Of a DNA stretch of 55,024 bases, positions 1-55,024 are shown piece after piece. The first letter of the stretch is position 1. The number at the start of each line of letters is the position of its first letter. The stretch spans positions 1-55,024 of the IMG/VR virus record IMGVR_UViG_3300032285_001218; one strand, written 5' to 3'. This DNA is from a virus. Lineage: Duplodnaviria > Caudoviricetes. The notes beneath the pieces are model-generated. The model was given only the letters and a program-made list of their open reading frames with translations. It did no database searches and was not told the DNA's origin. The position numbers and the translations under genes were made by a program.

Positions 1-2
1 TA

Positions 3-842
3 TTTACTGATGCTTGGCACCCTGGTATCGTCAATTTAAAATACATGAGTGAACTACTGAATATTCCAGTAGTTACACATGGCTTGTGGCATGCTGGTAG
101 TTATGATCCCCAAGACTTCCTAGGTCGGCTAGTTGGCAAAAAGAAATGGGTCAGAAATGCTGAGAAAAGTTTCTATCATGCATTTGATCATAACTACTTT
201 GCTACAGAGTTCCATGTTAAGTTATTCATCGATGAATTGTTAGAAGATGGATTCAAAGAAGAAAATCCATGGTACGAAGAAGACTTTGCCGAACGTTACG
301 ACGATGGCAAAATGGTTCGTACAGGTTGGCCCATGGAATATATGGAAGATACATTGCTACCATATAAGAACATGACTAAACGTGATCTTATCTTGTTCCC
401 GCATCGTATTGCACCAGAGAAGCAAGTTGATATCTTCCGCGACTTGTCTACACATTTGCCACAATACGAATTTATTGTTTGTCAAGATCAACAACTTACC
501 AAGCACGAATATCACACACTGCTAGGTGAATCTAAAATGGTGTTTAGTGCCAACTTGCAAGAGACGCTTGGCATTAGTTGGTATGAAGGTGCTATTGTAG
601 ATTCTATTCCTATGGTGCCTGATCGTTTAAGTTATAGTGAAATGGCATTTGATACATTTAAGTATCCTAATGAATGGACAGAAAGTTTTGAAGCATATTC
701 TACATATAGACCGTTTGTTTGTAAAACAATTATAGATCATATGGAGAACTATAAAACTAGACTACCCATGCTACATAAACAAACGGAGTCTTTACGTGAC
801 AACTACTTCTCATCCAAAGAATTACTCAACAACATCAAGTGA
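3..842 (+). CDS. GT-B (GT4-like) glycosyltransferase, 5'-truncated by window edge
   Basis: Frame is open from position 3 (FTDAWHPGIVNLKY-M45); FPHRIAPEKQ and ETLGISWYE (EX7E) resemble retaining GT-B motifs. Confidence 0.7.
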   Translation, partial: FTDAWHPGIVNLKYMSELLNIPVVTHGLWHAGSYDPQDFLGRLVGKKKWVRNAEKSFYHAFDHNYFATEFHVKLFIDELLEDGFKEENPWYEEDFAERYDDGKMVRTGWPMEYMEDTLLPYKNMTKRDLILFPHRIAPEKQVDIFRDLSTHLPQYEFIVCQDQQLTKHEYHTLLGESKMVFSANLQETLGISWYEGAIVDSIPMVPDRLSYSEMAFDTFKYPNEWTESFEAYSTYRPFVCKTIIDHMENYKTRLPMLHKQTESLRDNYFSSKELLNNIK

Positions 843-1209
843 TACTATAACTATAACTAGTTTAGATACTATTGATTTTAATTCAATTAGTACTATATCT
901 AGTATAGATTATACATCACCAGCATATAGCTATAGTAATAACTATGGTACAATTATTACTGGTGCAACAGTTGGAGGAGTAATTCCATCATTAACTACAT
1001 CACAAATTAATTCGATAGCGATCGATACATCATCATTTAAAATCAACATTCCAGAAGAATGGGTTAATTGTTTGCCAGATTTTAATCGTATTGAAAAAAT
1101 GTGTGAAGAATATCCAGGCTTAAAGATAGCATACGAAAAATTTAAGACAACTTATAAACTAGTAGCAGATCATTATGATACTCCAAAAGATAAAAGACCA
1201 AAGCCTTAA
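796..1209 (+). CDS. hypothetical protein, Ser/Thr-rich N-terminus
   Basis: 137-aa ORF in tightly packed operon; C-terminal EEYPGLKIAYEKF motif. Confidence 0.6.
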   Translation: MTTTSHPKNYSTTSSDTITITSLDTIDFNSISTISSIDYTSPAYSYSNNYGTIITGATVGGVIPSLTTSQINSIAIDTSSFKINIPEEWVNCLPDFNRIEKMCEEYPGLKIAYEKFKTTYKLVADHYDTPKDKRPKP

Positions 1210-1651
1210 CTGGTTAGAAAAACACGATCGTAAACGGATCATTATGGATCGTACTAGCCAAGAACCTTTACTAACAAGGTATTATATATTCTTGAAAGAC
1301 CGTAAATGGTTTCCATTCAATGTGTTCATTCACAAGTTTCATAAGTCAGATCCAGATGATGTTCATGACCATCCATGGCCGTATGCCACACTAATACTAT
1401 CAGGTGGCTACTATGAGTACGTTCCTGAATTTAATTCTAAAGGAGAAATGATTGCAGAAATCAAACATTGGCGGAAGCCTGGTCATTTTCGCACTTGTAG
1501 TGCTAATAGTTATCATCGCATTGAACTAGACCCTAATGTAACAGCATGGACTATGTTTATGCCTGGCCCTCAAAAACGTGAGTGGGGATTTTTAGTAAGC
1601 AACAAATGGATACATAATGAGCACTATCTGGAATCCCGTAAATCCAACTAA
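1175..1651 (+). CDS. cupin-fold metal-binding protein
   Basis: HKFHKSDPDDVHDHPW...LSGGYYE...HRIEL cupin His/Glu pattern. Confidence 0.65.
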   Translation: MILQKIKDQSLNWLEKHDRKRIIMDRTSQEPLLTRYYIFLKDRKWFPFNVFIHKFHKSDPDDVHDHPWPYATLILSGGYYEYVPEFNSKGEMIAEIKHWRKPGHFRTCSANSYHRIELDPNVTAWTMFMPGPQKREWGFLVSNKWIHNEHYLESRKSN

Positions 1652-1994
1652 TCCAACTCCACTAACTGTTGGAACAGTTTATACCACTAATAATACTGGA
1701 CAGTTTTTAACAAGCGGATCAAATGGAACTAGTTGGGCCAATCCAAACGACAACGTAATGATTGTTAAGCAAGATCCTGCTAGTTTAGAAGTTAAAGGTA
1801 AAGTAGTTATAAACGGTGTAGACTTGGAAGAACGGCTAAAGACAATCGAAAAAGTCTTGCAAATTCCCGAAAGAGATGTTAAACTAGAAAAGAAGCACCC
1901 AAAGCTAAAGAAGTTATACGACGAGTATATTAATGCTTTGGGTAAGTATAGAACATTTGAAGCAATTAAAGGAGATGATGATGGAACTACATGA
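1617..1994 (+). CDS. hypothetical protein, Thr/Asn-rich N-terminus
   Basis: 125-aa ORF; C-terminal EKKHPKLKKLYDEY. Confidence 0.6.
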   Translation: MSTIWNPVNPTNPTPLTVGTVYTTNNTGQFLTSGSNGTSWANPNDNVMIVKQDPASLEVKGKVVINGVDLEERLKTIEKVLQIPERDVKLEKKHPKLKKLYDEYINALGKYRTFEAIKGDDDGTT

Positions 1995-2211
1995 ATCAGT
2001 TGCAGGTACTGCAAAAGAAATGACAATTAAGCAATCGGAAAGTTTTCGTGTACGTATGGAAAAACACGAAGTAATAAATCCCAAAGGATTGTACAGTCTT
2101 AACATCATTCAAGAAAGTTTAAAAGACGGTGAAGTAACCGATAGTCAAACTTATAATTTTTTTATGTCCAAGAGCGAATTAAACACATTGGCTTATTCAC
2201 TAACTCTATGA
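1981..2211 (+). CDS. hypothetical protein
   Basis: AGGAG at 1970-1974 favours ATG 1981 over 1933; stop overlaps next start. Confidence 0.6.
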   Translation: MELHESVAGTAKEMTIKQSESFRVRMEKHEVINPKGLYSLNIIQESLKDGEVTDSQTYNFFMSKSELNTLAYSLTL

Positions 2212-2699
2212 AAAAGATTTACTATACTTGGCAGCAAGTAGAAGGTGCTTGTTTAGAAATTGCTAGACAGATGCATATTCATTACTGGCGGCCAGATTAT
2301 ATTGTGGGTATTACACGTGGCGGACTTGTTCCTGCTAATTTAATCAGTCAGTATACTGACATAAAAATGAACAGCCTAGACATTAGTCTACGTGACAGTG
2401 GTGATTGTGTTAGCAATTTAAGCATGGCCGAAGATGCATTTAACGGTAAAAAGATTCTTATAGTAGATGACATTAACGATCAAGGTTCTACTGTTAATTG
2501 GATTAAAAAAGATTGGCCTAGCGGTTGTTTTCCGGATGACCCTAAATGGGAGGGCATCTGGGGAGACACCGTTCGTTTTGCAGTTTTGACTCATAATTTT
2601 GGCAGTCAGTTTAAAGATCCAGACTATTATGTATGGACTGTGAACAAGGCAGAAGAAGATTGTTGGTTAGTTTATCCTTGGGAGGAATTTTGGAAATGA
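2208..2699 (+). CDS. type I phosphoribosyltransferase (Gpt/Hpt-like)
   Basis: PDYIVGITRGGLVPA, PRPP-binding ILIVDDINDQG, C-terminal WLVYPWE. Confidence 0.85.
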   Translation: MKKIYYTWQQVEGACLEIARQMHIHYWRPDYIVGITRGGLVPANLISQYTDIKMNSLDISLRDSGDCVSNLSMAEDAFNGKKILIVDDINDQGSTVNWIKKDWPSGCFPDDPKWEGIWGDTVRFAVLTHNFGSQFKDPDYYVWTVNKAEEDCWLVYPWEEFWK

Positions 2700-2887
2700 C
2701 ATCAGCTTTAATTAAACTTATAGTAGGCATTACACTAATTGTAATTGCCATTGCAATTGGACCTATACTAGGAATATGGTCATTGAACACTTTATTCCCA
2801 GTATTGCAAATTCCTTTAACATGGGAAACATGGGCAGCATTTGCTATTTTATTTGGCAGTAGTATTGCAACGAGGTTGAAAAAATGA
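2696..2887 (+). CDS. small membrane protein
   Basis: GGAGG at 2681-2685, ATG 2696; two hydrophobic segments. Confidence 0.6.
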   Translation: MTSALIKLIVGITLIVIAIAIGPILGIWSLNTLFPVLQIPLTWETWAAFAILFGSSIATRLKK

Positions 2888-3051
2888 GTGATTTAACTAT
2901 CGAGTCGTTAAAAGCTAAAATAGAAACAGTAAATAACGATATTCAAAAATTGCAAAGTGAAGGCGAAAACATTCGAAAAATTGAAACATTAACGGAATAT
3001 AAAAAATATCTCCAAAATGAATTAACATCACTAGAAAAGGGTAAACTATGA
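2884..3051 (+). CDS. small coiled-coil protein (55 aa, not in ORF track)
   Basis: Hand-translated MSDLTIESLKAKIETVNNDIQKL...KGKL; ATGA overlaps at both ends. Confidence 0.55.
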   Translation: MSDLTIESLKAKIETVNNDIQKLQSEGENIRKIETLTEYKKYLQNELTSLEKGKL

Positions 3052-3203
3052 TATCTGAATATTTTCAAATCAAATCATCCATTGAAGAGATAGAACATAA
3101 CTCACGTAAAGTTTGTTATTTGTGTTTACCAAAAAGTCAATGGATTACTAATAATCAAAAAGACTTAATTGAAAATAAATTAGAAGAAATAGAAAATGAG
3201 TAA
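3048..3203 (+). CDS. small hypothetical protein (51 aa, not in ORF track)
   Basis: Hand-translated MISEYFQIKSS...EIENE; fills the gap and overlaps both neighbours. Confidence 0.45.
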   Translation: MISEYFQIKSSIEEIEHNSRKVCYLCLPKSQWITNNQKDLIENKLEEIENE

Positions 3204-3447
3204 AGGTAGTAAACAGCGTCCAACTAACATGGCTGCATATAGTTCAAATTACGATAAAATTTTTAATAAGGATAAAGATATGCAAATCAGAGTAAAAGAA
3301 GATCCAAAAGAATTTGGTAAGTGTGGTTGTGGTCGTAGTCCAACAGGTAAGTGTATCGGTTGGCATGGACTCACAGAAGAACAGTTTCAAGAACGTTTAG
3401 AAAAATATCAAACTGGCCGGCAAGACTTATCCGGCAAGGATCTGTAA
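3196..3447 (+). CDS. CDGSH-like Fe-S/Zn-finger small protein
   Basis: CGCGRSPTGKCIGWH resembles the CDGSH motif CxCxxSxxxPxCDGxH; second in-frame ATG at 3280 with AAGGA upstream. Confidence 0.55.
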   Translation: MSKGSKQRPTNMAAYSSNYDKIFNKDKDMQIRVKEDPKEFGKCGCGRSPTGKCIGWHGLTEEQFQERLEKYQTGRQDLSGKDL

Positions 3448-3656
3448 TGTCGCCTAGCGATCATGAGGTCATTGTTAGCTGGCATTCTCACAACGGTGAA
3501 TTTTGGTGGAATGAAACATGTGCTATGGTGGTAGAAGTATTTGGTTTGCCGGGACAACGATTTATGTACACTCCAACTGAAGACTTTATGACATTTTGTT
3601 TCAAATCAAAAAAAGACGCAGGCTTATGTCGTATACTTTTAAGCGAAAGATTGTAG
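3447..3656 (+). CDS. hypothetical protein
   Basis: TAATG coupling to previous gene and AAGGA upstream favour start 3447. Confidence 0.55.
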   Translation: MSPSDHEVIVSWHSHNGEFWWNETCAMVVEVFGLPGQRFMYTPTEDFMTFCFKSKKDAGLCRILLSERL

Positions 3657-3678
3657 ACAAATTAGAACAAAAAATGTC

Positions 3679-3707
3679 TTGCAAAAACCTAAATAAACCT
3701 ATATAAT
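3679..3707 (+). promoter_or_regulatory. sigma70-type promoter for folE operon
   Basis: TTGCAA-17 nt-TATAAT; AGGAG at 3716-3720. Confidence 0.7.
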
Positions 3708-3725
3708 ACAAACATAGGAGTAATA

Positions 3726-4553
3726 ATGACTAACGAATTCAAACCAGATCCAGTATTTCATTCAGATACAGACAATAAATTTGTAGCAGATGAATATACA
3801 CCACTAGGCAAAGAAGTTTATGTCAAAGCCGCAGACATGATGTCCGACAAAGGCTACCAAGAAGGCAAATATCTCGGAGATCATCTTCGCTTTAAAATGA
3901 AACGTGACAATAAACGCTTTTGGGCCGGCGACAATATCAGTGACTACTTGCAAGAAGGCGATGTTGAACGTCTAATTGACGAGGCCGCTGAAGCATTTGA
4001 AACAGTGCTTGATCGTTTGCTTATTGATCGTGAGAATGATCCTAACAGTAAAGGCACGGCACGTAGGCTTGCCAAAATGTACTTTAATGAAATAATGGCA
4101 GGTAGATATGAACACGCACCAGACGCAACAGCATTTCCAAATGATTCGGCGGACCGTTATGAAGGTATGCTCGTTGTTCGTAGTGAGTTGCGCTCTATGT
4201 GCAGTCATCATCACCAGCCTGTTACCGGTGTTGCTTATATTGGTATTATCGCGGCGCAAAAACTTATTGGACTCAGCAAGTACACACGAATCGCACAGTG
4301 GTGTGCAAGACGCGGCACTCTCCAGGAGGAACTTTGTAACGACATTGCTAGGGAAATCCAGAAAGCAACAGACTCCGAAAACGTAGCAGTCTATATTCAG
4401 GCAGTACATGGATGCTGTGAGAATCGTGGTATTATGGCACACTCTAGCCTTACACAAACAACTGTACTCAAAGGTGCGTTCAATAACGACATGGGTACAA
4501 AGAAAGAATTCTTTGATAATATTAAAATGCAACAGGAATTTGCTCCGCGATGA
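3726..4553 (+). CDS. folE: GTP cyclohydrolase I
   Basis: SMCSHH, IGLSK, RRGTLQE, HGCCENRG motifs. Confidence 0.95.
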   Translation: MTNEFKPDPVFHSDTDNKFVADEYTPLGKEVYVKAADMMSDKGYQEGKYLGDHLRFKMKRDNKRFWAGDNISDYLQEGDVERLIDEAAEAFETVLDRLLIDRENDPNSKGTARRLAKMYFNEIMAGRYEHAPDATAFPNDSADRYEGMLVVRSELRSMCSHHHQPVTGVAYIGIIAAQKLIGLSKYTRIAQWCARRGTLQEELCNDIAREIQKATDSENVAVYIQAVHGCCENRGIMAHSSLTQTTVLKGAFNNDMGTKKEFFDNIKMQQEFAPR

Positions 4554-4723
4554 ATCCAAAATATTTGTATACCATTAGGTGGTCGCAACCATATGCTACA
4601 TATCAAATGCGTCCATACTTAAGGCAACTGCGGGATGATTATGAAAAGATCATTGAAGCACAGTTAGAAAGAAACGAATTTACACACGCTAAAGAAGTAA
4701 TCGAAAGGATAATGAAATTATGA
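4550..4723 (+). CDS. small hypothetical protein (57 aa, not in ORF track)
   Basis: Hand-translated MNPKYLYTIRWSQPY...ERIMKL; ATGA overlaps at both ends. Confidence 0.55.
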   Translation: MNPKYLYTIRWSQPYATYQMRPYLRQLRDDYEKIIEAQLERNEFTHAKEVIERIMKL

Positions 4724-5016
4724 ATTGGTTAAAATTAAAACTACGCAGTTGGGTGATGAGTGCTCAAGACGAACCTGACCAAATTTATTCAAATTCTAAA
4801 GTGAGCCGGGGCCTTGCCACAGCAAGTACTCGTGATGTTGGCAGTGATCCTACACTACAGTTTAAGATTTACAATGCCATTGGCGGCAAGGTCGTAGAGT
4901 TTAGTCGCTACGATAGACAAAAAGATCGACACTTCCACGATATTTACATTATTGGCAAAGATGAAGACTTTGGCACAAAGATTGCTAAAATTGCCATGCT
5001 AGAGGTGCTTAAATGA
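4720..5016 (+). CDS. hypothetical protein
   Basis: 98-aa ORF, translationally coupled. Confidence 0.6.
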   Translation: MNWLKLKLRSWVMSAQDEPDQIYSNSKVSRGLATASTRDVGSDPTLQFKIYNAIGGKVVEFSRYDRQKDRHFHDIYIIGKDEDFGTKIAKIAMLEVLK

Positions 5017-5354
5017 CACCGCAGATTCCTGCAGAAGGCATACTAAAAACAAACGACTGGGGTGATAGTAAAGTCTATCGAATTGCTTGCGAATGTGGAG
5101 ACGAAAGCCATAACCATAATGTATGGATTGAAGCAGAAGATACTGGCATTGTTGTTAGTATATATACAACAGGTAAAACAAATTGTTGGAGTAAAACACG
5201 TTGGTATCATCTTTGGACATTGCTAACTAAAGGTTATATCGATACAGAATCTGTTGTTCATTTAACCAAACAACAAGCATTAAACTATGCAGAGACATTA
5301 AAATCTGCTATAATAGATGTAGAAGATTTCAGGAAGAAAAATGTCAAAAATTAA
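5013..5354 (+). CDS. hypothetical protein
   Basis: 113-aa ORF with CECxxxxH motif. Confidence 0.6.
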   Translation: MTPQIPAEGILKTNDWGDSKVYRIACECGDESHNHNVWIEAEDTGIVVSIYTTGKTNCWSKTRWYHLWTLLTKGYIDTESVVHLTKQQALNYAETLKSAIIDVEDFRKKNVKN

Positions 5355-6183
5355 AATTGCAGAATTATTTTACAGTATTCAAGGTGAAGGACGCTATATG
5401 GGCGTTCCGTCTGTGTTTTTACGTACATTTGGTTGTAACTTTACATGTGACGGCTTTGGTATGCCGCGTGGGGAACAAAGCAAAGAGCGTGATTTTATTG
5501 CAGCCGATATTAAGAAGTTTTTTAAGTATGAAGACTTACCACTAGTAAGTTCAGGCTGCGATAGTTATGCAAGTTGGGATCCACGATTTAAAGATTTAAG
5601 TCCGCTATTGACCACAGATGCTATTGCTAATCAAATTATGGAAATTTTGCCGCACGGTGAATGGCGTGACGAGCATCTTGTCATCACAGGTGGCGAGCCA
5701 TTGCTGGGTTGGCAACGTGCTTATCCAGATTTACTTAATCATACTAAAATGCAAGGCTTAAAAGAAATCACATTTGAAACAAACGGAACTCAACAATTAA
5801 CTCCAGAGTTTAGAGAATACTTGCATAATTGGAGAGGTGATAGTCGAGAAATTACATTTAGTGTAAGTGCTAAACTTCCAGCCAGTGGCGAGAAATGGGG
5901 AGACGCTATCTGTCCAGAAATTGTTTGTACATATGAAGAAGTCGGTACAGCATATCTTAAATTTGTTGTAGCAACAGAACAAGATATTGCAGATGCAGAA
6001 TGTGCTGTAGGTGCATTCCGTAGTGCTGGATTTGAAGGACATGTTTATCTAATGCCAGTCGGTGGCGTGGAATCTGTATATACATTTAACGCAAAGAATG
6101 TAGCACTTGCGGCTATGAAGCGTGGATGGCGTTATAGCGATAGGCTACAAGTACCATTGTTTAAAAATGAGTGGGGAACTTGA
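5341..6183 (+). CDS. queE: 7-carboxy-7-deazaguanine synthase (radical SAM)
   Basis: ELFYSIQGEG, FLRTFGCNFTC...GCDS, ITGGEP, FETNGT, RLQ near C-terminus; close to folE. Confidence 0.9.
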   Translation: MSKIKIAELFYSIQGEGRYMGVPSVFLRTFGCNFTCDGFGMPRGEQSKERDFIAADIKKFFKYEDLPLVSSGCDSYASWDPRFKDLSPLLTTDAIANQIMEILPHGEWRDEHLVITGGEPLLGWQRAYPDLLNHTKMQGLKEITFETNGTQQLTPEFREYLHNWRGDSREITFSVSAKLPASGEKWGDAICPEIVCTYEEVGTAYLKFVVATEQDIADAECAVGAFRSAGFEGHVYLMPVGGVESVYTFNAKNVALAAMKRGWRYSDRLQVPLFKNEWGT

Positions 6184-6635
6184 TGTTAAAAAACTTCTTT
6201 AAACGGATGACTGGTTTAGATAAAGTTGAACAAGCACTTATCGAAACACAAGCTAAATTGGCAACTACTGTAGATGAAACTGCCAAACATCTAAAAGAAG
6301 CAGAGGCCGCACGAGCGGCCGAGGTACAGGCTAAACTTACTCCAAAAGAACGTGCCACTGCCAAAGGTGAACCATGGGTCGCTGTTTTGGATACACATGT
6401 CAATAAAGATAATATTAGAAATGGCTTTTTTGAGCTTGACTGGAATGCCGAGTTTGTAGTACAATTAAAACGAGAAGGATATGGTTATGACGGCGATCCT
6501 GATGAAGAAATTGTAGATCGCTGGTTTCGTGATCTTGCTCGAAACGTGCTAGCTGACGAGGGTCAAGATACAACTCGTGGTGCTGGTTATATTAATGTAA
6601 GAAAATTGCCAGGTGGCAAATCGGAAATTGAATGA
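6183..6635 (+). CDS. hypothetical protein
   Basis: ORF coupled to queE stop; FFELDWN motif. Confidence 0.65.
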   Translation: MLKNFFKRMTGLDKVEQALIETQAKLATTVDETAKHLKEAEAARAAEVQAKLTPKERATAKGEPWVAVLDTHVNKDNIRNGFFELDWNAEFVVQLKREGYGYDGDPDEEIVDRWFRDLARNVLADEGQDTTRGAGYINVRKLPGGKSEIE

Positions 6636-7648
6636 CATATATTATTGTTGATACTGCTAATACATTTTTTCGTGCTAGACACGTTGTACAAGGTGCGGCC
6701 GATATTAAACTTGGCATGGCATTTCATATTACATTTAACAGTATCAAGAAAGCATGGAAAGACTTTGGCGGTACTCATGTAGTATTCTGCCTCGAAGGTC
6801 GAAGCTGGCGTAAAGACTTTTATGCTCCGTATAAAGCAAATCGTACCGCAGTACGTGCCGCACATACTCAGAAAGAAGCAGAAGAAGAAAAGATTTTCTG
6901 GGAAGCATTTGACGAGTTTAAAAACTTTGTTAGTGAAAAGACTAACTGCACAGTAATGCAACACCCTAAACTAGAAGCAGATGATCTCATTGCCGGTTGG
7001 GTGCAAGCACATCCAAATGACAAACATGTTATCATTTCGACAGATGGCGATTTCGCACAATTAATTACACATAATGTGAGCCAATATAATGGTGTAGGTG
7101 ATTTGCATATTACACATGAAGGTACATTTGATGCGAAAGGTAAACCTGTTAAAGACAAAAAGACAGGCGAGCCAAAAGCCGCACAAGATCCCGAATGGAT
7201 GCTATTTGAAAAATGTATGCGTGGCGACACAAGCGATAATGTCTTTAGTGCTTTCCCCGGTGTACGTACTAAAGGTAGTAAAAACAAAGTTGGACTTACT
7301 GAAGCATTCGAAGACCGTAAAAGTCGCGGATATAATTGGAACAATCTCATGTTGCAACGTTGGGTTGACCATAATGGTGAAGAACATCGTGTATTAGAAG
7401 ATTATCAACGTAATGTACAGCTATGTGACTTAACAGCACAACCTGACGAAATCAAGGGATATATACGTGAAACAATTGCAACTCATGCAGTACCAAAAAC
7501 AGTTGATCAAGTTGGTATACGTATGTTAAAATTCTGTAATAGTTACGACATGAAAAAAATTGCCGATAACATACAATCATATGCAGAGCCGTTTCAGGCA
7601 AAATACCCGCTTACAAAGGCAGCAGAAAATTTATTTGAGGAAAAATAA
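6632..7648 (+). CDS. rnh: T4-type RNase H / 5'-3' flap exonuclease
   Basis: IIVD, SWRK..Y..YKANR, EADD, STDGDF, RGDTSDNV acidic motifs. Confidence 0.9.
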   Translation: MTYIIVDTANTFFRARHVVQGAADIKLGMAFHITFNSIKKAWKDFGGTHVVFCLEGRSWRKDFYAPYKANRTAVRAAHTQKEAEEEKIFWEAFDEFKNFVSEKTNCTVMQHPKLEADDLIAGWVQAHPNDKHVIISTDGDFAQLITHNVSQYNGVGDLHITHEGTFDAKGKPVKDKKTGEPKAAQDPEWMLFEKCMRGDTSDNVFSAFPGVRTKGSKNKVGLTEAFEDRKSRGYNWNNLMLQRWVDHNGEEHRVLEDYQRNVQLCDLTAQPDEIKGYIRETIATHAVPKTVDQVGIRMLKFCNSYDMKKIADNIQSYAEPFQAKYPLTKAAENLFEEK

Positions 7649-8154
7649 TGCCTGTATATCTAATCAAACCTTTAGAAAAGAAAAGCATTGTCTGGCATGT
7701 AGAAATGTACCGTCATAACAAAGACGGTAGCATAAGCTGGTTTAATCTCGACGAAACTTATCGTTGGGGGCAAGGCTTTATCGAAGAAGATATGGACTGT
7801 AACTTGCCGTATGAAGATAGCGAAGTTGCCTATTGTAAGCCAGACGGCGGTTGGGGTTGCGAGTTTGATGATAGCATTAATATCGAAATAGAATACAGTG
7901 ATGACATTACTGAAGAAGAACAGGCGGCTATTCGCGAAGCATACTATGAAGGCGGAGCAGGTTGGCTATTTGATGGCGAACATGATTGGCAGGAAGAAGA
8001 TACTTCTGTTCTTGTATACGCACCATTCCAAGTTAGCCTTTGTGATGACGACGGATCAGTTATTGAAGAAAACGTAAAATTAGAAAAACGTCCTACCAGT
8101 GCAGAAATTAAAGCATCTATGGCACAATGGCCATTTGATACAAAGGAAAAATAA
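7648..8154 (+). CDS. acidic hypothetical protein
   Basis: 168-aa D/E-rich ORF with GAGG upstream. Confidence 0.6.
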   Translation: MPVYLIKPLEKKSIVWHVEMYRHNKDGSISWFNLDETYRWGQGFIEEDMDCNLPYEDSEVAYCKPDGGWGCEFDDSINIEIEYSDDITEEEQAAIREAYYEGGAGWLFDGEHDWQEEDTSVLVYAPFQVSLCDDDGSVIEENVKLEKRPTSAEIKASMAQWPFDTKEK

Positions 8155-8636
8155 TGACAGAGATACACGCGAAACCAATCGTAGATGGGAAATTTTGGAT
8201 TGTCGAACAAGACGGCACTAAGATTGCTACACTACATAAGAAAGAAAACAATAAGTTTATACTATCAAGTACCAACGGCGAAGTTATGTTCAACAAAAAA
8301 GAAGACTTGACCAAACAATTTGGCAAAGACTTCTTTTTGAAAAATACTAAAGTTAAAGTTACTTCAGCGGAAGAAGTATACGAGTGTCACGGATATCCAA
8401 CACTATGCTCTCCTTATAATAGTATGTATGATGTTAGACGTAAGTTACCATTGTTTACCAAAAGTGAACAAAGCAAAAGTCTGTATTGTGCAGGCTACTA
8501 TGTTATTAAGTTTAATAAAGGTTGGGTTAAAAGCTTCTGTCCAAAAGCTATTACAATTGAACGATACCCTTACAAAGGCCCGTTTAAAGATAAATTTGAA
8601 ATGAAGGCAATACTTACAAATGCAAAATCCGATTAA
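8154..8636 (+). CDS. hypothetical protein
   Basis: 160-aa ORF, AAGGA upstream. Confidence 0.65.
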   Translation: MTEIHAKPIVDGKFWIVEQDGTKIATLHKKENNKFILSSTNGEVMFNKKEDLTKQFGKDFFLKNTKVKVTSAEEVYECHGYPTLCSPYNSMYDVRRKLPLFTKSEQSKSLYCAGYYVIKFNKGWVKSFCPKAITIERYPYKGPFKDKFEMKAILTNAKSD

Positions 8637-8868
8637 TACAAGCCCTATTGCACAGTTTACCCAAGCAGTAAGAGCAGCCGAGTTAGGTCAACAAAAAGAA
8701 GTTAAGTTGTCTATCCAACAAGCACGATTGTTAAGTTTAACACTAACAGAAGTGTTAGACAAGTTAAATCGTGATTTAGAAACAGTTTATAATGCGGTTA
8801 AAAGTAATTCTGCTACAGAAGTTATAAGTGTGCAAATGGACGGCGGTGGGTTTAACGACCCCAAATAA
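8620..8868 (+). CDS. hypothetical protein
   Basis: 82-aa ORF in operon. Confidence 0.6.
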   Translation: MQNPINTSPIAQFTQAVRAAELGQQKEVKLSIQQARLLSLTLTEVLDKLNRDLETVYNAVKSNSATEVISVQMDGGGFNDPK

Positions 8869-8869
8869 G

Positions 8870-8905
8870 GATAAATATATGCGTATATTATTAGGATACG
8901 CATAT
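8870..8905 (+). promoter_or_regulatory. late-promoter-like GATAAATA overlapping an RBS-containing hairpin
   Basis: 10-bp perfect stem ATATGCGTAT (8877-8886)/ATACGCATAT (8896-8905), AGG in the loop, ATG at 8907. Confidence 0.55.
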
Positions 8906-8906
8906 T

Positions 8907-9191
8907 ATGAGCAGACCAAAACCCAAAGTACTGTTAGAGTACACTAATAAAAAAACCTATAAAGCCGAGCAAGTTTTAGAGGCAGAAGCCATTTGGGCAG
9001 TTTTTTATAAAAGCGAGCCTTTCAATCTAAAATCGTTTAATAGTCTTACTAGCTATCCTGGCCCAAAATACAAAAAAGTTTCTTTTAGCAATCCTGGACA
9101 TGCACGTAATCTTGCTAAAAAATTGAATCTAACATTTGGAACAGAAGATTTCCAAGTTGTCAAACTAACAAGTGGCACTATTGTTAAATGA
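8907..9191 (+). CDS. basic hypothetical protein
   Basis: 94-aa ORF, YPGPKYKKVSFSNPGHA. Confidence 0.65.
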   Translation: MSRPKPKVLLEYTNKKTYKAEQVLEAEAIWAVFYKSEPFNLKSFNSLTSYPGPKYKKVSFSNPGHARNLAKKLNLTFGTEDFQVVKLTSGTIVK

Positions 9192-9577
9192 TAACAAGAA
9201 CTGCATTGACCAAAATATTTTTACAACAATGGGGTAAAAGTACAGACGATGCTAATATAAACTTGTATAGCCACAAATGGTGGCAATCTAATCGTGTTAA
9301 TAAACCAAATGCATTCCGTTTAAGCGACGAAGGATATGAATTTTTGGTTAAAGAATTGGAACTTAAAGAGTACGAAATCCCATTTACCGAACCAATTGAA
9401 TTGAGTCCACAAACGATTATATTTTTGGAAAGGTATGTTGATTGTCCGTACTATCTTACCAATCAAAGTATAACTGTTTTTGCCGAGAAAAAAGGCTTTG
9501 AATTGATGTTGTTTTCAGACGACATCAGAAAATTTGGTTTGGTTAAGGCCATGAGCGAACGCCAAAAAGAATTATAA
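9188..9577 (+). CDS. hypothetical protein
   Basis: 129-aa ORF, ATGA coupling. Confidence 0.6.
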   Translation: MITRTALTKIFLQQWGKSTDDANINLYSHKWWQSNRVNKPNAFRLSDEGYEFLVKELELKEYEIPFTEPIELSPQTIIFLERYVDCPYYLTNQSITVFAEKKGFELMLFSDDIRKFGLVKAMSERQKEL

Positions 9578-9615
9578 ATTTTGGTTAGTTTGATAAAAAC
9601 TTCTTAAAAAAACAC

Positions 9616-9644
9616 TTGACTCTTCTCCTACTCTGCTGTATAAT
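9616..9644 (+). promoter_or_regulatory. sigma70-type promoter for AAA+ gene
   Basis: TTGACT-17 nt-TATAAT with A-rich upstream tract. Confidence 0.75.
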
Positions 9645-9698
9645 ACATACATAGACAGCGTTAGTTCAACAACACTTTTTTATTAAGATAGGAAATAT

Positions 9699-10790
9699 AT
9701 GAGCGAGATCATTAGCCGTACAGTTGGCCCAAAAAATGCTAAAAAGTCTTTGCGTAAGGCTTTTAAAAATCAGCGTCCAATCTTTATCTGGGGACCCCCA
9801 GGAATTGGTAAGTCTGATATTATTAAACAATTGGGCGAGGAACTTGACGCTCACGTTATCGATGTACGTTTGAGCCTGTGGGAACCTACTGACATTAAAG
9901 GTATTCCTTACTTTGATTCTAATGTCAATAAAATGGTTTGGGCACCTCCTAGCGAATTGCCTGATGAAGAATTTGCTAAACAGCACAAGAAGATTGTACT
10001 GTTCTTGGACGAAATGAACAGTGCCGCACCTAGTGTACAGGCAGCGGCTTATCAGCTAATTTTGAATCGTCGTGTTGGCACTTATAAACTGCCAGAAAAC
10101 GTTGTAATGGTTGCGGCCGGTAACCGTGAAACTGACAAAGGTGTTACATTCCGTATGCCTGCTCCGTTGGCTAACCGTTTTGTTCACTTGGAAATGACTG
10201 TTGAGTGGGATGATTACTTCGAGTGGGCCGCTGAAAATAAGGTCCATAAGGATGTAGTTGGTTTCTTGAGTTTCTCTAAAAAGGATTTGTACGACTTTGA
10301 TCCAAAGTCTAGCTCACGTGCTTTTGCTACTCCACGTAGCTGGTCTTTTGTTTCTGAACTGTTGCACGACGATGATTGCGATAACGACACACTGACTGAT
10401 TTGGTTAGCGGGTCTGTCGGTGAAGGGCTTGCTCTTAAGTTCATGGCACACCGTAAACACTCTAGTAAAATGCCTAACCCTACAGACATTTTGAATGGCA
10501 AAGTTAAGAAAATGGAGTCAAAAGAAATTTCGGCTATGTATTCTTTGACTGTGTCTTTGTGCTACGAATTGAAAGATTCTTGCGATAAAAAGGCCAAGAA
10601 TTGGAACGAACAAGTTAACAACTTCTTCCAATTTATTATGGATAACTTTGAAACAGAATTGGTTATCATGGGTACTAAATTGGCATTGAGCACCTACAAA
10701 TTGCCATTGGATCCAGACGAGATTGAGTGTTTTGACAAGTTCCATGCTAAATTTGGCAAGTACATTGCGGCGGCAACTGACAAGAACTAA
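9699..10790 (+). CDS. MoxR-like AAA+ ATPase
   Basis: Walker A GPPGIGKS, Walker B LFLDE, VAAGN, PLANRF; followed by VWA gene. Confidence 0.9.
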   Translation: MSEIISRTVGPKNAKKSLRKAFKNQRPIFIWGPPGIGKSDIIKQLGEELDAHVIDVRLSLWEPTDIKGIPYFDSNVNKMVWAPPSELPDEEFAKQHKKIVLFLDEMNSAAPSVQAAAYQLILNRRVGTYKLPENVVMVAAGNRETDKGVTFRMPAPLANRFVHLEMTVEWDDYFEWAAENKVHKDVVGFLSFSKKDLYDFDPKSSSRAFATPRSWSFVSELLHDDDCDNDTLTDLVSGSVGEGLALKFMAHRKHSSKMPNPTDILNGKVKKMESKEISAMYSLTVSLCYELKDSCDKKAKNWNEQVNNFFQFIMDNFETELVIMGTKLALSTYKLPLDPDEIECFDKFHAKFGKYIAAATDKN

Positions 10791-10806
10791 TTTGGTTTAG
10801 CACTAT

Positions 10807-10835
10807 TTGACACCTCCTTCGGGAGGTGTTATACT
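10807..10835 (+). promoter_or_regulatory. extended -10 sigma70 promoter whose spacer is a cUUCGg hairpin
   Basis: TTGACA-17 nt-TATACT with TG at 10827-10828; ACACCTCC-TTCG-GGAGGTGT at 10810-10829. Confidence 0.7.
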
Positions 10836-10864
10836 ATATACATAGTAAACATTCAGGAGCAAAT

Positions 10865-12052
10865 ATGTCACACGTAGATCCAATTATTGACAAAATTATC
10901 GTAGCCCGTGTGGGTCTACTACTTCGCCATCCATTCTTTGGCAATATGGCGACACGCCTAAAAATTGAAGAAGGATCAGAGTGGATGGGTACTGCCGCTA
11001 CAGACGGACGCACCATTTATTTCAATCGCAAGTTTTTTGAACCACTCACAGTTAAACAAGTAGAGTTTGTTATTGCACACGAAATTCTTCACAATGTATT
11101 TGATCACATGGGTCGACGTGAAGGTCGTAACGCACGTATTTTTAACATTGCCGCTGACTATTGTGTAAACGGCCAATTAGTTCGTGACCGTATTGGTGAA
11201 CATAATATCGAAGGTATTAAAATCTTCCATGATCCAAAATACTACGGCATGGGTGCAGAAGAAATCTATGATAAGATTTTTGACGAAATGGACGAGCAAG
11301 AATTAGATGCACTTGGCCAATTGCTCGACGATCATATTGACTGGGGTGACAAGGATGCAAATGGTAACAAGCCTAGTTATTCAAAAGAAGAACTGAAACA
11401 AATTCGAGACGAGATCCGCGAAGCAACAATGCAAGCGGCCCAGGCAGCGGGTGCGGGAAATGTTCCGGCTAGTGTACAACGCATGATCAAAGAGTTGACT
11501 GAGCCCAAAATGAACTGGCGTGAAATCCTTCGTCAGCAAATTCAAAGCACTATTAAATATGACTACTCTTTTATGCGTCCTAATCGTAAGGGCTGGCACA
11601 TGAGTGCAATACTGCCTGGATCTGCATACGAAGAAACCATCGATGTGTGTATTGCGATTGACATGTCAGGGTCTATCGGTGATGAGCAGGCTAAAGACTT
11701 CTTGTCAGAAATTAAAGGTATTATGCAAGAATACAAAGACTTTAAAATTAAAGTTTGGTGTTTTGATACTAAAGTCTACAACGAGCAAGACTTTGACGGT
11801 TACTCCATGGATGAGTTTGACAACTATGAAGTTATGGGCGGTGGCGGTACCGAGTTTGATGCAAACTGGGATTACATGAAGGAACATAATATCACTCCTA
11901 AAAAGTTTATTATGTTTACAGACGGTTACCCATACGGTTCATGGGGCGATGAAAACTACTGCGATACTGTATTCATTATACATGGTAATAACAGCATTGT
12001 TCCACCTTGGGGCGAGTTTGCCTATTACGACATGGCTACAGAAACAGCATGA
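10865..12052 (+). CDS. metallopeptidase-VWA protein (DUF2201-like)
   Basis: AATDG, HEILH zincin motif, MIDAS DMSGS, GGGGT, FTDGY; AGGAG at 10855-10859. Confidence 0.85.
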   Translation: MSHVDPIIDKIIVARVGLLLRHPFFGNMATRLKIEEGSEWMGTAATDGRTIYFNRKFFEPLTVKQVEFVIAHEILHNVFDHMGRREGRNARIFNIAADYCVNGQLVRDRIGEHNIEGIKIFHDPKYYGMGAEEIYDKIFDEMDEQELDALGQLLDDHIDWGDKDANGNKPSYSKEELKQIRDEIREATMQAAQAAGAGNVPASVQRMIKELTEPKMNWREILRQQIQSTIKYDYSFMRPNRKGWHMSAILPGSAYEETIDVCIAIDMSGSIGDEQAKDFLSEIKGIMQEYKDFKIKVWCFDTKVYNEQDFDGYSMDEFDNYEVMGGGGTEFDANWDYMKEHNITPKKFIMFTDGYPYGSWGDENYCDTVFIIHGNNSIVPPWGEFAYYDMATETA

Positions 12053-12336
12053 GTCTAAAGAACGGCAAGCCCAATCCCTTAAATTATTTTGATTTGCGGA
12101 GGGTTGAGTTTGCCTGTCCTCATTTCAAATACACTCATTTAGATAGATATAATCCTGCACTTTATAAAAATATCGACGACTGGATTAAAAAGAATCTAAA
12201 TAATCGTTATTACATAGGACAAGGTATTACAGTGGATCGTACAAATACAATCACACATAATACTAAAATAGGATTTGAAAGTGAAAAAGAACTCAGTTTC
12301 TTCACAATTGCCTGTCCACATTTACAGACGAGATAA
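12049..12336 (+). CDS. hypothetical protein
   Basis: ATGA coupling with VWA stop. Confidence 0.6.
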   Translation: MSLKNGKPNPLNYFDLRRVEFACPHFKYTHLDRYNPALYKNIDDWIKKNLNNRYYIGQGITVDRTNTITHNTKIGFESEKELSFFTIACPHLQTR

Positions 12337-12366
12337 ATTATATACGTACTTACTTAAGGAGACATC

Positions 12367-12594
12367 ATGACTGATACTGTACAAGATACTACCCAATCTC
12401 AAGAAACTGCAACTCAAGAGCCTTCAAACGAATTGAATATTAATGATCTAAATGCAATGAAAGTTATTATTGATATTGCCAGTTCACGTGGTGCTTTTAA
12501 GCCTAATGAAATGGTGGCAGTTGGACAAACTTATACCAAGCTGACTTCATTCCTAGATCAGGTTGCCAAGCAAGCTGAAGGGGCAAAGAAATAA
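12367..12594 (+). CDS. hypothetical protein
   Basis: AAGGAG RBS; 75 aa. Confidence 0.65.
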   Translation: MTDTVQDTTQSQETATQEPSNELNINDLNAMKVIIDIASSRGAFKPNEMVAVGQTYTKLTSFLDQVAKQAEGAKK

Positions 12595-13190
12595 TGAGTG
12601 AATTAAAACATGTTGGTAGAGTAAAATCTACTAATAAAAAATGCCTAGTAGCATATCGCACACTACCGGGCGATGCATACTATTGTCTGATTGTTCCAAC
12701 TGAAAATTTGCCCGATGCATATCATGATGCATTGATCAACTTGGTGGAAAGCCATGCTGGTCAAGATGCGTACGAATTTGCAGAAGCAATGGACCGTACA
12801 CAATTTCCAGACGGAAGTCGTATGTTGCCGGCACTACATGCAAGCGGTCGTTTAATTAAAATATCAACCGATGCTGTTGAAATGACACCAACATTGTCAC
12901 AGAGTATTACATTGTCTGAACTAAATCAAATTATTGCAGAACAGCGTGGTGTTCCAATCGACGAGCTGTCTGTTCAACCAAGTTTAGCAGAAGGTAAACG
13001 TACACGAGATTTAGGCGAACCAGTTGCGGCAGAAGAAGTTAAAACTGCAACAGCACCAGTTACTGCTACAATTGAATTAACTCCAGAAGCACAAGCAAAA
13101 GAGTATCGATCCAAAGCAGATAAATTGGCAAAAGAAGCAGCCGCATTTAGACGTATGGCTGAAGAACTAGCACCTACAAAGAAAAAATGA
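12594..13190 (+). CDS. hypothetical protein
   Basis: 198-aa ORF, coupled start. Confidence 0.65.
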   Translation: MSELKHVGRVKSTNKKCLVAYRTLPGDAYYCLIVPTENLPDAYHDALINLVESHAGQDAYEFAEAMDRTQFPDGSRMLPALHASGRLIKISTDAVEMTPTLSQSITLSELNQIIAEQRGVPIDELSVQPSLAEGKRTRDLGEPVAAEEVKTATAPVTATIELTPEAQAKEYRSKADKLAKEAAAFRRMAEELAPTKKK

Positions 13191-13507
13191 CGTCCCAGGG
13201 AAGAATTCTTCCCAAGGATGTCGTTGACCATTGGCCTGAAGTATTCGGTGATATAAAACTTAATGTACTACCAATAAGTTATTTAAATGCAGTACTTGTC
13301 AATTTTAAAGATGGGAAAACTTGGGAAATCCGTGTGACTCCGCAAACCAGAAAAGCTGGTTGGGAATCTTTTGAAAAATCTCTATCTGAGTTGGTAAAGA
13401 ACTACGAGGATAGGATTGACAATGTTGATTTTAAACTAGATACTGAAAAAGTTAAAAGAGATATTAAAAAATCTACCGATAAATTCTTAAAAAAGAAGAA
13501 GTTATAA
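13187..13507 (+). CDS. hypothetical protein
   Basis: 106-aa ORF, coupled start. Confidence 0.6.
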   Translation: MTSQGRILPKDVVDHWPEVFGDIKLNVLPISYLNAVLVNFKDGKTWEIRVTPQTRKAGWESFEKSLSELVKNYEDRIDNVDFKLDTEKVKRDIKKSTDKFLKKKKL

Positions 13508-13510
13508 ATA

Positions 13511-14173
13511 ATGAATGTTCAGCTATTATCCTATTCACAGCCAACCGCAGAATTTGCAAATCTTGGAATCACGGATGCGCAAGAACTCATTGCGTATTGC
13601 GCCCGTGTGTCCAATCCAAGCAATCAATTCAACACAGAAACATCTGAAAAACTCATCAGATACTTGGTCAAACACCAGCACTGGAGCCCACTTGAAATGG
13701 TCAGTGCCTGTATTGAAATCACCACCACCCGAGATATTGCACGACAAATCTTGCGACACAGAAGCTTCAGCTTTCAAGAGTTCAGTCAACGATATGCTGA
13801 CCCAACTAAAGACCTTAACTTTGTTACAAGAGAAGCAAGACTTCAAGATCCAAAAAACAGACAGAACAGCGTCGAAGTGGATGATACAATGTTACAAAAC
13901 AATTGGTACAGAGCTCAACAACGAGTCATCTACGCAGCCAAGCGGGAATACGAATGGGCTATCGCTAATGGCATAGCAAAAGAGCAGGCTCGTGCTGTAT
14001 TGCCTGAAGGTCTTATCGAAAGTAGAATTTACATGAATGGTACACTACGTTCATGGATTCATTTTATTGAATTACGTAGTGCTAATGGTACTCAGAAAGA
14101 ACACCAAGAAGTAGCAATTGCTTGTGCTAAAGTAATTGCCACTGTATTTCCAATGGCAGCTAATCTTACTTAA
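13511..14173 (+). CDS. thyX: flavin-dependent thymidylate synthase
   Basis: HWSPLE, RHRSFSFQEFSQRY, EQARAVLP, NGTLRSWIHFIELR. Confidence 0.95.
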   Translation: MNVQLLSYSQPTAEFANLGITDAQELIAYCARVSNPSNQFNTETSEKLIRYLVKHQHWSPLEMVSACIEITTTRDIARQILRHRSFSFQEFSQRYADPTKDLNFVTREARLQDPKNRQNSVEVDDTMLQNNWYRAQQRVIYAAKREYEWAIANGIAKEQARAVLPEGLIESRIYMNGTLRSWIHFIELRSANGTQKEHQEVAIACAKVIATVFPMAANLT

Positions 14174-15803
14174 AAGTCTCTGGAGGGTGAGTTTCTATGT
14201 GATAATAGAATTCACCCTCTAACCACGAGTCGTCCTCAATCTTGGCGAATGTATCTGGATCGTTTCGATAAGTGTCGCCAAACCATTTGCCAGCACTTGC
14301 CCCGCCACGTGAGTATTCATTTATTCCATGATACAGTAATTTATCTAATCTATCAGCATCAGTAGTAGTGGCAGCTTCTCTAAATGCACTTCTCCAATAA
14401 ACAAACGGATTTATTGCAAACTGTTCCACTGGATTGTTTTCAGTATGCCAATAAAACTCTCCTTCTAGAAATTTATCATCTGTAATTTGTTGCATTTTTT
14501 TGGCATCGTTTTGATAAGTTTCTCCCCACCATTTGCCAGCACTTGCACCACTTAAAGAATATTCATTTATCCCAAAGTAGAGTAATTTATCTAATTTATC
14601 AGCATCAGTAGTGGTGGCAGCTTCTCTAAATGCACTTCTCCAAAAGTTGATTTTTTCGTCCTGTGTTAGTTCGTCTCCTCGTTCTCGTTCTCGTTCTTGT
14701 ACAATAACCGGATCTTCTAAATCTTTAAACGTTTCACTAGGAGGGAACATTTCAATATGTTCATTAAATTGTATTTCTAACCATTCGTAATCATTAATTT
14801 TAGATAAGGCTTCGCGATCATCTTTATATGTTGTTCCGTACCAAGTTCCCGCACTCGCACCGCCTTTAGCATATTCACCAAATTCTTTATCTCCGCCGCA
14901 GTAAAGCCAAGTTTTTAATCTAATTTGAGATTCTGTTAATTCATCTCCAGGCATTACACCACTACTCAATTTTACACATTCTCTAAATGCACTGCGCCAT
15001 GTATTAAACGGGCTTGTATTAAATTTAGTGATATTTGAAACAGTGGGCATAACTTTGAATTTACTGGAAATGCTTGTGGTCATATCAGTACTGTTAACAT
15101 CAAGATTCAATGTTAATTCACGCGGTAATAGTTTTACACCGCCGTTACCATATTCTAATCCGTTTACTGGATTTTGGCTACGCCAGACATGAACAATATC
15201 ATTTTCTTTTTCGGATAACATAGAATTAAATCTAAATTGGGGATCAATAATAGCATCAGCATCGACTACCCAAAACATATTTGTAGTTGCTACTTCGGCA
15301 GCTGCAATATGTGCTTGGTGAATTCCCTTAACACCGTCAATTCTGTGAATATCGTTGTGCTGGACACCAGCATGTCTTATTAGTTTTTCGTAGTTTTCAT
15401 CAGCATATTCTTCGTTATATGCAATAAACACAATGTCATAATATTTTGTATGACTTGCTATTGTATTCATCTTTATCATACCTGAAAAAAATCTATTTTC
15501 TATTTCTTTGTCAGTTACTTCTTTATCTTTAGGAAATAATCCTACAGACGGAAGATTTCTATCGGCACTATTTGGCCAAATATGAACATATTTTTCTTCG
15601 TGAGCCGGTGGACGATAATCAAAATTAAAATTTATATCTACAACCACGTCAGGCCATACTGCCCAAAATAATTTAGTAGTAGATTTTTTTTGAGCTTCTC
15701 TAAACGAACTAGCAGTTTTTGCAAAGGGCCAAGTTTGTTTTAATCTGGCAAAATCTAATTCAGAACTTTTATTATTTCGACTGATAAAAATAATGTCGTA
15801 CAT
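14166..15803 (-). CDS. GT-A glycosyltransferase-like protein with internal repeats
   Basis: YDIVFIAYNE...FWVVDADA (DxD); degenerate N-terminal copy; three WRSAFRE...GASAG repeats. Confidence 0.65.
   Translation of the reverse strand: MYDIIFISRNNKSSELDFARLKQTWPFAKTASSFREAQKKSTTKLFWAVWPDVVVDINFNFDYRPPAHEEKYVHIWPNSADRNLPSVGLFPKDKEVTDKEIENRFFSGMIKMNTIASHTKYYDIVFIAYNEEYADENYEKLIRHAGVQHNDIHRIDGVKGIHQAHIAAAEVATTNMFWVVDADAIIDPQFRFNSMLSEKENDIVHVWRSQNPVNGLEYGNGGVKLLPRELTLNLDVNSTDMTTSISSKFKVMPTVSNITKFNTSPFNTWRSAFRECVKLSSGVMPGDELTESQIRLKTWLYCGGDKEFGEYAKGGASAGTWYGTTYKDDREALSKINDYEWLEIQFNEHIEMFPPSETFKDLEDPVIVQERERERGDELTQDEKINFWRSAFREAATTTDADKLDKLLYFGINEYSLSGASAGKWWGETYQNDAKKMQQITDDKFLEGEFYWHTENNPVEQFAINPFVYWRSAFREAATTTDADRLDKLLYHGINEYSRGGASAGKWFGDTYRNDPDTFAKIEDDSWLEGEFYYHIETHPPETFK
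14282..14643. repeat. intragenic direct repeat, 246-nt period
   Basis: 14282-14397 and 14528-14643 near-identical, encoding WRSAFREAATTTDAD.LDKLLY.GINEYS..GASAGKW. Confidence 0.85.
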
Positions 15804-16702
15804 TATCGTTTCCTTATAATTCTAGGAGTGTTGTTAAACACAGTTTTAAAAAATTTGCTGGATTCTGGACACGGATCAAATAATTCTAATTTACATTCGT
15901 GACTTAATGTTTCTCCCAATCCCATAATTTCATAGGGCAACATTTTGTCTGTAATCTTACTGTACTTTTCTTCCCACTCATTTGTAAGCCAGTCAAAATC
16001 ACGTACATTACTATAATCCCAATCTGTACAATTAGTAAGATAGGCACCTTCCCGTGCACCGTACATACTCCATAGACCATTAGTAACATCTGCACCTATG
16101 TTGCACCATATGAGCAATCTATGATAGTTTTGCCACCATATATTTTTAAGATTAGGAACTTTAGCACCTTGATCCAATGACATTTTTACACCTTCACGGA
16201 ATCCTGCACGCCATGATTGAAACGGTGTTGCATTAGTGTAACTTGTACTGTAATTTTCATTGAACTGATAATACTTGTCATCGAAGCAAAACTCTACCAA
16301 ACCTTTAGTATCGCCAGCATTTGAATTTTCGTGTGTTTTCATTTCATTAACAAACTTGGGTGTCCACATTTTAAGGCCGCCATTACCATACATAAGATCA
16401 TTTACATGTACTTTTCCGCACCAGCTGAATACATGATCAGATGTTAATTTCAATTCATCTAAATCTATTTCAACTTCTAAAAATGCCGGATCAATAATAT
16501 TATCTCCGTCCACCGTGACGAAATATTCAGTCTCACATTTGGCGGCACATGCCTTGTGTGCGGCATCGCTACCTTTGACTCCGTGTACACGTTTTGCCCA
16601 AGGCACTTTAGTTAGTAAATCTGCATAATGCTTCTCTGCATTAGGCTCATCATAACTTAAAAATATAATGTCCTGATCTATAACTTTTATTACTTTGCTC
16701 AT
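15803..16702 (-). CDS. GT-A glycosyltransferase-like protein (paralog of neighbour)
   Basis: DIIFLSYDE, AHKACA, FVTVDGDN, YGNGGLK, WRAGFREGVK. Confidence 0.7.
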   Translation of the reverse strand: MSKVIKVIDQDIIFLSYDEPNAEKHYADLLTKVPWAKRVHGVKGSDAAHKACAAKCETEYFVTVDGDNIIDPAFLEVEIDLDELKLTSDHVFSWCGKVHVNDLMYGNGGLKMWTPKFVNEMKTHENSNAGDTKGLVEFCFDDKYYQFNENYSTSYTNATPFQSWRAGFREGVKMSLDQGAKVPNLKNIWWQNYHRLLIWCNIGADVTNGLWSMYGAREGAYLTNCTDWDYSNVRDFDWLTNEWEEKYSKITDKMLPYEIMGLGETLSHECKLELFDPCPESSKFFKTVFNNTPRIIRKR

Positions 16703-17337
16703 TCTTCAGTTCTCTTCCAAGTTGTTAATCCGTATGATAAAAATAAGGATTTAGTAGATATCGAAATTTTATCTATTTTTTCTTCGACTGTAGTTGTAAA
16801 AGGAACGCATACTTTATCCAATACTAAATCTTTAATATTAATAGTAATTGTTCTAACTAAAAAATCAAAATCAGTTTCTAATGTGATGAAAAAAGTCAAT
16901 GTTTCCATTGGATACTTATTATCATAATACTGTTGTCTAACTTTATCTGATATTAAGAAAATCCACATACTTTCGTTTGGACTCCAATGTACTGTTAATT
17001 CTGTCTGTTTGGTGGGCTTGGCTGTGATCCATTCAAACATGTTATTTTTAAAAAATAACTCTTGTTGCATCCTTGGAACAATTTCCAGGCCTGATTCGCT
17101 ATCAGGATTTTTTGTCCTTGTTACTACCCAGTCTTTAAACTGCTCTATACCTATTGCAAACTTTTCATATAGTGAATAATCTATTATAATACCATGTTCG
17201 TGTTGCTTAATTTCTTCGTTTGAAATGGCTAATATATCGCCAGTTTTAATATCAAAATAACACCTATAAGTTTGTACTATAGGAGTCATTGCAGCCGCAA
17301 TTTCTTCTGGCGTGAGACAATCTTCAATATCTTCCAT
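16699..17337 (-). CDS. hypothetical protein
   Basis: 212-aa ORF within GT cluster. Confidence 0.6.
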   Translation of the reverse strand: MEDIEDCLTPEEIAAAMTPIVQTYRCYFDIKTGDILAISNEEIKQHEHGIIIDYSLYEKFAIGIEQFKDWVVTRTKNPDSESGLEIVPRMQQELFFKNNMFEWITAKPTKQTELTVHWSPNESMWIFLISDKVRQQYYDNKYPMETLTFFITLETDFDFLVRTITINIKDLVLDKVCVPFTTTVEEKIDKISISTKSLFLSYGLTTWKRTEE

Positions 17338-18169
17338 TTGCCAATTCCTTTAATCTATCAAGAATACTGTCTGTTAGGAAATTCTTTTCTACATAATGAA
17401 AAAGTGCGGGTTGTTTAATATTTCCAACAATTAGATTTCCGCTTGAAGTTAATACATATGGAACAGTATCTTGCCAACTTACTGGAGATATTGGCCAGGA
17501 TTGTAATGGTGTTTTCATATGTACAAAATGTAGGGGAGAATTTATATCAAACATATCGTCTTGCATACCAGACATTTCAATTGCAATAGCACTGGCTAAA
17601 TCCATGCTTAACCAAGGCTGATAATCTACAGGTGCAAATTCAGAATATGCCCACTCCCAATTATTACATATAAATTCTAATGCTTTATAAAAAATAAGAC
17701 TTTCATCACATTTTTTAAAGTAATGTAATGCAAAATAAGGATTAGACAAGTTGTTAGAAATAAATGCTTTACGGTGTACAGTATCTATAACTGTTTCCAA
17801 TTTGTAATTTTTAATAGTAGAACAAAATCTAATATTAAAATTCTTACAATAATCCCACCAAGAAGAAACATCATCTAACAGCAACATGTCAGTATCTAAA
17901 ATAATAGTCTCGTCGTATGGACTTGCATGATACAATTTCCAACGATTCTCAACTTTCCATTCTGCATTGGCGGCATCGTCATTTCCCGGAATTGGAATAA
18001 TTTGATCAAACACTGATCTGTATTTTTTTGGAACTTTATCATTCGTAACTAATGATATCATCGATACTGTTTTTTGGCTAGACTTAATAGACAATGCCAA
18101 TGCGTATGCCTGTTTGATATAATCAACAGTATCTGTATTTTGTGCAAGTACTAAAAAACCTTTAGACAC
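17324..18169 (-). CDS. GT-A glycosyltransferase (GT8/mannosyltransferase-like)
   Basis: ALALSIK...SLVT, SPYDETIILDTDM (DxD), late HMK/HY. Confidence 0.7.
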   Translation of the reverse strand: MSKGFLVLAQNTDTVDYIKQAYALALSIKSSQKTVSMISLVTNDKVPKKYRSVFDQIIPIPGNDDAANAEWKVENRWKLYHASPYDETIILDTDMLLLDDVSSWWDYCKNFNIRFCSTIKNYKLETVIDTVHRKAFISNNLSNPYFALHYFKKCDESLIFYKALEFICNNWEWAYSEFAPVDYQPWLSMDLASAIAIEMSGMQDDMFDINSPLHFVHMKTPLQSWPISPVSWQDTVPYVLTSSGNLIVGNIKQPALFHYVEKNFLTDSILDRLKELANGRY

Positions 18170-19010
18170 CAGAACCTCCGTCTATATAACGACTTAAACT
18201 GGATTTATTCATAACATGAACATCAATGCCAGTTGTTTTTGCAGCAATGTATTCTCCAAGATAATCTTGTTTTTCTAGGAGGAATTTTAAAGTAGTATCA
18301 TCCATTGTAATAAGAACATCACGGTCAGTAGAATAGATCATTTTACCAGGTAATTCATCTGCAAATGTTCCATTAGTTTTTCCATTCATAATATGAATAG
18401 CAATGCTAAAAGCAAAATCATTTCTAAATGTAGGAGATTCAATACTATATAGAGTTCTAAAATAATTCCAATTTAATTTTATATATTCTATTAGATCAAA
18501 GAATGTTTTCATTACTGGATTCTTTTCAAATATAAAAGTAGTAGCCCAGTAAAACGGAATAGAATACGGATTAATTCTAATGTACTCTTTGTTTGTACGC
18601 CAATTTGAAATGTCTAAACTGTCTTTATATATTTGTAAATTTGCATCATGTGTTAATGCACCAGAAAGTACAGATGAGTTAATAATGTAATCACTGTCAA
18701 TTACCAAAGTTCTATCATAAGGTGTTAAGTCATATACTTGACTCCTTGACATGTTTTTCCAATCAAGAATTTTAGAAGACAAAGACCCGTCATTAAATCT
18801 ACGTGTATGAAATGCCACACTATTAGGTATTTCAACTATTTGATCAAATACATGATTGGGTTGACTTTCTAATAGCCAACTTTTACTATCTGTGATTAAG
18901 GTTACTGGGATTTTTAAAAACTTATCTATTCGTGTGGCAGCAAAGGCTGCCATTTTTACATAATCTATTGCAGAATTATTTTGGGCAAATATCACTGCTC
19001 CACATTTCAT
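18162..19010 (-). CDS. GT-A glycosyltransferase (paralog of 17324-18169)
   Basis: VTLITD, TPYDRTLVIDSDY (DxD), RNDFAFSIA, HVMNK. Confidence 0.7.
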   Translation of the reverse strand: MKCGAVIFAQNNSAIDYVKMAAFAATRIDKFLKIPVTLITDSKSWLLESQPNHVFDQIVEIPNSVAFHTRRFNDGSLSSKILDWKNMSRSQVYDLTPYDRTLVIDSDYIINSSVLSGALTHDANLQIYKDSLDISNWRTNKEYIRINPYSIPFYWATTFIFEKNPVMKTFFDLIEYIKLNWNYFRTLYSIESPTFRNDFAFSIAIHIMNGKTNGTFADELPGKMIYSTDRDVLITMDDTTLKFLLEKQDYLGEYIAAKTTGIDVHVMNKSSLSRYIDGGSGV

Positions 19011-19357
19011 AATTCAATCAAACCCTGTACTTTACGTTGTTTTTTGATTTCAGAGAATTTGTTTGAATACGAATTCAATGCAAGAAAATATTGTTCAGTA
19101 ACAGTATCAAAAAACGTTTGTACGTCTTGTATTTGCACAGGGCAATTATTTGAATCAACAAATACTACATCTGTAGTATGTCCAAGCTCTAATACAGTCT
19201 TGATATAAGTAATCAAATTGCTGTCAATTTTAAATACAGCACCGTTAACATAATATATTAACTGTTGATTAAATTCTTCTAATATGATTCTTCTTTGGTT
19301 TGATAACGTAGCCATATAATTGGCTGTTTCAAACGCTTTTTCAATTCTTTCGTCCAT
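19007..19357 (-). CDS. hypothetical protein
   Basis: GGAG upstream favours ATG at 19357. Confidence 0.6.
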   Translation of the reverse strand: MDERIEKAFETANYMATLSNQRRIILEEFNQQLIYYVNGAVFKIDSNLITYIKTVLELGHTTDVVFVDSNNCPVQIQDVQTFFDTVTEQYFLALNSYSNKFSEIKKQRKVQGLIEL

Positions 19358-19376
19358 AGATAACTCCACAAGTAGT

Positions 19377-19405
19377 ATAATACACTACTTTAATTATCTA
19401 GTCAA
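19377..19405 (-). promoter_or_regulatory. sigma70-like promoter ahead of GT cluster
   Basis: Minus strand TTGACT-17 nt-TATTAT. Confidence 0.5.
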
Positions 19406-19416
19406 CGAATTTAGAG

Positions 19417-20310
19417 TTATAAAGCTGAAACAACAGCAGTTGGAGGAGTCACTGATACATTTGAACCAGTAGCATAATATAGTTGAGGAATGCTAGTTAA
19501 TGTACCGTTTGCTGGTTCATATGCATATCCGCCTGCGCCAGCGGCTGTATAAGAAAAAGTTGGAGTAAAAATTACCTGGGTAGAACCTGCATTTCTTCTA
19601 GCATATAAATCATATTGATTTGGAGAGTATTGATTGTCAGCGGCATCGACTAATTTTGTAAAAATTAATTGATTTGTAGTAGTTAAATTATACCATCCAA
19701 TATTCTGTGGAGTTCCAGTACCTGTGTTTGTGGTAGTATTGGCACTCATTGTTATAATACCCATATTAGATAATAATGTGTACCAAGATCGATTGACAAG
19801 ATAGCTAGTATCATTGGTATAATTTGTAAAACTAGCACTGAATTTAAAATTTCCGCCACTATTAAAATAAAAACGAGCAGCATCGGCTGATGCAAACGTA
19901 ACAGTAACAGTATGACTAATTGTAGAAGCCCATGGACTAGTTCTAGTGGCTGGAGTAAAGTTTGCTAATGACCCTTGCGTAGCCGGCGGAATAGTCAGTC
20001 GATTACTAGTGGTAATATCGGCAAAAGTATTATAGGCAGCACGATCAACTTCTTTAATTGTTGTGCTAGTAGTAGGCAATACTAGTAATCCACTTTCATC
20101 ATTTCCTGTTTGGTGTTGTCTTGCTTTAAGCAAATCATTTCTTAAATTATTCCACTGTGTAACTGTAATTTTATTGTTTCTAATAACTTGAGAACTAGTA
20201 ACTGTTTGGCCGTAACCATAGTCGGCAGACCCCGTTCCTAAAATATTACTTATTTTTGATTGTATAGCATTATAATCTGTTGCTATAATCGATGTGCCAA
20301 AGCCTGCCAT
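19417..20310 (-). CDS. putative virion structural protein
   Basis: T/S/G/N-rich, downstream of fibre genes. Confidence 0.6.
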   Translation of the reverse strand: MAGFGTSIIATDYNAIQSKISNILGTGSADYGYGQTVTSSQVIRNNKITVTQWNNLRNDLLKARQHQTGNDESGLLVLPTTSTTIKEVDRAAYNTFADITTSNRLTIPPATQGSLANFTPATRTSPWASTISHTVTVTFASADAARFYFNSGGNFKFSASFTNYTNDTSYLVNRSWYTLLSNMGIITMSANTTTNTGTGTPQNIGWYNLTTTNQLIFTKLVDAADNQYSPNQYDLYARRNAGSTQVIFTPTFSYTAAGAGGYAYEPANGTLTSIPQLYYATGSNVSVTPPTAVVSAL

Positions 20311-20324
20311 GTGTTATCCTTGAT

Positions 20325-21827
20325 TTATAAAATTAAGCATTCTACAAGTTTAACACCTGCTTCGCTATTTGATTCTAATGCAACAGCAAATACGTCTGAA
20401 ATGTTATTACCCATTGCGGCTTGTGCTGTACCGTTAAGTCCGGCTACCATACGTTGGCCTTTAATAACAGATCCGGTTACTTTAACTGGAACTCGCCCTT
20501 TTAAAGCTATGTAAACTCCGCCTTCTAGTTCACTGTTCATCATATATGCTGGTTTTTCAGATATTGGGCCAATTGCTCGAAATCCTACTTGGCAAGCAGT
20601 AACTTCTTTTTCGCCGCCTACCATTACAACAGTTCCTACCTCATATTCTCCATCAGCAAGATATTTTTCAGCCAAGTCAGCATAGTTAGCACTAGTTGCA
20701 ACGCCTTGGAATACTACTGCATTTATATAGCCGTTGCTGTCTCGAGCTGCAATGGTATTAATACTAGAATCAGTACTAGCAGAACGATAATTTCCGTTAA
20801 CACTTAATAAATCAGCTTTGTCAGCGGTTCCTTTGAATTTATCAGCATAAACTCTAGAAAATTGGAAATCTGAAGATCCAATATTGGATGATAATGTTAC
20901 ACTTGGTAACATATCCAATATTGTTGTAGCCGTTCGTCCGCTAAATTTAATATTAGTAGTAGTAGGAGTTCCAGAAATAGTCGTTTCAAAAACAATGTCT
21001 TTACCTTGTTGATTTTGAATAGTTGGAGTATTTTCAGCTCTATTCCAAATACGAAGTTGCGCTACTGATCCGGTGCCCACAATAAATCCTGCATGTGAAA
21101 AATTAACAGGATTAGTAAAAGTTGCATTATCTGTTTGAATAAAAGAGCTAGCTGATAATCCGCCAAGTCTTTCGCTATTTGTAGCTGTTCCCCAGAATCT
21201 ATGACCAGTTTGTGTTTGTCCTAAATTGCTTACTCCGTCATCGTTAGTATAACACAGTGTTACACCCTGATGTATAGTTTGAAATCCATCAATTGGATTT
21301 ACAGCATTTAGGGTAAAGTTTTCAGTACTGATTGTAAATATTGTGACATCATCATCAATGGCTTGAATAACTGCATGCGGATTTCCGCTTGTGTCTAGTA
21401 GACTAACTGATCGCATTTGTGTTACTGTTTGAGATCCGGCAACACCTTGCGGCCCAATAAGAGTATATGCTAAACCATCCCATGCATATAGCTGTTTATT
21501 AGATGTGTCAAACCAGAAATCTCCAACAGTTAGACCAGTTGGAGCAACAGAGCTAATTTCAGCGCCGCCTGTTGTACGAAATTTAACGCCATCATAAAAT
21601 TTTAATTTACTAGAACTACTATCAAACCAGATTTGACCCGATATTGGGCGAGTTGGTGGGTTGTTCGATGCAAAATTTTCAAGTAAATATACAAAATTTT
21701 CATTTTGTACAGCACCGTAACCTGCATAATTTTTACCAATTAGTTTTAGATCAAGGGTCGCATCAATAGTTCCGTCTGCAACCACCGCAACTTGTGCTCC
21801 ATTTGTTCTAGTTATAGTATATGACAT
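20325..21827 (-). CDS. tail fibre-like protein with C-terminal intramolecular chaperone/autocleavage-like domain
   Basis: Shared N-terminal LIGKNYAGYG...LLENFA domain; C-terminal YADLAEKY...IALKGRVPVKV. Confidence 0.65.
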   Translation of the reverse strand: MSYTITRTNGAQVAVVADGTIDATLDLKLIGKNYAGYGAVQNENFVYLLENFASNNPPTRPISGQIWFDSSSSKLKFYDGVKFRTTGGAEISSVAPTGLTVGDFWFDTSNKQLYAWDGLAYTLIGPQGVAGSQTVTQMRSVSLLDTSGNPHAVIQAIDDDVTIFTISTENFTLNAVNPIDGFQTIHQGVTLCYTNDDGVSNLGQTQTGHRFWGTATNSERLGGLSASSFIQTDNATFTNPVNFSHAGFIVGTGSVAQLRIWNRAENTPTIQNQQGKDIVFETTISGTPTTTNIKFSGRTATTILDMLPSVTLSSNIGSSDFQFSRVYADKFKGTADKADLLSVNGNYRSASTDSSINTIAARDSNGYINAVVFQGVATSANYADLAEKYLADGEYEVGTVVMVGGEKEVTACQVGFRAIGPISEKPAYMMNSELEGGVYIALKGRVPVKVTGSVIKGQRMVAGLNGTAQAAMGNNISDVFAVALESNSEAGVKLVECLIL

Positions 21828-21850
21828 CTCACTTGTTCCTTATTCTACAG

Positions 21851-21858
21851 TATTTATT
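21851..21858 (-). promoter_or_regulatory. late promoter-like AATAAATA
   Basis: Intergenic, upstream of AGGA RBS; similar to T4 TATAAATA. Confidence 0.55.
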
Positions 21859-21865
21859 CTATTTG

Positions 21866-23536
21866 TTAAGGCAAATTAGTTTGCCACTGCCATACTCCAG
21901 CTAGCAACTGGAACTGCCTTATTTGAGTAGGGCCGCCCACTTCAGTGACAACAATATTAGCTTTTGTATTAAATTCATGGTCTGCCGAGTCAAATACTAT
22001 AGACAAATAATTTGTAGCTATTTGGTCATTTCTATAACCTAGCGGTACAGTTAAAGACAACGCTAACGGTGCAGATCTAACTTTAACATCTACGTATGTT
22101 TTATTTGTAGCATCTGTGTCAAGAATTGGATTATCCAACGACGATATACGATGTCCGCTTACATCTACAGTACCCGTTCCTTTAGGTGTTATCATAACAT
22201 CACCGTTGGCTTGGCTTATATTGTTGTAATAAAGAATATTATCTTCTATCTTTAAGTTACCTGCTTGTACAGTAGTTAAATTACCCACGCTTGTTAGTCC
22301 TGGAGCACTTGTAATGTATACTCCTAGACTGCTACCTGTTAGTGCATCAAATCCGTCAATTTTAAATGATTTGCCCGCAGCCAAATTGATATTTTCTGAG
22401 CTTGTCCAGCTACCAGTTGCAGATAACCATGATATTGTCTTATCGCCATCTGTACCAGCTGCCAATGTAATGCCGCCAGCTTCAGCTGTGGTATTAGTAG
22501 GCAGGGCTGTTTTACCCAATACTATCATTTTATCTGTTATTTCTAGATTTGTAGTATTAATTGTAGTTGTTGCGCCTTCAACAATTAAATTTCCTCGTAT
22601 CCTGGTATCACCGTTAACGTCAAGTGTCGCAGTTGGTAAGTTGGTATATATTCCAGTTTGTTTAGTTGTAGAATTGATAAAAAATGCAGTATCGAGACCT
22701 GTTCCGCTGAGCAAATTAATACCATAATTTTGATTGGAAGTATTTGATTTAATTTGAAAAATTGAAGTAGTGGCATTAAATTCAGTATTTGATCCTTCGC
22801 CTAATACTAAAGGAATTGGATTTTGAATGGTAATAGTGCCAGTTGTAGCAGAACTATCAGTTGTTGAAAGAAAGTTTGCGGCAGTTTTTCGAGTAATTCC
22901 ATCAGCAGATAACAAATAATCTGCCTGTGTAACTGGACTATGAAGTTTAATATTAGAATATGTACCTGCATTAAATCCAGTATATACATCGCCAGAATAT
23001 CCTGCAATTGAACTTGCAGGGGTAAACGTATCTTTACTCCAAATACCAATAGGTGTTCCAGCTATGCTAATTCGCAGAACAGTATGACTAACGCCCACCG
23101 AGTCAACTATATCTTCTGTATAAAAACCAGTAGTACCTTGTGCAGCCGTCCAGAGAGGGCCCGCAAGTTTTGTCGATGTACCGTCGTTAAAATAAAGTTG
23201 TTGACGTGTACTATCAATCCATATATCGCCAGCTGAAATACTGCTAGGTACAGATGGAGAAACAATTGTACCCCCACTAACTTTAAAAACAGTTCCATCG
23301 TAGACTTTTAATCTATTTTCACTAGTATCAAACCATAATTGGCCAGTAATTGGATGGTTAGGTTGAGCAGTGTTAGCAAAATTTTCTAACAACCAAACAA
23401 AATTATCATTTATATACGTGCCGTACCCGCTAGCATTTTTTCCAATTAAAGTAATATCTGTTACAGTTTGGTCAATGTCTCCGTCCACTAATTGCGTTAG
23501 TGTAGTTCCATCTGTTTTAATTATAGTATAACTCAT
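21866..23536 (-). CDS. tail fibre-like protein
   Basis: Same N-terminal domain; ATLDVNG and DATNKTYVD fibre motifs. Confidence 0.65.
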   Translation of the reverse strand: MSYTIIKTDGTTLTQLVDGDIDQTVTDITLIGKNASGYGTYINDNFVWLLENFANTAQPNHPITGQLWFDTSENRLKVYDGTVFKVSGGTIVSPSVPSSISAGDIWIDSTRQQLYFNDGTSTKLAGPLWTAAQGTTGFYTEDIVDSVGVSHTVLRISIAGTPIGIWSKDTFTPASSIAGYSGDVYTGFNAGTYSNIKLHSPVTQADYLLSADGITRKTAANFLSTTDSSATTGTITIQNPIPLVLGEGSNTEFNATTSIFQIKSNTSNQNYGINLLSGTGLDTAFFINSTTKQTGIYTNLPTATLDVNGDTRIRGNLIVEGATTTINTTNLEITDKMIVLGKTALPTNTTAEAGGITLAAGTDGDKTISWLSATGSWTSSENINLAAGKSFKIDGFDALTGSSLGVYITSAPGLTSVGNLTTVQAGNLKIEDNILYYNNISQANGDVMITPKGTGTVDVSGHRISSLDNPILDTDATNKTYVDVKVRSAPLALSLTVPLGYRNDQIATNYLSIVFDSADHEFNTKANIVVTEVGGPTQIRQFQLLAGVWQWQTNLP

Positions 23537-25668
23537 TATAAGACACCAGTAAAGATTATATAATTTATAGTTGTGTACGGGTTCATGACATTAACCGCAG
23601 TTCCTAGTTGTCCAGCAATAACACTTCCACTATTAGGTAAACCAGATCCAGTACTTGCATTTGGAAGACCTAAACCTGGGACTGCACTTGTATCGCTTAC
23701 TCCGCCTGGCAAACCTGCAGCATAATATTGTGCATTTGCACTGCTTAAATTATGCTTGTGATCTGGTAAGTTTGATATGGTTAGTGAAACTGCTTGTTTA
23801 CCTGATCCTGTTCCTAGTAAGTCGGCAGTGACATCAGTAACTCGATTAGCGGCCGCTTCTGGTTGGCCGCTAATTTGTATTCCAGTATCTCCTTTACTTG
23901 GTACAACACCACCATTGTTCATATTATCGCGACCTAGTGGGAATCTTCCTCTAAAATCTGGTAATGCAAATGTTGCGTAACCCTGTAAAGATATAGCTGC
24001 TTTGTAAGTATATCCAATTACACTGTACAACACAGGATAATCAGCAGTTTTCACTTCGCTTCCGTCACACAATAAGTATCCAGTCGGAACTACATTACCT
24101 GCAAATGGAAATATTGCACCAACTGGTACAGTTGCCACATGTTTGAGGAATACATCTTTTGTCATTCTAGACAAATTAGAATTACCTACTCGATATATTA
24201 GCATTTGATCAGTAGCTAGTGAATCTGGTGTGGAGTCTTTATTACTAATAAAGTTTTGACTCAACGTAGTATTAAAAATTGCAGTACCGTAAGTAGTTTG
24301 TCCAGTAAAGCTAACAGGATCACTGGTAACATCCCCTGCAAGACTAAACACCGTTGGGCTGGCTAAACGTGCAGCTGATCCGCTAATGCTACCTTCTAAA
24401 GTTCCTGTAAATGTTCCTGTAAAATTTCCAACAAATGACTGTGCGTAAATATTTCTAAATGATTTGGCAGCAGATCCAATATCATAAATGTTAGTAGTAT
24501 TTGGTAATAATGCTGACCCTGTTTTTGGAAGATTTGTAGTACTATCTAGCCAATTTAAATATAATTGGCCGTTTACAGTAACATCGTCACCTAATGTAGT
24601 TTTTTTACCGACTGCAAGTCCGCCTGCTGTAATAATACTGCCAGTAGTCGACGATTCTGAATCGTCTTCTGATGTAACATTTAATCCGCCGCTACTAGTA
24701 ATAAGACCAGAAACGTCCAGCGTTGATGCAGGAGAAGTATTGTTTGTACCAATTCCTACTCTTGAATTTGCACCAAGGTGCAATACTGTAACAGGAATAT
24801 TATTATCGTTTAATCTAAAACTAACGCTATTCCCACTAGCTTTAGAATATAATACAGTACTGGTACCGTCTGATCCTGTTCCAATATTAAAATTTAAATT
24901 ACTACCAACAGTGATGCCGCCATCTGCACGTATACTTATTGGATAGTTAGTAACACTTGATATATCTGTTCTTAAAAAATTTGCAGCCGGTACTATAGTA
25001 GTTCCTACCAATAAAGCATCTGCTTTTTCTGCTGTTCCCCAGATTCTAGATAACGAATCAGTATTTGTTGAATCCGTTGAACTGAGGTTAAATCCTTGAT
25101 TAATTATTGCAAAGCCTGTAACTGTTGATTTTGGCGTAAATGTTTCTTTACTAATGATTGCCAACTGATAATCATTTGCATATAAACTAATAACACTGTG
25201 CGACACATTATTTGTGTCAACAATAGTATTAACAACTGGGCCTGTTAATTTGCCGGAACTGAATTGGGGGCCTACTAATAACCAGTTACTTCCAGAAAAG
25301 ACATATAACTGTGCGGTTGTAGTATCAACCCATAAATCACCAGCATTACTATTGGCAGCTGCTGGCACGGTACCAGCTTTTTTAATTGAACCCGCTGCTG
25401 TCCATATAGTTCCATCAAACACTTTTAATAAACTTACTCCGGTACTGTTATCATACCATAATTGGCCTTCTACAGGATTACTTGGCGCAGTGCTATTTGC
25501 AAAATTTTCTAATAAATGTAAAAAACTTTTTGCAATTTCAGGCGCATATCCAGCATAGTTTTTACCTACAAATGTTAAACTTGTTTGGGTATTAAGTGCC
25601 TGATCTTCAACTGTAATGCTTGGTTTGGCAGGATTAGTTGCATCAGTAAAGGTAACTTGATAAGTCAT
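23536..25668 (-). CDS. tail fibre protein with tail collar domain
   Basis: Same N-terminal domain; PVGAIFPFAG...GYLLCDGS...FALPDFRGRFPLG collar motif. Confidence 0.8.
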   Translation of the reverse strand: MTYQVTFTDATNPAKPSITVEDQALNTQTSLTFVGKNYAGYAPEIAKSFLHLLENFANSTAPSNPVEGQLWYDNSTGVSLLKVFDGTIWTAAGSIKKAGTVPAAANSNAGDLWVDTTTAQLYVFSGSNWLLVGPQFSSGKLTGPVVNTIVDTNNVSHSVISLYANDYQLAIISKETFTPKSTVTGFAIINQGFNLSSTDSTNTDSLSRIWGTAEKADALLVGTTIVPAANFLRTDISSVTNYPISIRADGGITVGSNLNFNIGTGSDGTSTVLYSKASGNSVSFRLNDNNIPVTVLHLGANSRVGIGTNNTSPASTLDVSGLITSSGGLNVTSEDDSESSTTGSIITAGGLAVGKKTTLGDDVTVNGQLYLNWLDSTTNLPKTGSALLPNTTNIYDIGSAAKSFRNIYAQSFVGNFTGTFTGTLEGSISGSAARLASPTVFSLAGDVTSDPVSFTGQTTYGTAIFNTTLSQNFISNKDSTPDSLATDQMLIYRVGNSNLSRMTKDVFLKHVATVPVGAIFPFAGNVVPTGYLLCDGSEVKTADYPVLYSVIGYTYKAAISLQGYATFALPDFRGRFPLGRDNMNNGGVVPSKGDTGIQISGQPEAAANRVTDVTADLLGTGSGKQAVSLTISNLPDHKHNLSSANAQYYAAGLPGGVSDTSAVPGLGLPNASTGSGLPNSGSVIAGQLGTAVNVMNPYTTINYIIFTGVL

Positions 25669-25671
25669 TTA

Positions 25672-26286
25672 TTAAACTCCAACAAGGCCAGTTAAGCTCT
25701 GAATACGCACAGTATAGTCAATTTGAATAAGTCTGTTTAAACTTTTTTGCACTGGATGAAATACTACATGTGTTAATAACAAACTATTGCCAGTGCTACT
25801 AAAACTTTTTAATCCCAATTCATCAAACACAAATGTACCGTTAGTAGTAGTTGCATTATCAAACGCTAGTTGTCCTGAATTATTACCGTCGCCGTAATCT
25901 AACAAACAAGTAACAAATAAATCACTGTAATTAGTACCAGTTACATGCCTTACTTCAATATAATTTCTACTTGGGTCTAAATTATTGCTTGAATTTTGAT
26001 TAACTACTTTAGAATATGTTTGGTTGTATAAACTTGCATTCAAACCTGAACTATTAGGAGTCAAATACGTAATAATCCCTGTTGGATCTATTGCTGTGCC
26101 GCCATTTCCAAAAGCCATTTCATAAACAAACCCATTGCCGCTGTCAGCAAGACTGTTAGCTAGGGCAACACTAATGTTTTCATAATGAATAGCATTACGT
26201 TTATTAATAAAGATTTCCCCAGATTCTGGGTTATAAATTTTAATATGCCCTTCTATGTGGATTCCAGTTGTTTCTTGACTCTGCAT
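25672..26286 (-). CDS. putative baseplate / fibre attachment protein
   Basis: Between giant baseplate gene and fibres; FGNGG, FDELGL. Confidence 0.55.
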   Translation of the reverse strand: MQSQETTGIHIEGHIKIYNPESGEIFINKRNAIHYENISVALANSLADSGNGFVYEMAFGNGGTAIDPTGIITYLTPNSSGLNASLYNQTYSKVVNQNSSNNLDPSRNYIEVRHVTGTNYSDLFVTCLLDYGDGNNSGQLAFDNATTTNGTFVFDELGLKSFSSTGNSLLLTHVVFHPVQKSLNRLIQIDYTVRIQSLTGLVGV

Positions 26287-26299
26287 GGTTATCTCTCTT

Positions 26300-26337
26300 T
26301 ATCGTGTATTTATTCGTTTATATAATGTGCTAGTTTA
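26300..26337 (-). promoter_or_regulatory. bipartite late promoter-like element
   Basis: TAAACTAGCACATTAT-7 nt-AATAAATACACGATA. Confidence 0.6.
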
Positions 26338-29300
26338 TTGCACAGTAGAAATAGTATTTTCAGCGTACCAGATGCCCGGAGTTGCTTTTAAAAACTCAGC
26401 AATTTTGCTATTATCATATTGAATATTAGTAATACTATCCCAATCTGTTCCATTTCTCTTAATAACAGTGATACGAGTTCCAAATAATAATTTATGTGTT
26501 AATCGGATAGCGGACGACACACCATCAACTGAAAAATCTGCATCTAATTTAATATCTCCAAGCGGACTATTTGGTGCTTGGTTTTCGTTATGCATACTGT
26601 ATGGGGCTTTCTTTAATCTGATATTCCCAATAAAGAATGTCCAGTTTGTAATATCATTTTTAAAATTGCTTGTACTAGTATGTTCAGTTATACATCTGTA
26701 TGTATAACTGCCCAACGTTACTATTATACCTGGAAGATACGTTACATTTGGTAACCAATCTACACTAGTGTCATAGCCTCCAACAAACACTTCAATTTCA
26801 TCACATTGTCCGTAGCCTACAGGAATTGTAGTATCGTATAATTTCCAATAAGTTGTATTTGTTGGCAATATTGTTATTGTAGTATCAAATACGTAAGATT
26901 TTATATTTACATAATATAAATTATTATAAATTACAACATCATTTGTGTTATAACTCAAAGAAATACTATAGTTTCCAGTTAATGTAAATCCAAAATCAGT
27001 AAACCACTGTTCAACACCAGCTGTGGCAGGGATAAAATTCAACGGAATAATAATACTTTCTCCGTCAGATATTACTTGCTCAACTATCGAAGAATCAACA
27101 TACGGAATAGATTCTGTTGTACCTATTTCTTGTACATATGTTCCAGCTTTGTGTACGAGAGGAACTCCTGTTCCTAAAGTACCTCGACGTATTTTACTTA
27201 ATACATTACCATTTATTTCATAAAACTCTATACGTTCTCCTCGAATTTCAATAATACCTGGTTTATTTTTAATAAAATTTGGTTTATCAAAATTTTCTGC
27301 ATTTTCAACTTCAATAAATTTATCATCAAATTTTAAATCTGTTGTTAATACAGTTTGTTTATTCAGGCTTAATCTTTTATAGTGTACTCGATTTAACATA
27401 TCTTTAAATTGCATATACGAAATACCAGTTGTTAGTATATTACTACCAAATGTTATTAATGTAATTTTATCATCAATAGGAGGGTTAACAGTAAGTTGTA
27501 TACTTGTACGACCTTCGTTTAATTTATAATCTACACTAGGAACAAGAATAGTTTCATTTTGTATAACCCATATGTAGCTATCATTAATAACAGAACGATC
27601 TAGTGCTAATGTTCCATTAGTAATGCCTTTATAAGAATAATACTCAATAGAATCAGGAGTTAGTGCAAGATTAGAAGATACAGTTAACATTGTTCTTTCA
27701 ATATCCAAAATATCATGTTTATAAGAACTGATAACTTCTATTACATCTAAATTAGAATATGATTCAGCAAATGTAATTTTATTTGTAATAGGATCATATG
27801 AATAACTTTGATCTGTAGTAACACTTACCACTAACGTTTGTTTTGCATATTGAGAATAAATTAATTTATTAATTTTAACAGTTATACCTCCGAGATCAAT
27901 TGTATAATCTGACCCAAGATTTAATTTTGTATCACCTACATAAACAAAAATATTACTAATTGCCGTTGAATATGGAATTACTTTAGTTGGGTCGACTGTA
28001 TAATTTAATCGATTATTTGAAATTGTAAAGTAACTGTTAATTGGGCCAGGAATAATAGTATTATTAACACGGACTAGCATATTTGACTCGTTAGGCAGTG
28101 CGTTGCCAATATTATACGCTAAAGAATATGTATAGGATCCGTTAGTAACTATTTTTTCAGTTTTTGTTACTGCAAAAGATTGTTGAGTACCAGCAACAAT
28201 AATGAAGCTCAATAATGCTCCAGCTTCTGGAGCAACACCAAATCTCATAGCTACACGATTAATACTATTGTAAGAACTATCAGTTTTAAATACATCAGGA
28301 GTAACTGGAATACCATCAATATAAATTAACGCATTTATAGAAGTTACCCAAGGTGCTCTGGTAATAAATTCTTGTGTCACACCGTCGCCTACAAAATAAT
28401 CAATATCTAATATGTTACTTCCGTTAAATCCAATAATATATACTGTTATTATTGTTTCAGCGGTAGGTGCAACATTAAAAATAATTTGTTTATTTCTATA
28501 GTCAACAGTATAATCAGTTCCGCTAGTTTGTAAATCTAAACCGGCACGTACAATTACCGCTTCAGCAGTATTTGGTTGAAGAGATAACTTAAACGATGTA
28601 GTTATACCATCTGCAATAAAATTGTCTACTTGTATGTTGGCTGCGCCAGCTGGAGGTTGGTCGTACACTTTGATAGCAACCGCGTCAACTACTTGTCCTG
28701 GTACTACTTCTTCAGGAGCTGGGCTAGTTGTTGGAGAAATTAAATCATCTCCGTCTAAAATAATATCATCTGGTAATATGCCGGTTGCGGAAGTAAAAAT
28801 GCCTGTACTATAATTGCCCAGGAATTCGCCGCCGCTTAATGCAGTATCATAATCAGTATCTTGCGACTTAATTGAACCGTCGCTTGTGCTTTTACGCAAA
28901 ATAATAATATCATTATCGTTAACTACATAATCAACTGGTATACTGACAGTTTGTGTAATATCACCAGTATAAACAGGAGTAGTTACTACTGCCGTAGAAT
29001 TTATTTGTTGTGGGGTTCCGTAATGCGGATCGTCTATCCTGATTGGATCAAAATTTCCAGTAATTTTTATTATACTGCCAACAACAGCTGGTTCTTTTAA
29101 TGTAATAATACCAGCTGTGTAAATATTAGCAGTAGTTGGTATTACTAAATTTCGGCTAAATTCCAATACTGTTCCAGGTAATAGTGTTTCATATATGATT
29201 TGATCAAGGACTACACCAATATTTGTGATTTCTTTTACAACTGTTCCGTATCCAAACGCAGCCACTGATGAAGTTCTAATAGTATCTCCAACAAATATCC

Positions 29301-32300
29301 CAACAGTTGATAGTAGTTGCACAATATTGCCACCACGGATACTGTGAGTAAAATGTAATGTACCATTTGGTTCACTATCAGCAGGAGCACTGATAGTTAA
29401 AGTTGTTCCGTTTACGTTTCTTACTACTGTCTGGCCTGATGTAAATCCAGTTCCTACAATAATCATCCCAGCTTCAATACTAGTAGTATCCGCTACTTTA
29501 AGTGTTGTAGTAGAATAGTTTGTAGAAGCATCGTAGTTAGAATCAACTCCTCCCGATGTAGTAGGATACACAACAGAAACTTCTGGATTATTTTTGTATA
29601 TGCTAAAAGAATAAGACAACTGATCTAGTACTGCTTCGTGAGTTTCTATATTATGGATTATATGATAGATATTAATTTCGGATCCAATTGGCCATGTTGT
29701 GGGTAAAGAATCTGCTGCATTTGATGGGAAAGTATGTGTTCCTGCACTAACTGTAATAATATAATCGTCAAATTCTGCATCAACTGAATCCCATTTATCT
29801 GTAAAATACGGCAGCACGCCCCAGCCTGTGCTTATTTCAAAGCCAAGACCAGTGACAACAACGCCGCCATAATCTATTCCAGTCATTAACTGACTTAAAT
29901 CATTTCCAATATTGCCTTCTTGAGGATTATAAAAATAATTAATACGATCGGCAGCATTCAACAAAGATGTATTTTTCTTATAAGTTACAGAGATGTTACC
30001 GGTTGGTGCAGAATCAAAAGTAATTAATCCAGAATATTTTGTACTGTTGCCTGTCTTGGTAGACACAACTGATAACTTATAGGAATCTCGCAGAGCTGCT
30101 ACTCCTGAAACAGTAACAGTCGATGACCCAATTGTGTTATCAGGCGCCCATGTTAAAGGAAATTGTAGACGAGAACCGTTAGGACTAAACGATTCAGTTT
30201 CTTCCAAATGTGTTACATAGTAAGAATGAGTTATTCTGTCAAATTTTATTTGGATTAAATTTGATCTCGGTAAGCCTTTACCTATAACTGCAATCACTTG
30301 GGCTGGAGTTCCAGTTGCAAGTATTCCGCCATCAATAACAATTGTAGGTGCTGACAAATATCCGCTACCAGGATTTAGTAAAACAATACGATTGATTATT
30401 CCATTAGAGAAAAATGCTCTAGCAGTGGCTCCGGATCCAGAATCGCTTACAATACGAACAACCGGTTCGGTGATATATCCGGAACCGCCGTTGATAATTT
30501 TTAATTGGGTAATAACAAATCCTAAATTATCAACCCAATTTTTCCAAGGATAAGAATTGAAGGCAGAATCAAGTGTTACTAACGATCCGTGATTTACATA
30601 TGCATCCATTGTTACTATTTTATTATCTCTATAACGTGGAGGTAAATCAAAATCTGATATTAAAGTACTACTTAAATCTGTATTTTGATAAGAACTTACA
30701 TATTCTCTAATTTTTGTTTTGTAAGGTTTAACTTCAGCAATGTATTCTTGATAATCAGATAAATTATCATTTTTGTAAGTGACCGGCTGATTTAACAATC
30801 CTACATTATGTCGAGCTTTAATAAAACTTGATTTAAAAATCCAATCAAGATAAATTTGTTCACTGAGTGCATAGCGAACAGTTGTGAAGAATAAATTTAA
30901 ATAAGTTGCTTTTAATTCGTCTATTAAAATGTTGTCTTTTAGTGCATTTAAAATAATACGCAATTCAGTAGTAGGTGCATTATCAAATACTGCGCCATCG
31001 TATGTTGAACCATCATACCCTTCATCAGTACTAACAGATTCGTAAATAGATGAATTAAACTGTATAGTTCCGTTTCCTATTCCAACAATATTATAAGATC
31101 TGGTATAATCAAACAAATCATTATTAGCATATTTCTCTATAACCAACCAATTACCAGAACTTGGATTGCGTACTTTAACTAGCTGACCTATTTCTACAGT
31201 TATAGAACTTAATTCTGCTAGTGTGTCAACTGCATGATCAACTGCTGTAAATTGATTATACCCTGTGGCAAACCAATCAACATACGACCAGTATTTTTGT
31301 GTGTTGTAAGTTTGAGATTGTAATCTAGACCATACCTTTTCAGTTGGTTCGTAACTATATAGTGCCCACGTTCCTTGAGCTTGACTGTCACTGTATACTA
31401 ATACAGAATAATCTCGAACAGTTGCAATAGTATTATTATCATATCCTTCGCCAGCTGATAATACTGTTACACCAGTTATTTGTCCAACAGAATTAATTAT
31501 AGCACGTACTTTGGCGCCAATGCCTGAACCAATAATGTTTATATAAGGTGCTTGCAAATAACCACGTCCGGCAAATTGAATATCTAAACCCGTTATCTTA
31601 CCATCAACTATTATAAGATTTCCAAATACTGGTCGTTTATAACCGCCAGCATTTACAAATCTCAATTCAGCATCAGTATTTTCTATGCTGTCATAAAGAC
31701 CCGTGATTAAACTTGGCGGAGTATCGTAAAGTTTTAATTTAGATATGTCTCGAGTAGTAACAATTTGTTCTTGTTTTAATGTTAAATTGACTTGTTCAAT
31801 AAATTGTTTTAGTGCTTCAAATCGATTAACAAACATACTTTGTCGAGGACGATTTTCAATACCGTATCGCAATTTAGGAGGTAACGATATATCTGGGACT
31901 TCTCTACCAGCTAAATCTTTTCCGCATAAGCTATCAAACCATTTTAATTCAACGCTACCAGGTAAAACTGTATTGGCATCATTATTAATAATTTTCCACT
32001 GGCTGTGTACGTTGATATCATTTTTATCAATAGTCCAATATTCAACAGACAATACAACTTCTGTATCTTTCAAATATTGCTTTGCATTAACTAGACTAAA
32101 CGAGTTAGTTCCTGTTAGTGCTAGATAAGCATACCCTTGGCCTCTTGGATTTTCTATTAGGCTTGCGACGGCTTGTGCAGATAAGTATCGACCAGATACA
32201 TTAGGAATAGTTTTTTTATTTTTAACCCAGTAATAATACGTATTTTTAAATGACTGACTAATAGAATCATAACGTTGTCTTAATGCGTATACACCATTTC

Positions 32301-35300
32301 CGTATAGTGATGTTCCACTGATCCCAGCGGCAATACCTGCTTCAGTATCGGCTATTTTATTCCATGCATCAGGAAGAAGTGTAGTTTCGACCCATTCATA
32401 GATATCAACACTTGCACCCGTTGCCAAAGTATTCCATGTATTGGTTCTATACATTACATCCGAATCATAACTATTAATAAATTTAGCGGTCCTCAAATCC
32501 CACCATAGTCTACCAACTTGTGATTTGTTCCACGGAGAGTCTGCATCAACATTGACATTTTCTGTTCCTACTGAATAAATTGCAGGATCATAAAATGATT
32601 GATATTTGATTTCTTCAGCAGCCGGGCCAGCTGGTCTTCCTTGTGCAACATCAATTATGTCAAGATAAGTTATTAATTTACCTGATACTCGATTATATAA
32701 AAAGGCTTTTCTAATTTTATTCACATCAGGTTTAGCAACTTCTTGATATTTGATTGACCAGCTACTAGTCGACGGTGGTTTTAAATAGTCTAAAACTTTT
32801 CCTGAAACTAAATTACGATCCAATGCATAAGGTGCACCTACTACAACCCTGTCATTACCTACCGCAAATCCAATACCATATCCATCACGAGCAGTTAATG
32901 TATTATTAAGAGTTTCGCTGTATACCCATTTGCTTGAATATCTATCATAGATATCAATGCGGCCGCTATCCACATTAGTAGAGACAAATCGTGTAGAATC
33001 CTTGTCAAATGTAGTAGCGTATTCATTTCTACCCGATATCGGGTCTTTTACATATGACGATGTTAGTATATTGTTGTTCTCATCTAAATATGAAAAAGTT
33101 GGCAATGTAGTTGCATACTGATCCAACGATGTTTTTATAACAGTATCTTCGTATGAACTATACACAACAAGTGTGTTACTACCGTTCATAAATGCAACTC
33201 TGCTACCAAAGTATCCAGATTCTTCTGCTTTGTGATTTACTAATTCTTGATAAGATACATATCCAGATGTTGTCTTTTTATATACAGTAACATTACCTTG
33301 AAATTGTTTATTGCCAGATGCCAGACTATCACCTACAGCAAGATAAGATGCATCGGTTGATAGTGCAATTGTTTTGCCGAAACTTGTAGTAGTACCTTGC
33401 AATGTTTGTTGTGTTGGAATTGTTCCAGGATTAGTAATAATAATAATTTTTCCGTTAGTTACTCCGTTATTTGATACTATTACTAAAGTATTATTATCAG
33501 AACTAATAGCTAAAGGACTTCCTAAATTGGCGCCAGCAGCAGGGCCTTCGTATGTTTCTTCTTTATCGTATCCCCAGCCAGTAAATGAAAAACTAATTTT
33601 TCCGCTCGGAGTACTATCAGCAGGAGCACTAATAGTTAAAGTAGTTCCATTCAATACTTCTAACACAGTTTGTCCGCTCGTAAATCCTTCGCCGCTAATA
33701 GTCATACCTGGTAAAATGCCAACAGTTGGATTAAAAGGAGACGGGACAGCTAATGTTGGAATATCTTTTGATAATGCAAGAGTAGTAGATGAGCTACCAA
33801 CTGGATTATAATATGCAGTTTTGTAAACTGTTGTAGTATATTTCAGTTTATAAACTTTTCCTGCATTATTATTATAACCAGATGCAGTAACATATAATAC
33901 GTTATCACCAAATACTAAATTAGAACCAAAGTGTTCATAGTTAGCAGGACTTGGACTAACAATAGAATGTACTATTGTGAATATATTATTTGAATCTTTT
34001 TTGTATAGTGAAATTACACCTTGTTCAACTAGACCGCTATCTTGTCCCGGAATAAGAGTCACTGGAACATACAGTAATTTTTTCCAAATACTACCATCAC
34101 TAAATGTAGTAGACGGAGTAGATGTAAGAGCTTGATAATAGTAAGTATCTTCAGAATTATATACAATATCTCCCAGTACGTAAGGACTTGTTGATGTAAT
34201 ACGTGTATATACATTGCTGGCTAATTTAGATCCAGTTGCTAACCATTTACCATCAGGAGAAATAGCAGTTACAGTGGCAATATTTTTAGGCAAGTTACCT
34301 GCTGGGCCATCTATTGTTCCAGTATTAGGAGCACTTGAAATATAAGGACGCTGTATGTTTTGTCGTTGTAGCCATGGCGATTTATAACCAGCCTTATCCC
34401 AAGTTTGCAATTCTCCTAAATTTGTAGAAATTGCAACTAGTGTACCTTGTTGATTAGATGCAATATAGCGGCCATAATTTAATAAATTTGCAGGACTTGA
34501 ATTTGTTAATTCAGTTGTTTCATAAATTGGTGTGTATTCCCACGATGCCCACTTGCCGGTCCCAGTGTTGTCGGTCCATATTTGTTCGCCTAATTCTAAA
34601 TTAGAAGTAATAGATTGATCAATATCATCAATTGATGATAATCGACGACTGATCAATACATTTACATTTATTTTAAGTACTAACGATGGAACAACTTGTT
34701 GGCTCCATCCCTTGATAGTGGTTGAAATAGTAAATTTATTTTGAGATACCGATGTAATCTTATAGAATCCGTTCAGCAAAGTGACTTGAGATAGACCAAT
34801 ATATTCGCCAACTTTTAATGTCAGTAATTCAGTTGTAGTTATTGTTAGTGTTGTAGATGCAGAATCATACTGGAGATCGTTTACGCTAATATTAGAATTA
34901 GTAAATTGATAAACATTCCAATCATTTTTTTCAAAAGTTACCCATATATAACATTTATTAGTAAATGTCGTAATATCGTAAGATGTTATATCATTAATAT
35001 TTTTTAAAATTAAAAATACTTCTGCAGATCTTACATATCCAGAACTTCTTAAAAATGGTCGATAATTGCTAATCACCGGCCATGGGTTATTATTATAACC
35101 CATAGGTTTTAAATATACTTGATTTGTATTTTGCCTTATAATAAAGTCAGTAAAATTATTTGTTGTATCTGATAATTCATAACCCTGTGGGTTGTTTTTA
35201 ACTAATGATTCATCTAAAATAAATTCTACATTATCAAACGCAGAACTTGCTCCGTATTGCCCTGCACGAAGTGCCCATTCTTCGTAGAATGTTAAACTAT

Positions 35301-38300
35301 CTTGTCCTTCTGCGCTTAATACATCAAACAATTTATTAAGACTGTTTTGCGTGCCTTTTTCAATTATCATTCCTTGGTAAAATTTAAATTCACTGACATC
35401 GTTTTGAATAATATTTTCAAGGTACTGTCGTTTTTGATAACCAATTAAATGTTGCGCCATTTTTTGCTGACCGGCATCAAAATTATCACTGTCAAGGCTG
35501 TAAAAATCTTCAAATTGTGCCGCTTTGTAAGACCAATTAGGCAGAAGTTGTGTAGACGGCTTTTTATCAAGTTTAATCCAATCTTTATCTACAAATGTTT
35601 GCGAGCCCACTAAAAATTTACTTGCGGTATAGAAGAATTGCTTATACTTAACAATATCTCCTAAATCGTAATCTTGCCAAGGTATCCAGTTCTGAATATT
35701 TGCAACGTCAAGAATAAATCCTGGTATGTCAAGACCTCCGTACCATTCGTTACTAACGTATCCAGAAACTTTAATTCTATCTTGTTTATAACCAGTTGAT
35801 GGACTGTAGATAGTATCATTAAACATTGTTGAATTATCTAACAACACAACATGCTCATGTTGTATTAGATAAAAACTTGCACCGTATATACCGTCACTAG
35901 TACGAGAACTATAACTTACTGCATTATCTTCTCTATAAGAATTAATAAGAATTGCTTCTAACGGAGTCCCATCAGCTTTAAAAATTTCATAGCCATTAAA
36001 TGGATTTCTAATGTCATCAATAACACATAAGTTTGCATTAAATATTATCTTGTCTGCTGCTGGACTGAGACTAATTACTGGGCTGCCTACGCTACTTAAT
36101 CCGTCAAGTTTAACAAACGATTCTTCATTAAATATTGGATTGGCTTCTACTTTTTTAAGGGCTTGGTAATAATCGCCATTATACTTAACAACATTGCCGT
36201 ACTCAATTGCATCCATTGGATTCCATTCCGTCCAGTGCTCTTGGCCAGTAGCCCAATTTTGTGTAGTCCAGAATAAAAATTCTTTAGCTGATGTTTCCCA
36301 GTTAGTAACTGCATTTAAAGTTGTATTAAAATCATCAAATATAAATCCTTGATCTTTTAACCATTCTCCGTACCCTGTTAGAAAATCAACAACTTCTTGA
36401 GTAGATCTGAATCTAGTTCCATATGGGATAGTAATTGCAAATTCCTTGTCCCATGTTTTTCGCAATGTAGCGTCACGTCCTCCAATAATAGGCAACGATG
36501 GTAGTAATTTAAAATTATTAGCATTAAAACTACCAGCTGATAGATGAGATATAGTTGTTCTATAAAATTTATTTGCAAATTTAACTACTTTTCCTGCAAC
36601 ATAATTTTGATTAGAATCCCAATTAGTAAAACTTTCTGATATGCCGCCTACATTTATTGTTATTCCAGATTGTAAAAAATTATATGTTTTAAAATATGGT
36701 TGTGTTTTGCTGTAACCTTTTACTTCATATTCAGTGTTAGATATTTTAGTTATAATAACTCCGCTATAAGTAATTTTACGAACAGGGCTAGAAATATTTA
36801 AAATAGTAGTATAATTTTCTGGAGGGACAAATACATTACCTGCCGATAACGGAGTTTTTGAATCTAATAATAAATTAAATTTTTCTTTACTTGTAAATGC
36901 ACCGACACGATAACTTAATTGTGTTTTGATATTCAATAAATCATATTGGTAATCGGCGTAAGATTTTAAATTATCACTTAAAATATAATTTGCAATATAA
37001 TTTATAATACCTGAAGTTTGTGTTCGTGTTGTACTTGAATAGATACTAGGAAATGTAATATCAGCTGGTGTAACACGAAGTCCAGTATCTTTATAAACCA
37101 TCTGTCCAGTAAGATTTCTTACAATCCTAGATCTATCAAGTAGTATGCCAAATGTCTTTGATGGAGTTAATAGCATTGAAGTTAATATGACACTAAATGC
37201 ATAATGGCTACTACGTCTCCATGTAGATTCAACAGGGCTTATATCTCCAAATATAAAACCGTCAGTAGGTCTAGAAGTTAACGGACTACTAGATAATCCT
37301 GAAGCAAGCGGGCTAATAAGGTTTCCAAATTCGTCAACCGGAATGTGCTTCATCAAGAAAGGTTTTGCATACTTTTTTATATAAGTTGCAGGCAGACCGG
37401 GCCGGCGAACTGCGCCATCTGCAATATCTTGCCACATTACACGGTTGTCGCTAGTGTATGGCGCTGGGCCGTATACTTCTTGCCACCATAATGGTTCAAT
37501 AGTAAAACCAAGCATCTCCCACGGACACAACTGCGGGCGTTCTGTATCTAAAATCCAATAGTATATGCCTCTCCAATATCCTGGAAGATTGCGGGCGTCG
37601 GGGGCAGTGTGCCCTGTATAGTTAAATGTAAAAGAATCGTCTTTATTGTAACCAATAGGTTTTGTAAAATCTTTGTCAATTAAACTTGACCATTTATAAA
37701 AATTTGGGCCAAGGACTTCGTTAAATTCAGTTAAACTATAGTCTGTTGTCCTGTTATAGCTAGGAATAACATCTGCAATATCAAATATAGTAGTGTCGTA
37801 AGAAATTTTTATATTATTAAAAATACGTTTTTCTAACTCTAATATTATATCATCTCTGTAATCATTATAAGCTAGTATCTGACTACCGTCATGTCCTTGT
37901 ATCATCATACGAGGTGTTCGGAGACTAGTATCAAGATATAGTTTAGGTTCGTATTTTGGCCACATGCCTAATTTAGTAGGAGTTTCAGGGATAAAACTAC
38001 CATCAGTGCTATCATATTCGTAAATTGAAACAATATCATTTTCTGATAAGTTAGCAGAAATATTTACAAACCCTTGACTATCAAATGTATAATCTTTTGC
38101 ATATATTAGTTGTACACCGTTTAAATATACGCCAACTGCTTTATTAGATAATTCATCTAAATTAAATGAATTAGTAAGAGGGTAATATTTTACTCTGCTA
38201 TCTATTACAGTAATATTATTTTTAATACTTGCACGATAGGGAACCATATCACTAAAATAATATGGAATATTATTAGGTTTATCTTTATTAATTTCGGCTA

Positions 38301-40893
38301 AAATTAAATTTACTTGCTCAATTGGAGTTACGTTGGCACCAAGAGAGGTGGCAGTCAAAATAAAATTACGTTTAAATTGATTATAGTTATCTCGTGCTTG
38401 TTCTATAGCACGAACAATATTGTTTGTACTTGATGTAATATGGTATAGGCTTAAACTTGCCGGGCCGCTATGTTGTACAAATTTAGTCCCGTATTGTGTA
38501 ACATTACCGAGATCTCTTAAATTACTAGCGCCTGGAAACACTCCAGTAAATGTCGAATTATCAAAGTTATCAATGATACTATCAACGTGATCAATAACTT
38601 CCCCCAATGTAAAATCTGCAATGTCACTATTAAGAGGATTATTTTTCAAATTTACTGGAATTTCATAAAACCCGTTGGAATTGATTGGCTGTGTAGCAAA
38701 CGCTCGAATAGTTAATACATCGGTGAGTAAGATATCTGTATTAAGAATAATATTTTTATAGTCTGATTTAGTAATTAGACTCCAATGATCACTAGTTAGT
38801 CGTTTGCCGTTGATGTACACTCGAACAATTAAATCTTCAAGGTTTGATACATTATCAAATATATCAATATCAAAATTATTTGTTTTATTAGAATTTTTAT
38901 AAATCCTTATTGCAGCTTGTGTAGTTGGCGTTGTTGCAATTTGCCACCCATTAACAAAATTCTTATTTCCATTATTATCAGTTTTAACAAGATACCCTGT
39001 TTTAACAGATTTATTAATGATAGTAATAATATCTTTATATTGGAATGAGTCGGCCGCAAGATTGAAATTAAAAACAATATCTCCAATGTTTGCAATATTT
39101 TTATAAGATAAGGCAAATCCTAAATTTGTATCTGGTGTTCCGCTTCCAATTTTATAAGAAAATAATTTTGTACCTAAAAAAGTAGTTCCGTCGTATATAG
39201 TTTTGTCGCCAAAACTTTGATTTAAATCATCAACAATATCAAATAATGGTGATTGATTAACAGTAGTTTTTTGTTGAGTGGGCAACCAAGTTGTACCGTT
39301 ATACCAATACATTAATCCTTTATTTGCAGTTCCTTGTTTGACTAGCACAACATCATTAAGTACAGGTTCAGCGACTTTAACTAATCGAATTTGTCTACTA
39401 CCTGCATTTAAATGTAATACATCAATAAATTCTACTCTATACAAATTATTTTTTACTAAACGATCAGTGTCGGCCAGGAATAAAATTAACTGACCTTCAG
39501 CAAGGTTAACATTGTCAACATTATATCCAAGTTTGCCTTCGATAATAGAAAATGCATCAGTTGTAAACGAATCAATTAAATCAATGTCTGGAATTGCAGT
39601 AGTACCAAAGTTAAACAGTTTTAAGTTAGCTTCAAATTCAATAACAGGTCTTACAGCACGAAGTGTTTGATCCAAACCAACTGTTGAATTATTATATTTT
39701 GCACTAGTTTCTATAACATCTTTATGAAACCATCGATTGTATCTTGACCAAGGATTATGATCCAGGCTTGCACGATTAATAACAATGTAATCAAGCGTTT
39801 TGGCAAAACCAGTTGAGTCGCCAAAACCGTCACTATCAAATGGTGTGGTGTCAAATTTTAATACTGTAGACTGAGAATATACACTAGAAACTTCTAATAT
39901 AGATTTATTAATTAATTGTATAGAATTACCTACACCTTCAACATAATACTCGCCTATTGCGTAAGTAGCAGGGCTTACGTTGCCGCCGAATGATACTTTC
40001 ATCCCGTTGCTTAATTTTGTCCCGTTGCTTAAAGTATAAAATTTCTTTCCAATAATATCGGCTTCAACATCTATAAATGAATTTTCATCAACGTCGTATA
40101 TTTGAAATACACCTCCTAGATTTAAATCTGTTTCACTTTGGTAATATAATACATTAGGAGAGTTTACAGGAATTTTAAAAGTCAAAACTCCTGTTTCAAT
40201 TGAGTTATTTGTAACTCCGTTTGTATAGATATCAGCCGCATTAGTAGTCCTTGCGGTTTTAATACTAAATGGATTGCCAGTGCTATTGATTTCAAATTTG
40301 TAAGTCTGGCCTCGGTATAACTTAATAACTGGATTAGCTGTTAACCCGTCAGGAGTAAACACATACTGATTATTAGCACCTTCAGTTTGAAATGTTATAG
40401 AGTAAGAACTAATAGAATTACTTTGTTGTCCGTATATTTTAATAGTTTCAGGTCCGTAAGGTAACCAATAATAGTTTTGAAAGTTAACAAACTTATCCCA
40501 ATCAATGTGCGGATCCCAACTATAAAATTCTTGTTTATTTAAACGTGCATGATTAGTAGTGTTGGCTCCAAATACACCCAACTGATTAATATAATCTATA
40601 TAATCTTTAAAAAATATATTATTTCCTAAAGAGTCGTTTACTGTAAAACTAGGTTCTAATTGATAATTTTGTCTATTTGCATCTGCTGCCTCTACAAAAA
40701 TATCAGTTCCAGTCGTAGCTTTTGCATATTGACGACCAATATATCCGTTAACTTTTTTAACAGTACCTGGTTGTACTAACTGATCAATAGTAGCTTGAAG
40801 GAATCTCTTATTAGCATCAGTTTTATAGAAATTTGGGAGAAAATTTACTCCGATACCTTTTTTAGATCCTGCAGGGTTAATACTATCAGCCAT
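26335..40893 (-). CDS. giant multidomain virion (baseplate wedge-associated) protein, 4852 aa
   Basis: Uninterrupted ORF next to gp6-like gene; GSGY...P...GA.A repeats, FG-GAP-like repeats, W-x5-Y-x2-G-x2-V repeats. Confidence 0.8.
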   Translation of the reverse strand: MADSINPAGSKKGIGVNFLPNFYKTDANKRFLQATIDQLVQPGTVKKVNGYIGRQYAKATTGTDIFVEAADANRQNYQLEPSFTVNDSLGNNIFFKDYIDYINQLGVFGANTTNHARLNKQEFYSWDPHIDWDKFVNFQNYYWLPYGPETIKIYGQQSNSISSYSITFQTEGANNQYVFTPDGLTANPVIKLYRGQTYKFEINSTGNPFSIKTARTTNAADIYTNGVTNNSIETGVLTFKIPVNSPNVLYYQSETDLNLGGVFQIYDVDENSFIDVEADIIGKKFYTLSNGTKLSNGMKVSFGGNVSPATYAIGEYYVEGVGNSIQLINKSILEVSSVYSQSTVLKFDTTPFDSDGFGDSTGFAKTLDYIVINRASLDHNPWSRYNRWFHKDVIETSAKYNNSTVGLDQTLRAVRPVIEFEANLKLFNFGTTAIPDIDLIDSFTTDAFSIIEGKLGYNVDNVNLAEGQLILFLADTDRLVKNNLYRVEFIDVLHLNAGSRQIRLVKVAEPVLNDVVLVKQGTANKGLMYWYNGTTWLPTQQKTTVNQSPLFDIVDDLNQSFGDKTIYDGTTFLGTKLFSYKIGSGTPDTNLGFALSYKNIANIGDIVFNFNLAADSFQYKDIITIINKSVKTGYLVKTDNNGNKNFVNGWQIATTPTTQAAIRIYKNSNKTNNFDIDIFDNVSNLEDLIVRVYINGKRLTSDHWSLITKSDYKNIILNTDILLTDVLTIRAFATQPINSNGFYEIPVNLKNNPLNSDIADFTLGEVIDHVDSIIDNFDNSTFTGVFPGASNLRDLGNVTQYGTKFVQHSGPASLSLYHITSSTNNIVRAIEQARDNYNQFKRNFILTATSLGANVTPIEQVNLILAEINKDKPNNIPYYFSDMVPYRASIKNNITVIDSRVKYYPLTNSFNLDELSNKAVGVYLNGVQLIYAKDYTFDSQGFVNISANLSENDIVSIYEYDSTDGSFIPETPTKLGMWPKYEPKLYLDTSLRTPRMMIQGHDGSQILAYNDYRDDIILELEKRIFNNIKISYDTTIFDIADVIPSYNRTTDYSLTEFNEVLGPNFYKWSSLIDKDFTKPIGYNKDDSFTFNYTGHTAPDARNLPGYWRGIYYWILDTERPQLCPWEMLGFTIEPLWWQEVYGPAPYTSDNRVMWQDIADGAVRRPGLPATYIKKYAKPFLMKHIPVDEFGNLISPLASGLSSSPLTSRPTDGFIFGDISPVESTWRRSSHYAFSVILTSMLLTPSKTFGILLDRSRIVRNLTGQMVYKDTGLRVTPADITFPSIYSSTTRTQTSGIINYIANYILSDNLKSYADYQYDLLNIKTQLSYRVGAFTSKEKFNLLLDSKTPLSAGNVFVPPENYTTILNISSPVRKITYSGVIITKISNTEYEVKGYSKTQPYFKTYNFLQSGITINVGGISESFTNWDSNQNYVAGKVVKFANKFYRTTISHLSAGSFNANNFKLLPSLPIIGGRDATLRKTWDKEFAITIPYGTRFRSTQEVVDFLTGYGEWLKDQGFIFDDFNTTLNAVTNWETSAKEFLFWTTQNWATGQEHWTEWNPMDAIEYGNVVKYNGDYYQALKKVEANPIFNEESFVKLDGLSSVGSPVISLSPAADKIIFNANLCVIDDIRNPFNGYEIFKADGTPLEAILINSYREDNAVSYSSRTSDGIYGASFYLIQHEHVVLLDNSTMFNDTIYSPSTGYKQDRIKVSGYVSNEWYGGLDIPGFILDVANIQNWIPWQDYDLGDIVKYKQFFYTASKFLVGSQTFVDKDWIKLDKKPSTQLLPNWSYKAAQFEDFYSLDSDNFDAGQQKMAQHLIGYQKRQYLENIIQNDVSEFKFYQGMIIEKGTQNSLNKLFDVLSAEGQDSLTFYEEWALRAGQYGASSAFDNVEFILDESLVKNNPQGYELSDTTNNFTDFIIRQNTNQVYLKPMGYNNNPWPVISNYRPFLRSSGYVRSAEVFLILKNINDITSYDITTFTNKCYIWVTFEKNDWNVYQFTNSNISVNDLQYDSASTTLTITTTELLTLKVGEYIGLSQVTLLNGFYKITSVSQNKFTISTTIKGWSQQVVPSLVLKINVNVLISRRLSSIDDIDQSITSNLELGEQIWTDNTGTGKWASWEYTPIYETTELTNSSPANLLNYGRYIASNQQGTLVAISTNLGELQTWDKAGYKSPWLQRQNIQRPYISSAPNTGTIDGPAGNLPKNIATVTAISPDGKWLATGSKLASNVYTRITSTSPYVLGDIVYNSEDTYYYQALTSTPSTTFSDGSIWKKLLYVPVTLIPGQDSGLVEQGVISLYKKDSNNIFTIVHSIVSPSPANYEHFGSNLVFGDNVLYVTASGYNNNAGKVYKLKYTTTVYKTAYYNPVGSSSTTLALSKDIPTLAVPSPFNPTVGILPGMTISGEGFTSGQTVLEVLNGTTLTISAPADSTPSGKISFSFTGWGYDKEETYEGPAAGANLGSPLAISSDNNTLVIVSNNGVTNGKIIIITNPGTIPTQQTLQGTTTSFGKTIALSTDASYLAVGDSLASGNKQFQGNVTVYKKTTSGYVSYQELVNHKAEESGYFGSRVAFMNGSNTLVVYSSYEDTVIKTSLDQYATTLPTFSYLDENNNILTSSYVKDPISGRNEYATTFDKDSTRFVSTNVDSGRIDIYDRYSSKWVYSETLNNTLTARDGYGIGFAVGNDRVVVGAPYALDRNLVSGKVLDYLKPPSTSSWSIKYQEVAKPDVNKIRKAFLYNRVSGKLITYLDIIDVAQGRPAGPAAEEIKYQSFYDPAIYSVGTENVNVDADSPWNKSQVGRLWWDLRTAKFINSYDSDVMYRTNTWNTLATGASVDIYEWVETTLLPDAWNKIADTEAGIAAGISGTSLYGNGVYALRQRYDSISQSFKNTYYYWVKNKKTIPNVSGRYLSAQAVASLIENPRGQGYAYLALTGTNSFSLVNAKQYLKDTEVVLSVEYWTIDKNDINVHSQWKIINNDANTVLPGSVELKWFDSLCGKDLAGREVPDISLPPKLRYGIENRPRQSMFVNRFEALKQFIEQVNLTLKQEQIVTTRDISKLKLYDTPPSLITGLYDSIENTDAELRFVNAGGYKRPVFGNLIIVDGKITGLDIQFAGRGYLQAPYINIIGSGIGAKVRAIINSVGQITGVTVLSAGEGYDNNTIATVRDYSVLVYSDSQAQGTWALYSYEPTEKVWSRLQSQTYNTQKYWSYVDWFATGYNQFTAVDHAVDTLAELSSITVEIGQLVKVRNPSSGNWLVIEKYANNDLFDYTRSYNIVGIGNGTIQFNSSIYESVSTDEGYDGSTYDGAVFDNAPTTELRIILNALKDNILIDELKATYLNLFFTTVRYALSEQIYLDWIFKSSFIKARHNVGLLNQPVTYKNDNLSDYQEYIAEVKPYKTKIREYVSSYQNTDLSSTLISDFDLPPRYRDNKIVTMDAYVNHGSLVTLDSAFNSYPWKNWVDNLGFVITQLKIINGGSGYITEPVVRIVSDSGSGATARAFFSNGIINRIVLLNPGSGYLSAPTIVIDGGILATGTPAQVIAVIGKGLPRSNLIQIKFDRITHSYYVTHLEETESFSPNGSRLQFPLTWAPDNTIGSSTVTVSGVAALRDSYKLSVVSTKTGNSTKYSGLITFDSAPTGNISVTYKKNTSLLNAADRINYFYNPQEGNIGNDLSQLMTGIDYGGVVVTGLGFEISTGWGVLPYFTDKWDSVDAEFDDYIITVSAGTHTFPSNAADSLPTTWPIGSEINIYHIIHNIETHEAVLDQLSYSFSIYKNNPEVSVVYPTTSGGVDSNYDASTNYSTTTLKVADTTSIEAGMIIVGTGFTSGQTVVRNVNGTTLTISAPADSEPNGTLHFTHSIRGGNIVQLLSTVGIFVGDTIRTSSVAAFGYGTVVKEITNIGVVLDQIIYETLLPGTVLEFSRNLVIPTTANIYTAGIITLKEPAVVGSIIKITGNFDPIRIDDPHYGTPQQINSTAVVTTPVYTGDITQTVSIPVDYVVNDNDIIILRKSTSDGSIKSQDTDYDTALSGGEFLGNYSTGIFTSATGILPDDIILDGDDLISPTTSPAPEEVVPGQVVDAVAIKVYDQPPAGAANIQVDNFIADGITTSFKLSLQPNTAEAVIVRAGLDLQTSGTDYTVDYRNKQIIFNVAPTAETIITVYIIGFNGSNILDIDYFVGDGVTQEFITRAPWVTSINALIYIDGIPVTPDVFKTDSSYNSINRVAMRFGVAPEAGALLSFIIVAGTQQSFAVTKTEKIVTNGSYTYSLAYNIGNALPNESNMLVRVNNTIIPGPINSYFTISNNRLNYTVDPTKVIPYSTAISNIFVYVGDTKLNLGSDYTIDLGGITVKINKLIYSQYAKQTLVVSVTTDQSYSYDPITNKITFAESYSNLDVIEVISSYKHDILDIERTMLTVSSNLALTPDSIEYYSYKGITNGTLALDRSVINDSYIWVIQNETILVPSVDYKLNEGRTSIQLTVNPPIDDKITLITFGSNILTTGISYMQFKDMLNRVHYKRLSLNKQTVLTTDLKFDDKFIEVENAENFDKPNFIKNKPGIIEIRGERIEFYEINGNVLSKIRRGTLGTGVPLVHKAGTYVQEIGTTESIPYVDSSIVEQVISDGESIIIPLNFIPATAGVEQWFTDFGFTLTGNYSISLSYNTNDVVIYNNLYYVNIKSYVFDTTITILPTNTTYWKLYDTTIPVGYGQCDEIEVFVGGYDTSVDWLPNVTYLPGIIVTLGSYTYRCITEHTSTSNFKNDITNWTFFIGNIRLKKAPYSMHNENQAPNSPLGDIKLDADFSVDGVSSAIRLTHKLLFGTRITVIKRNGTDWDSITNIQYDNSKIAEFLKATPGIWYAENTISTVQ

Positions 40894-43800
40894 TCGATGC
40901 TCCGTAGTTTGAACTGGTTATGTTTTGTGTATAAATTGAGTCTAATGCTGCTCCGGTAACCGATTTGATATTCCCTGACGTTATTCCTGAAATGATTTCA
41001 ATATCAGCTACAGTTGCACCATTAATAAAAATTTGATCGCTTGGACATTTTATTTCAAATAAACTTCCAAAATATGATCCGGCTTGACGGGGAACAATAA
41101 TGAAATTTGTAATATCGGGAGCAAGTTGATTCATCACATAAGTGGATAATTCTGTAAAATAAAATATATCTCCAAAATTCCAATTGTCTAAAGTGAAAAA
41201 TTGATTTATTGCAGTAATTGCCCTAGACTTAATATCATTATCAGATACAACTGAATTTGTATTTTTAGTTATTTTAAAACTAGCTTGCACATCTGACGTT
41301 GCTGTACTGCCAAATAAAATTTTATAATTTACAGGATGATATACAATTTCATCACTAATGGATTTAATTAATCCTAGCGTTGGGCCTATTGTATTATACA
41401 ATTCAGAAGAACTTGGTGGCAACGGTTGTGTTGTGGCGGCGCCATCGATCCATTGTCTAAATTGTGTATCATATGCTTTAGTTAATACATAAATGTCAAT
41501 AATATTACTTGCTCCAGGATCAATCCTTGATTCGTAATCGGCACTATGTGTGTATTGAAATTTTAATTTGTCTCTACCTGGATAAACTTTATAATCAAGA
41601 GTTGGTTGAGCAATACCAAGTTTAGCATTGTAAACTTTTACAACTCCGGTATCCGCAAAATAAAAATATTGACCGTCTGAATATCCGGCAAATGATCTAG
41701 GTTGTGAACTTAAAATCATTACTTTGTCATCGTCATTATTAACATATCGATAATCTTCTTGGCCAGATGATATTTCATATTTTTCTTGCACAATGTAAAA
41801 AGTAAAGTCTACACCGTTTGCAGAAACAATATCTAAAAACATTTGCGGATTATCAACTACTCCGTTATTGTCGCTATCTTGGAAAGATACTACTAATTTT
41901 TTGTTATCAATATATCCGTCCATTCCGCTATATGACGCAATAACATCCCAAGACAAATCTGCTGTGAACGGTACTATACTTGAAGGTTTAGTATTAATAC
42001 TTAAAATATTAATTTTATCACCAACTATAGAATTAGAAGTATTGTCGTAAATTCGAATATTATCATCAAAATAAAATCTAGTTTCTTTATCGCTTTCAAA
42101 TACGTATCTTAACAATCGAGTAGTTATAGTATAAAACTCATTGTCAGTAGTAAACATCAATATCCAACTTGAATCTTGATTTGTATTGGAATTATTACCC
42201 TGTTTGCTTAAACTAAATGCACTAGTCTGATTTAAATTACTTTCAAACACCAATTGCCAAGATTGTACAACAGTATTATATCTCAAACCAAACGGTCTGT
42301 TAGAATAAATTAAATCAATCATTGTTGCAATTACTGATGTACTTAATGATGTAGATAATTTAGGAATAATCTGTATAATTTTTGCATTGGATGGAATAAT
42401 CTGATTTAAAGTTATCGGGCCGTCGGTTTGAGACAAATCAGTTCCGGCGCTGTTTACTGATATAACTTCAGCCCAAATATATGATAATGCACCAGGTTTG
42501 TCTGAGGTAGTGTAACCTGTAGGAATCGATACTAATGTATTTCCATTAGTTGAATCAAAATATTTTCCAGTTGGTGGTGCAAATTTAATTAATGCGCCAG
42601 GTGTTAAATATTTTAAATCGGTAGAAGTATACGACCCTACAGCATAAGAAACATTATTGTCAGTGAGATCACCAATATAACCTGTAGAAGAATTGCTGTC
42701 TACTGTTTGTCTATACCATGCAATTGGAAGGCTTGCAGATAAAAAAGTAACATTATTAGAGTAATAAAAATTTCTTAAATCTGATTTTTTAATAATATCA
42801 TATACTGTATTTCTTATAACTCCTTCAATATCAGTTTTAGTTGCGTAATTAAATTTTGTATATTGTACATAAGAATCTTGATATATTACCCCATCGTTAG
42901 CATATAAATTAGTTGAACTATATTTTCCTGTTGGATCTTTAAGATCAAAATAACGACTGATTCCACTAGCGGTCCTATTAACTGCTTTAATTTTTGCGGC
43001 CTGTTGCGTAACTGACAACGGACTAATATTATAATCTTCAGCAGTAATCATTCTATTTTGTGTATAGTATGTTGCTGGTGCATTTGCTTTAATAGACGCA
43101 TTAGTTTCAGAAATATCTGAATTAGAAATAGAAGTAGGAAGGTTTAATGAAATTAATAATGTTTCAGTTCGTCCTTTTTTTGATGTGTAAGGGATTGAAA
43201 TAGAAATATTTCTAATATCAGCAGGATTAATAACATAGCTAATCCCATTACTAGTTCTATAGTAAGTTCTAAAAGTTCCAAGAGGTAAATTGCCAAAAGT
43301 GCCATCACTGAATGCCAAACTAACAGAATCATTTGCTCGTGTAATCACAGCATATATATTTCTAATACTTTTATTAAGGCTATTATAAATTACATTGTTG
43401 CCTTCAAGGCTTGGAATTTTTGTCCATAGTTCAGATTCAGATCCAGATTCGTTTAATCGATATAGCCAAACATCGTTATTATTAATATTAGTAGTTGCTA
43501 GATCAACAGACTCTGTTGAACTTGGTTGAGTAATTGTAAAAGAACCTGCATTTAATGTTCCTTGTGTGAAGTTAAAAAAGAATCCAGTACCTGGGCTACT
43601 TGCACCGTGTCCGTCTTCCTTGTAGATGAAGGCCGGGTGATTTCCAATTTTTGGGGCTTCTTCGTAGATATAATCTTCGCCACTAAAAGTAGTACTAGTA
43701 ATTTCAAAATTCATGTTGCGGCCAGCAACAGATTTAGAAAAACTATAAATTGGAATATCTGTGTTAGCACCTTGAAAACGGTATTGGCTAGTTGGTATTC

Positions 43801-44341
43801 CGTATATTGTTGCCTTGTCACTAGGATTTCCAAACTGCTGATTAGAACTCATAGCTGCATTTAGTATTTTAATAAACTGATCGTACCAACTTGGGTTAGA
43901 AGGGTCGTTCCATGTAATAACTTGTTCTGCTAAATTTCTGCCGTTAGCATCAACAACAGTTTCAGTAGTACGAATAGTATTAAATTTCAAAAGTCCTTGT
44001 GCTGGAATATTACGTTTAGCATTATAACTTACTAAACGAGCTAGCCTTAAGACACTTTCTCTACGCTCCGCTAACTCTAAAAAGTTTTCACGAGCATTTA
44101 AATCAACGCGGAAAGCTATGCTTTGGCCCAAGAATGCAATAAGATCCACCAGGGCAAGGTATTCGCTAGACTCAATGTAATCGTTAAAATCTTCAGGATA
44201 GTTTGTACGTAAGTATGTAATCATGGTCCTGCGGAGATTTTCAAAATCATAACTTTGAAAGTCTGCATTACGGAATGATTGGTAAATTTTCTTCCAATCT
44301 TCGCTGATTAATAAATTATTTTGTCTATCAGTTGAACTCAT
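40886..44341 (-). CDS. gp6: baseplate wedge subunit gp6-like, extended
   Basis: DFENLR..MITYLR...FNDY.E.S, RENFLELA.RRESV..LA, QNRMITAEDY; adjacent to gp25. Confidence 0.8.
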   Translation of the reverse strand: MSSTDRQNNLLISEDWKKIYQSFRNADFQSYDFENLRRTMITYLRTNYPEDFNDYIESSEYLALVDLIAFLGQSIAFRVDLNARENFLELAERRESVLRLARLVSYNAKRNIPAQGLLKFNTIRTTETVVDANGRNLAEQVITWNDPSNPSWYDQFIKILNAAMSSNQQFGNPSDKATIYGIPTSQYRFQGANTDIPIYSFSKSVAGRNMNFEITSTTFSGEDYIYEEAPKIGNHPAFIYKEDGHGASSPGTGFFFNFTQGTLNAGSFTITQPSSTESVDLATTNINNNDVWLYRLNESGSESELWTKIPSLEGNNVIYNSLNKSIRNIYAVITRANDSVSLAFSDGTFGNLPLGTFRTYYRTSNGISYVINPADIRNISISIPYTSKKGRTETLLISLNLPTSISNSDISETNASIKANAPATYYTQNRMITAEDYNISPLSVTQQAAKIKAVNRTASGISRYFDLKDPTGKYSSTNLYANDGVIYQDSYVQYTKFNYATKTDIEGVIRNTVYDIIKKSDLRNFYYSNNVTFLSASLPIAWYRQTVDSNSSTGYIGDLTDNNVSYAVGSYTSTDLKYLTPGALIKFAPPTGKYFDSTNGNTLVSIPTGYTTSDKPGALSYIWAEVISVNSAGTDLSQTDGPITLNQIIPSNAKIIQIIPKLSTSLSTSVIATMIDLIYSNRPFGLRYNTVVQSWQLVFESNLNQTSAFSLSKQGNNSNTNQDSSWILMFTTDNEFYTITTRLLRYVFESDKETRFYFDDNIRIYDNTSNSIVGDKINILSINTKPSSIVPFTADLSWDVIASYSGMDGYIDNKKLVVSFQDSDNNGVVDNPQMFLDIVSANGVDFTFYIVQEKYEISSGQEDYRYVNNDDDKVMILSSQPRSFAGYSDGQYFYFADTGVVKVYNAKLGIAQPTLDYKVYPGRDKLKFQYTHSADYESRIDPGASNIIDIYVLTKAYDTQFRQWIDGAATTQPLPPSSSELYNTIGPTLGLIKSISDEIVYHPVNYKILFGSTATSDVQASFKITKNTNSVVSDNDIKSRAITAINQFFTLDNWNFGDIFYFTELSTYVMNQLAPDITNFIIVPRQAGSYFGSLFEIKCPSDQIFINGATVADIEIISGITSGNIKSVTGAALDSIYTQNITSSNYGASNG

Positions 44342-44350
44342 GATGTATCC

Positions 44351-44389
44351 TATCGTGTATTTATTTTATATCAATAAGTACGCAGTTTA
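44351..44389 (-). promoter_or_regulatory. bipartite late promoter-like element
   Basis: TAAACTGCGTACTTAT-8 nt-AATAAATACACGATA; last 15 nt identical to the 26300 site. Confidence 0.6.
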
Positions 44390-44830
44390 TTGTGCTAACA
44401 GGCCGTTTGCTTGATCAAATCTTAATTGTAAGCTCTGTTGGATGTTATACGCAAGAAAAGTCAGTGTGCATTGTATTTGTATACCTTGATCATATCCTGT
44501 TACTACAACATTTTCAGCTTTGATTCGAGGATCATAATTAATGATAGTATTAACATTTTTTAATATCACATCTTTTATTTCAGGTGTTAATGGTTCAAAT
44601 AGTAAGTCCCATATTACTGTTCCAAATTCAGGTTGCATTAAACGTTCGCCCTGACGTGTGTAAAAATGATTAAAAAGATCTTGTTTAATTAGTTCAAAGT
44701 CGTATAAATTATAGTTTTCAGTATTAGTATTAACTGTACTAAATCCTTTATACATTTTTGGCCTGACAGTTTCTGTTTGATTAATAGCAGGCAATGTTAT
44801 TTTTTTATATAAGTTAGCGTTTGAGCTCAT
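44387..44830 (-). CDS. gp25: baseplate wedge subunit gp25
   Basis: IKQDL.N...TRQGER.M.PEFG...DLLFEP, YDPRI. Confidence 0.9.
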   Translation of the reverse strand: MSSNANLYKKITLPAINQTETVRPKMYKGFSTVNTNTENYNLYDFELIKQDLFNHFYTRQGERLMQPEFGTVIWDLLFEPLTPEIKDVILKNVNTIINYDPRIKAENVVVTGYDQGIQIQCTLTFLAYNIQQSLQLRFDQANGLLAQ

Positions 44831-46689
44831 TATGTTCCTGACTCCTCTTGTTCTTGTTCTGTTGCAGTAGGTGGCCTAACTGTAAATGTATCGTCAGGAC
44901 CAGTCGAATATGTTTTCCATAAAGTTGGAGTAGGTAGCATTGTCTCGCTAAAATCGCTTTGATCATTTAGCTGTTCTCCGTCTGTATCTTCATACCTACC
45001 GTCAATATCTCTGTCCGTCTGATCAATTTTAACTTTGAGAGGGTCTACATTTTCGTGATACACATACGGTTCAGTTGTAATAACTCGTCGCATAATTGTG
45101 GGTGGAAGTTTAGTATCGTCATACTCCCCAGTCTCAATTGATAATTTATGAAGTTTTAATCGTTGCGGTAATTCTGCTTCTGAAGCTGAATCGGCATCTG
45201 CGGCAGACGATCCTCCAAAATTTCCAGAATTAAAATGAATTTGGCCGCCATCAATGTTAGTACCAGATGCTTTAACTTGGAAAGCAGATCCAGCGGTAAT
45301 TGTATATCCACTGCCTGAACTAATAGTAACAGCATTGCCTATTGATCTATCTTCTGCTTCTCCAATTTTAGTTTTAAGGCTACCATCAAACTTTTTATCA
45401 ACATTGCCTAACACATGTTGCAAATAATTAGTATCGTATAATTTGTTTACATCTTGCTTAACATGGTGTGTGTATGTAGTTTCGTATGTAATATCTACAG
45501 CTTCCTTAACTTGTATTTTTTGATTTCCATCAACAACTAAAATTTGATCTTTAATTACATGAGTGTGCTGTTCTCCTCTAACTTTTGTGTTAAAATTTCT
45601 TCCACATTCAATATTAATATCTCTATCTGCATAAAAATTTAAATCATTTTGTGTACGTATGCTAATACTATCTTCCGCATAGATATCAATTTTGCCATCA
45701 CTAGTTAATTCAACCCAACTAGTACCCCGAGCATTAGTAATATAAATTAAATCTTCACTATTATGAAAAAGTATTTGGTGTCCAGTTCGTGTTCTAATTC
45801 TAACTAGTTCATTATGCGGAATGTTTACATCACCAGTTGTTTCTTTATTTTCTACAGAAGCATATTCAGGAGGGCCTTTACTTGCATTAGTTTTACGTAA
45901 AAATCTGTCGTCACCGTCGTCCATTACAAAAGTTGTGCCGCCTAGTCTACTTACAAATGCATTGTCAACTTTTTTTTCTTCGCTTCCAATACGACCAGTT
46001 TTAGCTCCTGGTTTTTTATCTACTGGGCCAGGTGTGCTGATTCCAAAAACCATACTAGGAACTTCTCTTCTAGCACTGCTAGATGTAATTCCTCTAATAT
46101 CATCGAAAAGCAATCCTTGATGAGATAAAACATCAGTAAATGGGTGGCGCGGTTTTAATGCCTGAGAAGCATCAGGATTATCTGTACTTTGTATTTTTTT
46201 ATTATATTCTGCTACAGGAACTCTGCCGTATTGATTTTTTGCATCAGGGTCCGCATCTTCAACAACTTTTTGAGTAGAAGCAAGGCCAGGAAGCATAAAG
46301 TTTGCTCCTTCATCTTGCACACACCCTATCCAATAACCTCTTCGAGTGTCGCCATCAATAAAAATTACAACCACCAGGCTACCAACATCGGGTGGAATCA
46401 TCCACATACCGTAACTTTTTTGTGTGTTGTTGTACGTATCATCTTCTGTTCGGCCTGGTTCTCCGGCAGTATGATTAGAACTTGTTACGCCGTAAAAAGG
46501 ACTCATATAACTTACTTGGTGTATCTCTGATTCAACTGTAAGATTACCAGAAGGTCTTAAAATTTCAACTTGTAGTATACCCATATAAGTTGTATCTAAA
46601 TGCCCTACTATTTTAGCAAGAAACGGGCCGGGGCGTCCAAGTTCGTCATTTTTTGAACTATAATTATAATTATTTGAATTGTTTGACAT
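44830..46689 (-). CDS. gp5: baseplate hub/spike gp5-like (VgrG-like), no lysozyme domain evident
   Basis: OB-fold-like PPDVGSLVVVIF.DGD...YWIG; RTRTGHQ; beta-helix-like repeats; upstream of gp25. Confidence 0.7.
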   Translation of the reverse strand: MSNNSNNYNYSSKNDELGRPGPFLAKIVGHLDTTYMGILQVEILRPSGNLTVESEIHQVSYMSPFYGVTSSNHTAGEPGRTEDDTYNNTQKSYGMWMIPPDVGSLVVVIFIDGDTRRGYWIGCVQDEGANFMLPGLASTQKVVEDADPDAKNQYGRVPVAEYNKKIQSTDNPDASQALKPRHPFTDVLSHQGLLFDDIRGITSSSARREVPSMVFGISTPGPVDKKPGAKTGRIGSEEKKVDNAFVSRLGGTTFVMDDGDDRFLRKTNASKGPPEYASVENKETTGDVNIPHNELVRIRTRTGHQILFHNSEDLIYITNARGTSWVELTSDGKIDIYAEDSISIRTQNDLNFYADRDINIECGRNFNTKVRGEQHTHVIKDQILVVDGNQKIQVKEAVDITYETTYTHHVKQDVNKLYDTNYLQHVLGNVDKKFDGSLKTKIGEAEDRSIGNAVTISSGSGYTITAGSAFQVKASGTNIDGGQIHFNSGNFGGSSAADADSASEAELPQRLKLHKLSIETGEYDDTKLPPTIMRRVITTEPYVYHENVDPLKVKIDQTDRDIDGRYEDTDGEQLNDQSDFSETMLPTPTLWKTYSTGPDDTFTVRPPTATEQEQEESGT

Positions 46690-46690
46690 G

Positions 46691-48892
46691 TTATTCCGTA
46701 GGATCTTTTATTGGAACAGGTGGTGGTTTTGAATTAGTTAGTACGCCGTTTCCGTCTGCACTAGTTGCACTAGTTGCACTAACTTCTTGGTACGGACGAC
46801 GTTGTCCTGATAATGTTTGTGTAAATTGTCCTTTTTGGAATTTACAAACAACATTTGTAACATGATAAAGACCGCTCCATGAAATTAAAGGAGCACTTGC
46901 AGTTGTGGGTGCAAATTGATATAACCCAGTTCCTTGATTTATGTCAAGCGGTGTTCTAAAATTAACAAGTATATCAACTTCGCCATTTTGCCAATTTACT
47001 GATCCATCATCTAGTAAATTAGTACTATTTGTAGTTGACTGTCCTGTCCAGTTACCCATCCCGCTGTGTGCAATATAGTACGGATCTCCGATAATTTCCA
47101 TATTTAATGTTGTCATTGAGCTAGTACTCGAACGGGTTACTGCATCATGAAAAATACGTGCGGCACGTACTGATGGAGTATCTGGGCCTGATCCGCCTTT
47201 TTGATCAGTGTTAGTTAATGTTTTTAAAAATCTTACTATACCTGGCATTACTCCAAGTTTTTGTTCAGGTGGATTGCCTGTACCGAGAGGAGCAACAATT
47301 TCTTTATTAGGATCGGTGGCTGCCACATCTCCAGATTGGTCAATTGTTACAGTATCCGCACCTTTATTAAGGAAATCGGCGGCCATTGCTGTGAAAAATC
47401 CATTTTCAAAATATATGTCAAAGTTTATAATATCAACATTTTTTCCAGTATAGATATAATCATATTGTTTAACTGTTTGTTTGGCAAGCTCATAAAAACC
47501 TGGGCCTTTTGTATTAACTGTAATCATCTTACTAGCGTGAACATCGTAAGGAACAACCCTATAAACATATACAAGAGGTTTGATTCCAGTTGTAGGTAAA
47601 TTTGCATCCGATGATATAATAAATTTTTGACAATCAATTCTCCACCAACCTACAAACCCTTTGTCATCTGTTTTTCCATCAAGGGCTTTATTTGGAAATA
47701 CACTTTTCAATATTACTTGATTGATAGCGTTTGGAATATCGTGAGATTGATTAAATTTAAAATCACTAACTTTAGGATCAGAAGTTAATTTACCTTTAAA
47801 GAAAGTATTTGATGTTTTGTCATATACATCAGTAGGAGATCCTACAGGCGGTGTTGATGCATTAGATTTATCAAAATTAAGTATTGCTAAACCAATTTCA
47901 TTTACATCGTCTACATTTTGCTCATAACCGTTTTTTCCTTTAGTCACTCCGATAATTTTGTTAATCTGTTCTCTGGACGCAGTTGTTGCACCTTTATCTT
48001 CGGGTATAGCTGGAGTTTTTGATGCAAGAGTTTTTGGAAAAGTTATAATGTATTCGTCAGGAACAGTACCTGGGTTATTTGCTACCAGTAAAGCAGCACG
48101 TTTATTAAGTGCCACTTGTAGACTTTTTTCTCCAGTTTGAAGTAACTGCAAAACTGATGCTCCGGATATTGCTACATCGTTAGGGAATTTTGCGGCGGCA
48201 TCAGAAAGTGTTGCCTGGCTAGTTGGCATAGCTTCTATATTATAAACGGCGCCAGTCTCTTTGACTCGCATGTTTATATTTGATATGTTAAAAGGAATTG
48301 CGCGGAAAGTTTTAGGAATAGATAAAATTTTTCCGTTTTCTGTATTTCCCCTAAACTCCATAGTCAACAACCACGGAGCGTCTCTCCAGTTTTTGTGTTC
48401 TTTTTTAGCAGCAAGATATTGCATTGCTATAGGAAACATGCCCATGCTAAAAGGTTCAGTAATTTGAAATTTTATATTAGTTACGTTCGAATTTAAATTA
48501 TTCTCAAGTCCGATTTGTATATCAAGTTGTAAATTATCTATAAAAAAATCAAATTTCCCGTAAGGAGTTTCTACTCTATTATTAGGGTCAGCATTTGCAG
48601 ATTTACAAATCAATTCAATTTTGCTACCAGCCATATATGTAGTATCAGGATTGTTTGCTTCTGCATCTGATAAACAACCAATTCCTAAAATATAATCATA
48701 GCTTGCATAATCAAACAACGGATTTTTTAATGGTAACTTAACATCAGTTAAAGTTTTAAGAAATTCGCCATTATTTTCAAGAAGACCAGTAACTTTATTA
48801 AGTACAGATGTCAATCCAGTTGCAGAGCCTAAAGAAGTTACCGCAGTTGTAATACTGTTTATTGCTGTAGTCGCTTGATCTAAAAATCCCAT
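46691..48892 (-). CDS. putative baseplate hub protein (gp27-like)
   Basis: Position between gp53 and gp5; C-terminal IIGDP...SGLYHVTNV..KF..GQFTQTL. Confidence 0.55.
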   Translation of the reverse strand: MGFLDQATTAINSITTAVTSLGSATGLTSVLNKVTGLLENNGEFLKTLTDVKLPLKNPLFDYASYDYILGIGCLSDAEANNPDTTYMAGSKIELICKSANADPNNRVETPYGKFDFFIDNLQLDIQIGLENNLNSNVTNIKFQITEPFSMGMFPIAMQYLAAKKEHKNWRDAPWLLTMEFRGNTENGKILSIPKTFRAIPFNISNINMRVKETGAVYNIEAMPTSQATLSDAAAKFPNDVAISGASVLQLLQTGEKSLQVALNKRAALLVANNPGTVPDEYIITFPKTLASKTPAIPEDKGATTASREQINKIIGVTKGKNGYEQNVDDVNEIGLAILNFDKSNASTPPVGSPTDVYDKTSNTFFKGKLTSDPKVSDFKFNQSHDIPNAINQVILKSVFPNKALDGKTDDKGFVGWWRIDCQKFIISSDANLPTTGIKPLVYVYRVVPYDVHASKMITVNTKGPGFYELAKQTVKQYDYIYTGKNVDIINFDIYFENGFFTAMAADFLNKGADTVTIDQSGDVAATDPNKEIVAPLGTGNPPEQKLGVMPGIVRFLKTLTNTDQKGGSGPDTPSVRAARIFHDAVTRSSTSSMTTLNMEIIGDPYYIAHSGMGNWTGQSTTNSTNLLDDGSVNWQNGEVDILVNFRTPLDINQGTGLYQFAPTTASAPLISWSGLYHVTNVVCKFQKGQFTQTLSGQRRPYQEVSATSATSADGNGVLTNSKPPPVPIKDPTE

Positions 48893-48893
48893 A

Positions 48894-49196
48894 TTACAAT
48901 CCTAGGGCTATTTTTAAACTACTATTTTTACAAATATATATTTTTTTACCGGGAACAAAATCAAATATAGGGTCTTGTAGTACATCAAGATTGCGCTGTA
49001 TAAAAACCCACCATAACGAAGCATCTCCGTACAAATCGTATGCTAGTAAATCAGGACGATGTGTATATTGGCTTTCAATGGCATATAAAAAATCATCTGT
49101 TTCCGCACTAACAGGTCGAATTGTTAGTACATCTAAATAATTTTTAGTAGTAATAGTATTATACCACGGGCTAGTATTTTTGTAGTTAGCAGCCAT
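48894..49196 (-). CDS. gp53: baseplate wedge gp53-like / LysM-like protein
   Basis: RPDLLAYDLYGDASLWWVF. Confidence 0.75.
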   Translation of the reverse strand: MAANYKNTSPWYNTITTKNYLDVLTIRPVSAETDDFLYAIESQYTHRPDLLAYDLYGDASLWWVFIQRNLDVLQDPIFDFVPGKKIYICKNSSLKIALGL

Positions 49197-49198
49197 AA

Positions 49199-50218
49199 TT
49201 AAATATATCCAAAATTATTATTAAGGTAACCGCCAGTAACAAATCTATCAAGACTAAATTTACGAGCACTTGTTCTGCTATACATAGGTTGTAATGTTAC
49301 ACTAAATGTGCTTCTAGTAGGAACATGAGAAACTCCGCCGCTAGTGGTTCCACCAATTCCAAAACTACCCAACAATCCTGCAACTTGTCCTACACCCCCG
49401 GCAACTCCGCTAATAATAGACGTTGCTGATCCAACAGCGCCTCCAAATGCTCCGCCAAATGCTCCGCCAATTGTGTTGGCTAAACTACCAATTGCATCGG
49501 CTGTTCCTTCCAATCCTCCAGCGGCACTTCCAACAACATTGACTCCTATATAATCGCACTTGTCTTCTAAAGAAACATCCATTGCAGTAACTACTACTGG
49601 AACATTTTTAAAAACATAGTTTCCGTAACCATTTAAGAAAACAATTGGTGGCGGGTTTCCGGCTTTTGGATCATTTCCTGTAAACATTTTGGTTAAACTT
49701 CTTAAATAATGTACCATAGCAATCCAGTATAATCCTTCTGTAGGATCTGACACATACATTGGGGCTGTTATTTTAATTGCACCTGGATCACTATTCTTAA
49801 ATGCTTGAAACGTATAGTTAGTATGTACTGTTTCAATTGGTGTATATTTTGCGCCGCTATGTATAGAAATTTTAGGAGTATATGGAAATATTAAACCGCC
49901 TGAATCTTTTAATGGCTTTAACACAGGGCTTGATTTGAAACTAGTCCAACTTGCTAAACTTAATCTAACCCTCCAATCATTGGCATGGGTATCTTCTGTG
50001 AAAGCACTGATGGCGCCCACTATGTCGCCAATTGCTTCACCAGCAGCTGGTAAATTTATACTTCGAATGGCACTGGCAAGGCCGCCTGGAGATGCAAGTC
50101 CTGCAGAAAAAGCAGAGCCTAAATTACTGGCAGCATTGAATCCGTTTGCACCTGCGCTAGCTAAATTGCCAAGATTTCCTAGCGAAGATGTTAATCCTGA
50201 ACCTAAATCGAAACTCAT
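49199..50218 (-). CDS. putative tail tube initiator / baseplate cap (gp48/gp54-like)
   Basis: FPYTP, GNPPPIVFLNGYG, VPVVVT; Gly-rich inserts; first gene of baseplate cluster. Confidence 0.55.
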   Translation of the reverse strand: MSFDLGSGLTSSLGNLGNLASAGANGFNAASNLGSAFSAGLASPGGLASAIRSINLPAAGEAIGDIVGAISAFTEDTHANDWRVRLSLASWTSFKSSPVLKPLKDSGGLIFPYTPKISIHSGAKYTPIETVHTNYTFQAFKNSDPGAIKITAPMYVSDPTEGLYWIAMVHYLRSLTKMFTGNDPKAGNPPPIVFLNGYGNYVFKNVPVVVTAMDVSLEDKCDYIGVNVVGSAAGGLEGTADAIGSLANTIGGAFGGAFGGAVGSATSIISGVAGGVGQVAGLLGSFGIGGTTSGGVSHVPTRSTFSVTLQPMYSRTSARKFSLDRFVTGGYLNNNFGYI

Positions 50219-50237
50219 AGTGTATCTCCTGATACTC

Positions 50238-50269
50238 TATTTATTTGACTTTAATAAGTGCGTAGTTTA
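50238..50269 (-). promoter_or_regulatory. bipartite late promoter-like element for virion module
   Basis: TAAACTACGCACTTAT-8 nt-AATAAATA, then AGGAG RBS. Confidence 0.65.
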
Positions 50270-50273
50270 TAAT
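50245..50273 (+). promoter_or_regulatory. sigma70-type promoter for gp55-47-46 operon
   Basis: TTGACT-17 nt-TATAAT; GAGGA upstream of ATG 50296. Confidence 0.75.
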
Positions 50274-50295
50274 GTAATTTACGAGGACTCATCTA

Positions 50296-51123
50296 ATGAC
50301 AGCAAAAGTTAATTACCTAAACAACAAGGATATGTTGTTGGAAATACATAGAAGTAAAAGCTCATATTGTAGCTTTACACAGCCTGAATTTCATCAATAT
50401 GACAGTATCTTGCCAAGTGTTGACAAGATCAATATCAGAAGTATAGCTGATGCAAAACGAGCAAGGGCCAAACGTATTGGTGATTTAGAGTATGCAAGAC
50501 GCAAAGCGGCTGGAGAAAAAGTTAAACAAGCAGATTGCGAAGTTGACTATAAAAAGATACTAAAAACAGATGTTGTATTTCGTGTTATGACATTTGATCA
50601 TATTCCTTTAAACGGAACTAGAAAAAAGAATCCAAAAAGTCTTGCAGATCATAGAGACAAAGTGAACTTCCCTCCGTTTCAGCATTGGAAATATAACGAA
50701 GAAGATGAACTCGTTTGTGTGGGCAAGAGTCATTGGAAAGGTGATTTGGAAAAAGGTCACTTTGACAAAGATGCTGGACAAATTACTCCGACACTTGCCC
50801 GAATGATGATTAAGCTATGTGAACGATATGCCACAAGGGGCAATGTTCGTGGTTACACTTACAACGATGAAATGAAAGGGCAAGCTATTTTGCAATTAAC
50901 ACAAATTGGACTTCAATTTGATGAAAGCAAGTCGGATAATCCGTTTGCTTATTTTACTGCCGCAGTTACTAATAGTTTTGTACGTGTTATTAATATTGAA
51001 AAACGTAATCAGAATATTAGGGACGATGTGCTTGAAATGAATGGTATGAATCCAAGTTACAGTAGAACTGGCTCGGGAGAACATGCTGCCGCTGTTAAAC
51101 GTTTTGATGAAGGTGCTGAATGA
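50296..51123 (+). CDS. gp55: T4-like late sigma factor, enlarged
   Basis: NYLNNKDML, GYTYNDEM, FDESKSDNPFAYFT...NSFVRVINIEK; synteny with gp47/gp46. Confidence 0.85.
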   Translation: MTAKVNYLNNKDMLLEIHRSKSSYCSFTQPEFHQYDSILPSVDKINIRSIADAKRARAKRIGDLEYARRKAAGEKVKQADCEVDYKKILKTDVVFRVMTFDHIPLNGTRKKNPKSLADHRDKVNFPPFQHWKYNEEDELVCVGKSHWKGDLEKGHFDKDAGQITPTLARMMIKLCERYATRGNVRGYTYNDEMKGQAILQLTQIGLQFDESKSDNPFAYFTAAVTNSFVRVINIEKRNQNIRDDVLEMNGMNPSYSRTGSGEHAAAVKRFDEGAE

Positions 51124-52133
51124 CAAATTTATTTAAGAAGGTTGCTTGCTTCACAGACATACACTTTGGTTTGAAATCAAACAGTAGTGTACACAATCAA
51201 GACTGTGAAGAATTTGTAGATTGGTATATTGCCAAAGCCAAGGAGGAAGGATGCGATGTTGGAATTTTTATGGGTGATTGGCATCACAATCGCAATAGTC
51301 TTAATATCACTACTATGGACTATAGTATTAGGGCCTTGGAAAAGTTGGGGCAGGCGTTTGATAAATTTTATTTCTTTCCTGGCAATCATGATCTTTATTA
51401 CAAAGACAAACGGGATATTCACTCAGTCGAGTTCGGAAAATATATTCCCGGAATCACAGTGGTACATGAACCGACTACCATTGGGGACGTTACACTCTGT
51501 CCGTGGCTTGTAGGAGACGAATGGAAAACTATTGGTAAAAAAGGTGGCAAATACATCTTTGGTCACTTTGAATTACCCAGCTTCTTTATGAACGCTATGA
51601 TTCAAATGCCGGATCACGGTGAAATACAATTAGATAGCTTTAAAGGTTACGAGTTAGGCTTTAGTGGACACTTCCACAAACGCCAACAACAGCGTAATAT
51701 GATCTACATTGGCAATGCATTTCCCCATAACTACGCAGATACATGGGACGACGAGCGTGGTATGATGATACTTGAGTGGGGTGGTCAGCCAGAATATCAT
51801 ACGTGGCCTATGCAACCTACCTTTCGAACAGTTAAATTAAGTCAACTAATAGATGAAGCTGATGTAATTATCAAACCTAATCAACACCTACGTGTCAGTT
51901 TAGACATTGATATTACCTACGAAGAAGCTAGCTTTGTCAAAGAAGACTTTATGAAAAAGTATGCTATTCGAGAATTAACACTTATTCCCGAAAAGAAAGA
52001 ATTAGAAATTAACACTGATATTGATATACAAGCATTTGAAAGTGTAGATCAAATTGTCAGCAATCAATTAATCAATATTGAAAGCGATACATTTGATAAA
52101 AAAATATTGTTGGAAATCTATAACAGTCTATGA
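51120..52133 (+). CDS. gp47: recombination endonuclease subunit (Mre11/SbcD-like)
   Basis: TDIHFG, GDWHH, GNHD, GHFE, SGHFH phosphoesterase motifs. Confidence 0.92.
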   Translation: MTNLFKKVACFTDIHFGLKSNSSVHNQDCEEFVDWYIAKAKEEGCDVGIFMGDWHHNRNSLNITTMDYSIRALEKLGQAFDKFYFFPGNHDLYYKDKRDIHSVEFGKYIPGITVVHEPTTIGDVTLCPWLVGDEWKTIGKKGGKYIFGHFELPSFFMNAMIQMPDHGEIQLDSFKGYELGFSGHFHKRQQQRNMIYIGNAFPHNYADTWDDERGMMILEWGGQPEYHTWPMQPTFRTVKLSQLIDEADVIIKPNQHLRVSLDIDITYEEASFVKEDFMKKYAIRELTLIPEKKELEINTDIDIQAFESVDQIVSNQLINIESDTFDKKILLEIYNSL

Positions 52134-53908
52134 TCAAAATTAAAGATTTAACCGTAAAAAACTTTATGAGCGTGGGTAATCAAACCCAAGCTGTAAACTT
52201 TGGGCGTGAACAACTAACTCTAGTACTTGGTGAAAATTTAGATCAAGGCGGAGATGACAGCGGATCACGTAACGGTACAGGTAAAACTACCATTGTTAAT
52301 GCGTTGAGCTTTGCTTTATTTGGCAATGCCCTTACGAATATCAAGAAAGATAACTTGATTAATAAGATTAACAATAAGAATATGTTGGTCACACTGTCTT
52401 TTGAGAAAGATGGTAACAAGTATAAGATTGAACGTGGTCGTAAACCCACAATCATGAAGTTTTACGTAAACAACCAAGAACAAAGTGCAGAGTCAACTGA
52501 TGATAGTCAAGGTGACATGCGTGAAACACAAAAGGACATTGACGAATTACTAGGCATGAGCCACGATATGTTCAAGCATATTGTAGCACTAAACACCTAC
52601 ACTGAACCGTTCCTTAGTTTAAAAGCCAACGAGCAACGAGAAATTATTGAACAGTTACTAGGCATTACCCTGCTTAGTGAAAAAGCTGATGCACTTAAAG
52701 AACAAATCCGTCTAACTAAAGAGTCTATCTTTCAAGAAACTGCAGATATTGAGGCAGCTAAGAAGTCTAACGATAAAATTCAAATCAGTATTACTGGTTT
52801 AGAAACTAGACAAAGTGCTTGGTATAGTCAACAAAAGACAGACTGTGCTAAAATTACAGAAAGTATTGCAGAATTACAAAGTGTTGATATTGAAAAAGAG
52901 CTAGTTCAACATGCTAAACTAAAACAGTATGACGAACATGCCGCAAAGATCAAAAGTCTTAATAAAGAGAAAGCAACATTAGAAACTGCTGTTATTCAAG
53001 CAGATAAAAGTGTTACCAAGTATACTAAAGAAGTAGAACAGTTAAAAAACAAGACTTGTCCTGCATGTGAGCAAGGACTACACAGTCATAAGCACGAAGA
53101 AATGACTGCAGGTGCTGAAAAAAATCTTGCAGATGCAATAATCTATCTTGAAGGCGTTAGCGACAGCTATGCTAGTGTTGTACAAGAATTAGAAACCATT
53201 GGTGATATCAATGGAAGACCTAAAACTTACTATGATACTGTAGAAGAAGCACTAAAGCATCAAAATAATCTTACCAGTTTAGAAGAAGCATTGTCTAGAA
53301 GACAAGCTGAAACTGATCCTTATCAAGAACAAATTGATGATTTAAAACATACTGCTATTCAAGAGATCTCCTGGGATAATGTTAATGCGTTGACAACTAT
53401 TAAAGATCATCAAGAGTTTTTGCTTAAATTGTTAACAAATAAAGATTCGTTTATTCGTAAGAAGATCATAGATCAAAACCTTGCCTACTTGAACAATAGA
53501 TTAACCTACTATCTTGATAAGATGGGATTACCGCATCAAGTAAGTTTCTTAAACGACTTAAACGTTGAGATTACACAGCTAGGACAAGATCTAGACTTTG
53601 ATAACTTGTCACGTGGCGAACGTAATCGTTTAATTCTTGGATTGTCGTGGGCGTTCCGTGATGTGTGGGAAAGTTTGTATCAAAGTATTAACTTATTGTT
53701 TGTTGACGAACTTATTGACAACGGATTAGATGCAAACGGTGTAGAAAATGCCTTAGGTGTGCTTAAAAAGATGGCTCGTGAACGCAAGAAGAACATTTTC
53801 CTAATCTCGCACAAGGACGAATTAATTGGTCGCGTGAATAATGTGCTTAAAGTTATTAAAGAAAATGGCTTTACCAGCTATGCAAATGATATAGAGATTG
53901 ATGAATGA
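52130..53908 (+). CDS. gp46: recombination ATPase subunit (Rad50/SbcC-like)
   Basis: NGTGKT Walker A, CPAC zinc hook, LSRGE signature, LFVDE, ISH. Confidence 0.93.
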   Translation: MIKIKDLTVKNFMSVGNQTQAVNFGREQLTLVLGENLDQGGDDSGSRNGTGKTTIVNALSFALFGNALTNIKKDNLINKINNKNMLVTLSFEKDGNKYKIERGRKPTIMKFYVNNQEQSAESTDDSQGDMRETQKDIDELLGMSHDMFKHIVALNTYTEPFLSLKANEQREIIEQLLGITLLSEKADALKEQIRLTKESIFQETADIEAAKKSNDKIQISITGLETRQSAWYSQQKTDCAKITESIAELQSVDIEKELVQHAKLKQYDEHAAKIKSLNKEKATLETAVIQADKSVTKYTKEVEQLKNKTCPACEQGLHSHKHEEMTAGAEKNLADAIIYLEGVSDSYASVVQELETIGDINGRPKTYYDTVEEALKHQNNLTSLEEALSRRQAETDPYQEQIDDLKHTAIQEISWDNVNALTTIKDHQEFLLKLLTNKDSFIRKKIIDQNLAYLNNRLTYYLDKMGLPHQVSFLNDLNVEITQLGQDLDFDNLSRGERNRLILGLSWAFRDVWESLYQSINLLFVDELIDNGLDANGVENALGVLKKMARERKKNIFLISHKDELIGRVNNVLKVIKENGFTSYANDIEIDE

Positions 53909-54159
53909 ACTATGATGAGTTGCACGATCAACTAATGAAAGAATTCAGAGCATACTTTGAAGACTATCAAAATTGGGCAACTACTGAGTCGCATGCCTCT
54001 GGTATGCGTTCTCGAGCACATTTATCAGAGATTAGGCGTATTGCCAGTGCATTACGTGTAGAAATATTAGAAGTACGTAGGCTTAAACCAAAAATTAAAT
54101 CGCCCGCATATAGGGCCGCTCAAAAACAACAGGCAGAAAAAGGCACAGACACTAACTAG
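53905..54159 (+). CDS. small basic helical protein, possibly nucleic-acid binding
   Basis: ASGMRSRAHLSEIRRIASALRVEI, Lys-rich tail. Confidence 0.5.
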   Translation: MNYDELHDQLMKEFRAYFEDYQNWATTESHASGMRSRAHLSEIRRIASALRVEILEVRRLKPKIKSPAYRAAQKQQAEKGTDTN

Positions 54160-54162
54160 TTG

Positions 54163-54600
54163 ATGTCATGGTATTATCAAAACGCACTAGTTGAAACCCT
54201 TCCAGAAGAATGTATAGGTTTCGTCTATTGTATCACTAATAACATCACTGGTCGCAAATATATAGGCAAAAAACTAGCTAAATTCGCAAAAACAACTTAC
54301 AAAACAGTAAAACTAAAAAACGGCACAAAGAAGAAAAAGAAGATTCGTTCTAAAATTGATTCTGACTGGCGTGAATACTATGGCTCAAGCGACCATCTAA
54401 CAAAAGATATAGAAACTCTAGGCGCAGAGAATTTTACAAGAGAAATACTTTACTACTGCACATCAAAGGCTGAATGCTCATACATAGAGGCAAGAGAACA
54501 ATTCACTCGCAAAGTTCTCGAAAGTGACGACTACTATAACGGACACATAGCTGTTCGTGTACACGGAAGTCATATCAAAGGCAAACAATTAAACGGTTAA
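54163..54600 (+). CDS. compact single-domain GIY-YIG endonuclease
   Basis: GFVYCITN...KYIGKK, YYGSS, conserved E (YIEARE), YYNG; Lys-rich insertion; no C-terminal DNA-binding domain. Confidence 0.85.
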   Translation: MSWYYQNALVETLPEECIGFVYCITNNITGRKYIGKKLAKFAKTTYKTVKLKNGTKKKKKIRSKIDSDWREYYGSSDHLTKDIETLGAENFTREILYYCTSKAECSYIEAREQFTRKVLESDDYYNGHIAVRVHGSHIKGKQLNG

Positions 54601-54992
54601 AGCTCGCACAGGCTAATTTCGTGTGCCGAACAGAAGAAACCTGGACCCAGTGTCGCAGGAATCCGTAGTCTCTCGCCGTTAAGAGCACTCAATCACTATC
54701 CTTCACAGGACGAAGATCGCAAAGCTGCCGCGGTTTGATTGTTTAAAAGAAATACAGGCAAAAAGAGGGTTAATAGCCCACGTTTGCTAGCATGTTAGCG
54801 TATGTTAGTAAGCCGCCGTCATAATAAAGACACAGCTCGAGGTACCGGATGACCGCCTCTGTAATGCTGTAACGCTAAGTGATAAAAGTGCAACTCAGAT
54901 AATGTTGATTTTATTTCTTTGCCCGCAAGGGCAAAGTGTGACTGAACAATCTAGATAATATTTAAACTGCTTCGCAGCAGTATTATTAAATA
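54601..54992 (+). ncRNA. putative large structured, pseudoknotted ncRNA of unknown family
   Basis: No ORF; GC-richer than genome; about ten hand-verified helices, long-range pairs, G-U pairs valid only on + strand, GNRA-capped stem. Confidence 0.7.
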
Positions 54993-55024
54993 CAAAAAGA
55001 AATTAGTTCGAGCGTAAGCGATGA

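What the first reader, a model, noticed from the sequence alone, without database searches (positions are those of the whole stretch)
54601..54992. Ornate ~400-nt pseudoknotted RNA not matching families I recognise
Hand-verified pairings: GCACA/TGTGC (54606-10/54622-26); CCTGGAC/GTCgCAGG (54640-59); long-range GCACT/AGTGC (54685-89/54887-91) and ATCACT/AGTGAT (54692-97/54878-83) closing a ~180-nt multibranch domain. Inside it: TCCT/AGGA (54699-710); a 13-bp stem 54782-94/54801-13 with four G-U pairs, whose loop TTAGCG pairs with CGCTAA (54873-78) as a pseudoknot; nested ACAGC/GCTGT, GAGG/CCTC, CGG/CCG (54832-70). Downstream: CTTTGCCC-GCAA-GGGCAAAG (54917-36, GNRA loop) and a final stem (54959-92). 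The G-U pairs indicate selection on a + strand RNA. It may extend past the window.
Basis: seen in the sequence. Interest (0 to 1): 0.8.

Follow-up and report, generated by a model that had tools for sequence, protein, structure and literature searches.

The report
Full-length Polynucleobacter-1 twin-word phage RNA

Summary
Bases 54601-55024 (+) encode a structured RNA. Its claimed novelty is only partly right.

- **Known part.** Bases 54601-54744 are a full-length match to Rfam RF01718, the Polynucleobacter-1 motif (87.3 bits against a cut-off of 37). Its function is unknown.
- **Uncatalogued part.** The conserved RNA runs about 330 nt further. The window cuts off its last ~45 nt.
- **Structure.** On 58 homologues, 62 of 86 proposed pairs show compensatory changes. 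91.6% of cells pair, against 78.3% in shuffles (0 of 500 reach it).
- **What failed.** The Rfam helix 54690-94/54737-41 replaces them.
- **Twin word.** A 6-7-nt word occurs twice (54897-903 and 54953-959). It is identical at both places in 68 of 68 loci and changes at least 17 times on a tree. I found no reader.
- **Neighbouring nuclease.** A SegE-like GIY-YIG gene lies upstream in 82 of 84 loci. It does not co-vary with the word, and it occurs without the RNA in 6 of 6 cultured T4-like phages.

This scan has found the same family before on other DNA. Best reading: a free-standing trans-acting phage RNA. The mechanism is inferred, not shown.

The parts
54160..54600 (+). 146-aa SegE-like GIY-YIG nuclease gene. 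It has a catalytic domain only and is a neighbour, not shown to be a partner. Its stop codon abuts the RNA's first base.
   Evidence: Pfam PF19835 at E 6.6e-33, 114 bits against a cut-off of 25; phrog_447. A homologue lies upstream on the same strand in 82 of 84 RNA loci.
54601..55024 (+). The whole structured RNA as far as the window holds it. The last ~45 nt are missing.
   Evidence: nhmmer reaches query position 350 or beyond from position 15 or earlier in 68 loci, with many running to position 419-423 of 424. Alignment A1 shows the continuation.
54601..54744 (+). Domain 1, the catalogued Polynucleobacter-1 motif. Helices: 54606-10/54622-26, 54641-46/54652-58, 54670-73/54682-85, 54690-94/54737-41, 54699-701/54708-10 and 54714-20/54730-36.
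   Evidence: RF01718 at 87.3 bits, model positions 1-141 of 141. Helices 1-6.
54601..54614 (+). A small 5' pseudoknot: bases 54601-04 pair with the loop bases 54611-14 of the first hairpin. This places the RNA's 5' boundary at 54601.
   Evidence: A1 columns 2/14 are GC in 40 and AU in 14 of 58 sequences. Columns 3/12 are CG in 56 and UG in 2.
54767..54881 (+). Domain 2, the doubly pseudoknotted core. Helices: 54767-70/54776-79, 54782-93/54802-13, 54832-36/54866-70, 54839-42/54856-59 and 54846-48/54853-55. Pseudoknot 1: 54796-801 with 54872-77. Pseudoknot 2: 54819-22 with 54849-52.
   Evidence: Helices 7-14. Pseudoknot 1 covaries in 6 of 6 pairs. Pseudoknot 2 covaries in 3 of 4 pairs (GUCAU/AUGAC against GUUGU/ACAAC).
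54879..54936 (+). Twin module A. It holds GUG, a variable hairpin stem (54882-87 with 54909-14 in the window) with word 1 in its loop, then the hairpin 54917-24/54929-36 with a GCAA loop.
   Evidence: The stem halves bind at -3.15 kcal/mol for own partners against -2.27 for permuted partners, sd 0.29. The hairpin is supported.
54897..54903 (+). Word 1 (AGATAAT), preceded by CTC.
   Evidence: It is identical to word 2 in 68 of 68 loci over 6 nt and in 66 of 68 over 7 nt. Mutual information equals the entropy at three positions.
54936..54977 (+). Twin module B. It holds GUGUGAC, a linker, word 2, then the small hairpin 54967-70/54974-77.
   Evidence: The layout parallels module A. The hairpin arms read CUGC/GCAG, GUGC/GCAC, CUAC/GUAG and AACGC/GCGUU in different loci.
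54953..54959 (+). Word 2 (AGATAAT), preceded by TCT.
55005..55024 (+). The 5' half of a stem capped by GAGC-GUAA-GC (55010-19). The window end cuts it. In homologues the closing strand and an 8-bp terminal hairpin follow.
   Evidence: Alignment A1 columns 575-629. Helices 18 and 19 covary in 2 of 2 and 8 of 8 pairs.

Best explanation
**What it is (shown).** This is one copy, cut short by the contig end, of a structured non-coding RNA of about 470 nt. It is carried by uncultured giant T4-like freshwater phages.

It has three parts:
- Domain 1 is the catalogued Polynucleobacter-1 motif.
- Domain 2 is a core with two pseudoknots.
- Domain 3 is two similar modules. Each presents the same short, mostly unpaired word.

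Two end hairpins follow the third part.

**Where it sits.** It lies at the 3' end of the gp55-gp47-gp46-GIY-YIG gene row. It starts at the base after the nuclease gene's stop codon. I found no promoter-like site between the two. It is therefore most likely made as the tail of that transcript (inferred).

**How it most likely works (inferred, not shown; about 40% on its own).** It acts as a free-standing RNA, a scaffold or decoy. It offers two identical single-stranded words to one reader that acts in pairs or twice. The conserved knotted domains 1 and 2 give the fold that holds the two modules.

It is not a guide for the neighbouring nuclease and not a 5' leader of the next gene.
For: - **Family and extent.** RF01718 match. 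90 of 115 pattern loci are homologous by nhmmer, and 68 cover nearly the full length.
- **Structure.** 91.6% of cells pair against 78.3% in shuffles. 62 of 86 pairs have changes on both sides. Slid controls pair at 35-41%.
- **Strand.** G-U pairs are fixed in 58 of 58 sequences.
- **Twin word.** Identical in 68 of 68 loci, with six word types and at least 17 changes on a tree built without the words. Other words sit at the same two places in a divergent subfamily. Minimum-energy folds leave the words mostly unpaired.
- **Not tied to the nuclease.** No GIY-YIG column tracks the word; the best normalised mutual information is 0.33 and 0.53. In 6 of 6 cultured T4-like phages the homologous gene has no such RNA within 1.5 kb. 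2 of 84 loci have another gene in its place, one of them a PD-(D/E)XK nuclease.
- **Not a leader.** The next ORF is on the opposite strand in 34 of 49 loci.
- **RNA libraries.** Contigs from four freshwater RNA libraries, 85-99% alike, cover the nuclease gene and the RNA. They bridge 54600/54601 in all four runs: X1 record 7, X2 record 13, X3 record 18 and X5 record 26. These libraries may also hold DNA.
- **Promoter scan.** No promoter-like site lies between 54160 and 54600, and no intrinsic terminator lies in 53800-55024.
Against: - No reader of the word was found.
- No function is shown for any member of the family.
- The contigs from RNA libraries cannot show strand, ends or level, and the libraries may hold DNA. 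Expression is therefore not proven, and a discrete RNA end at 54601 is not shown.
- The upstream nuclease is present in 82 of 84 loci. Its one identified replacement is another nuclease, and the other replacing gene matched no family. A functional link is therefore not excluded.
- All loci were collected with one domain-1 pattern from related phages. The association and the structure counts are not free of shared ancestry.
- A scaffold or decoy is a default reading for a large orphan RNA, not a tested one.
Confidence: 0.5

Rival explanations
1. Operon-end element acting in cis. The folded tail protects the gp46-nuclease transcript from 3' exonucleases, or it insulates or terminates convergent transcription. 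It has no role in trans.
For: - It sits at the 3' end of a gene row, and convergent genes follow in 34 of 49 loci.
- Contigs from RNA libraries join the ORF and the RNA.
- A terminal 8-bp hairpin lies just after the stop codon of the convergent 72-aa gene. I read this from the homologue sequences.
Against: - About 80 invariant positions, two covarying pseudoknots and the in-step twin word are far more than a stabiliser needs.
- The hairpins are not followed by T runs, and no terminator-like site was found in the window.
Confidence: 0.15
2. A ribozyme or self-processing RNA of an undescribed class. It might free itself from the mRNA, or cut or join at the two identical words.
For: - Its size, pseudoknots and many invariant junction bases (CACUAUCC, GGACGAAG, GGUACCGG, ACCGCC) are at the level seen in ribozymes.
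- Identical words at two sites would suit a two-site cut-and-join reaction.
Against: - No Rfam ribozyme or intron family matched, even at E up to 10 in 51000-55024.
- Flanking genes vary and are often on the other strand, so there are no exons.
- The RNA-library contigs showed no joint across the two words. Two single-contig joints lie elsewhere (54332 to 54587 and 54522 to 54824).
Confidence: 0.1
3. A DNA-level element. The twin words are iteron-like or crossover-core sites of a replication origin or a site-specific recombination site, and the transcript is incidental or serves as a primer.
For: - Two direct repeats kept identical while their sequence drifts is what is known of iterons and recombination cores (general knowledge).
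- The place lies beside recombination genes, and in cultured relatives beside Holliday-junction resolvases.
Against: - The helices covary with strand-specific G-U pairs, and the pseudoknots covary.
- Only two copies exist, 56 nt apart, inside modules that fold as RNA.
- No neighbouring protein column tracks the word.
- At least 17 changes among 60 sequences is fast for a protein-read site.
Confidence: 0.1
4. Partner or guide RNA of the adjacent small nuclease, forming a nuclease-RNA particle.
For: - The nuclease has no DNA-binding domain (146 aa). It is upstream in 82 of 84 loci.
- In one of the two exceptions a PD-(D/E)XK nuclease takes its place.
- The RNA starts at the base after the stop codon.
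Against: - Homologues of the protein occur in 522 cultured phage records. The 6 I examined lack the RNA.
- No protein column co-varies with the word.
- The word and its reverse complement are not enriched in 575 kb of flanks: 40 and 42 found, against 46.9 and 36.8 for other phages' words.
- 11 of 84 loci have another ORF inserted between the gene and the RNA.
Confidence: 0.07
5. A cis-regulatory 5' leader or riboswitch of the downstream gene. This is how the 2010 table tentatively marks the motif (cis-regulatory 'y', switch '?').
For: Table row in PMC2864571 (I saw only that passage). In 15 of 49 loci the next ORF is on the same strand.
Against: The next ORF is on the opposite strand in 34 of 49 loci, and downstream genes are of several unrelated kinds.
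Confidence: 0.03

Closest known systems
Polynucleobacter-1 RNA motif (Rfam RF01718; Weinberg et al. 2010, PMC2864571. I saw only its table row.)
   Same: Bases 54601-54744 match all 141 model positions at 87.3 bits. All 23 distinct homologous loci that I scanned also match, at 76.7-122 bits. The habitat given in the paper's table (fresh water, estuary) fits the lake and river RNA libraries that hold relatives.
   Different: The catalogued motif is only the first ~30% of the conserved RNA. The double-pseudoknot core, the twin-word modules and the end hairpins are not in the model. The paper's tentative 'cis-regulatory' label does not fit the gene layout seen here.
cow-rumen-2 RNA (Rfam RF02947)
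   Same: Domain 2 has the same order of parts: a hairpin with a UUAGC loop, then GCCGCC, three nested helices around GGAUGACC, and GUAA. Weak matches run both ways. The window scores 21.8 bits, E 0.88. My domain-2 model hits 10 of 65 cow-rumen-2 loci at the right place, the best at 20.2 bits, E 0.022. Both RNAs are found in giant-phage contigs.
   Different: The match is far below the cut-off of 66. None of 14 other family members matched it at E up to 0.5. The loci were chosen with a pattern that shares these motifs, so those hits are biased. RF01718 did not match in 10 cow-rumen-2 loci. Those RNAs appear to have a promoter-like site of their own and several copies per genome. This is a resemblance, not membership.
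Large orphan bacterial and phage RNAs such as GOLLD, ROOL and HEARO (recalled from the literature; no call)
   Same: All are large, intricately folded, phage-linked RNAs found by comparative genomics, with no function known at the time of discovery.
   Different: None matched in the Rfam scans. None, to my recollection, carries a twin word that changes in step.
Guide RNAs of mobile-element nucleases and recombinases (TnpB/IscB omega RNA, IS110 bridge RNA; recalled. Reviews PMC10690162 and PMC13565253 were seen only in a search listing.)
   Same: A structured RNA abuts a small nuclease gene, with short variable segments inside a conserved fold.
   Different: The neighbour is a GIY-YIG enzyme, not a RuvC or DEDD enzyme. 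I found no target complementary to the word, no co-variation with the protein, and no transposon ends.

Membership tests
Rfam RF01718 Polynucleobacter-1 | Covariance-model score at or above the curated gathering score (37 bits) over the whole model | tested here: met
   87.3 bits, E 2.9e-17, model positions 1-141 of 141, + strand.
Rfam RF01718 Polynucleobacter-1 | The model's helices are kept by compensatory changes in relatives | tested here: met
   In helices 1-6, 19 of 31 pairs change on both sides. The TCC/GGA helix never varies.
Rfam RF01718 Polynucleobacter-1 | Occurrence in Burkholderiales genomes and in freshwater or estuary samples (table of PMC2864571) | tested here: inconclusive
   Relatives occur in lake and river RNA libraries.
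Rfam RF02947 cow-rumen-2 | Score at or above the gathering score (66 bits) | tested here: not met
   21.8 bits, E 0.88, at 54782-54887. 0 of 14 other loci matched at E up to 0.5.
Group I / group II introns and known self-cleaving ribozymes | A match to a family model, and for introns flanking exons of one interrupted gene | tested here: not met
   No such Rfam match at E up to 10 in 51000-55024. Downstream genes differ and lie on the opposite strand in 34 of 49 loci.
tRNA / tmRNA | Detected by ARAGORN | tested here: not met
   0 genes in the whole window.
RNA-guided nuclease systems (omega RNA or bridge RNA type) | A variable RNA segment complementary to a target, and co-evolution or obligate linkage with the enzyme | tested here: not met
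   No enrichment of the word or its complement in flanks. No complement within the RNA itself. No protein column tracks the word. The protein family occurs without the RNA in the 6 cultured phages examined. Binding itself cannot be tested here.
Translational bypass of the T4 gene 60 type (recalled) | Matching take-off and landing codons about 50 nt apart inside one open reading frame | tested here: not met
   Two matching words 56 nt apart with a hairpin between them are present. No ORF runs into them, since the GIY-YIG ORF ends at 54600. The distance from the conserved GUG to the word is not a fixed multiple of three (lengths 9 to 13).
SegE-like GIY-YIG nucleases (Pfam PF19835), for the neighbouring gene | Profile score above the curated cut-off (25 bits) | tested here: met
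   114 bits, E 6.6e-33, residues 4-130 on profile positions 1-123 of 123.

The most novel reading that the evidence does not exclude
The RNA is a pairing device. Its two identical, fast-changing words each base-pair with the same short sequence on two nucleic-acid molecules, for example two copies of a site in replicating or concatemeric phage DNA. This brings the two copies together for the junction-cutting and recombination enzymes encoded beside it (gp46/gp47, the GIY-YIG or PD-(D/E)XK nuclease). That would be a new kind of RNA-directed step in phage recombination or genome resolution.

My evidence does not exclude this because every contig is a small fragment of its genome (1-15% by the tools' estimates). 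A matching site elsewhere in the genome could not be looked for.
Probability: 0.08. Interest if true: 0.9.

Novelty: new member of a known kind. Interest (0 to 1): 0.58.

Why it matters
- **An incomplete catalogue entry.** The 141-nt Rfam motif has been an orphan since 2010. It turns out to be the head of a ~470-nt RNA with at least two covarying pseudoknots. That places it among the most intricate phage RNAs with no known function. RNAs of this complexity have often turned out to be ribozymes or the cores of particles.
- **A concrete puzzle.** The twin word is always the same at both places yet free to change. That points to a reader that compares or uses two equal sequences.
- **A possible host link.** The phages are abundant uncultured giant lake phages. 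An RNA kept in so many of them is likely to matter for infection.
- **For this scan.** The finding is a repeat of a family already met on other DNA.

Tried and rejected
**Searches that found no relative**
- blastn of 54550-55024 against cultured phages: no match. A 76-nt core query gave only chance hits at E 0.6 or above.
- Pattern scan of bacterial and archaeal genomes: 120 hits, 0 homologous by nhmmer.
RF01718 and my domain-2 model found nothing above chance in RaK2, 121Q, PA5oct, Atu_ph07 or Phosso. The best was 13.2 bits, E 0.385. Nothing turned up within 3 kb of gp46 in three of them. Only these two models and five records were tried.

- A third RNA column that tracks the word: none.
- A complement inside the RNA: own word -5.04 against other words -4.74 kcal/mol.
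- A complement in the flanks: none enriched.
- A cluster of three reverse-complement 7-mers at 35833-36044 lies inside a 4852-aa ORF without longer complementarity.
- The 9-mer anti-word occurs once in 80 kb of five contigs, inside an ORF.
- GIY-YIG columns: none track the word. No pair of near-identical proteins with different words exists in the set (closest 92% identity), so that test is inconclusive.

**Pairings and readings dropped**
- Pairing of module linkers r1 with r2, and r2 with the tail, is no better than permuted.
- Mini-ORF and bypass readings were dropped because of the frame.
- The hammerhead reading of the 3' GAGC...GAA motif was dropped. The CUGAUGA core is not conserved, and the closing stem has the wrong topology (by eye).

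**Other**
- RNA libraries: parts of the stretch without contig cover mean nothing either way.
- Literature: 'Polynucleobacter-1' is in 1 paper. 'cow-rumen-2' is in 2 listed records, the preprint and the journal version of one Rfam paper. Two wider searches found nothing on a larger RNA or a GIY-YIG-linked RNA. Supplements are closed, and the 2010 paper's supplement may describe the motif further.

Full report
**Setting.** The window is a 55,024-bp IMG/VR virus fragment, estimated at 15% of its genome. Its last 5 kb carry, on the + strand:
- a gp55-like late sigma factor gene;
- gp47- and gp46-like recombination nuclease genes;
- an 84-aa ORF;
- a 146-aa ORF at 54160-54600.

The 146-aa ORF is a SegE-like GIY-YIG nuclease domain (PF19835, E 6.6e-33). 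By gp46, the nearest cultured relatives are the jumbo phages PA5oct, Phosso and Atu_ph07, at 46-48% identity. The finding covers the gene-free stretch from the base after that ORF's stop codon to the end of the contig.

**Is it known?** The gathering-threshold Rfam scan of the whole window gave one match. It is RF01718 (Polynucleobacter-1) at 54601-54744 on the + strand, 87.3 bits against a cut-off of 37, covering all 141 model positions. A permissive scan of 51000-55024 added only a sub-threshold match of 54782-54887 to cow-rumen-2 (21.8 bits against 66). ARAGORN found no tRNA or tmRNA. The only paper in the held library that names the motif is the 2010 discovery paper. I saw only its table row there: RNA 'y', cis-regulatory 'y', switch '?', Burkholderiales and fresh water/estuary.

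**Extent.** Ninety of them are homologous to 54601-55024 by nhmmer. Sixty-eight of these start at query position 15 or earlier and reach position 350 or beyond, and many run to position 419-423 of 424. In the 58-sequence alignment A1, conservation runs through the whole stretch and continues about 45 nt past the window's last base. The window's final TTCGAGCGTAAGCGATGA is the 5' half of a stem capped by GAGC-GNNA-GC. An 8-bp hairpin follows it in homologues. The RNA is therefore about 470 nt long, and the window truncates it. Every one of the 23 distinct homologous loci that I scanned matched RF01718 at 76.7-122 bits, and none matched another family at gathering score.

**Structure.** I wrote a structure of 86 pairs in 19 helices, including pseudoknots, and counted it on A1.
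- 91.6% of cells form standard pairs, against 78.3% in shuffles (0 of 500 reach it).
- With the partners slid by 1-3 columns, 35-41% pair.
- 62 pairs have changes on both sides.
- The covariation score is 0.396 against 0.154.

The sequences are related and the structure was partly derived from them. The figures therefore overstate independence, but the slid controls and the many pair types argue for real helices.

- the first hairpin;
- the outer CUG/CAG helix;
- the long stem 54782-94/54801-13;
- the nested helices of 54832-70;
- the GCAA hairpin, which folds in 54 of 58 sequences with 17 different arms;
- the pseudoknot between the TTAGCG loop and CGCTAA, where all six pairs covary.

I add a second pseudoknot, 54819-22 with the loop 54849-52 (GUCAU/AUGAC in some members, GUUGU/ACAAC in others). 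I also add a small 5' pseudoknot, 54601-04 with 54611-14, which fixes the 5' boundary at 54601.

The Rfam helix 54690-94/54737-41 is kept in 100% of cells instead. G-U pairs fixed in all 58 sequences, such as G54715-U54735, show that the + strand is the one under selection. Single-sequence folding is not informative.

**The twin word.** After domain 2 come two similar modules. Each has GUG(AC), a linker of about 9 nt, three pyrimidines (CUC in the first, UCU in the second), a word, a linker and a hairpin. The word is AGATAAT in the window, at 54897-903 and 54953-959.
- Across 68 parsed loci, the 6-mer is the same at both places in 68 and the 7-mer in 66.
- The mutual information between the copies equals the entropy at three positions, and no third column matches it.
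- There are six 6-mer types.
- On a tree built from the first 285 nt, with the words left out, the word changes at least 17 times. Tree errors and recombination could alter that figure.
- A divergent subfamily of 14 loci carries quite different twin words at the same two places: AGGATAAT, GTGTCAAGT and AG[TA]CAAG.

So identity of the two copies is kept, not their sequence. Word 1 lies in the loop of a hairpin whose stem varies. Minimum-energy folds leave both words mostly unpaired.

I looked for a reader and found none:
- no complement within the RNA;
- no enrichment of the word or its complement in 575 kb of flanks;
- no meaningful anti-word in five contigs of the 9-mer subfamily;
- no column of the neighbouring protein that tracks the word.

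**The neighbour.** Of 84 RNA loci with at least 600 nt upstream:
- 71 have a homologue of the GIY-YIG gene within 250 nt on the same strand;
- 11 have it 700-1042 nt upstream with another ORF in between;
- 2 have none within 1.7 kb. One of these has a PD-(D/E)XK nuclease in its place, and the other has a gene with no family match.

This looks like a tight link, but all the loci come from related phages with the same gene order. Seen from the protein's side the link fails. tblastn finds the family in 522 cultured phage records, mostly cyanophages. In the six that I examined (Melnitz, V45v66, BUCT-ZZ01, phiN3, ACP17, P-HM1), nothing like the RNA lies within 1.5 kb. In PA5oct and Phosso a Holliday-junction resolvase is annotated near the same spot. 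This fits a 'junction nuclease slot' at the end of the recombination gene row. I therefore read the nuclease as a constant neighbour, not a shown partner.

**Expression.** Sixteen runs on record as RNA, from lake, river and other freshwater samples, hold 14-25% of the sampled words. I laid four of them. Contigs 85-99% alike cover both the nuclease gene and the RNA. They bridge the junction at 54600/54601 in all four runs: X1 record 7, X2 record 13, X3 record 18 and X5 record 26. This fits co-transcription. However, contigs show neither strand, ends nor level, and such libraries can hold DNA. No promoter-like site lies between the ORF start and the RNA, and the scan found no terminator-like site.

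**What it is not.**
- It is not a leader of the next gene. That gene is on the opposite strand in 34 of 49 loci and is of several kinds.
- It is not an intron. There are no exons and no family match.
- It is not a bypass site, because no ORF runs through it.

A DNA-level reading (origin or recombination core) would explain the identity of the words. It does not explain the strand-specific covariation or the pseudoknots.

**Relation to cow-rumen-2.** Domain 2 and RF02947 share an order of parts, and weak matches run both ways. A pattern from the RF02947 consensus found 65 viral loci. Nine of the 10 that I checked are true members, at 90-110 bits. Several lie on contigs of 230-424 kb, with two to four copies per contig. 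RF01718 does not match there, and the reciprocal scores are far below any threshold. I report a resemblance only.

**Earlier notes of this scan.** After I had seen the extent and the twin word, I looked up earlier notes. At least a dozen windows from other genomes carry the same family, and their follow-ups reached much the same reading. One note says that distant members exist in cultured Klebsiella and E. coli jumbo phages. With RF01718 and my domain-2 model I found nothing in RaK2, 121Q, PA5oct, Atu_ph07 or Phosso.

**Verdict.** This is a real RNA and a member of a catalogued but unexplained family, and it is larger and more intricate than its catalogue entry. Its function is open. The in-step twin word is the feature most worth an experiment.

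Noticed in passing
window 26335-40893 (-): One ORF of 4852 aa on the minus strand, among baseplate and tail genes: a giant structural-region protein.
   Followed up: no
L237-L301 (for example L275, L288, L290 and L297, all on one 415,750-bp contig): cow-rumen-2 RNAs (RF02947) occur in two to four copies on rumen phage contigs of 230-424 kb. Conservation extends beyond the 106-nt model. Upstream there is a promoter-like TTTACA...TATATTT and a UCC..GGA-GCGAAG piece that recalls domain 1. Downstream there is a TATAAATA box.
   Followed up: partly
L005, L042, L038, L027 and L073, at the place of window 54864/54865: Some family members carry a 20-55-nt insert in the loop between GUAA and the 3' strand of helix 54832-36/54866-70. 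In L005, L042, L038 and L027 it is made of short tandem units (TATAGTCAAC-like).
   Followed up: no
L006/L016, L022, L024, L033, L043/L077/L081/L109, L102, L107: An extra ORF of 234-340 aa with no Pfam match is inserted between the GIY-YIG gene and the RNA in 11 of 84 loci. At least three unrelated kinds occur.
   Followed up: partly
window 53905-54159 (+): An 84-aa basic ORF overlaps the gp46 stop codon and precedes the nuclease gene. Similar small ORFs recur at this place in several loci. It has no family match.
   Followed up: no
L034, L089, L090, L014, L083, L037, L008, L108, L113, L116, L062, L030, L048, L082: A divergent subfamily has a gap of ~135-220 nt between the nuclease gene and the RNA (ten of the 14 at 134-147 nt), a different domain 2 and different twin words. 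It matches the window only weakly (E 1e-10 to 1e-3).
   Followed up: partly
window 54160-54600 and cultured phage records: The GIY-YIG family is annotated 'NAD synthetase' in many public phage records and in phrog_447. That annotation looks like an error spread from record to record.
   Followed up: no
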